From: Macrostomum lignano | Taxonomy: Eukaryota | Assembly: GCA_002269645.1 (NCBI GenBank) | Contig: NIVC01000110.1 | Coordinates: 434,001 to 498,000, forward strand | Direction: 5' to 3' | Length of the DNA stretch: 64,000 nucleotides | Shown: positions 1 through 64,000 of the stretch, piece after piece | Layout of the letters: every line of letters begins with the position of its first letter | Position numbering within the stretch: the first letter of the stretch is position 1 | Notes under the pieces: generated by a model | What the model saw: the letters and a program-made list of their open reading frames with translations, nothing else | Told to the model about the DNA's origin: nothing | Databases searched by the model: none | Translations under genes and position numbers: made by a program

Positions 1-196
1 GAAGCACCAAGGCTGGAGATTTAAACCGTATTACGCAATGAATTTGTGGTTCGTAACTTATCTGTACTCATTTGAGGGATTACCTGCCAGCCTTGGGAGG
101 CGGCAATATCTTATATCTTATAATAACTTATTGTGCAAAGTAACAGTTCATAACATGCAAAAAGCAACATTTTAACTTGTAACTTTCCGACCGCAG

Positions 197-6120
<5,924 letters not shown>

Positions 6121-6899
6121 ATAACCGCCAAAAGTTGAACAGTTTTAAACAAACTACATGTATGCTATATTTAAAACAAAAACTCGGAAAAATGAATACA
6201 AAAAAAGTTGAGTTTATTCTTTTCTGTCGACGTTTTCCAACATCGAACTTTGAATGCCATTTTGTTGTGACCATATATAATAATTTTTTTTTCTACCCGA
6301 TATCGTAAGTTTTGTTTTAATATTCTTAGTAAATCTTAGCACCCGTTCACGAGTCAACAGATTAAACCAGAAAATTCTAATTTTCGTCGCTTATTAATGT
6401 TTAAAATTCAGCTCAGCTTAAACACAATAAGGGTATTTTCGATGATTAATCATTTAATCTTGGTTGTAGTTTTTCGATTTAAAAATACACTTTGTTATAC
6501 TGTCTTAAATCAGTTTTTTTAATCTTAGTTGCGTGTGCTCACTCTGACATCTTACTGCAGTTTTGTCAGTTCATTTTGTTTCGTCTTGATGACAGAACGC
6601 AGTTTCGAATATGGAGCGAAACTCAGTCTGGCTTTCTGTCCTGAGCTAATTGTCTGTCTGTTGGGTCTCGGGAGCTGCTGATGTGAGCAGAGCTATTTTG
6701 TTTACTCAATTTTATTGCTTAAGCTTTAAGGGGTTTCAGTCCACTCGGAGCGTAAACAGTCTACTTGAGTAGTTGCTTTCAGTGTGCCTTGCTGGCTCTG
6801 CCGAAGTTAACACACGTGCTGAGAACTGAAAAACTGTGCTTTAGGTGTGTGAAATTGAGTAATTATAAATAGTCTGAGGGTCTGGGACTGCACAGAGGC

Positions 6900-7325
6900 A
6901 CAGCAACTGAGGATCTGGGAGGCTGGCCCAGCAACTAAGGATCTGGGAGGCTGGCCCAGCAACTGAGCATCTCGGAGGCTGGCTCAGCAACTGAGGATCT
7001 GGGAGGCTGGCCCAGCAACTGAGGATCTGGGAGGCTGTGGCCCAGCAACTGAGGATCTGGGAGGCTGGTCCAGCAACTGAGGATCTGGGAGGCTGGCTCA
7101 GCAACTGAGGATCTGGGAGGCTGGCCCAGCAACTAAAGAACCTGGAAGGCTGGCCCAGCAACCGAGGATCTGGAAGGCTGGCTCAGCAACTGATGATCTG
7201 GGAGGCTGGTCCAGCAACTGAGGATCTGGAAGGCTGGCTCAGCAACTGAGGATCTGGGAGGCTGGCCCAGGAACTAAAGAACCTGGAAGGCTGGCCCAGC
7301 AACTGAGGATCTGATGGGTGGCCCA
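6900..7325. repeat. 28-bp minisatellite (gaggatctgggaggctggcccagcaact)
   Basis: Direct reading. Confidence 0.95.
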
Positions 7326-7722
7326 GCAACATAGGTCCCGGGTCCGGAAATCTTGGTATCCCGTAAGGGACAGAAAGCACTGGAATAACAACCTAGCTGC
7401 TTCCTGAAGGTAAAACAGCAGCTCTGTGGGGGCGTGATAAATTATTCAGAATAAGAAAATAACTCTGGTTTGACTGCTTTTCAGCCTGATTTCTACTTTG
7501 CTAAGTTTCCATCCACAGCATCCCCTAGCCAGGAGCTTCAGAGTGAGTTTCGGATGAATATTTCTTTGATGGCAGGATATAATGTTCAGCAGGAACAGAT
7601 TTCCTGTTCCCTATTAATTAGTTTTCGAATCTACTCGAAACGAAATGAAACTACAGAGGAAGCTCTTTGTTCTACATTGGAGCTGACTGTATTTTTCGTT
7701 AATTATCAAACGTAACTACGAG

Positions 7723-8415
7723 TCACAGCTTCTTGGCGTACAGCGCCACATTCTCGAGGTCTTCAGCTTGCAGCTTCTCAAACGGCCGGCTGCCATCAAC
7801 CGGATCAACAAAGTCAGGAATGTGCAGCACATTGAGTCTGTCGAATTTCAGACCGTCGTAGATTCGTTCTGAGTACTTGTTGCCCGTGATGACAGAGGTC
7901 ACCTGCAACTGCCAGTCCTTGGCGACCTCCAGGGAGAACTGCACCAGTCTCTTGGCGATGCCGCGGCCCGCGTGACTGTCGCTCACCACGAGGAATTTGA
8001 AGGCCATCACGGTGTCGGCGTTGTACCGCTGGAACAGGTCGATGTCACCAGTGAGCTGGTCGAACATCCGGAAGATGATGCTGTACTTCGGATATTTGGC
8101 CGCCTGTTCCGGGTCAGCCACTAGCGGATGCTTCTGGTTGCCGTCTTCGCGACGCTCGATGGAGGACAGCCTCGCGCCGATGACCTGTCCAGTGGCCGGG
8201 TCCTCCACCAGCAGCGACACGCCCTCATCCAGGATGTTCAGTACATCCAGGCGATCAAACTCAACGTCAGCTGGGAAGTCCATGCCTAGGAAGGGGCAGA
8301 GGGCGGTTCTCGGGTGAAACTGAGTGGCCATCAGTTTCCAGACCGGCTCGGCGTCAGCTGGAGTGGCAGTTCGATACACCAGACCGTCCGCTTGGCGGTT
8401 GAAGATCTTCTTCAT
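7723..8415 (-). CDS. GNAT-family N-acetyltransferase, insect arylalkylamine/dopamine N-acetyltransferase-like (paralog 1), single coding exon, 230 aa
   Basis: ORF with N-terminal YRTATPAD, acetyl-CoA motif A (FLVVSDSHAGRGIAKRL), and C-terminal NKYSERIYDGLKFD; similar along its length to the adjacent paralog. Confidence 0.85.
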   Translation of the reverse strand: MKKIFNRQADGLVYRTATPADAEPVWKLMATQFHPRTALCPFLGMDFPADVEFDRLDVLNILDEGVSLLVEDPATGQVIGARLSSIERREDGNQKHPLVADPEQAAKYPKYSIIFRMFDQLTGDIDLFQRYNADTVMAFKFLVVSDSHAGRGIAKRLVQFSLEVAKDWQLQVTSVITGNKYSERIYDGLKFDRLNVLHIPDFVDPVDGSRPFEKLQAEDLENVALYAKKL

Positions 8416-9134
8416 CTGGTATTAGTGTCTTATTAATAAATGTCTTTCTTAGAAACTACAGAAGTTAATATCGAGGCAAATCAAATGGAGGTTTTATTCT
8501 AAGGGTGAAGCGGGTGAGGGAGGCAGATTAGATTTGCAATGGGGTGGTTGGGCAGTGGGCAGTGCAACCAGTGTGTGGCAGGGGGGAGCTGTCAGACCTG
8601 AGAGGCTCGAGAGGAGAGTGCGCGGAGCAGAGAGAGAGAGCGCTACGTGTAGATTGGACTTGGGGTGTGGGAGACGGGAAAGGAAAGAGAGGAATTCATA
8701 CTCTAACGTACCTTTCCTGCCCTTCCCCAAGGGGTTGAGGCAACCAGAACGAACGGAGCGCGCTGAACTGACTGACACAGTGTCCGCCTGAATCTACCGG
8801 TATAGCATTCTCCACTGCGAGCCAGAGATAATATCAAAGTACGAATGACCTCAAGATTAATGGCTTAAATTCTTCAAAATCTTGCATACAACTACAAGCA
8901 ACTGCCACATACGAGAGGACATTTACAAAATTCTCTTCAACCTACTCGACACGAGACTTCCGAGCATTTTAACAGAGCGAATTTATTTGATGCAGGCACA
9001 GATTCTGTGCCACAGAATGCAGACTCCAACCCCAGCCCGACACCAAAAAGCTTTTCAAACGCCTTTGCTACCAAATATGTGTGCCAATATGTGTCCTAAT
9101 CGGTGTAATATCTGTGTCTAAAAGATGAAATCTG

Positions 9135-9765
9135 TCTGACAGGTGATACCTGTGTATCAAGATGAAATATATGCATCTTAACATGTGATACATGCGTCTT
9201 AACATGTGATACATGCGTCTTAACATGTGATACCTGTGTCTTAACATGAGATACCTGTGTTTTAACATGAGATACCTGTGTCTTAACATGTAATACCTGT
9301 GTCTTAACATGTGATACCTGTGTCTTAACATGAGATACCTGTGTTTTAACATGTAATACCTGTGTCTTAACATGTAATACCTGTGTCTTAACATGAGATA
9401 CCTGTGTCTTAACATGTGATACCTGTGTTTTAACATGAGATACCTGTGTCTTAACATGTGATACCTGTGTCTTAACATGAGATACCTGTGTTTTAACATG
9501 AGATACCTGTGTCTTAACATGTAATACCTGTGTCTTAACATGTGATACCTGTGTCTTAACATGAGATACCTGTGTTTTAACATGAGATACCTGTGTCTTA
9601 ACATGTAATACCTGTGTCTTAACATGAGATACCTGTGTCTTAACATGTGATACCTGTGTCTTAACATGAGATACCTGTGTTTTAACATGAGATACCTGTG
9701 TCTTAACATGTGATACCTGTGTCTTAACATACGTGATACCTGTGTCCAACAGGTGATACCTGTAA
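9135..9765. repeat. 21-bp minisatellite (catgtgatacctgtgtcttaa)
   Basis: Direct reading. Confidence 0.96.
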
Positions 9766-9864
9766 GAGGAAATCACTTCAGATTTCAGTTACTTGTTTAA
9801 AAAGCATCTTTTTGACATTAAGAAACATCATATACTACTTATAGAAACCAGTAAAGTTAATGCG

Positions 9865-10965
9865 CTAATCGATAAAATTAATTCTCCTAGCATAGAGCAC
9901 AGCATCTCTCAGCTCAGCTTCATCAATTAAAGCGAACGGCCTGCCTCCCGTCACCGGGTCAACGAACTCGCTGAGTCTCAGCGTGCTCAACAGATCGAAG
10001 CCCATCGACGAGTAGATTCGCTCCGAGTATCGACTGGCGGTGCAAGTGGTTGCCAGGGGGATCGCTATTCTCGCGGCCAGCTCAAGCGACAGCTCAACCA
10101 GCCTCTTGCCGATGCCTCTCCGCGAATGCGACTCGGCGACCACGAGGAATTTGAAGGAAATCGCTCGATCAACTTTGTACAGCTTGGCCAGATCGACACT
10201 GCAGGACAGATGGTCGAACATCCGGTACACAGCGCTGCACTTTGAATAGGCGGCCGCCAGATTTGAGTCTGTCAGCAGGGGATGACGCGACTGACACTGC
10301 TCTGTCAGCTGCTCCACCGTTGTTGGTCGAGCAGCGACCAGTTTTCTGAACCAGTTTAGTTGAAGGTTGAAGCTGAACAACTGAGTTTACAAGAACACCT
10401 GATGCTACAAACACTTCAGGCTACAAACACCTGAGGCTACAAACACCTGAGGCTACAAACACCTGAGGCTACAAACACCTGAGGCTACAAACACCTGAGG
10501 CTACAAACACCTGAGGCTACAAACACCTGAGGCTACAAACACCTGAGGCTACAAACACCTGAGGCTACAAACACCTGAGGCTACAAACACCTGAGGCTAC
10601 AAACACCTGAGGCTACAAACACCTGAGGCTACAAACACCTGAGGCTACAAACACCTGAGGCTACACACCTGAAGCTGAGGTGTCCACAGACCTGAAAATA
10701 TTGATAGTAAAGTTAACCAAAGAAGTTGTCTGATGTCTCACCCTGAAGCAGAGTCCTCGACAACCAGGGACACCCCATGGCGGATAATTGCCGGCAGCAG
10801 GGTGTGCAGAATCTCCACATCCTGCGGTATTCGCATTCTCAAACAGCAGCACAGCTCAGTTCGGGGGTAAAACTCGGCCACCATGAGCTGCCAGACAGCC
10901 TCCGTGTCGGCCATTGTGGCATTTCGATACACGAGGCCGTTCTCTTCAACTCGAACGACAGACAT
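9865..10965 (-). CDS. GNAT-family AANAT-like N-acetyltransferase (paralog 2), 2 exons, 234 aa
   Basis: Exons 10965-10742 and 10345-9865 join in phase 2 (TCA GG|A AAA CTG = SGKLVAAR), colinear with paralog 1 (TGQVIGAR). Motif A is FLVVAESHSRRGIGKRL. Donor GTGAGA, acceptor ggttcAG. Confidence 0.87.
10398..10680. repeat. 16-bp minisatellite (gctacaaacacctgag) inside the AANAT paralog-2 intron
   Basis: Direct reading, about 17 copies. Confidence 0.96.
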
Positions 10966-11284
10966 TTTTTTGTCAAAGCCTGCGAAATCTTTAAAGAAAT
11001 TCTACGTTTGTACAGGTGATTATTGAAGAGTTTAGAAGCTCTATTTAAGCTAGCTACCTTATCGTATCTTGATTGGGTGGCGCACAAACTGGGTTAAAGT
11101 TGTAAAACCTTGCGTTAGATTGTATCTGATAGCTGGATTTAACCTTTCCAATGCAGATCTTGCCACTGCGAGTGGCGCCAAGGCCATTTTATGTTTAACT
11201 TTGAACAGGTTGTTCGACTGTTTAGAGAACTTGTTTTGCGAGCTGTTGTGTCAGTTTATTTAATGAGTTTGTCATTTGATTGGC

Positions 11285-12215
11285 ACACAGGTGACACTGC
11301 TGTCTAACAGGTTGCACTCCTGTATAACAGGTGACACTTAGACACAGGTGACACTGCTGTCTAACACACAGGTGACACTGCTTTCTAACACACAGGTGAC
11401 ACTGCTGTCTAACACACAGATGACACTGCTGTCTAACAGGTGGCACTTCTGTCTAACAGGTGACACTGCTGTCTAACAGGGGACACTACTGTCTCACAGG
11501 TGACACTACTGTCTAACAGGTGACACTGCTGTCTAACACACAGGTGACACTGCTGTCTAACACACAGGTGACACTCCTGTCTAACACACAGGTGACACTG
11601 CTGTCTAACACACAGGTGACACTGCTTTCTAACACACAGGTGACACTGCTGTCTAACACACAGATGACACTGCTGTCTAACAGGTGGCACTTCTGTCTAA
11701 CAGGTGACACTGCTGTCTAACAGGGGACACTACTGTCTCACAGGTGACACTGCTGTCTAACACACAGGTGACACTGCTGTCTAACACACAGGTGACACTG
11801 CTGTCTAACACACAGGTGACACTGCTGTCTAACACACAGGTGACACTGCTGTCTAACAGATGACACTGCTGTCTAACAGGTGGCACTTCTGTCTAACAGG
11901 TGACACTGCTGTCTAACAGATGACACTGCTGTCTAACAGGTGGCACTTCTGTCTAACAGGTGACACTACTGTCTCACAGGTGACACTACTGTCTAACAGG
12001 TGGCACTTCTGTCTAACAGGTGACACTGCTGTCTAACAGATGACACTGCTGTCTAACAGGTGGCACTTCTGTCTAACAGGTGACACTACTGTCTCACAGG
12101 TGACACTACTGTCTAACAGGTGACACTGCTGTCTCACAGGTGACACTACTGTCTAACAGGTGACACTGCTGTCTAACAGGTGACACTGCTGTCTAACAGG
12201 TGACACTGCTGTCTG
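11285..12215. repeat. 20-24-bp minisatellite (ggtgacactgctgtctaaca[caca])
   Basis: Direct reading. Confidence 0.95.
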
Positions 12216-12819
12216 AAGTACTCGTAGCAAATCAGCAGTCGCTACTGGAGTGTCATCTAAATTCTCTATTCTAGATCACATCACAATATTTTCAAATGAA
12301 AATATGCTTTCTAGCTACTATCAGTAGAACTAAACGCAAATGTAACAAAAATATATTCTATCCGCGCTCGTAATTGTGAATCATCAGTTAAAAAGTTACC
12401 CGTCAGAAATAATTAGTTCGCCCATAGAAATTCCAACGAGGGTTTCGGACACCCGTCTAAACTAATGCGCGGCGTATTTTGCTGTCGTGGCGTACTTTTA
12501 AAATATTCGGTTGACCAAAACAGACCTGATGTAGATTGCTAGAACATTTCGCAGACTCTGTTATCAATCTTGTTATAGAGAATTTGGTAGCAGCATTTAT
12601 GAAGGAATTTCCTTTCATTGCTACTGTCTGTACAATACTAATGCTTTATTAGTTACAAGCAGAGCTTTTTTCTAGTAGCCATCTGAGGCATAATTGCATT
12701 GGCTCTGTGCAGTGCAATGTCCTGGCTACTGGCCGCAGCTGACTCTGACACCTTTGACTTTGGTACCTGCACTTCACTCTCTTCACTCTTCACCCTTTTC
12801 ACTCGTCCTGTCCTTACTG

Positions 12820-13550
<731 letters not shown>

Positions 13551-13714
13551 TGCCATCCTCTGTATCCTTTTGCACATCCCCCACTTCATCTCACCATAAG
13601 AACTCAATCATTCCGGTACGCCTAATACTCCCTAACATTCAACAATTCTCAGTACAATATTCAACACTAAAATGTTAAAACCTTAGTTCCTTTAAAACCT
13701 TAAAACCTAAAATG

Positions 13715-14043
13715 TTCTACACTTTAAGGTAGTCTAGGCCCAATTGTACAGTTTTAGCCACCCCCCGCTTTTCTCATAGTCTCGGACTCGTTTTAATGTA
13801 CTGACCATGCGCACTGTTTTAAGTGCTTGAGCACATCAATTTATCGATCGTCTCTCCCTGGCGATATCGCCTTTATATTTTGACGGCAATTCGCGCCAAA
13901 TAAACTTCACTCGCTTACAGCCCTGACGAAGAAATTTAATTTCGAAATATCGGCTACTCAATTTAAATTGACTTTTTTCAGTCCTTTCTGACTTTCTACC
14001 GTGTCAGTGCCCGAGATTGGAGGCGCCCTCCTCTCTCTCTCTC

Positions 14044-14085
<42 letters not shown>

Positions 14086-14241
14086 CTTGCCATCCTCTGT
14101 ATCCTTTTGCACATCCCCCACTTCATCTCACCATAAGAACTCAATCATTCCGGTACGCCTAATACTCCCTAACCTTCAACAATTCTCAGTACAATATTCA
14201 ACACTAAAATGTGTACAGTTTAACTCAGCAAAAGCATAATC
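13715..14241 (+). mobile_element. Hammerhead-bearing repeat unit, copy 1 (Penelope pLTR / retrozyme-like)
   Basis: Near-identical to 14601-15366 apart from CT-tract length; contains a hammerhead core at 13919-13955. Confidence 0.7.
13919..13955 (+). ncRNA. Minimal type I hammerhead ribozyme
   Basis: AGCC-CUGACGA-A-GAAAU(uua)AUUUC-GAAA-UA-UC^GGCU: stem I AGCC/GGCU, conserved core, 5-bp stem II, helix III reduced to the palindrome AUAU, cleavage triplet AUC (after 13951). Confidence 0.78.
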
Positions 14242-14600
14242 TGCGCTGGGTCAGACACCCTGGTTGCCAAGGTGAGGGACGGCGTGGCACAGCACTGTGA
14301 TGCCCCTGTACTGCCGGCCTTCACTAAAGGGAGGAGCCTTCGGGATCTACTCTGCCACAGCCAGCTCGAACCAGCTTCTGTCAATTGAGATCAGCTGTAC
14401 AAAGGCTCTTTTACTGCTATTTTTCCCCTCTGTGATTTTTTCATTGACTTTATTTTGATTTATTCAGATTATTTATTTTCTGCTTTTTATTCATTTTTCT
14501 GACACTGTGTACGGTGCACCTGCATTTTTGCTCTGAGCATTTAATAATAATTTTTATTTACTTTACCTTTTTATTTCGCCATTTATTTTTACAATTTTTA

Positions 14601-14991
14601 TTCTACACTTAAAGGTCGTCTAGGCCCAATTGTACAGTTTTAGCCACCCCCCGCTTTTCTCATAGTCTCGGACTCGTTTTAATGTACTGACCATGCGTAC
14701 TGTTTTAAGTGCTTGAGCACATCAATTTATCGATCGTCTCTCCCTGGCGATATCGCCTTTATATATTGACGGCAATTCGCGCCAAATAAACTTCACTCGC
14801 TTGCAGCCCTGACGAAGAAATTTAATTTCGAAATATCGGCTACTCAATTTAAATTGACTTTTTTCAGTCCTTTCTGACTTTCTACCGTGTCAGTGCCCGT
14901 GATTGGAGGCGCCCTCCTCTCTCTCTCTCTCTCTCTCCCTCTCCCTCCCTCCCTCTCTCCCTCTCTCTCTCTCCCTCTCTCCCTCTCTCCC

Positions 14992-15041
<50 letters not shown>

Positions 15042-15119
15042 TCTCTCTCTCCCTCTCTCCCTCTCTCCCTCTCTCTCTCTCCCTCTCTCTCTCTCCTCTC
15101 TCTCTCTCTCCCTCTCTCC

Positions 15120-15210
<91 letters not shown>

Positions 15211-15366
15211 CTTGCCATCCTCTGTATCCTTTTGCACATCCCCCACTTCATCTCACCATAAGAACTCAATCATTCCGGTACGCCTAATACTCCCTAACCT
15301 TCAACAATTCTCAGTACAATATTCAACACTAAAATGTGTACAGTTTAACTCAGCAAAAGCATAATC
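14601..15366 (+). mobile_element. Hammerhead-bearing repeat unit, copy 2 (886 bp downstream of copy 1)
   Basis: Same flanks as 13715-14241, with a CT tract of about 295 bp instead of about 60 bp. Confidence 0.7.
14805..14841 (+). ncRNA. Minimal type I hammerhead ribozyme (second copy)
   Basis: Identical core to 13919-13955; predicted cleavage after C14837. Confidence 0.78.
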
Positions 15367-16194
15367 CCCTCATAGTTACCAATCTAATTTGCACCACGCA
15401 AATAAAAAGCAACTGAAAGAGCAGTGCTTGACAGTTGTAATTAAAAACACTTAATTTACAGTTCCAGTGTTCATTCCGCGATTTGTATAGCCATTTATAA
15501 AATAGGTGCTCAGTGTCTGAGGATCTGGACACTGAGGCTGACACAAACAGAGAACCCATTCACAAGCTCACAGGAATTTCCAAAAATATAACACAGTAAA
15601 TAACCTACTCAAAGCATATTGCCTGAGCCTTAAAATTTACAGTCTAAAAATATTATTGAACAGTGACTATAAAAACAGCTCAGTTTAATGTCCCAAAAAA
15701 ATGAATATTTTCAGGGATGCTGCGGGCACCCTGGCTGGCTGAGTTCGCCGCTGAGCTGATCTGCACCTGAAGCAGATTTGATTGTTTCGGCTCCGACCTC
15801 AGAAACAGCTGTCCTGGATTTGCAGGTTTTCGCACCTTTATGGAGGCAATAAAATCTCTTCTTCTAGAAGAGGAACAAGGGAAGAAGGAAGTAGAACACG
15901 TGCTTAGACTGTTAATTTTCCAAGGCTTCCGCAGTCAGTTCTGCGGACTGCGGATTATATTTTTCATTAGGACAAGAATTCGCGTGGCAACCGTGGCAGT
16001 TCCAGGTGCTGAAAAGGTGCAAAAGTGCGACAAAATGGAACAGAAAAGTCTCGGCGACAGTTGAACTTTTTGCGATTTTTCAGTTTTCTAGGTTGCGACG
16101 TGCACTGGGATTTGCTTTGGAGGAAATTATAGGACTTAGAGAGGAAGACTGAAAAGCAGATATGGAGGGGATAGAGAGTTGGATAGAGAGGCAG

Positions 16195-16897
16195 GATCGA
16201 GAGGGAGATAGAGAGGGAGATCGAGAGGGAGATAGAGAGGGAGATAGAGAGGGAGATCGAGAGGGAGATAGAGAGGGAGATAGAGAGGGAGATCGAGAGG
16301 GAGATCGAGAGGGAGATAGAGAGGGAGATCGAGAGGGAGATCGAGAGGGAGATAGAGAGGGAGATAGAGAGGGAGATCGAGAGGGAGATAGAGAGGGAGA
16401 TAGAGAGGGAGATAGAGAGGGAGATAGAGAGTGAGATAGAGAGGGAGATAGAGAGGAAGATAGAGAGGGAGATAGAGAGGGAGATAGAGAGGGAGATAGA
16501 GAGGGAGATCGAGAGGGAGATAGAGAGGGAGATAGAGAGGGAGATCGAGAGAGAGATAGAGAGGGAGATAGAGAGGGAGATAGAGAGGGAGATAGAGAGG
16601 GATATAGAGAGGGAGATCGAGAGGGAGATAGAGAGGGAGATAGAGAAGGAGATAGAGAGGGAGATAGAGAGGGAGATAGAGAGGGAGATAGAGAAGGAGA
16701 TAGAGAGGGAGATCGAGAGGGAGATAGAGAGGGAGATAGAGAAGGAGATAGAGAGGGAGATAGAGAGGGAGATAGAGAGTGAGATAGAGAGGGAGATAGA
16801 GAGGGAGATAGAGAGGGAGATAGAGAGGGAGATAGAGAGGGAGATAGAGAGGGAGATAGAGAGGGAGATAGAGAGGGAGATCGAGAGGGAGATAGAG
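16195..16897. repeat. 12-bp purine-rich satellite (gagagggagata)n
   Basis: Direct reading. Confidence 0.97.
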
Positions 16898-17077
16898 AAG
16901 TAGACAGGCCAGAAGACACAGAAGCATTCAGAGAACAACGACAAGACTAAACAGAGAGAGAATTTTGTCAATCGATATTGCACAGCAACTCAACAAGCCA
17001 TTCGCTCATTGGTTGGCCAGCCAGTCCAGCTGACCAATAGTGAGAGCTGGGGTCAACTGACCACCCTTCCCTTACAG

Positions 17078-25074
<7,997 letters not shown>

Positions 25075-25361
25075 GCCCGATCCGGCTCAGAACAAAGACC
25101 TAACAGCTACTACTGATCGAGTTGCGGAAGTGAACGAAGGAGATGCTGCCAACTGTGACAGAGGAGCGAACGGCGCAGAGTTAAGTCACATGGGCAGCGA
25201 TTGAGAAGCTTGAGAGAATGACATGAAATTGAGAGATGGACCAGGTTTAAAGATGAGTCCAATCCTAGAGATCTGTCCTGTCTGCACCTTTTCTATCCAC
25301 TTTTATCATTCGATTTAGCCTTTGAAAAGGTGTTATTGTCTTCCGCCTGCCTTGTCTGTCA

Positions 25362-26371
<1,010 letters not shown>

Positions 26372-27179
26372 GTAGCATGCAGGTACATGTACTTTCACTA
26401 CCCAATGAAATCATCATAGACTTTGCATACATACGCTCGTACAAGCATGTTTAAACCTTGTAGCTGTAGCTGTAGCTGGTGTAGCTGTAGCTTTGTTTTG
26501 AACTAAAAATTTAGAAATCGCATGCCTACTAAAAATACTGTTAGCGAGTCGATCACAACTCACAAAACAGCCACTGGAGAAGCAAAAGCTACACTGAATT
26601 TATTGCTAATACCTGAAATTTATTTGTCATTGAATCAAACATTTGTTTTTAATTGTTACTAAAATTGTAAATAGCTCTTTCGGTAGGTCAATGCAAATAA
26701 ACAAAATAAAAAAACTACTTTTATTTAAATCAGTAGTTAATACAATACTCATAAAAATATATTCATTTTTAATATTTGCCTTTTATTACAAGCTACTACA
26801 GTAGCTTTAAATTCGATTGGAAATTTCTATGAAATTTATTGAAAAAAAATTTCAGATTTCGATTCACGCACTGTTTGTTTTACTGCTCTAACCGAATAGA
26901 CCCGAGAAGGCAGCATAGTTTTCTGAAATTGGAATCGGGTTAGATAACAATAGGGTTTAAAAATTGTGCTTTTTGTCCAGAATCGTGAAATTTGACTGTG
27001 AAATTTTCAAATTTGAATCGTAGATAGTTTGGAGTCAGATGTGTATCGGCAGGGAAGCCTCTATGGTTGCTGCCCCTGGTATTGGTCATAGAGTTTTGAT
27101 CATGACTGTAATCAGTTTTGGTCAATATGAACAGTTTGGATCATATATAGAGCTTGCGTCGTAGACAATTTAGGGCCAA

Positions 27180-27650
27180 AGATAGAGTTTGGGTCATAAA
27201 CAGGTTCTCGGTCATAAAAAGACTTCGGGTCATGAACAGGTTTTAGGTCATCAGACAGTTTGGGTCATTGACAGAGTTTGGGTCATAGACAGGTTTGGGT
27301 CATAGACAGGTTTGGGTTCATAGACACAATTTTGGTCATTGACAGAGTTTGGGTCATAGACAGGTTTGGGTCATAGACAGGTTTGGGTCATAGACAGGTT
27401 TGGGTTCATAGACACAATTTTGGTCATTGACAGAGTTTGGGTCATAGACAGGTTTGGGTCATAGACAGGTTTGGGTTCATAGACACAATTTTGGTCATTG
27501 ACAGAGTTTGGGTCATAGACAGGTTTGGGTCATAGACAGGTTTGGGTTCATAGACACAATTTTGGCCATTGACAGAGCTTGGGTCATTGACAGAGTTTGG
27601 GTTCGTAGACACAATTTTGGTCATTGACAGAGTTTGGGTCAAAGACAGGT
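27180..27650. repeat. 17-bp minisatellite (gggtcatagacaggttt) with higher-order period
   Basis: Direct reading. Confidence 0.92.
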
Positions 27651-28146
27651 CACTAATCGTCAAAAATGCTGATCACAAGCAGCTTAGACCAACTTCAGAA
27701 ATAAGACAACAAATTGACAGGCTAGGAAAAAATAGAGTAAGGCAATTAAATTCATTACTCAGATAAGTAGTATTTAGCAGTGCGTAAAAATGAAATCTAT
27801 TTGTATTTCAATAAGGTATATACCAGGTATTTGTTGCTCTTAAGAACAAAAAAATAGCAATTAATAATAAAACTACTTTAGAGTGAGAGGACAGCTGAAG
27901 AAAAGTTCTCTGGAAGACAGGAAAAAATAAGTTAGGAAGAAAGCTACTTGTAAAATATAGCTGTTTGTTTCGCAAAATAAATTTTTATTACTTTACTTTA
28001 GACGGCGCAGTTACTGTTAGTAGACAGTTCAACGTATCAATAGAATTATTTAGCCAGTCCTTTAGGCAAGTAAAAACGAAATGTTTCTTGGAAGAAAAAA
28101 GTTCAGAAAATTAAAAATAAACAAGAACAAAATGATTTTTGGCGAA

Positions 28147-31100
28147 TCAATAAACATCGACAATTTCATCTGGGCACCCACACTGCACATCCATTTGTTG
28201 GTCCTCGAAATCGGCGCCAGTCCCCGTGCGCTCGGCGCCGTTTCCGGCGGTGGCGACAGCGGCGGCGGCACGCATGCCGGCCAGGATGAAATGGCGACTG
28301 GCAAGGAGAGCTTCGGCTGCAACCTGGCACGGGCGGGTGCATTGTTACATGTAAGTTGATGTGTAGCAATTAATTGCTTAGAAAATCATAGTTTAAAATA
28401 ACTAATGTGGTTGCAAAGTCTCTCAGCCAATCAGCATGCGACCCAGGAATAAGGGGGCTGGACTGTCAGTTAAGTCTCTCAGCCAATCAGCACGCGACCC
28501 GGGAATGGAGGGTTGGACTGACAGAAAAGTCCCTCAGCCAAACAGCACGCGACCCTGGAATTAGGAGTAACCGACACAAAGGGTGGATTCGAAATTACAT
28601 TACCCTCGATGGGATTTAGCTACCGTAGAAATCAGGATCCCTTTTACCCTCAGCTTTCGCTTGGCGTTGAACTCTTTCAGGGCGTTCTGCGCCGGCTCCA
28701 GATGCTCCTCCTTCGTAGCCAGGCCGACTACCCAGGGATGACGGAGGGCCTGAGCGGCCGTGAGGCGTTTCCGCGGATCGATAGTCAGCAGGCGGCAGAC
28801 AAAATCCTTGGCATTCTTGGAGATGTCTGACCACCACTGCGGATCGAAGTCGAAGTCGGCGCGAAGGATCGCCCGGTACATCTGGCGCTCGTCGTTAGAG
28901 TAAAATGGCTCGTAGCCACAGAGCCTGGTTGTGCGAAGAAAAAGGACAATAATTATCTGTATATGCCACTAACATAGCAGCTACGCATAATCGACACGCT
29001 TAATTTGCGTCCATCACGCTTGGAAGCACTGAATAAACGTGTCCTCTTCAATGCCCTCTGAGCGTTTTGGTCACTGACACCTGAATGTCAACCTTGCGAG
29101 ACAAAAATGAATCCCCTTGAGCACTGCCTTCAGACGAGGGAATGATCACGAGTTCTTAGAACGGATCATCTCACATATGGTTCTTTCATTTTGACCACTG
29201 AAACAAAATGACGTCGTGTCAGCATGTCAAACTCAAGGGTCAAGGTCACGTTGATCGTTGTTTGCACTCCAAATTAAGTACATGTGTCAGAGAAGCAGAT
29301 TACCACTAAGGATCATCCACCGTATTCATTGGATCTGGTAACCCATCGATTTATAGTTATACCCTCGCCTGAAGTCTGGTGCTCAAGAGGGATCCATTTT
29401 GCCCCGGTAGATGACATTCAAGCGTCATTGACCAGTAACCTTTAAACACGAACTGAGGGCTCTGAATTTCTCACTGTCAGGCAGTGCATCTACTGTACGT
29501 TGGCCCTTATGGACATGAATCAACCGAAAACGTGTCAAGTCAAAGCAACCCGCGTTGCTGTTCCGCCCACTGAGCAGAAAAAATGACTCAGACTCACAGG
29601 ATGAAGGTGACAACTCCAACGGACCACATATCCACGGCGGTGTCGTAGGACTGGCCAAGCAGCAGCTCTGGCGCGCAGTAGCCGGGCGTGCCGCAGACAG
29701 TCTGCGTCTGCACATCGGCGCTGCAGATCTTGCTCAGGCCGAAGTCGGCTGTTCAGGTTGTGGGTGAGTTTTTTAAAGTCTTTGAGCTCGTGTTTTTTGG
29801 CTTGCTGAGTAAATGTGGTGGCGATTGGGGAGGTTACCGGAAACGTAAATGGAGGCAAGCCGACAGGCAACAGCGGAGACAACGGGCGGACGAAAATACG
29901 CTCTTAGTAGCCTATCGGGGCCCAGCGCAGCGCTCGGATGTGCCAGAGGCCCAGGCTCGATTCCAAGTGCAGTCAACATTAATTTGGGGCTGAATTGGAA
30001 TCTCGGCTTGGTTCTGCTCGTGCAATTAATGCCCAGCTTGAGTGCCGACCCCCCCCCCTCCCCCAAGGCACAGTGAAGTGTACATGCCAACTAACGATAA
30101 ATAAAGTCAGGGCCGCTGTACACTCCTGTGTGTGTGAGTGTGTGCCTGTGCGTATGACTGCGTACGTATCCCTGCGCTGGTGCGCCTGCTCAGGGGAGTC
30201 GGCGGAATAGGCAGCAATGCCTCTCGCCGGTTGTGTTGACAATGTCGCTTAAAGTGCGCCTGCTGGTGCACACAGCCCCCTGTCTCTGCCTAAAAAAGAG
30301 AGAACAAAAACACAAGGGGACAACAGGGGTGACAACAGAGAAGATTGCAAAGAAGACTAGTGGAGAGAAAACAGAGATAAAAATAGGAAGGGAAGCCGAT
30401 GGTCACCCAAGAGTCAGTTGATGGAGCGTACCAATCTTAATCTTGGCCTCGTCGCTTTCATTTTCGTAGAGAAGATTCTCCGGCTGAAATTCCAAATTAA
30501 CCATAGAAATATGTTTTCTAAATTGATTAGTCAAAAGTTATAAAATTGCATGCTAGAGACAGCAATTAATTACCTTGATATCGCGATGAATAACGTCCAT
30601 CTCGTGAAGGTGCTTCAGGCCCTCCAGCACCTGCCTGACGCATTCGGCAGCATCCATCTCGCTGTAGTAAGTGCGCAAAACGATTCTGAAGAGAGGGAGA
30701 CAAAATGCTTGTTTTTCTTAACGCTTAAATAGGAATTTCACGCATTGAAACAAACAAGTAAAGTTCCGTGACTGAACCTATCAAACAGTTCTCCTCCGGT
30801 GACCATCTCGAGAACCATGTAGATCTCTTTGCGAGTTTCGTAAACTTCTTTGAGTCGAATCTGTTAAATAAAGTTTTTTAATAACATATATCAGACACTA
30901 ATGCATTTACCGTGAATTTTATAACTGTATAATATGCGAAACTATACTTACAATGTGCTCATGATTAACGTGAAGCAGGACTCCGATCTCCGCCGTGACA
31001 AACTTTCGTGTAGTCTAAAAATGGATCGGTTCTTGGATAGGATATCGCATCGGTTTGTTTGGACAGCTACCTGAAAAATGAATAAAATCGCACGTGCTCA

Positions 31101-31895
31101 CCCTTTTCGGAAGAACCTTCACAGCCCAAATGTCTGAAGAGCCATGCTTTCGGCATTCGTACACTACAGCCGTGGCGCCCCTGCGGATTTATTCAAAATT
31201 ATTGATTTGATTTATTGATTTATTGCTTAATGTCAATATTCGTGTTAACACTTTCATTTAAAAAAATAATATTTATTGCAAGAAAGTATTGTAAAACAAT
31301 TAATTTATTATGTTAGTAAAGACATATAGCTATTTATTTAGTTGCTAAATATGATAAGTTAACTGCTGGAAATATTATTACACAATTTTTAATATTCTAG
31401 ACATTATATATTTTCTTGAGGCCCGAATTTGGTTGTAAAAATAATTAAAAAGACATAGAATGTTATAATACTAAAACTTCTTCATATAAGTCTTCAACTT
31501 TGACTAATTATTTACATATTTATAAGTTTGTCATTACATTACTACTGGGTGGCACTTATCTCATGATCAAACAAAAGAAAGTTCAAAAACTTGAAAAGAA
31601 AATACAATTTTATTACGAGATACAAAAAGGCTATAATAAATGTGGTTTTTACTGGATTCTAACTTATGAGTAGGGTCCTAAGTAGCTGTCTTGGTGGACA
31701 TTATTAGTAAAATTTATATACTCGAAGTGAAAACTGGATTTCACTTAACAGATACTGAGCTTACTTTCTGTTCTCTAACAGTAAAAAATTCGAGCATGAC
31801 AACACAGCTTACCTCCCGATTTCTCTGCCTAGTTCATAGACAGACTCAAAAGGAATGACTTTTTCGCTTTGGTCCACCCAGAATTCGCTAGACAT
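28147..31895 (-). CDS. CAMK4: Calcium/calmodulin-dependent protein kinase IV-like, complete, 9 exons, 358 aa
   Basis: Exons (minus): 31895-31813, 31180-31102, 31014-30952, 30860-30778, 30685-30574, 30483-30432, 29748-29598, 28924-28648, 28323-28147; total 1077 nt, all phases match. Motifs: [62 protein letters not shown], and the CaM-binding [11 protein letters not shown] typical of CaMKIV. Confidence 0.95.
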
Positions 31896-33129
31896 GGCGC
31901 TTTTGTAAAATAGAGTTATATAACTAACTATAGTCTATAGCTCCACCAGTAGCGAAACACCCATTATCTTTCGAAGTTAAAAGACCGATATTTACAATAG
32001 CAATATATATTATTGCTTTATTAAAACAATTAAGCTGTATCAAATGAATGTGTTTTTGGTGTTTAGTTCTTTAGTTATATCTTAGTTTATGCTCAAAAAT
32101 ATTAAAACAATAAAATTTGTTTTAACTAGCCTGTAATCAAAGATACATTTAACGTGCGTGCACTGTACAATGTCTTAGGGATTCAATAGAAGGAACACTT
32201 TTGACCTTTGGATGGCCTGTGTAACAGAGGCAATTATTTATTATGTACATGTTTTACACTCGTAATAATTTAACTCGAAGCCTGCATCAGCATACCAAAG
32301 CTCAATTATGAAAATTTAGAAACGATTTTTTTCCTAATTCCAACAATTTACCAGCTAGAAGATGATGTTATAATAGATGGATAAATACGCAGATTAACTA
32401 TATAAACGATATAAGTTGTGCAAAATAGTATGTTTGGAAGTGGATGCGCAACTGTACTGTGCGTGTACACTAAAAAGCTTAATTTTTTGCCTTTAATTTT
32501 CTAAGAATTTTTACGGCTTGAAAAAGCTAGTCGGGAGGGTGCGATTTTTGAAGCTTTGGCCAAATGCATAACTCTGCCATTATAGCGGTGCCCATCACTG
32601 GAATTAATATATTAAATTGTTGAAATGCGGCGTGTCACGCTTGTGGTTTTAGACAGTAAAGATCTTAAAGATTTAGTGCGATATTGTGCGAATGAAACTT
32701 TTCTATACTAGGTACATGTTACGAGATGCATAATACAATTAGATTGATATGGTAAAAAAGCTTTAGTAAAAGGAAATAAATCCCAATTAGTAATATATTT
32801 ACAAAAGGCCATTAAACATTTTGATATGCATAAAATGACGATGGGGATGTCAATATAGCACCAGAATGGAGCCCGAAGTTCAGCTCCGGACCACACCGAC
32901 TGCAATCGATAACTTGTCGGCCCAGACGACTAGAATCGCCGAGACATCCCATCCCAGGCCCTGACTTAGGGTCCCAGGGGATAAAGGGGATAAAATGGGA
33001 TCTGTCAACTTAAGACTCTAGAATGGAGCTCAAAGCAAGGCTCTGGATGCTTTATTTAACGAAATGAAACAGTATGGTTTAAACATACTCGCAGATGATC
33101 CCATGGGTCTCTTTATTTTTGCAGCGGGG

Positions 33130-33883
33130 CTACTAAGGTAATAAAAGATTGCTCATGAACGAATGGATTGTAGTTTCTTTGAACTCTCATGTCGTCCAGC
33201 TTATTCCATACTCCATATATTTCAGGACAAAAAATGTATTGTGCCCTTCTAAGGGCGTACTACCGTAATGGGACACTGTGAATATGAGACATCCCAATCT
33301 GGAGATGTTACCTGCTCGGCTTGTCCAACAGACTTGCGTATTCAGTTTTGACCATCGATTCCAATGCGATCTATATGCATCAGGGTCACTCTGCCGTTAG
33401 AGACCTGAACCTCCTGCACACTATCAGCTGCACAGTTGGTGTTGGTGCATAGGACGTGCTTTGGTGCCGTAAAAGCAGCGTAGAGACCGTCTAGAGTTGA
33501 CGGTGCGGTTGAAAACTCCTGCAAGGAGATGCTGAGGATACGATTATCCAGAACTCCTATGGGCAGCTCATCGCTACCGCACGTACGAGTGTAAATTCGC
33601 TTAGGCAATGACGCTGCAGCTGCAAATCTGGCAGAATGCACTGCAGCAGCTCGTTCATGCAGTGTTGCTGACTTGGCGCAAACTGCTGCGGATATCGGCT
33701 TCGGATAGCTTCGACAAGTTGATCTACGCTTGCTGATCCAGTCGCCATAGACGTCATCAGGTTTGTCATTGCGGTGTTCACTGCCCCACCTCTGACCGGC
33801 TGAAAGAGCTAGACTTTGCTGCTGATGCAGTGAAACAGTGCAACAACCGTTGCGTAGCACTGCTGACCATGGCTTTGAAGACC
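33130..33883 (-). pseudogene. Decayed ubiquitin-specific protease (peptidase C19)-like domain, intronless, with stops and frameshifts
   Basis: In order on the minus strand: Cys box GLQSHGQQCYATVVALFHC (Cys codon 33857-33859), in-frame TAG at 33809-33811, QQ box FAPSQQHCMNELLQCIL in the same frame; after a frameshift RILSISL, CTNTNC...VTLMHIDRI (LxIHLKRF-like); later a GH and a YGVWNKLDDMRV (WxxFDDxxV-like) in further frames. Confidence 0.6.
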
Positions 33884-34406
33884 AAAGACTCTTGAAGACT
33901 GAGGCTTGGATCGTGAGCTGCTGCTGGCTGACTGAAACTCCTCTCGCTGGCCCCTAAACTGTTGCTCAGTAGGCTTCCGCTGCTGTGGTAAAGCGTTTTC
34001 TCTGGCATTAAGTCTGGCAACAAGGCTGCGTGGAAGAGCGAAATCAACAAAGCGAAGGCCGGCACAAAACCTTCGATAGCTACATGTATCTTGGTGGTAA
34101 AGCGTAGCAGCCCAGGAGTTTGAGCACTGCCATTACGCTCGTACATGACAATCGCAGCCTGCAGTCCTACTTCCTGCTTTTGCTGACGAGCAGTAGCCAT
34201 GAAGAAGTTGCAATCCTGGATCTCTAAAACCAAAGCGATTGTCCGCTGCTGTCACACATTTAAAAATTCCGCGGTAGGATTTCGAATTATGGCGCGAGAA
34301 AACGACAGCTAGAAAAATCCAAGACAGATGCCACCGACCGAATCAGTTGCTCCAGTTTTCTAGCTGCGTCTCTTGTCGAAACTTCCAACACTTCAGGTGG
34401 CTCGGA

Positions 34407-34664
34407 CAGTGGCGGATCCAGAGTTTCATTTTGGGGGGAGGGCGGTCCAAGTTTGGGGCGCCAACACGAGTGTAAGGGGCGGCAATTTTTAAGCTAGGGA
34501 GCGCAAAAAATGCGCGTAGGGGGCGAAAAATCAAGCTTAGGGGCGCTAAAAAGGCGTTTGGGGGGGCGAAAAATCAAGCTTAGGGGCGCAAATTTAGGTT
34601 TTTTGGGGGGCGCAATATATTCGGTTAAGCTATTTGGGGGGGGGCCACCCTAAATCCGCCTCTG
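34407..34664. mobile_element. hAT-type MITE (258 bp)
   Basis: Termini CAGTGGCGGATCC ... AATCCGCCTCTG; perfect 8-bp TSD GGCTCGGA at 34399-34406 and 34665-34672. Confidence 0.85.
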
Positions 34665-35536
34665 GGCTCGGAAGTTCAGATGTGAGCGACTCAAAGTCTC
34701 TCCAGGAGTTACCTTCGTAGCTACCTAGAACCTCTTTGACACGAATTTTTTGAATGTAATAATCGCTTGATTTAGTTGATACGGACCCACCGAAACATCT
34801 ATCAGATTCTCTGTGTGAATTCGGGAGAACCCCGAGCTTTTTGGATCCAGCGGGTTGACGGCATTCCATGCCGTTGTGTTAGCAGGGGGACACGCGTCAG
34901 ATCACTTTATACACTGAGACCCCAAGGAAGGGACCCGGATGGGATGTCTCGGTGATTCTAGTCACCTGGTCCGACCGGTTATCGATTCCAGTCGGTTTGG
35001 TCCTGAGCCTTGCTTTGGGCTCCATTCCAGAGCCTTAAGTTGACATGAGATCCCCATTTTATCCTCTTTATCCCCTGGGACCCCAGGTCAGGGCCTGGGA
35101 TGAGATGTCTCGGCGATTCTAGTCGTCTGGGCCGACAAGTTATCGATTGCAGTCGGTTTGGTCCGGAGCTGAACTTCGGTCTCCATTCCGGTGCTTAAGT
35201 TGACATCCCCTTTAATATACATTTAATATAAAAGCAATGTCCTTATTTGGTTGCAGCAAATGACGTATTGACCAGTGCAGATATTTATAATGTACATGCA
35301 CATGTATGTAAATGTGTCGAACTAAACGACCACAAAAAAGACCGTCTATAAAAACTGACAAAATCGAAAAATTAAATACGAGGGTACAACAAAAATATCC
35401 AGCCTTACTAAATTATACTGAACCTTTAGCTAATGTTCTTACTAGTAGTAAAATACGAGCTATAAGGTAATATATTAAAAAGAATGATTTTTTCATGTAC
35501 GAGACTGTATGTGATGTACTATAATACTAAGCCAAT

Positions 35537-35745
35537 CAGCGGCAAATTTAAGGCCGGAGGCGGGGCTGGGCAGCCGCCCCAAAAAATTGACAGAATTGAC
35601 AGGTGCCTAATAATCTTGATTTTAATTCGCCCCAAACGCATTCTTTGCGCCCCTAGCTTAAAAATTGGCGCCCCTTATACTTGTGTTGGCGCCCCAAACT
35701 TGGACCGCGCCCCCCTCCCTAAATGAAATTCTAGATCGGCCACTA
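35537..35745. mobile_element. Second copy of the same hAT-type MITE family, opposite orientation
   Basis: Shares ttggcgccccaaacttggaccgc...aaatgaaa.tct.gatc.gccact with the reverse complement of 34407-34500; TSD AAGCCAAT/AAGCCTAT (7 of 8 match). Confidence 0.78.
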
Positions 35746-35761
35746 AAGCCTATAGTTTTGT

Positions 35762-36552
35762 TGTGATGGGGCTCAAGGACTCGGTCCTTTCGTGCCCCTT
35801 TTCCAGACCCGGGTTCGCGCACTGACCCTGGCTGCGGTCCTCCACTGACACGCGTACGACGCGGTGTCCGTCGGGACTAGGCTGCTCGAGCGTACGACGC
35901 ACGACAGCCTACAGACTCGCGTACGATGCAGAGCTGCTTGAGTTGGGACCGGCGTACGACGCACTTAATCCCTCTTAGGTGCCTAGTACAGAGGCAGACC
36001 CAAATGACTTGCGAATTGGAAGGCTTCCAGCCGCGATTTCGGTCGTACAACTCGGGAACAGCGCCGACAGAGCAGTGGGAGTATCGATATTCTTTAATTG
36101 AATTTGTAGGACAATTCGGACACTTAATAGCAACCAACGCTGGCAAAGTCACCGGAGAGTCACGAAGACGACAGGAATGGGGTCTCACGGGGGTCCGAAT
36201 AAATAGGCAGCAAACTAGGGGTTGAGGGCGCGGGATAAAGGCAGAAAAGGGGGCTTAGACATCAGCATGCGACACACATGAGCCGTACCAGCCAATCGCC
36301 GGGGCGCAGCACGGCAGACTGGGACTGGCAGCCAATCACGACCTACAGGGGCGGGGCGGCTAGGCTAACAAAATAAAGGGGCGGGGTCGCACGCAAAGAA
36401 TGGGGGTTGAATAACAGACGAGGCTTAGGCAGAGAGGGGGGAGGTACGCACGCGCAGAAGTGAAGGGGGGTGAGTCAGAAAATATCTGAGGAGGGGGGGA
36501 GAGGCCGGCCAGACTGGCCCGGCGTAGAATAGTGCACTCAACTCAAGTTACA
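35762..36552 (-). mobile_element. Possible solo LTR of an unrelated retroelement
   Basis: TG...CA ends (tgtgatgg...aagttaca), GC-rich island with CCAAT and GGGGCGGGG boxes in an AT-rich context. No TSD recognised. Confidence 0.35.
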
Positions 36553-36686
36553 ATAACACATTCATGACAGTTTTTTGTCACTACACAACAGAGGCCTATT
36601 ACGTACGCTACATTGTTCATTCCCCTAGCAATTATAATGAGAAACCACCAGGTACACGTCCTTAGGCCATGTAGTAACCGTAGTGT

Positions 36687-37054
36687 TCAGTTGGCGTTTT
36701 CGCTCTCAGGCACAATGGGTAGGGATGTTTCGTCCGCTTGGCCTTCAGCTTCTTCTACCGGCTGGTTCGTACTTCGACAAAAAATGTTACGACGAATGGC
36801 CATAGCTGCTAGTGCGATCAGGGCTACTATGAGTAAAGTGCACATCAAACCAAAAACCCATTTAGGTAGAGTAATGGTGTTGCCTGCCGGTATCTGGTGT
36901 ACAACAGATTGAGTTGGTTTCGGTGTAGTGAAGCTGTAGTAGGCTGTAGACCCCGGATCATCTGTGGTCTCTGATGGTCCAGCCATATCGCTATAGTTTC
37001 TCTGGCTGGATGCTGGCTGACCAACCAGTAGTGCCAGCATCAGCGCGGCAACGA
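36687..37054 (-). CDS. Small type I single-pass membrane protein (S/T/P-rich ectodomain); N-terminal exon/start uncertain
   Basis: Hydrophobic N-terminal stretch (WFVAALMLALLVG), S/T-rich linker, TM WVFGLMCTLLIVALIALAAMAI followed by RR, acidic tail; acceptor-like ttttttgcctaattcAG upstream. Confidence 0.5.
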
Positions 37055-37443
37055 ACCAGTGCTGAATTAGGCAAAAAATGATATGAATATACACTTTGTA
37101 ATTACTGCCACTGCAGTCAACTAAACAGCAATGAAAGCATTAACTCTGCTTTATCTGATTACACATTAGGCTCAAATTGCTTATTGAAAAGTTAAGAGTA
37201 GAGAGGTTTGATTTAAGTTTATCTACCTATCTCTGAGTGGGCGCCCCGTCTCATTGTTGTGTCGGAGTGAGTCGGAATAGGTTTTTCAGGTTTGACAGAT
37301 AAAAGTGCATACGATTGTATATTTGAATCCGGCTCGTAGCCGTAAGAAAATGCGCAGTCTTGTTTTAGAGAAAGTAACAGAGTTAGTGAGCTGCAAGAGT
37401 CAAAATAAAATAGCTCGTATTCAATACCATAGACATCACACTC

Positions 37444-38999
37444 ATGGTGGGTGCCCCTGTCTCTTGGTGCAGGGTGCCCCTGTCTCTTGGTGGGTGCCCC
37501 TGTCTCTTGGTGCAGGGTGCCCCTGTCTCTTGGTGGGTGCCCCTGTCTCTTGGTGCAGGGTGCCCCTGTCTCTTGGTGGGTGCCCCTGTCTCTTGGTGCA
37601 GGGTGCCCCTGTCTCTTGGTGGGTGCCCCTGTCTCTTGGTGCAGGGTGCCCCTGTCTCTTGGTGGGTGCCCCTGTCTCTTGGTGCAGGGTGCCCCTGTCT
37701 CTTGGTGCAGGGTGCCCCTGTCTCTTGGTGGGCGCCCCTGTCTTTTGGTGGGTGCCCCTGTCTCTTGGTGGGTGCCCCTGTCTCTTGGTGGGCGCCCGTG
37801 TCTCTTGGTGGGCGCCCCTGTCTCTTGGTGCAGGGTGCCCCTGTCTCTTGGTGCAGGGTGCCCCTGTCTCTTGGTGCAGGGTGCCCCTGTCGCTTGGTTG
37901 GCGCCCCTGTCTCTTGGTGGGCGCCCGTGTCTCTTGGTGGGCGCCCCTGTCTCTTGGTGGGTGCCCCTGTCTCTTGGTGGGTGCCCCTGTCTCTTGGTGG
38001 GCGCCCGTGTCTCTTGGTGGGCGCCCCTGTCTCTTGGTGGGCGCCCCTGTCTCTTAAGTGGGCGCCCCTGTCTCTTGGGTGGGCACCTTGTCTCTTGGTG
38101 GGCGCCCTGTCTCTTGGGTGGGCACCTTGTCTCTTGGTGGGCACCCCTGTCTCTTGGTGGGCGCCCCTGTCTCTTGGTGGGCGCCCCTGTCTCTTAAGTG
38201 GGCGCCCCTGTCTCTTGGGTGGGCACCTTGTCTCTTGGTGGGCGCCCTGTCTCTTGGGTGGGCACCTTGTCTCTTGGTGGGCACCCCTGTCTCTTGGTGG
38301 GCGCCCCTGTCTCTTGGTGGGCGCCCCTGTCTCTTGGTGGGCGCCCCTGTCTCTTAAGTGGGCGCCCCTGTCTCTTGGGTGGGCGCCCCTGTCTCTTGGG
38401 TGGGCACCTTGTCTCTTGGTGGGCACCCCTGTCTCTTGGTGGGCGCCCCTGTCTCTTGGTGGGCGCCCCTGTCTCTTAAGTGGGCGCCCCTGTCTCTTGG
38501 GTGGGCACCTTGTCTCTTGGTGGGCGCCCTGTCTCTTGGGTGGGCACCTTGTCTCTTGGTGGGCACCCTGTCTCTTGGTGGGCGCCCCTGTCTCTTGGTG
38601 GGTGCCCCTGTCTCTTGGTGGGCGCCCCTGTCTCTTAAGTGGGCGCCCCTGTCTCTTGGGTGGGCACCTTGTCTCTTGGTGGGCGCCCTGTCTCTTGGGT
38701 GGGCACCTTGTCTCTTGGTGGGCACCCCTGTCTCTTGGTGGGCGCCCCTGTCTCTTGGTGGGCGCCCCTGTCTCTTAAGTGGGCGCCCCTGTCTCTTGGG
38801 TGGGCACCTTGTCTCTTGGTGGGCACCCCTGTCTCTTGGTGGGCGCCCCTGTCTCTTGGTGGGCGCCCCTGTCTCTTGGTGGGCGCCCCTGTCTCTTAAG
38901 TGGGCGCCCCTGTCTCTTGGGTGGGCACCTTGTCTCTTGGTGGGCACCCCTGTCTCTTGGTGGGCGCCCCTGTCTCTTGGTGGGCGCCCCTGTCTCTTG
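37444..38999. repeat. GC-rich 20-23-bp minisatellite (ggtgggcgcccctgtctctt), left arm
   Basis: Direct reading; resumes at 58828 after the retrotransposon. Confidence 0.97.
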
Positions 39000-40181
39000 T
39001 GTGATAAATAGGCAATTAGATAATAGCATGCACGGTGAGCAATTATTTAGGCCCTAGACAAACCTACTTGGAGCGTTCGGAGATTTTAAAGCTATTAATC
39101 CTAATCGCCTATCGCCGGTCGGCGAGTCCTACCAGTCTTTCTCCAATAGCCGCAGGTACAGTACAAGAAAATAAAGAACACGAGGGAACACGAACCGAAA
39201 GATTTAGAGAGTGATAATCCTATTTCAAGAATAACTAACTTGATTGACGGTTTAATTTGATTAGCTGAGTTACAATATTTGACAAACGGCGCAGATAACT
39301 AGAGTTGACAAAACGACAACAACGGTTAATAAATAATGATTATATACGCACTGACAAGCGGATCTCAGCTGAAGAAGAAGGAGGAGAAGGCACCGAACAC
39401 AGGACCACGGAGAAAGACTCCTAACCCCTGGCCTAAGCCAGAACCTACACTCAAACGAGAGCCCTGCCGAACCGACCGTTCAACGGAGTACCGACTAAAT
39501 TCTATCGGCACTGCCCTTCAGTGTAACACTGAGGCCCTCGGGGTCGAGGCCGCGTACTTGATCAGATCCGACAGTCTCTATCTAACCGCGCTTGATAGCG
39601 ACGACTTCAGACAGAAATTTGCCGTAGACGTTACGCCACAAGACTAAGCGGTTGGGCGGGAACAAAGAAATGGACCGGGGGTGATGAATTCAGGCGCCTC
39701 AAAGCGCGAACCAACAAGAGAAGGGAAAACGGCCACCGGCCGGGAACTGGACAAGACAAACCGGGGAAAAGGAGCAAGCGAGATCCGATTGCCAAAACAC
39801 ACTCTCATATATAGTCAGAGTCACAACCCCTCAAAACCCCCTCAAGCCGGGTGGTGGTCGTCTGGCCGGCCGCTTGCTTAAGCCGAATCGCACTGTGCCC
39901 GCGGCGCCGGGTAAAATTGAAACTTGCCGCGTGCCAGGGTCCAGGCCGGTTCTGATTGGCTGACCGCGCAAAGCTGGGGTTCGCAGACAAACTCAACCCT
40001 CCGCTGAGTCACAAAATGCGTCTGACTTCTAACCTGTTTACGCAAAATTGATTCCAACTAACAAGGAAAAAGTACACCAAAAACGTATGACTAAACTAAA
40101 GCAAAATAACAATTCAATAACAATATAGAAACTAATGCAGTCAATTTACAACAAAATATACGCAAAGATGCTCACACTACA
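39000..40181 (-). repeat. LTR (3' LTR of copy A), 1182 bp
   Basis: tgtgataaatagg...cacactaca; on the minus strand CCAAT at about 39955 and TATATA at about 39810. Confidence 0.96.
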
Positions 40182-40193
40182 CTTCCCCCTCCT
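40182..40193 (-). promoter_or_regulatory. Polypurine tract (AGGAGGGGGAAG) of copy A; copy B at 49503-49514
   Basis: Purine run immediately 5' of the 3' LTR on the element strand. Confidence 0.88.
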
Positions 40194-41834
40194 AAAAGAA
40201 ATATAGTACAAAAGAAGAAAAACTTTTACAACAAATGAAAATTTGCGCCATATTCACGACATACTACCCCTAGTAAGCAAGTTGGTACAGTACAGCACGG
40301 AACGCATTCGCGGAAAGCAAAATTCAAAATTCAAGAACAAGAGCAATATAACAAGGGTATAACTATAGCAACAGGGAAAAAAACGCAATGGGAACACAAC
40401 GTAATTCACTACGCAAAACATGACACGACAATGGAACGCAAGCAAGAACACAAATACAATTCTATGACACGGCAAAACGCAATCAAATACATAAGCAAAG
40501 CTACTATTCAATACGCGACACGACAAAACACAAGCAAAAAAATAAATAAATCGAAACAAATCGCGACAGAACGCAACGTTTACGCAAACTATGGCACGAC
40601 TTTCTACAATCGAAAACTTAAAGCAAAACGCATGCTACCCATCACCAAGAACAAATAGCGCGTTGACGCATTTTACACAAGTTAATTAAATTACTCCTTC
40701 ACGACGTGCTAAGATGAACCTTATCGGCTGGCAAAATTTTATTACTCGCTGATTTAACTATCCGCACCTCCCCCCTCCTAAAAAGGTAGGGTGGGCGCTA
40801 CGACCCTCGCTGTCTCCACAGCGGAATTCTTATCGCAATTTACCACGACGCTTATCTCTAATTGGATGCCTCGACGATAATTAACTCACGCCCACGCTCC
40901 CGTGGCGTTCCATCCACTCAGCGAAGTCTATCGCCCATTGGCTGCAGTTTATGGTCTTGCCCAGGACCAATCCCCCTGGCGAAATTCACCGCCCAATGGC
41001 TGCAGTTTTCTGTCGTGCCCAGGACAAGGGCTCCTTTCTCGCACTTCAGTCGTCTTGTGGTTGCTTCTTTTGGTAATTTCTCTTCCTACGGCTGCAGTTT
41101 AACGTCGTGCCCAGACGCTTGCTTAGTTAGTTTCTCTCCTAGCGGTTGCAGTTTAACGTCGTGCCCAGGACGCCGGCTCTAGTGAACTTCCTTTCCAGCG
41201 GCTGCAGTTTAACGTCGTGCCCAGGACGCTTCAGACATTTCTAGCTGCAACATGTGACATGTCGATCAGCTGTAAGTTAGACTTATTTTTGCGTCAAGCA
41301 GTGTTCTGACTCAAGCAATTTGAATTATATTTTTGTGTTGTTTTTATGATGCTTTTACAATTTTTATGTTTTTATCGAATATTCACGCATGTCAGTTCTA
41401 CTGCAAGACTGTTTTTAATAATTTTAATAATAATATTTATTCCTTAATAATTTTCCCATAATAATAATTCCGGATATACTGGCCGATGGAACCGCAGACG
41501 ACTTCAATCTGGGCTCAATTCAATTCCAATTTCTATTTGCAACTTCCAATCGTTTCATATCTTCTATGGTCGTCTATGGTATTTCTCTTTCATTAGCGTC
41601 CTGGAATCTACCAGGTGTGGCAGCTCGAGCAGTTCGTCTTCAACTCCTGCAACTGCAGTGTCAACATCAGCACTTCCAAGTCTTTATTATTTCCAATTTC
41701 TAATTTCTATTGACTATTTTTCTCCGGTTCCATTTTCGTGCAACAAATTTCTCGCGTTTGTCTCGACAAGTTACTATTAGTAATACAATTGAAATTTTTC
41801 GTCTCGACAGTACTTTCGTTTCTATAGACTCTAT

Positions 41835-44800
41835 TCAATGATAACCGTATCGTTCCGGGGGTCTAATCGCCGCGCGGTTCCGCAGCCGCGGTATCCAGCT
41901 AACGTTATTCGTGCCTGCCCGCTGCGGGGGCGTACTGTGCACTGGGCTCAGATGCATTAAATTCGGTGGAGTGCGCACAGGAATCTGCCTGGCCTGAGAC
42001 CCCGCAGGACTCGCCTGCGCCCGCTGGTTTGCATTGGCCGCTGTCTGAGTATTTTCGACTGCTCTATTCATATTACTTTCAGTAGCTTCGTGAGCTCTCT
42101 CACGTTGCAAAAATCTAATTCTCTCTGGTCTCTGAATCTCCACTTGAACTCTTTCTGACTCCTCCGAGCCGTCATCACTAGCACTTCCAGCTTCCTCTTC
42201 TCGATATTGACGCAACTTTTCTTCTGACAAGTAGCAGGGCTTTGTTCTGTCTACTGTCACTACGTCATGAATTCTGGCGGGTTGCTCTATTCGGTCAACC
42301 TTCGGACCGGGCTCGATTTTTAAATTTTTTCCATTATTTCTTACTTCAAGCACTCGATACGGACCTACCCACTTCCTATTCGTATCATAACAATTCTGCG
42401 TATTCGCTATCCAGACCAGGTCACCTGGCTGATAATACTGCTGGAATACTTTCGTGTCATAATTAGATTTCTGCCGCCTGACTGATATTTGCTGCTTTTC
42501 TCTGGCGATTCTATACGATTCCATGCACTTCTTATACAGATCATGTAAATGTTTATCACGGGTCTTGCGCTCCGGTGCAGGCAATCCGAGCTCAGCATCA
42601 ACCGGTAGCCGCATCTTTCGACCATAGACTAATTCGAACGGACTAAATTTATTGCTTTCACTGACCGTGCTTCGCTGAACCATCAAAGCGTGCGGAAGCA
42701 CCTCATCCCATGCCAAACTGAGTTCACTCTGGCTAATCTGATTCCATCTTTCACTACTCTGACCATGCGCTCGCAGCGACCGTTAGCTTGCGGATGGTAG
42801 CTAGTAGTATGGCGCAAATCTATTCGGAAATTTTCGGTTAACGATTTCACTAATTCTGCAGTAAACGATGTACCTCTGTCTGATATGAACGCTTCAGGGG
42901 CACCATGCCGAGTGATCCACTTTGTGTACAGGGCCCAAGCTGTACTCTCAGCTGTACAATCTCGAAGCGCTTTTACCTCTAGCCAGCCCGTAAAGTGATC
43001 AACCATCAGCAGGAGGTACTTGTTCCCCCGTGCTGTGGCGTTGAACGGACCGGCGAAATCTATATGTACTTTCTCGCCCATGTAACTGCTGACTTCTGGT
43101 TCTAAGGGCGCTCGTGGCTTCGGCCCGTATTTCTTCTTGTCTGGCACTCAGTACAAGTCTTAATATATCTATCTAAGTTTGTTGAATAGTTTGGCCACCA
43201 AAATCTCTGTCGAATCAAATCTTTAGTCTTCGAAATACCGCCGTGAGCCATTTGATCGTGGTAAGCTCTAAACAACTGCTGCTCCAGGGCTTGGTTTTCC
43301 GGCAGTACTGTCTGCTCAAATTTTCGGCCTTCGAATCTGTCCAGATTCTATGAATTATGTCATTTTTCACTAATAGCTGCTCATAATCGCTAAATAATGA
43401 CTTATAACTGCGGCTCATTCCAACCCATTCATTCTTGGGCGGACAGGGCTCTCCCTGTCTGAGCTTTTGCTTGAGCAGCAGCAACTCTGGCTGGCTCTCC
43501 TGCAGTTCTACAATTCCCGCTGGCGTATCGATATTAATTGCACCGCAGTGGACTGTTGCTGTCTTCGTCGCACTGCAAGTGGGGCATTCCTCATGGTAGC
43601 GTTTCGGGGGACCATCCCGCTGAGGTCTGCGACTCAGGGCGTCTGCGTTACCATGGGCAATCCCTTGGCGGTACTGAATTGCAAAGTCATATTCTTCCAT
43701 TCTCGAAATTACTTCAAATTGATCAAACTGCTCAAGAATCATGTTCCATCTGCCTAGCATGCCTTTTGCACCGTGGCACTTACGCAGCCATTGGAGGGCC
43801 GCGTGGTCTGTCCTGACCTTGAAACGACGGCCGACCAGATAAGGCCGGTAATGTTCTAAGAAATATATCAGCGCAAACATTTCCTTCATCGTAGTGCAGT
43901 AATTCAACTGATGCTCATTTAACGGATGCGAAGCATAGGCTATTACTTTTTCTTCCCCATCTTGCTCTTGTAATAAATTTCCACCTATAGCTACGTCACA
44001 GGCGTCGACATCGAGGATGAACGGTCCCGCGTCGCTATCGAACCTGGGGTAGCTCAGTACAGGTGCGCTTACTAACTTCTGCTTTAAAAGATCGAATGCC
44101 TTCTGGCAACTGTCATCCCACTTATACTTGACATCTTTTCTAGTTAAATTATTTAGGGGCTCACTTATTCGCGCAAAGTCTTTAATAAATCTGCGATAGT
44201 AGCCGGCTAAGCCTAAGAATCCGCGCAGCTCAGAGATATTCTCTGGCCGGGGCCATGTCTGGACTTTTTCTATCTTATCTTTGCTGGTATAAATACCGTG
44301 CTGGCAGACGGTGTGCCCTAGGAAGGTGACTTCTTTCCGAAACAGAAAGGTCTTCTCTGGCTTGATTTTCATTCCAGCATCTGCTAATCGAGAGAAAATT
44401 AATTCCAAATTACTGAGCATTTCTTCGAAATTCTTGCCTGTGCAAATAACATCATCTAGGTAGAGTAAAGCGAACTTATAAGCGTAATCGCCTAAGATCT
44501 TCTGCATTATGCGCTGAAAGCAAGCGGGTCCATTCGTGACTCCGAAAGGCAAAACTTTCCACTGGAACAGGCCATCATGGGTTCGAAACGCTAATTTCTC
44601 GCGGTCAGTCTCTCTGACCTTCACTGACCAATAAGCGCCGACCATGTCTAGGGTGCTAAAGTACATGTTGCCTGCCAGGGATTCCAGCGATTCTTGAATT
44701 AGCGGTAACGGAAAACTGTCCTTCTTAGTCTTATTATTTAGTTGTCTAAAATCACAGCAAAATCTGAATTCTCCGGACTTCTTCCGGGCGAGAACTATAG

Positions 44801-46610
44801 GGCAACTCCACTCAGATTCTGAGGGCTCAATCAAATCGTGCTCTAATAGCTGCTGCACATGCCCGCTAACAAATTCTCGTTGCTCAGGGCTTTGCTTGCG
44901 CAGGGGAATTCTGACTGGAATTTCATCGGTAGTCTCGATCTTGAATTCGCCCATCTGGGTCTTGCCGATATCCCACTGATCCTTCGACACAATATTCTGA
45001 TAACGATTAAGAATTCAATTACTTTTGCCTTCTGAGCTTCACTTAAATCGGTCTCGTTTAAGCGGAATTGCTTTCTAATTCTTTCTGCTTCTTGCATCGT
45101 GACTGCTGCCTTCGATTGCTTCTGCGCACCTACTTCTAAATCAGTTTCTGACATTGCGAAAAGTTCTACATCCTCCTTCAGCGGTTGATACTGCGCCACT
45201 ATCTCATCCTTATGAATTGTCTGAGCCTCTTCTGTCAGGTTCATTAATCTAACGTAAGTTTCGCCGAATTCGTCTAATCTAGTAATAGCTTTGCTACTAA
45301 TGGCTCATCTTTCTCGCTAATTTGACTGCGGCCTGAAATGAAGCCGAGTTCTGCAGTTTCCGGAGTATCTTTACATTTAGCCTTGACATAAATTTCGCTC
45401 ATCGGTGCTATAGATACTTTCTTGACTACTTGCAGTAGGACGCAACGCGTTTCATCACTCGTTGTTACAAGCGGAATTCTGCGATCACTAAATTCTAAGG
45501 ATTTTCCTGCTATATCTAATTTAATTTTATGCCGAGTTAACAAGTCGATGCCTATTATTGATGATGTTAGTAAGCCTTCAGCAACATAGAATGGGTGCGT
45601 AATCTCGCAGTCCCCGAATCTGACGCGCAATGCTACTTGGCCTAGTAAATTTGAAGTTTGGCCATTGGCGGATCGCATATTCACTGAGCATGGCTTCAGA
45701 CTATGATTTGCCGGATAGAGGCGTTGATATAATTTCTTATCGATTAGGCAATTTGAGGCGCCGGTGTCAACTAATATTTTTTCACTTAATCCGTTAATCT
45801 GGCTATCGAGGAATAATCCTGAATTCACTAATTGGCTAGATATGTCTGCTTCTACGGTCTTCTCTCGCTTCTCTGTTGCTTTCTTTTCAGCTGCCACATC
45901 TCGCTGGATGGCTGTCTCTAACTTCCTTAATTCTTGCTTCATTTCCCTAAGTTCAGCTCTAAGTTCTGCTGTCGTGGCACTCTTGTCAGGTTCTTCTTTC
46001 GTTGATTCTTCTTGGACTTTTTCTACCAAGCATTGGCGCAAGTCCTTCAATTCGGTTCTTAGATCTGATAATTCTTTTACTACCTTAGATTCGTCTGCTG
46101 AAGCTTTCTGTCCTTCCACCTCACTGAGTCTCAAGTCTATGCTATTCAATGCGCTTCTCTGAGCTGCCGCAGCTTCGCTTCGCTTCTCTAATTCTTCTTT
46201 CAATTGCTCTGACTGTCTAGCTAAGCTCGCTGACTTCTGTTTGTTAATTTCTGCTAATCTGCGTTCCTCGCTTGAGCAAATTTTACATTGACCGCTCTCT
46301 GTTTCCTACTATGAGTAGTATCGTTAGTGCGGATAAATTTTACTGTCGCCCTCTGGCGCAGAAAATGCATAATTTCGTAATCAGTTGCTATATTAGTATT
46401 AGTCACATGAAAGAATATATCTCTATTATTGCTATCTCGCAGGAATCCGTAGCCTCTGTAATAATTATACCAAACTAAATTTCCATATTCTACATTGACT
46501 GAGCTGTCTTGCTGGTCCTCTACTGCTGCAGCTCTTCTATTGGGAGTGAATCGGTTTAGTGGCTGGGGGCGGTTGGCCCTCCCTTGGTGCCGCCCCGTCG
46601 GTAGTTTAAA
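41835..46610 (-). CDS. pol: Pol, copy A (CSD - coiled coil - protease - RT - RNase H - integrase), with six 1-bp deletions relative to copy B
   Basis: LVDTGAS, LPFGVTNGPACFQ, YLDDV, DACDVAIGG, HHCC, VHIDFAGP/SDRG/CERM, KWVGPY. Deletions near 46281, 45291, 45007, 43333, 43136, 42733. Confidence 0.92.
46542..46610 (-). promoter_or_regulatory. -1 programmed ribosomal frameshift signal (U UUA AAC + predicted H-type pseudoknot); copy B at 55868-55936
   Basis: In-frame slippery heptamer TTTAAAC, 7-nt spacer, stem GGGGCGG/CCGCCCC, loop GGGAG complementary to a downstream CTCCC. The -1 frame is stop-free and continuous with Pol. Confidence 0.85.
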
Positions 46611-47791
46611 GAATTTCGTCTAACTGGGCAGTCTCTGGCCAGGTGAGTTTCTTCGCCGCACTCATAACAGGCCTTTCTCGCATTTGGCGCGTTCGCCCCC
46701 GAAGGTTTGAACCTGTCATTGGCCCCTCCGGCCTCGTGACCAAAGCGTGGCGGGCGTGTCATGGCGGGCCTGACAAATGGCGAAGACTGACGATTATAGG
46801 GTCTTGAGTAGCTGCTCATGTGATGCTGTGGCCGAAAGCTATTCGGAGGCTGCACTGGTGCCTGTGGCCTATAGCTTGGGTTCATTTGTCTATGGGCAAA
46901 CCTGGGTTGCCATTGCCTGTAGTCGAACTGAGGCTGATAATTCTGGTACGGTTGGTACTGCGAAGGATAATTGCTCGGGGAAGCAAACTGAGGTCCAAAT
47001 GACTGGTGGCCTTGGCCCGCGCTGGGTGCTGCTACAGGCGTCTGTTCCTTCCCTACTTGAGCCGTTAACGTATTCGAGCCCTCTTGCTTCCTTCTACTCT
47101 TTTGGCTACCTGGGTTTGCGAGTTCTTCGAGGATCTCCTCGTTCTTAGCTGCAGTCAATAAATCTTGAGTCTGATACTTCGATTCATGGGTTCTACGATA
47201 GGCAATAACTGCGCGCCTGACTTTATAATTTGCTATGCCGGCTTCAAATCGTTCAGAAACTCGCTCTCGAGCCTGATTCTCTAGTCCTGCTTTCCTAACT
47301 AATTCAACTAATGCGTCGTAAAATTCTTCTAACGATTCGTCTTCCTTCTGCCTGCGGTTCATCAGCTCTAGCTTCGCTTCTTCTTTCTGTCCTACGGGCT
47401 TAAATTTGTCCTTTAAAGTCTTTTCGATGCTTTCGAAAGATTCGGTGCTCGCTAGGCCTAAGTTAATGTAAACCTTATAGGCGTCTTCGTCTAGGAGCGA
47501 CAATAGCTGATACACTTTGGCCGATTCATCTATACCGTTGCCTTGACAGTAGTTGTTGAAGATTCTTAGAAACAATTCGAAATCTGAGCCAAGTCGGTAT
47601 GGCTTTGGCTTTGCTACGCTGTTATGCGACTTCAAAATCACTCTAGGTTCGGGATTTTCGGTTTCCATTCTTCTTATGCGGTCCTGCAGTTCTCTCACTA
47701 CTGTTCTCAAATGTTCGGCCTCATCTACTTCGCCTTCGTTCCTAATCTCAGCTGACTTCGATTCCTGACTATTTTCTCCGTCTTGCGCCAT
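46556..47791 (-). CDS. gag: Gag, copy A, intact 411 aa with one CCHC zinc knuckle
   Basis: Open ORF; CYECGEETHLARDC; capsid-like QKEDESLEEFYDAL; Q/P-rich linker. Confidence 0.93.
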   Translation of the reverse strand: MAQDGENSQESKSAEIRNEGEVDEAEHLRTVVRELQDRIRRMETENPEPRVILKSHNSVAKPKPYRLGSDFELFLRIFNNYCQGNGIDESAKVYQLLSLLDEDAYKVYINLGLASTESFESIEKTLKDKFKPVGQKEEAKLELMNRRQKEDESLEEFYDALVELVRKAGLENQARERVSERFEAGIANYKVRRAVIAYRRTHESKYQTQDLLTAAKNEEILEELANPGSQKSRRKQEGSNTLTAQVGKEQTPVAAPSAGQGHQSFGPQFASPSNYPSQYQPYQNYQPQFDYRQWQPRFAHRQMNPSYRPQAPVQPPNSFRPQHHMSSYSRPYNRQSSPFVRPAMTRPPRFGHEAGGANDRFKPSGANAPNARKACYECGEETHLARDCPVRRNSLNYRRGGTKGGPTAPSH

Positions 47792-48301
47792 GCTAAGTTT
47801 TAATCAATTGGAATTTCTATTACTGCAACTTCAGAAAGTACAACTTGTAAAGCTATAACAATTTCAATGATCTAGCTTTCTATTTTATCTTATGAGCGGA
47901 ATCGGTCGCCTCGCTCGCACTGGCAATAACTGATAAGAAAAACTGAATGTACACTGAGACAAATTCAACCAATGTACTCTCTAGTGCGCGCACTCGCAGA
48001 CTATGCTGATAAACACTAATAAAATTTTCAACTGTAAACAAAATCTACTTTCACACGCAAGTTTCTATTAAAGTGCTAATTTGAGTTTAGAAAGTCAATT
48101 TTATTTTTCCCACTCCTAAATCCTATTCAGTATTTTGGGGTAACTGGCCAACCGCAAAACCACACCTAATGCGGAATTGCTGCACACTGCGTGGTTGACG
48201 AAATAGCCGCTACGAGCCTGGAACAGACTCGTTGAATTTTAGTCTAAGCTTGCTCACTTAGAGCGCCTACCAATAAACTGCCGCCTGCTAACTATTTATT
48301 G

Positions 48302-48318
48302 GATTCCCAGGGGCTCCA
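48302..48318 (-). promoter_or_regulatory. Primer-binding site TGGAGCCCCTGGGAATC; copy B at 57627-57643
   Basis: Starts 2 nt after the 5' LTR with TGG; its complement reads like a tRNA T-arm/acceptor 3' strand. Confidence 0.8.
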
Positions 48319-48320
48319 CT

Positions 48321-49502
48321 TGTGATAAATAGGCAATTAGATAATAGCATGCACGGTGAGCAATTATTTAGGCCCTAGACAAACCTACTTGGAGCGTTCG
48401 GAGATTTTAAAGCTATTAATCCTAATCGCCTATCGCCGGTCGGCGAGTCCTACCAGTCTTTCTCCAATAGCCGCAGGTACAGTACAAGAAAATAAAGAAC
48501 ACGAGGGAACACGAACCGAAAGATTTAGAGAGTGATAATCCTATTTCAAGAATAACTAACTTGATTGACGGTTTAATTTGATTAGCTGAGTTACAAGATT
48601 TGACAAACGGCGCAGATAACTAGAGTTGACAAAACGACAACAACGGTTAATAAATAATGATTATATACGCACTGACAAGCGGATCTCAGCTGAAGAAGAA
48701 GGAGGAGAAGGCACCGAACACAGGACCACGGAGAAAGACTCCTAACCCCTGGCCTAAGCCAGAACCTACACTCAAACGAGAGCCCTGCCGAACCGACCGT
48801 TCAACGGAGTACCGACTAAATTCTATCGGCACTGCCCTTCAGTGTAACACTGAGGCCCTCGGGGTCGAGGCCGCGTACTTGATCAGATCCGACAGTCTCT
48901 ATCTAACCGCGCTTGATAGCGACGACTTCAGACAGAAATTTGCCGTAGACGTTACGCCACAAGACTAAGCGGTTGGGCGGGAACAAAGAAATGGACCGGG
49001 GGTGATGAATTCAGGCGCCTCAAAGCGCGAACCAACAAGAGAAGGGAAAACGGCCACCGGCCGGGAACTGGACAAGACAAACCGGGGAAAAGGAGCAAGC
49101 GAGATCCGATTGCCAAAACACACTCTCATATATAGTCAGAGTCACAACCCCTCAAAACCCCCTCAAGCCGGGTGGTGGTCGTCTGGCCGGCCGCTTGCTT
49201 AAGCCGAATCGCACTGTGCCCGCGGCGCCGGGTAAAATTGAAACTTGCCGCGTGCCAGGGTCCAGGCCGGTTCTGATTGGCTGACCGCGCAAAGCTGGGG
49301 TTCGCAGACAAACTCAACCCTCCGCTGAGTCACAAAATGCGTCTGACTTCTAACCTGTTTACGCAAAATTGATTCCAACTAACAAGGAAAAAGTACACCA
49401 AAAACGTATGACTAAACTAAAGCAAAATAACAATTCAATAACAATATAGAAACTAATGCAGTCAATTTACAACAAAATATACGCAAAGATGCTCACACTA
49501 CA
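48321..49502 (-). repeat. Shared middle LTR, 1182 bp
   Basis: Same sequence as the other two LTRs; flanked by a PBS on one side and a PPT on the other. Confidence 0.96.
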
Positions 49503-51155
49503 CTTCCCCCTCCTAAAAGAAATATAGTACAAAAGAAGAAAAACTTTTACAACAAATGAAAATTTGCGCCATATTCACGACATACTACCCCTAGTAAGCA
49601 AGTTGGTACAGTACAGCACGGAACGCATTCGCGGAAAGCAAAATTCAAAATTCAAGAACAAGAGCAATATAACAAGGGTATAACTATAGCAACAGGGAAA
49701 AAAACGCAATGGGAACACAACGTAATTCACTACGCAAAACATGACACGACAATGGAACGCAAGCAAGAACACAAATACAATTCTATGACACGGCAAAACG
49801 CAATCAAATACATAAGCAAAGCTACTATTCAATACGCGACACGACAAAACACAAGCAAATCAATAAATAAATCGAAACAAATCGCGACAGAACGCAACGT
49901 TTACGCAAACTATGGCACGACTTTCTACAATCGAAAACTTAAAGCAAAACGCATGCTACCCATCACCAAGAACAAATAGCGCGTTGACGCATTTTACACA
50001 AGTTAATTAAATTACTCCTTCACGACGTGCTAAGATGAACCTTATCGGCTGGCAAAATTTTATTACTCGCTGATTTAACTATCCGCACCTCCCCCCTCCT
50101 AAAAAGGTAGGGTGGGCGCTACGACCCTCGCTGTCTCCACAGCGGAATTCTTATCGCAATTTACCACGACGCTTATCTCTAATTGGATGCCTCGACGATA
50201 ATTAACTCACGCCCACGCTCCCGTGGCGTTCCATCCACTCAGCGAAGTCTATCGCCCATTGGCTGCAGTTTATGGTCTTGCCCAGGACCAATCCCCCTGG
50301 CGAAATTCACCGCCCAATGGCTGCAGTTTTCTGTCGTGCCCAGGACAAGGGCTCCTTTCTCGCACTTCAGTCGTCTTGTGGTTGCTTCTTTTGGTAATTT
50401 CTCTTCCTACGGCTGCAGTTTAACGTCGTGCCCAGACGCTTGCTTAGTTAGTTTCTCTCCTAGCGGTTGCAGTTTAACGTCGTGCCCAGGACGCCGGCTC
50501 TAGTGAACTTCCTTTCCAGCGGCTGCAGTTTAACGTCGTGCCCAGGACGCTTCAGACATTTCTAGCTGCAACATGTGACATGTCGATCAGCTGTAAGTTA
50601 GACTTATTTTTGCGTCAAGCAGTGTTCTGACTCAAGCAATTTGAATTATATTTTTGTGTTGTTTTTATGATGCTTTTACAATTTTTATGTTTTTATCGAA
50701 TATTCACGCATGTCAGTTCTACTGCAAGACTGTTTTTAATAATTTTAATAATAATATTTATTCCTTAATAATTTTCCCATAATAATAATTCCGGATATAC
50801 TGGCCGATGGAACCGCAGACGACTTCAATCTGGGCTCAATTCAATTCCAATTTCTATTTGCAACTTCCAATCGTTTCATATCTTCTATGGTCGTCTATGG
50901 TATTTCTCTTTCATTAGCGTCCTGGAATCTACCAGGTGTGGCAGCTCGAGCAGTTCGTCTTCAACTCCTGCAACTGCAGTGTCAACATCAGCACTTCCAA
51001 GTCTTTATTATTTCCAATTTCTAATTTCTATTGACTATTTTTCTCCGGTTCCATTTTCGTGCAACAAATTTCTCGCGTTTGTCTCGACAAGTTACTATTA
51101 GTAATACAATTGAAATTTTTCGTCTCGACAGTACTTTCGTTTCTATAGACTCTAT

Positions 51156-54100
51156 TCAATGATAACCGTATCGTTCCGGGGGTCTAATCGCCGCGCGGTT
51201 CCGCAGCCGCGGTATCCAGCTAACGTTATTCGTGCCTGCCCGCTGCGGGGGCGTACTGTGCACTGGGCTCAGATGCATTAAATTCGGTGGAGTGCGCACA
51301 GGAATCTGCCTGGCCTGAGACCCCGCAGGACTCGCCTGCGCCCGCTGGTTTGCATTGGCCGCTGTCTGAGTATTTTCGACTGCTCTATTCATATTACTTT
51401 CAGTAGCTTCGTGAGCTCTCTCACGTTGCAAAAATCTAATTCTCTCTGGTCTCTGAATCTCCACTTGAACTCTTTCTGACTCCTCCGAGCCGTCATCACT
51501 AGCACTTCCAGCTTCCTCTTCTCGATATTGACGCAACTTTTCTTCTGACAAGTAGCAGGGCTTTGTTCTGTCTACTGTCACTACGTCATGAATTCTGGCG
51601 GGTTGCTCTATTCGGTCAACCTTCGGACCGGGCTCGATTTTTAAATTTTTTCCATTATTTCTTACTTCAAGCACTCGATACGGACCTACCCACTTCCTAT
51701 TCGTATCATAACAATTCTGCGTATTCGCTATCCAGACCAGGTCACCTGGCTGATAATACTGCTGGAATACTTTCGTGTCATAATTAGATTTCTGCCGCCT
51801 GACTGATATTTGCTGCTTTTCTCTGGCGATTCTATACGATTCCATGCACTTCTTATACAGATCATGTAAATGTTTATCACGGGTCTTGCGCTCCGGTGCA
51901 GGCAATCCGAGCTCAGCATCAACCGGTAGCCGCATCTTTCGACCATAGACTAATTCGAACGGACTAAATTTATTGCTTTCACTGACCGTGCTTCGCTGAA
52001 CCATCAAAGCGTGCGGAAGCACCTCATCCCATGCCAAACTGAGTTCACTCTGGGCTAATCTGATTCCATCTTTCACTACTCTGACCATGCGCTCGCAGCG
52101 ACCGTTAGCTTGCGGATGGTAGCTAGTAGTATGGCGCAAATCTATTCGGAAATTTTCGGTTAACGATTTCACTAATTCTGCAGTAAACGATGTACCTCTG
52201 TCTGATATGAACGCTTCAGGGGCACCATGCCGAGTGATCCACTTTGTGTACAGGGCCCAAGCTGTACTCTCAGCTGTACAATCTCGAAGCGCTTTTACCT
52301 CTAGCCAGCCCGTAAAGTGATCAACCATCAGCAGGAGGTACTTGTTCCCCCGTGCTGTGGCGTTGAACGGACCGGCGAAATCTATATGTACTTTCTCGCC
52401 CATGTAACTGCTGACTTCTGGTTCTAAGGGCGCTCGTGGCTTCGGCCCGTATTTCTTCCTTGTCTGGCACTCAGTACAAGTCTTAATATATCTATCTAAG
52501 TTTGTTGAATAGTTTGGCCACCAAAATCTCTGTCGAATCAAATCTTTAGTCTTCGAAATACCGCCGTGAGCCATTTGATCGTGGTAAGCTCTAAACAACT
52601 GCTGCTCCAGGGCTTGGTTTTCCGGCAGTACTGTCTGCTCAAATTTTCGGCCTTCTGAATCTGTCCAGATTCTATGAATTATGTCATTTTTCACTAATAG
52701 CTGCTCATAATCGCTAAATAATGACTTATAACTGCGGCTCATTCCAACCCATTCATTCTTGGGCGGACAGGGCTCTCCCTGTCTGAGCTTTTGCTTGAGC
52801 AGCAGCAACTCTGGCTGGCTCTCCTGCAGTTCTACAATTCCCGCTGGCGTATCGATATTAATTGCACCGCAGTGGACTGTTGCTGTCTTCGTCGCACTGC
52901 AAGTGGGGCATTCCTCATGGTAGCGTTTCGGGGGACCATCCCGCTGAGGTCTGCGACTCAGGGCGTCTGCGTTACCATGGGCAATCCCTTGGCGGTACTG
53001 AATTGCAAAGTCATATTCTTCCATTCTCGAAATTACTTCAAATTGATCAAACTGCTCAAGAATCATGTTCCATCTGCCTAGCATGCCTTTTGCACCGTGG
53101 CACTTACGCAGCCATTGGAGGGCCGCGTGGTCTGTCCTGACCTTGAAACGACGGCCGACCAGATAAGGCCGGTAATGTTCTAAGAAATATATCAGCGCAA
53201 ACATTTCCTTCATCGTAGTGCAGTAATTCAACTGATGCTCATTTAACGGATGCGAAGCATAGGCTATTACTTTTTCTTCCCCATCTTGCTCTTGTAATAA
53301 ATTTCCACCTATAGCTACGTCACAGGCGTCGACATCGAGGATGAACGATCCCGCGTCGCTATCGAACCTGGGGTAGCTCAGTACAGGTGCGCTTACTAAC
53401 TTCTGCTTTAAAAGATCGAATGCCTTCTGGCAACTGTCATCCCACTTATACTTGACATCTTTTCTAGTTAAATTATTTAGGGGCTCACTTATTCGCGCAA
53501 AGTCTTTAATAAATCTGCGATAGTAGCCGGCTAAGCCTAAGAATCCGCGCAGCTCAGAGATATTCTCTGGCCGGGGCCATGTCTGGACTTTTTCTATCTT
53601 ATCTTTGCTGGTATAATACCGTGCTGGCAGACGGTGTGCCCTAGGAAGGTGACTTCTTTCCGAAACAGAAAGGTCTTCTCTGGCTTGATTTTCATTCCAG
53701 CATCTGCTAATCGAGAGAAAATTAATTCCAAATTACTGAGCATTTCTTCGAAATTCTTGCCTGTGCAAATAACATCATCTAGGTAGAGTAAAGCGAACTT
53801 ATAAGCGTAATCGCCTAAGATCTTCTGCATTATGCGCTGAAAGCAAGCGGGTCCATTCGTGACTCCGAAAGGCAAAACTTTCCACTGGAACAGGCCATCA
53901 TGGGTTCGAAACGCTAATTTCTCGCGGTCAGTCTCTCTGACCTTCACTGACCAATAAGCGCCGACCATGTCTAGGGTGCTAAAGTACATGTTGCCTGCCA
54001 GGGATTCCAGCGATTCTTGAATTAGCGGTAACGGAAAACTGTCCTTCTTAGTCTTATTATTTAGTTGTCTAAAATCACAGCAAAATCTGAATTCTCCGGA

Positions 54101-55936
54101 CTTCTTCCGGGCGAGAACTATAGGGCAACTCCACTCAGATTCTGAGGGCTCAATCAAATCGTGCTCTAATAGCTGCTGCACATGCCCGCTAACAAATTCT
54201 CGTTGCTCAGGGCTTTGCTTGCGCAGGGGAATTCTGACTGGAATTTCATCGGTAGTCTCGATCTTGAATTCGCCCATCTGGGTCTTGCCGATATCCCACT
54301 GATCCTTCGACACAATATTCTGATAACGATTTAAGAATTCAATTACTTTTGCCTTCTGAGCTTCACTTAAATCGGTCTCGTTTAAGCGGAATTGCTTTCT
54401 AATTCTTTCTGCTTCTTGCATCGTGACTGCTGCCTTCGATTGCTTCTGCGCACCTACTTCTAAATCAGTTTCTGACATTGCGAAAAGTTCTACATCCTCC
54501 TTCAGCGGTTGATACTGCGCCACTATCTCATCCTTATGAATTGTCTGAGCCTCTTCTGTCAGGTTCATTAATCTAACGTAAGTTTCGCCGAATTCGTCTA
54601 ATCTAGTAATAGCTTTTGCTACTAATGGCTCATCTTTCTCGCTAATTTGACTGCGGCCTGAAATGAAGCCGAGTTCTGCAGTTTCCGGAGTATCTTTACA
54701 TTTAGCCTTGACATAAATTTCGCTCATCGGTGCTATAGATACTTTCTTGACTACTTGCAGTAGGACGCAACGCGTTTCATCACTCGTTGTTACAAGCGGA
54801 ATTCTGCGATCACTAAATTCTAAGGATTTTCCTGCTATATCTAATTTAATTTTATGCCGAGTTAACAAGTCGATGCCTATTATTGATGATGTTAGTAAGC
54901 CTTCAGCAACATAGAATGGGTGCGTAATCTCGCAGTCCCCGAATCTGACGCGCAATGCTACTTGGCCTAGTAAATTTGAAGTTTGGCCATTGGCGGATCG
55001 CATATTCACTGAGCATGGCTTCAGACTATGATTTGCCGGATAGAGGCGTTGATATAATTTCTTATCGATTAGGCAATTTGAGGCGCCGGTGTCAACTAAT
55101 ATTTTTTCACTTAATCCGTTAATCTGGCTATCGAGGAATAATCCTGAATTCACTAATTGGCTAGATATGTCTGCTTCTACGGTCTTCTCTCGCTTCTCTG
55201 TTGCTTTCTTTTCAGCTGCCACATCTCGCTGGATGGCTGTCTCTAACTTCCTTAATTCTTGCTTCATTTCCCTAACTTCAGCTCTAAGTTCTGCTGTCGT
55301 GGCACTCTTGTCAGGTTCTTCTTTCGTTGATTCTTCTTGGACTTTTTCTACCAAGCATTGGCGCAAGTCCTTCAATTCGGTTCTTAGATCTGATAATTCT
55401 TTTACTACCTTAGATTCGTCTGCTGAAGCTTTCTGTCCTTCCACCTCACTGAGTCTCAAGTCTATGCTATTCAATGCGCTTCTCTGAGCTGCCGCAGCTT
55501 CGCTTCGCTTCTCTAATTCTTCTTTCAATTGCTCTGACTGTCTAGCTAAGCTCGCTGACTTCTGTTTGTTAATTTCTGCTAATCTGCGTTCCTCGCTTGA
55601 GCAAATTTTTACATTGACCGCTCTCTGTTTCCTACTATGAGTAGTATCGTTAGTGCGGATAAATTTTACTGTCGCCCTCTGGCGCAGAAAATGCATAATT
55701 TCGTAATCAGTTGCTATATTAGTATTAGTCACATGAAAGAATATATCTCTATTATTGCTATCTCGCAGGAATCCGTAGCCTCTGTAATAATTATACCAAA
55801 CTAAATTTCCATATTCTACATTGACTGAGCTGTCTTGCTGGTCCTCTACTGCTGCAGCTCTTCTATTGGGAGTGAATCGGTTTAGTGGCTGGGGGCGGTT
55901 GGCCCTCCCTTGGTGCCGCCCCGTCGGTAGTTTAAA
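51156..55936 (-). CDS. pol: Pol, copy B, about 1590 aa, with one 1-bp deletion near 53615
   Basis: Same domains as copy A; open from the slippery site through CSD, coiled coil, PR and RT to about 53615, then RH-INT to TGA at 51156. Confidence 0.93.
55601..55813 (-). other. Cold-shock domain at the N-terminus of Pol (copy B intact; copy A 46280-46487)
   Basis: YGNLVWYNYYRGYGFLRDSNNRDIFFHVTNTNIATDYEIMHFLRQRATVKFIRTNDTTHSRKQRAVNVKIC matches the CSD pattern GxVKWFNxxKGYGFI...DVFVH...L...VxF...AxNV. Confidence 0.82.
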
Positions 55937-57116
55937 GAATTTCGTCTAACTGGGCAGTCTCTGGCCAGGTGAGTTTCTTCGCCGCACTCATAACAGGCCT
56001 TTCTCGCATTTGGCGCGTTCGCCCCGAAGGTTTGAACCTGTCATTGGCCCCTCCGGCCTCGTGACCAAAGCGTGGCGGGCGTGTCATGGCGGGCCTGACA
56101 AATGGCGAAGACTGACGATTATAGGGTCTTGAGTAGCTGCTCATGTGATGCTGTGGCCGAAAGCTATTCGGAGGCTGCACTGGTGCCTGTGGCCTATAGC
56201 TTGGGTTCATTTGTCTATGGGCAAACCTGGGTTGCCATTGCCTGTAGTCGAACTGAGGCTGATAATTCTGGTACGGTTGGTACTGCGAAGGATAATTGCT
56301 CGGGGAAGCAAACTGAGGTCCAAATGACTGGTGGCCTTGGCCCGCGCTGGGTGCTGCTACAGGCGTCTGTTCCTTCCCTACTTGAGCCGTTAACGTATTC
56401 GAGCCCTCTTGCTTCCTTCTACTCTTTTGGCTACCTGGGTTTGCGAGTTCTTCGAGGATCTCCTCGTTCTTAGCTGCAGTCAATAAATCTTGAGTCTGAT
56501 ACTTCGATTCATGGGTTCTACGATAGGCAATAACTGCGCGCCTGACTTTATAATTTGCTATGCCGGCTTCAAATCGTTCAGAAACTCGCTCTCGAGCCTG
56601 ATTCTCTAGTCCTGCTTTCCTAACTAATTCAACTAATGCGTCGTAAAATTCTTCTAACGATTCGTCTTCCTTCTGCCTGCGGTTCATCAGCTCTAGCTTC
56701 GCTTCTTCTTTCTGTCCTACGGGCTTAAATTTGTCCTTTAAAGTCTTTTCGATGCTTTCGAAAGATTCGGTGCTCGCTAGGCCTAAGTTAATGTAAACCT
56801 TATAGGCGTCTTCGTCTAGGAGCGACAATAGCTGATACACTTTGGCCGATTCATCTATACCGTTGCCTTGACAGTAGTTGTTGAAGATTCTTAGAAACAA
56901 TTCGAAATCTGAGCCAAGTCGGTATGGCTTTGGCTTTGCTACGCTGTTATGCGACTTCAAAATCACTCTAGGTTCGGGATTTTCGGTTTCCATTCTTCTT
57001 ATGCGGTCCTGCAGTTCTCTCACTACTGTTCTCAAATGTTCGGCCTCATCTACTTCGCCTTCGTTCCTAATCTCAGCTGACTTCGATTCCTGACTATTTT
57101 CTCCGTCTTGCGCCAT
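55882..57116 (-). CDS. gag: Gag, copy B, with a 1-bp deletion near 56025 just before the zinc knuckle
   Basis: Matches copy A except gttcgccccgaag vs gttcgcccccgaag. Confidence 0.9.
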
Positions 57117-57645
57117 GCTAAGTTTTAATCAATTGGAATTTCTATTACTGCAACTTCAGAAAGTACAACTTGTAAAGCTATAACAATTTCAATGATCTAG
57201 CTTTCTATTTTATCTTATGAGCGGAATCGGTCGCCTCGCTCGCACTGGCAATAACTGATAAGAAAAACTGAATGTACACTGAGACAAATTCAACCAATGT
57301 ACTCTCTAGTGCGCGCACTCGCAGACTATGCTGATAAACACTAATAAAATTTTCAACTGTAAACAAAATCTACTTTCACACGCAAGTTTCTATTAAAGTG
57401 CTAATTTGAGTTTAGAAAGTCAATTTTATTTTTCCCACTCCTAAATCCTATTCAGTATTTTGGGGTAACTGGCCAACCGCAAAACCACACCTAATGCGGA
57501 ATTGCTGCACACTGCGTGGTTGACGAAATAGCCGCTACGAGCCTGGAACAGACTCGTTGAATTTTAGTCTAAGCTTGCTCACTTAGAGCGCCTACCAATA
57601 AACTGCCGCCTGCTAACTATTTATTGGATTCCCAGGGGCTCCACT

Positions 57646-58827
57646 TGTGATAAATAGGCAATTAGATAATAGCATGCACGGTGAGCAATTATTTAGGCCC
57701 TAGACAAACCTACTTGGAGCGTTCGGAGATTTTAAAGCTATTAATCCTAATCGCCTATCGCCGGTCGGCGAGTCCTACCAGTCTTTCTCCAATAGCCGCA
57801 GGTACAGTACAAGAAAATAAAGAACACGAGGGAACACGAACCGAAAGATTTAGAGAGTGATAATCCTATTTCAAGAATAACTAACTTGATTGACGGTTTA
57901 ATTTGATTAGCTGAGTTACAAGATTTGACAAACGGCGCAGATAACTAGAGTTGACAAAACGACAACAACGGTTAATAAATAATGATTATATACGCACTGA
58001 CAAGCGGATCTCAGCTGAAGAAGAAGGAGGAGAAGGCACCGAACACAGGACCACGGAGAAAGACTCCTAACCCCTGGCCTAAGCCAGAACCTACACTCAA
58101 ACGAGAGCCCTGCCGAACCGACCGTTCAACGGAGTACCGACTAAATTCTATCGGCACTGCCCTTCAGTGTAACACTGAGGCCCTCGGGGTCGAGGCCGCG
58201 TACTTGATCAGATCCGACAGTCTCTATCTAACCGCGCTTGATAGCGACGACTTCAGACAGAAATTTGCCGTAGACGTTACGCCACAAGACTAAGCGGTTG
58301 GGCGGGAACAAAGAAATGGACCGGGGGTGATGAATTCAGGCGCCTCAAAGCGCGAACCAACAAGAGAAGGGAAAACGGCCACCGGCCGGGAACTGGACAA
58401 GACAAACCGGGGAAAAGGAGCAAGCGAGATCCGATTGCCAAAACACACTCTCATATATAGTCAGAGTCACAACCCCTCAAAACCCCCTCAAGCCGGGTGG
58501 TGGTCGTCTGGCCGGCCGCTTGCTTAAGCCGAATCGCACTGTGCCCGCGGCGCCGGGTAAAATTGAAACTTGCCGCGTGCCAGGGTCCAGGCCGGTTCTG
58601 ATTGGCTGACCGCGCAAAGCTGGGGTTCGCAGACAAACTCAACCCTCCGCTGAGTCACAAAATGCGTCTGACTTCTAACCTGTTTACGCAAAATTGATTC
58701 CAACTAACAAGGAAAAAGTACACCAAAAACGTATGACTAAACTAAAGCAAAATAACAATTCAATAACAATATAGAAACTAATGCAGTCAATTTACAACAA
58801 AATATACGCAAAGATGCTCACACTACA
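57646..58827 (-). repeat. LTR (5' LTR of copy B), 1182 bp
   Basis: Same sequence; ends at the TSD. Confidence 0.96.
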
Positions 58828-59640
58828 CTTGGGTGAGCACCCCTGTCTCTTGGGTGGGCACCTTGTCTCTTGGTGGGTGCCCCTGTCTCTTGGTGGGTGC
58901 CCCTGTCTCTTGGTGGGCGCCCGTCTCTTGGTGGGCGCCCCTGTCTCTTCATGGGCGCCCCTGTCTCTTGGTGGGCGCCCCTGTCTCTTGGTGGGCGCCC
59001 TGTCTCTTGGGTGGGCACCTTGTCTCTTGGTGGGCACCCCTGTCTCTTGGTGGGCGCCCCTGTCTCTTGGTGGGCGCCCCTGTCTCTTAAGTGGGCGCCC
59101 CTGTCTCTTGGGTGGGCACCTTGTCTCTTGGTGGGCGTCCCTGTCTCTTGGTGGGCGCCCCTGTCTCTTGGGTGAGCACCCCTGTCTCTTGGGTGGGCAC
59201 CTTGTCTCTTGGTGGGTGCCCCTGTCTCTTGGTGGGTGCCCCTGTCTCTTGGTGGGCGCCCGTCTCTTGGTGGGCGCCCCTGTCTCTTCATGGGCGCCCC
59301 TGTCTCTTGGTGGGCGCCCCTGTCTCTTGGTGGGTGCCCCTGTCTCTTGGTGGGCGCCCGTGTCTCATGGTGCAGGGTACCCCTGTCTCATGGTGCAGGG
59401 TACCCCTGTCTCATGGATCAGGGTACCCCTGTATCATGGTGCAGGGTACCCCTGTCTCATGGATCAGGGTACCCCTGTATCACGGTGCAGGGTACCCCTG
59501 TCTCATGGTGCAGGGTACCCCTGTCTCATGGTGCAGGGTACCCCTGTCTCATGGTGAGCGCCCCTGTCTCATGGTGAGCGCCCCTGTCTCATGGTGGGTG
59601 CCCCTGTCTCTTGGTGGGCGCCCCTGTCTCTTTATGGATG
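58828..59640. repeat. GC-rich minisatellite, right arm
   Basis: Same unit as 37444-38999, drifting to ggtgcagggtacccctgtctcat. Confidence 0.96.
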
Positions 59641-60349
59641 CCCCTTTCTCTTTGTTACCTACTTAGCTGCTCTCTAAGTTAGGTAGTTTGGCTACAAGTT
59701 TACTTACGTGGTGGTGTCGTATGTTTTGCATTATTGTCCAAAAATTGTTAAAAAGCCGTTTTATCGTATAAAATATGATAAGTAAGTTCAGATTTAAAAC
59801 GAAACTCATAGTCTTATAGAGTCCCTAATAACATACTGCATAACTCCTTCTGTGTTAGTTCCGTGTGCGTGTACGGTTTTTCATTGCTGAAGTGATGACA
59901 AGGGTAACAAGGTACTCGTACCAGTGTACCAGTGATATGCACTGGCTAAAATTAGAAAAATGTACGATATTGTTTAACTAGCGTAGTGTATGGAAAAATG
60001 CTACTGTACACTGAGACATAACTCATAATAGACACACGATGCAGCGGCTCTTGTACTAAAGAGCTAGAAAATATGAATGCTTCGTTCCTTCTAATAGGAT
60101 TATTTGTTTATAAATTTAATTATAGCCATGTGAAAATACAACAGGCGTGAATACATGCTTTCAGCTTTAGAAAAAAGCCAGGAAAAGGGGGGGGTGGCTA
60201 AACAAACCTCTTATTTTGGCAAAATGCAAAATTCAACAAAGTCAAGTGAGCACTTTACCGTACGAGCTACGTCTAAAACGAGTCAACGGTGTACGTTAGA
60301 GACAAGTGGAACCTTTCCATTTATCACCTGCGTGAGATGGGCTGCCTTT

Positions 60350-63300
60350 TTAAGCACTCTTGAGTTTGATCTTATAACTACAAATATGGTCTGACTCTGA
60401 AGCCTCATTGCGGGTATTGCTTTGAGTTAAACCACTCGACACGGGCTCAAGCAGCGGTTCAGATTCAATAATCAGATTGCGCACTTCCTCCTCCAGCCAT
60501 CGAGGCACGTCGCCGAACATCCTGGAGCTTTTGATGCGAAACAGCCGAAGCAGCTCCAGATTTCTGCAGTTCGCTGAAGCCACCACCAGCTCCTGCTCAT
60601 CCGCATCCTCCCTGTGCGCCACATCCTGGATCCAGTGTTGAGCACTGGAGTCTCCTGATCCTATCAGCTCGAAGCGGAGTGCCCAAAGCAGAGCGTCAAA
60701 ATTTAAAAATAAATAATTGTCGTAGTTTTTCAATTCGAGTGGAAAATACATTTCGACGATTGGTTTGCTAATTTTCAGTTGAATATTTTGCCGCTTGTCA
60801 AATCGAAAGCAGAACTTCCACGCGGAGTCTCGGCTCTTCAGGTGCCGCCACACCAAGTCCGCAGTCGCCTCACTCGCCGACCTCTCAGCGGGCCAGTCGA
60901 TGCCTCTGCTCGCGCTGAACTGCCTGCAGTCGCTCACGACTTTCGCTGCAGCCTCTCGGTGGCCGAACTTCAGACAGTTCAGCGCTCTGAGGGACTCTCT
61001 CGCCGAGCGGGCGCAGTCTGGCAGCTTGCCGATCAGCTCCGAGAGACGCTGTCGGGACTCTGAGCTTCGGTCTCCGTCTGAAACTCGAAGCAGCGACTCT
61101 CTCACGACGCTGTAAATCTCGTGGTACTCGCACACCTTCGCTGCTGACACTGGAGCTTGGTAGTCTATCATTGGCAAGATGAGAAACGGGTGGAAGTGGA
61201 ATCGGCCCGAGTCGGTGACGGGGCGCAGGCTGTGCTCGAACTCCAGCAGCAGCTCAGGAAGCCTATCGATCGCCTTTCTCACTGCATCGGCTGCCTCAGT
61301 CAACGCTCGAGTCACCTTCTCAGCCGATGAGGTGTCCACGCCTCTCAGGTACACAGCGGAATCGTCAAGGAAGAAGTGGTCCATGATCCTGGCGTCAGGT
61401 CTGCCTGATCTGCAGTCGCTCTCAAGCATCTGCAGCGAGCGTCTCGTGAGGCTCACGAGATTCCGAGCGTCGCTCCACTGCTCAGCCGGTGACTGCTCGA
61501 GCATTCTTAACAAGATTGTTTTTGCGTGATAGGACCTGAAGCCGTTGTGTCGGACGGCCTTCTTCAGCAGCTGCTTGAGCGTGACGAACAGCTGGCCCTG
61601 CAGAGTGGTGAGACTCCGCAGCAACCGCCTCTCCAGGAAGCTGGTGCTCACTCGGAGCTGCTGGCCTCCTTTTCCGGGAGGAGCTGCGTGCACCACGTGA
61701 CAGGGCGATGAGGCAGAGGTGAGATCCTGCTCTAGCAATCGCAAAACGGACTGGGGGATGTTTGAGTCGGAGACTCGGTTCCCAAGCAGCGGCGCGATGG
61801 GCGGGTAGCGGCAGAGGCGGTGGGCGTCAACTTTATCCACGGCAGGTCGCACAGGCGAACCTCGAAATCGGACTGCTGGCCTCGATGCTGCGGGTTTGCA
61901 ATACTTTTTAATTTTGTTTCTATGTACTCTTTAGAGTGGAGAGATATTTTCCCACTTGAAATTTGGATTTACTTCCCCCCAGCTGGCCACGGCTAACTTG
62001 TAAATGACGGATGATATGAAAATCGACTGTTTGACTTGGCTTTATACGGTGAGTTCAGCACTAACCAGGTTAACGAGCTGCGGTCTGCGATGCTCTATAG
62101 CTGCAATCCCTGACTGACAAGCCGACCCAGAGGTGCACACCTCGAAAGCATTCAAGCCAGGCCCTGCGTTTGTTGGGCTATCTGGACTCGGGCAACCGAC
62201 CCATGACCCTGACTTTTGAGTAGGCCATGTTTATTACGGGTGATCTTGGTAAGTGTCCCGCCTCTTACTATTGAGCCTCGGCTCAATGAGCCTGAGCCTG
62301 AGGCTACGGCTCTGATTTTGGTTGGCTCTTGGATTTGGTGTCTACGGCTCTCACATTAGCCACCTCTGCTTTTCTTGGTTTGCCTGGGGATGGCCTGGGG
62401 CGTATAGCCAGGATTTCCGCTTGGGTGGGGGCACGTCTCAGGGGAGCGCCAAGCCTGCTGGAAAGGGACGGCAAGGTCACCCAGCTGCATCCGGGACGGA
62501 CCTCTGTCCCCTGCTGCGAAGTCAAGCAAGTAATTAAAGTGTCCGACTTTATGTTGAATCGCTCATAGGTTCTCACCGTAGCCTTGTGTCATGATGTGTC
62601 CGTTATTATACTCCACTTTCTGATCATCAGCTACAGGGCACTCGCACCGATTCTTGAGATGGATGTCATGTCCTTGGATGATGCGCAGCACATCAATATC
62701 GGACTCGATGCCAGTCCTGCCATCCAAACTGCTCAGGCTGTTGCCCCAGCCGTCGGTGAAACTGCCAACCACGAAAAACGCAGAGTCGTTATGCCTCTTC
62801 CTCAGGATATCCTGCAGTACATCGGCAGCAGCGCTCTGCAAGGCGGCTCTGGAGTGCACGAAGCCCGATCGTCTTAGCGCTGAGTTCAGCCGCAGACTGA
62901 GCACTGCATCATTGCTTGGAGCAGCTTTGAAACAAAAAAAGAAATTGAAACGCTTAAAAGAGTTGAAAATTGAAACGCTCAAGATTTTTTACAGGAAGGC
63001 TAATTAATCTGCTCACCTTTTGTCTTTTGCAACTGTGAGCATGACCATGCGTCACCTCTTATGGTTCGGTCCAAGACTTCAGCTGCTCGAGCGCTGCCGA
63101 ACTCCCGAGCCCGATTCAATGCCAGCTGAAGTTCGTGCAGGGAGCGGTCAAGACAGGCGCATTTAAGAAGAACCTCAAGCACACCATGATGGTCATTCTG
63201 GGCTGCAATATACAGAGGCGATCTGTCATTGTTACTTTTTTGATTGACATCTGCTTGCGCATTGATGAGTGCATCAACAATCTGATAGTGGCCGTTTTGC

Positions 63301-63935
63301 GATGCAATGTAAACCGGTGAGCAGCCATTAACAGCCTCCCGAAGGTTGACATCGGCCTGTGCTTTGATAAGAGATTTTACAACTCTATAGTGACCATTTT
63401 CCGAAGCAATGTACAGTGGCGACTGACCAGTCTGTCTCCGCAGATCGACATCTGCTCCTCCTTTGATGAGTAATTTGACCACCTTCCGCTGCCCGTTCTG
63501 GCATGCGATGTACAGTGGTGACTGGCCCGTATTGCGAAGAAGATCAACGCTTGCTTGAGCTGCGATTAGGGACTTAACCAGATGGTGATGACCATTTCGC
63601 GATGCAACGTAGATTGGCGATTCCCCGCTTATTCGTTGAAGGTCGACGTTAGCTCCTGCTTCGATGAGACGTTCGACAACTTGACAATGACCATACTGCG
63701 ATCCGATGTACAGTGGCGAAGAGCCGGTGACTTTCTCTTGAAGATTGACATCAGCTCCGAATGTGATAAGCAAACTGACGATTGACTGATGACCATTCTG
63801 CGACGCTGTCCATAGTGGTGACTCTCCGTTGTCGTTTCGGAAATTGACGCAAGCTCCACAATGTAGAAGCGATCTGACCTGTTCGAGATGACCATCACAG
63901 GATGCAGTGAAAAGAGCTTTGCCTTCAGCTTCCAT
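60350..63935 (-). CDS. Ankyrin-repeat + Mab-21/cGAS-like nucleotidyltransferase (cGLR-like), 3 exons, about 934 aa
   Basis: Exons 63935-63017 (about 8 ANK repeats, [13 protein letters not shown]), 62924-62577 (VVGSFTDG...ESDIDVL, NTase signature), 61887-60350 ([34 protein letters not shown], Mab-21 C-lobe). Both introns are GT-AG and phase 1. An additional upstream exon cannot be excluded. Confidence 0.88.
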
Positions 63936-64000
63936 CTACATCATCATAGTACGAGTTAAGAGTACTGAAACTTTTCTCTCCGTACAACAAATAGTGCTTG

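What the first reader, a model, noticed from the sequence alone, without database searches (positions are those of the whole stretch)
55601..55813. Ty3/Gypsy Pol begins with a cold-shock (RNA chaperone) domain
Seen: the Pol frame is stop-free from the frameshift site (55936) and encodes, before the protease, YGNLVWYNYYRGYGFLRDSNNRDIFFHVT...L...VKF...RAVNVKI. The ORF track starts at 55732 and hides most of it. Known: CSDs carry RNP1 (KGFGFI) and RNP2 (VFVH) aromatic motifs that bind and melt ssRNA/ssDNA; RGYGFL and DIFFHV sit here at the right spacing. Standard Ty3/Gypsy Pol starts with the protease, and I know of no CSD described there. Inference: a captured CSD acts as a nucleic-acid chaperone for packaging, tRNA annealing or strand transfer, or counters small-RNA silencing. 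In Gag-Pol it follows the single CCHC knuckle, giving a Lin28-like CSD+CCHC pairing in reverse order, made only upon frameshifting. Also present in copy A (46280-46487).
Basis: partly seen in the sequence, partly recalled or inferred. Interest (0 to 1): 0.93.

Follow-up and report, generated by a model that had tools for sequence, protein, structure and literature searches.

The report
Cold-shock domain inside a flatworm retrotransposon Pol
A Ty3/Gypsy retrotransposon of the flatworm Macrostomum lignano carries a genuine cold-shock (single-strand RNA/DNA-binding) domain between its Gag zinc knuckle and its protease. It is made only when the ribosome frameshifts into Pol, and I found no published description of this accessory domain in LTR retroelements.

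Summary
On the minus strand, the pol frame is open from 55945. Residues 45-115 (window 55813-55601) match Pfam CSD PF00313 above its curated cut-off (32.5 bits, E 8e-8, 62 of 66 profile positions). All 39 PDB sequence hits are cold-shock or Y-box proteins. An alignment-based AlphaFold model (pLDDT 90) is a five-stranded barrel, and its 50 best Foldseek matches are all CSD structures.

The host is Macrostomum lignano. The two window copies form one tandem LTR-int-LTR-int-LTR array and are 99.9% identical, so copy A is not independent evidence. An independent insertion on another contig (L001) has an unbroken 1596-aa Pol frame: CSD, charged spacer, PR, RT, RNase H, IN. Its CSD dN/dS against the window copy is 0.07.

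A second lineage (L003, Pol 58% identical, metagenome contig) has the same gag, −1 frameshift, CSD, spacer, PR layout. More distant Pols lack the domain.

An in-phase UUUAAAC heptamer lies in the gag/pol overlap and no Met precedes the domain, so it can be made only as Gag-Pol.

Most likely it is a nucleic-acid-binding or chaperone module that supplements the single-knuckle nucleocapsid; this is inferred, not shown. No literature precedent was found. It is a new variant of a known kind.

The parts
39000..58827 (-). Tandem Ty3/Gypsy array: LTR - internal A - LTR - internal B - LTR
   Evidence: Self-BLAST gives a 10.5-kb direct repeat at 99.88% identity and a third LTR copy. The ends were read directly.
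57646..58827 (-). 5' LTR of copy B (1182 bp, TG...CA)
48321..49502 (-). Shared middle LTR (3' LTR of copy B and 5' LTR of copy A)
39000..40181 (-). 3' LTR of copy A
58828..58831 (-). Target-site duplication CAAG, upstream copy. The partner lies at 38996-38999.
   Evidence: Read from the flanks. The same 4 bases border the whole array.
38996..38999 (-). Target-site duplication CAAG, downstream copy
57626..57645 (-). Candidate primer-binding site (TGG... starting 2 nt after the LTR)
   Evidence: Sequence read. It was not matched to a tRNA; the window has no tRNA gene.
49503..49514 (-). Polypurine tract AGGAGGGGGAAG abutting the LTR (also at 40182-40193)
55882..57116 (-). gag of copy B (capsid-like Retrotrans_gag, Q/Y/P-rich region, one CCHC knuckle); broken as assembled by 1 frameshift
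55930..55936 (-). -1 frameshift slippery heptamer U UUA AAC, in phase with the gag frame (copy B)
55892..55922 (-). Predicted 7-bp G/C stem-loop, 7 nt downstream of the heptamer
   Evidence: The position and spacer are canonical, but the folding energy is no better than shuffles (z 0.12).
51156..55945 (-). pol of copy B (linker, CSD, charged spacer, PR, RT, RNase H, IN); broken as assembled by 3 frameshifts, with no premature stops
55814..55945 (-). Transframe linker before the CSD (44 aa, 8 K/R against 4 D/E, no Met)
55601..55813 (-). Cold-shock domain of copy B (the finding)
   Evidence: Pfam PF00313 32.5 bits, E 8e-8; PDB hits; AF2 pLDDT 90 with five strands; Foldseek top 50 all CSDs
55151..55600 (-). 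Charged spacer of about 150 aa (67% E/K/R/Q/L/A, 1% P+G), probably helical or coiled coil
   Evidence: Composition; no Pfam family. The structure was not predicted.
54857..55132 (-). Retropepsin-type aspartic protease (DTGAS)
   Evidence: PF13975 E 5e-11 and PF13650
53630..54109 (-). Reverse transcriptase core
   Evidence: PF00078 E 1e-33
52113..52616 (-). Integrase zinc-binding and catalytic core domains
   Evidence: PF17921 E 5e-18 and PF00665 E 2e-8
46556..47791 (-). gag of copy A, intact (411 aa; Retrotrans_gag plus one zf-CCHC)
46604..46610 (-). Slippery heptamer of copy A
41835..46619 (-). pol of copy A; broken as assembled by 8 frameshifts, with no premature stops
46275..46487 (-). Cold-shock domain segment of copy A (tandem twin of the copy B segment)
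   Evidence: tblastn, 95.7% identity over 92 aa
37441..38999 (.). 20-bp-unit satellite array into which the element inserted (one side)
58840..59652 (.). The same 20-bp satellite on the other side of the element

Best explanation
A lineage of Ty3/Gypsy LTR retrotransposons, in Macrostomum lignano and at least one related environmental lineage, acquired a cold-shock domain plus a charged helical spacer in the transframe region of Pol, between the frameshift site and the protease.

Shown:
- The segment is a bona fide CSD, an OB-fold with RNP1- and RNP2-like aromatic motifs.
- It lies in frame with PR-RT-RH-IN.
- No Met precedes it in the pol frame, so it can only be translated as part of Gag-Pol.
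- Canonical, in-phase slippery heptamers sit in the gag/pol overlap: UUUAAAC here and GGGAAAC in the other lineage.
- It is under purifying selection and is retained in two lineages whose Pols are only 58% identical.

Inferred:
- In Gag-Pol the domain sits about 50 residues after the single CCHC knuckle and extends the nucleocapsid into a two-module single-strand nucleic-acid binder.
- It emerges from the ribosome immediately after the frameshift. It could therefore tether Gag-Pol to the very RNA that encodes it (cis capture for packaging).
- Inside the particle it could act as a duplex-melting or annealing chaperone next to RT, for primer placement and strand transfers.
- The charged spacer probably dimerises. 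That would raise the avidity of the CSD and bring two protease monomers together.
- The protease may later release the CSD and spacer as a separate small protein.
For: Domain identity:
- Pfam CSD scores above its gathering cut-off.
- All 39 PDB sequence hits are Csp or Y-box proteins.
- 99 of the 100 nearest proteins in 1.84 billion representatives are CSD proteins.
- The segment aligns end to end with canonical CSDs and has the near-invariant G, G, F, H and A columns.
- The AF2 model has pLDDT 90.2 and five strands. The Foldseek top 50 are all CSD structures, with TM 0.6-0.84.

Context:
- The heptamer is in phase, and a 7-bp GC stem follows after a 7-nt spacer.
- The first Met of the pol frame is at residue 84, inside the domain.
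- Gag has one CCHC.

Selection and retention:
- An independent insertion, L001, has an unbroken 1596-aa Pol frame that includes the CSD.
- CSD dN/dS between L001 and copy B is 0.066 (2 nonsynonymous and 7 synonymous changes; binomial P 3.7e-4), against 0.23 for the first 783 Pol codons.
- L003 has the same gag(CCHC), -1 frameshift, CSD, spacer, PR, RT, RH, IN layout, with Pol 58% and CSD 38% identical.
- The residues invariant in the three-sequence CSD alignment (window, L003, L001) include the beta1 Trp, the YGF of RNP1 and the IFFH of RNP2.

Background: single-strand binding and melting by CSDs is established knowledge of the family. The host CSD protein YB-1 is a reported cofactor of HIV-1 RNA metabolism and early replication steps (PMC6040738).
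Against: - No biochemical, expression or proteomic data were available. Which replication step, if any, the domain serves is pure inference.
- The selection test rests on 9 substitutions between two copies.
- The CSD of L003 scores below Pfam's cut-off (21 bits, N-terminal half only). The C-terminal half is therefore evolving fast.
- The AF2 model used an alignment made of known CSDs and so leans toward that fold. The single-sequence model was poor (pLDDT 57).
- The downstream stem-loop is not more stable than shuffled sequence.
- Only two lineages were found, one of them a single 6.5-kb metagenome contig whose protease is itself interrupted.
- Both window copies are broken as assembled.
Confidence: 0.5

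Rival explanations
1. Host-factor mimicry. The element encodes its own Y-box-like domain to coat and stabilise its mRNA/genomic RNA, to control its translation, or to route Gag-Pol to RNA granules. The effect would be outside the particle, not on reverse transcription.
For: The fold and sequence resemble YB-1 and YBX2 CSDs about as well as bacterial Csps. Host YB-1 supports HIV-1 RNA metabolism and virion production (PMC6040738). A charged region follows the CSD, as in Y-box proteins.
Against: The domain is made only in the minor frameshift product. That is poor stoichiometry for coating mRNA. It is fused next to the nucleocapsid and protease, which favours a role in the particle. No data are available on localisation.
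Confidence: 0.2
2. Passenger. The CSD is a recently captured host gene fragment carried along without function.
For: Accessory captures do occur in LTR elements (PMC6338049). Only two lineages carry the domain. Its C-terminal half diverges quickly.
Against: dN/dS is 0.066 in the CSD against 0.23 for the first 783 Pol codons. The domain is retained, at the same position and with the canonical binding-face residues invariant, in lineages with only 58% Pol identity. An intact 1596-aa frame exists.
Confidence: 0.08
3. Regulator of its own frameshifting or translation. The CSD binds single-stranded RNA near the slippery site and tunes the Gag:Gag-Pol ratio.
For: The domain is encoded immediately downstream of the frameshift signal and appears right after the shift.
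Against: No sequence or structure evidence points to a specific binding site. The downstream stem is not statistically notable. The two lineages use different heptamers and different downstream sequence.
Confidence: 0.05
4. Counter-defence. The domain sequesters small RNAs or shields the transcript from piRNA/siRNA silencing.
For: None beyond the general ability of CSDs to bind single-stranded RNA.
Against: Stoichiometry is low because the domain exists only in the frameshift product. It has no similarity to known silencing suppressors in any search.
Confidence: 0.04
5. Artefact: a chance motif match or an assembly chimera.
For: The assembly shows many one-base indels between the twin copies.
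Against: The match is above Pfam's curated cut-off and is reciprocal. The same architecture is seen in three M. lignano copies at two loci and in an unrelated metagenome contig.
Confidence: 0.01

Closest known systems
Cold-shock domain proteins (bacterial CspA/CspB; eukaryotic YB-1/YBX2, CRHSP-24, Unr/CSDE1, Lin28)
   Same: Same Pfam family and fold. RNP1-like GYGF and RNP2-like IFFH lie on strands 2 and 3, a Trp on strand 1 and an '...AVNV...' strand 5. The length is about 70 aa.
   Different: The domain is embedded in a retroelement Gag-Pol polyprotein rather than a cellular RNA-binding protein. Identity to any cellular CSD is only 18-38%. A helix is predicted in the strand 3-4 loop. The source lineage (bacterial or eukaryotic) is unresolved, because named near hits include both an actinobacterium and a plant.
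Canonical Ty3/Gypsy (Metaviridae) elements, including the other M. lignano families catalogued in PMC12801592
   Same: LTRs with TG...CA ends, a 4-bp target duplication, PBS and PPT. Gag has a capsid domain and CCHC. Pol order is PR-RT-RH-IN, and gag and pol are joined by a -1 frameshift.
   Different: About 270 residues (linker, CSD, charged spacer) lie between the frameshift site and the protease, where related elements have almost nothing. In L002 the protease follows gag directly. L002 and L004-L006 have no CSD in any frame. P0001-P0010 list no PF00313.
Known accessory domains of LTR retrotransposon polyproteins (chromodomain, DnaQ-like exonuclease, as listed in PMC6338049)
   Same: A non-core domain fused in frame into the polyprotein of one sub-lineage.
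   Different: The accessory domains named in that review are not single-strand RNA chaperone folds, and the review does not mention a CSD. Here the insertion is at the N-terminus of Pol, adjacent to the nucleocapsid.
Lin28 and plant CSD-plus-zinc-knuckle proteins (CSD combined with CCHC)
   Same: One polypeptide combines a CSD with a retroviral-type CCHC knuckle.
   Different: The order is reversed (CCHC then CSD), with one knuckle and about 50 residues between them. The pairing exists only in the frameshift product. Lin28B CSD structures rank 29th and lower in the fold search. This is an analogy, not membership.
Host YB-1 as a retroviral cofactor
   Same: A CSD protein acting on retroviral RNA and early replication steps (PMC6040738).
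   Different: There the CSD protein is recruited from the host. Here the element encodes the domain itself.

Membership tests
Cold-shock domain (Pfam PF00313) | Sequence match to the family profile above the curated gathering score | tested here: met
   32.5 bits for the isolated segment and 27.2 bits in the long open stretch, against a cut-off of 27; profile positions 3-64 of 66. The L003 homologue scores 21 bits, below the cut-off.
Cold-shock domain (Pfam PF00313) | Five-stranded antiparallel beta-barrel (OB fold) | tested here: met
   The AF2 model built on a 29-sequence alignment has pLDDT 90.2 and strands at 3-12, 17-22, 27-31, 52-59 and 67-74. The Foldseek top 50 are all CSDs, with TM up to 0.84. 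Caveat: the alignment consisted of known CSDs, and the single-sequence model was poor.
Cold-shock domain (Pfam PF00313) | RNP1 and RNP2 aromatic/basic motifs on strands 2 and 3 | tested here: met
   GYGF and IFFH align with the near-invariant G, G, F and H columns of 28 other CSDs. They are invariant between the window lineage and L003.
Cold-shock domain (Pfam PF00313) | Binds and melts single-stranded RNA/DNA | not testable with these tools
   Biochemical property; inferred from family membership only.
Ty3/Gypsy (Metaviridae) LTR retrotransposon | Direct LTRs with TG...CA ends, short target-site duplication, PBS and PPT | tested here: met
   1182-bp LTRs at 99.9% identity, CAAG duplication, a TGG... 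site 2 nt after the LTR, and a purine tract before the LTR. The PBS was not matched to a tRNA.
Ty3/Gypsy (Metaviridae) LTR retrotransposon | Pol domain order PR-RT-RNase H-IN, and gag with a capsid domain and CCHC | tested here: met
   Pfam hits in that order, and an uninterrupted 1596-aa frame in L001. The clade within Ty3/Gypsy (Mag, Mdg3, etc.) was not determined.
Programmed -1 ribosomal frameshift signal | X XXY YYZ slippery heptamer in phase with the upstream frame, inside the overlap | tested here: met
   U UUA AAC at 55930-55936, and G GGA AAC in L003, both in phase.
Programmed -1 ribosomal frameshift signal | Stable downstream stem-loop or pseudoknot 5-9 nt after the heptamer | tested here: inconclusive
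   A 7-bp GC stem follows a 7-nt spacer, but the minimum free energy of -16.6 kcal/mol is no better than shuffles (z 0.12).
Programmed -1 ribosomal frameshift signal | Frameshifting actually occurs | not testable with these tools
   Needs ribosome profiling or peptide evidence.
Lin28-type CSD+CCHC proteins | N-terminal CSD followed by two CCHC knuckles in one cellular protein | tested here: not met
   One CCHC precedes the CSD, and only in the frameshift fusion. Lin28B CSD structures rank below Csp and Y-box CSDs.
Y-box proteins | CSD followed by a long C-terminal tail of alternating basic and acidic clusters, in a free-standing cellular protein | tested here: inconclusive
   A 150-aa region that is 42% charged follows the CSD, but it is part of a polyprotein and shows no detectable similarity to Y-box tails.

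The most novel reading that the evidence does not exclude
The CSD plus charged spacer is cut out of Gag-Pol by the element's protease as a distinct, dimeric particle protein. It takes over or augments the chaperone work normally done by the nucleocapsid. That would be an independent recruitment of an OB-fold RNA chaperone into retroelement replication, and the first retroelement that encodes, rather than borrows, a Y-box-type factor.
Probability: 0.3. Interest if true: 0.75.

Novelty: new variant of a known kind. Interest (0 to 1): 0.62.

Why it matters
LTR retroelements and retroviruses depend on nucleic-acid chaperones. The nucleocapsid zinc knuckle is the only widely known element-encoded one, and cellular CSD proteins such as YB-1 are recruited as cofactors.

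An element that has built a cold-shock domain into Gag-Pol, next to a minimal one-knuckle nucleocapsid, is a natural case of an alternative chaperone solution. It widens the short list of accessory domains known in LTR-element polyproteins.

It also exposes an annotation blind spot. The deposited M. lignano protein starts downstream of the domain. The only other example is filed in GenBank as a bacterial 'retropepsin-like aspartic protease' in a misbinned MAG. Frameshift-expressed N-terminal Pol regions are therefore systematically overlooked.

Tried and rejected
1. Word-indexed protein search with CSD-to-PR found nothing. It did not even return the 97%-identical P0001. Its 8000-candidate list was probably saturated by words from the low-complexity charged spacer, so this result is not evidence of absence.
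2. The same tool with the CSD alone found no candidate. The exhaustive representative search was needed.
3. The single-sequence AlphaFold model was poor (pLDDT 57). Its fold search was not significant, although Csps topped the list. It was replaced by the alignment-based model.
4. Scans of metagenome, genome (GTDB) and viral contig collections with CSD patterns found no further relative. Pol patterns gave only three distant Pols (31-41% identity) in metagenomes, all without a CSD, and none in GTDB genomes.
5. An exact look-up of the intact Gag of copy A in other assemblies found nothing on record.
6. The source of the CSD could not be resolved. The top cellular hits are mostly unnamed multi-CSD proteins, and the two named ones are an actinobacterium and a plant.
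7. Heat-shock elements were searched in the window because M. lignano LTR elements are reported to be heat-induced (PMC12801592). There were no perfect matches.
8. Copy A was rejected as corroboration, because it is a tandem twin.
9. The idea that L001 is the same locus in another haplotype was rejected, because its flanks share nothing with the window.
10. Supplementary tables of PMC12801592 were not held, so its domain annotations could not be checked.
Full report
**What is in the window.**
The finding lies on the minus strand inside a Ty3/Gypsy element that is present as a tandem array, LTR - internal A - LTR - internal B - LTR, at 39000-58827. The three 1182-bp LTRs are 99.9% identical and the two internal regions are 99.88% identical. 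The array is bordered on both sides by the same 4 bases (CAAG) and sits inside a 20-bp-unit satellite. The LTRs start with TG and end with CA. A TGG... site follows the 5' LTR and a purine tract precedes the 3' LTR.

**The observation.**
Translating the minus strand shows a frame that opens at 55945. It reads through a 44-residue basic linker, the quoted peptide (Y45 to I115, window 55813-55601), a ~150-residue charged spacer, a retropepsin and the RT core. The mechanical ORF list starts this frame at an internal GTG (55732), which hides the first half of the domain.
- Pfam places PF00313 (CSD) on residues 46-113. The score is 27.2 bits in the long stretch and 32.5 bits (E 8.2e-8) for the isolated segment. 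The curated cut-off is 27, and profile positions 3-64 of 66 are covered.
- Sequence search of the PDB returns 39 hits, all cold-shock or Y-box proteins.
- An exhaustive phmmer search of 1.84 billion representative proteins gives 100 hits at E<=1e-3, and 99 of them carry Pfam CSD.
- In an alignment with 28 of those domains, the window segment aligns end to end with few gaps. It has the near-invariant G, G, F, H and A columns, including GYGF (RNP1) and IFFH (RNP2).

**Fold.**
A single-sequence AlphaFold model was poor (pLDDT 57). Its fold search was not significant, though Csps topped the list. With the 29-sequence alignment the model reaches pLDDT 90.2 and pTM 0.76. It has five strands and one helix in the loop between strands 3 and 4. 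Its 50 best Foldseek matches in the PDB are all CSD structures (CspA, CspE, CspB, YB-1, YBX2, CRHSP-24, Unr, Lin28B), with probability 1.0 and TM 0.6-0.84. The caveat is that the alignment was made of known CSDs.

**How it is expressed.**
- Copy A has an intact 411-aa Gag with a capsid-like Retrotrans_gag domain, a long Q/Y/P-rich region and a single CCHC knuckle.
- The pol frame is -1 relative to gag and overlaps it by about 60 nt.
- In the overlap lies TTTAAAC (55930-55936 in copy B, 46604-46610 in copy A), in phase as U UUA AAC.
- Seven nucleotides downstream a 7-bp G/C stem is predicted, but the energy is no better than for shuffled sequence.
- The pol frame has no Met before residue 84, which is inside the domain.

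The CSD can therefore be made only as part of the Gag-Pol frameshift product, where it follows the knuckle by about 50 residues.

**State of the copies.**
The counts below are relative to the intact frames. Substitutions create no premature stop in any copy.

| Copy | gag | pol |
|---|---|---|
| A | intact | 8 frameshifts |
| B | 1 frameshift | 3 frameshifts |
| L001 | 3 frameshifts | intact |

The twins differ by 5 substitutions and 8 single-base indels, 6 of them in homopolymer runs. Many of these breaks may therefore be long-read assembly errors rather than biology.

**Host and independent copy.**
- The long open stretch is 97% identical to Macrostomum lignano protein BOX15_Mlig028235g4 (P0001). 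That annotated protein begins downstream of the CSD and lists no PF00313.
- Its contig (L001, NIVC01000738.1) carries an insertion with unrelated flanks and about 96% nucleotide identity to the window element.
- There the pol frame is open for 1596 codons without interruption: linker, CSD, spacer, PR, RT, RNase H, IN.
- Between L001 and copy B the CSD has 2 nonsynonymous and 7 synonymous changes. That gives dN/dS 0.066 and binomial P 3.7e-4 against neutrality.
- The comparable values are 0.23 for the first 783 codons and 0.45 for the linker just upstream.

**A second lineage.**
- Only one of the 100 CSD hits also has a protease. It is P0019 (234 aa, E 8e-8, 38% identical across the whole domain).
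- Its 6.5-kb metagenome contig (L003) is also deposited as part of a misbinned 'Kangiellaceae bacterium' MAG.
- L003 encodes Gag with two CCHC knuckles, then in the -1 frame a CSD, a shorter charged spacer and a protease, then RT-RH-IN.
- Its overlap contains an in-phase G GGA AAC heptamer.
- Its Pol is 58% identical to P0001 over 1145 residues.
- The residues invariant in the three-sequence alignment (window, L003, L001) include the strand-1 Trp, YGF and IFFH.
- The spacer is barely conserved and differs in length.
- The L003 CSD scores only 21 bits in Pfam, over its N-terminal half only.

**Relatives without the domain.**
- In the next-closest Pol found (L002, 33% identity), the protease gene starts 87 nt after the gag gene ends.
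- L002 and three metagenome relatives (L004-L006, 31-41% identity) have no CSD in any frame.
- None of P0001-P0010 lists PF00313.
- Pattern scans of metagenome, GTDB-genome and viral contig collections found no further carrier.

**Interpretation.**
What is shown is anatomy and constraint. A true CSD sits in frame in the transframe region. It is expressed only by frameshifting, is under purifying selection, and is retained in two lineages.

What is inferred is function. CSDs bind and melt single-stranded nucleic acid (established knowledge of the family). Retroelements need such chaperone activity for packaging, primer annealing and strand transfer. This Gag has only one knuckle. The most economical reading is that the domain extends the nucleocapsid of Gag-Pol into a two-module binder. 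The charged spacer probably gives dimerisation. My confidence in this reading is about 0.5.

The rivals, in order of confidence:
- A Y-box-like role on the element's mRNA outside the particle. Its plausibility comes from the reported dependence of HIV-1 on host YB-1 (PMC6040738).
- A functionless passenger.
- Self-regulation of frameshifting.
- Counter-silencing.

**Comparison and novelty.**
The segment meets the sequence, fold and motif criteria of the CSD family, and the element meets the criteria of Ty3/Gypsy. The Lin28 comparison fails as membership because the order is reversed and there is one knuckle; it remains only an analogy.

Full-text searches found no report of such a domain in a retroelement. 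The searches combined cold-shock domain with LTR retrotransposon, Gypsy, Ty3, Gag-Pol or accessory domain. A review of accessory domains names the chromodomain and a DnaQ-like exonuclease and does not mention a CSD. The recent catalogue of 137 M. lignano LTR families does not mention one in its main text. Repbase, Dfam, GyDB and InterPro architectures could not be consulted.

I rate this a new variant of a known kind. The finding is real, apparently undescribed and mechanistically suggestive, but its function is untested and its known distribution is narrow.

Noticed in passing
window 39000-58827: The element is a tandem LTR-int-LTR-int-LTR array sharing the middle LTR and bordered by one CAAG duplication. 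The two units differ by only 5 substitutions and 8 one-base indels, 6 of them in homopolymer runs. This pattern looks like long-read assembly error.
   Followed up: partly
window 37441-38999 and 58840-59652: The array is inserted in a 20-bp-unit satellite that continues on both sides. The whole window is unusually rich in short-unit tandem arrays (35 TRF rows). Several of them generate long spurious ORFs, for example at 12694-13625, 21337-22485 and 25322-26454.
   Followed up: partly
window 55990-56330 (gag, minus strand): Between the capsid-like domain and the CCHC knuckle, Gag has a ~100-residue Q/Y/P/S-rich low-complexity region that looks prion-like. It might drive condensate formation.
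   Followed up: no
L003 (JGI 3300040801 contig; NCBI MEE4247031.1/MEE4247032.1): A eukaryotic Ty3/Gypsy contig is deposited as part of a 'Kangiellaceae bacterium' MAG. Its CSD-protease ORF is named 'retropepsin-like aspartic protease'. This is a misbinning or contamination case.
   Followed up: partly
L001 10001-14113 (P0001, BOX15_Mlig028235g4): The deposited M. lignano gene model starts at an internal Met of Pol. It therefore omits the CSD and part of the charged spacer, although the frame is open for 226 further codons upstream.
   Followed up: yes
window 63003-63935 (-), 60353-61852 (-), 3479-4204 (+), 7726-8415 (-): Neighbouring ORFs look like host genes or exons: an ankyrin-repeat protein (E 5e-93), a weak Mab-21 C-terminal domain match (below cut-off), a filamin repeat (E 1.5e-20) and a GNAT acetyltransferase.
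   Followed up: no
window 41075-41231 and 50396-50552: A 56-bp unit repeated 2.8 times lies between the end of pol and the 3' LTR of each unit.
   Followed up: no
window 55860-55936 (-): The loop of the predicted stem downstream of the slippery site contains GGGAG, and CUCCC lies about 15 nt after the stem. An H-type pseudoknot is therefore possible. The same bases are present in L001.
   Followed up: no
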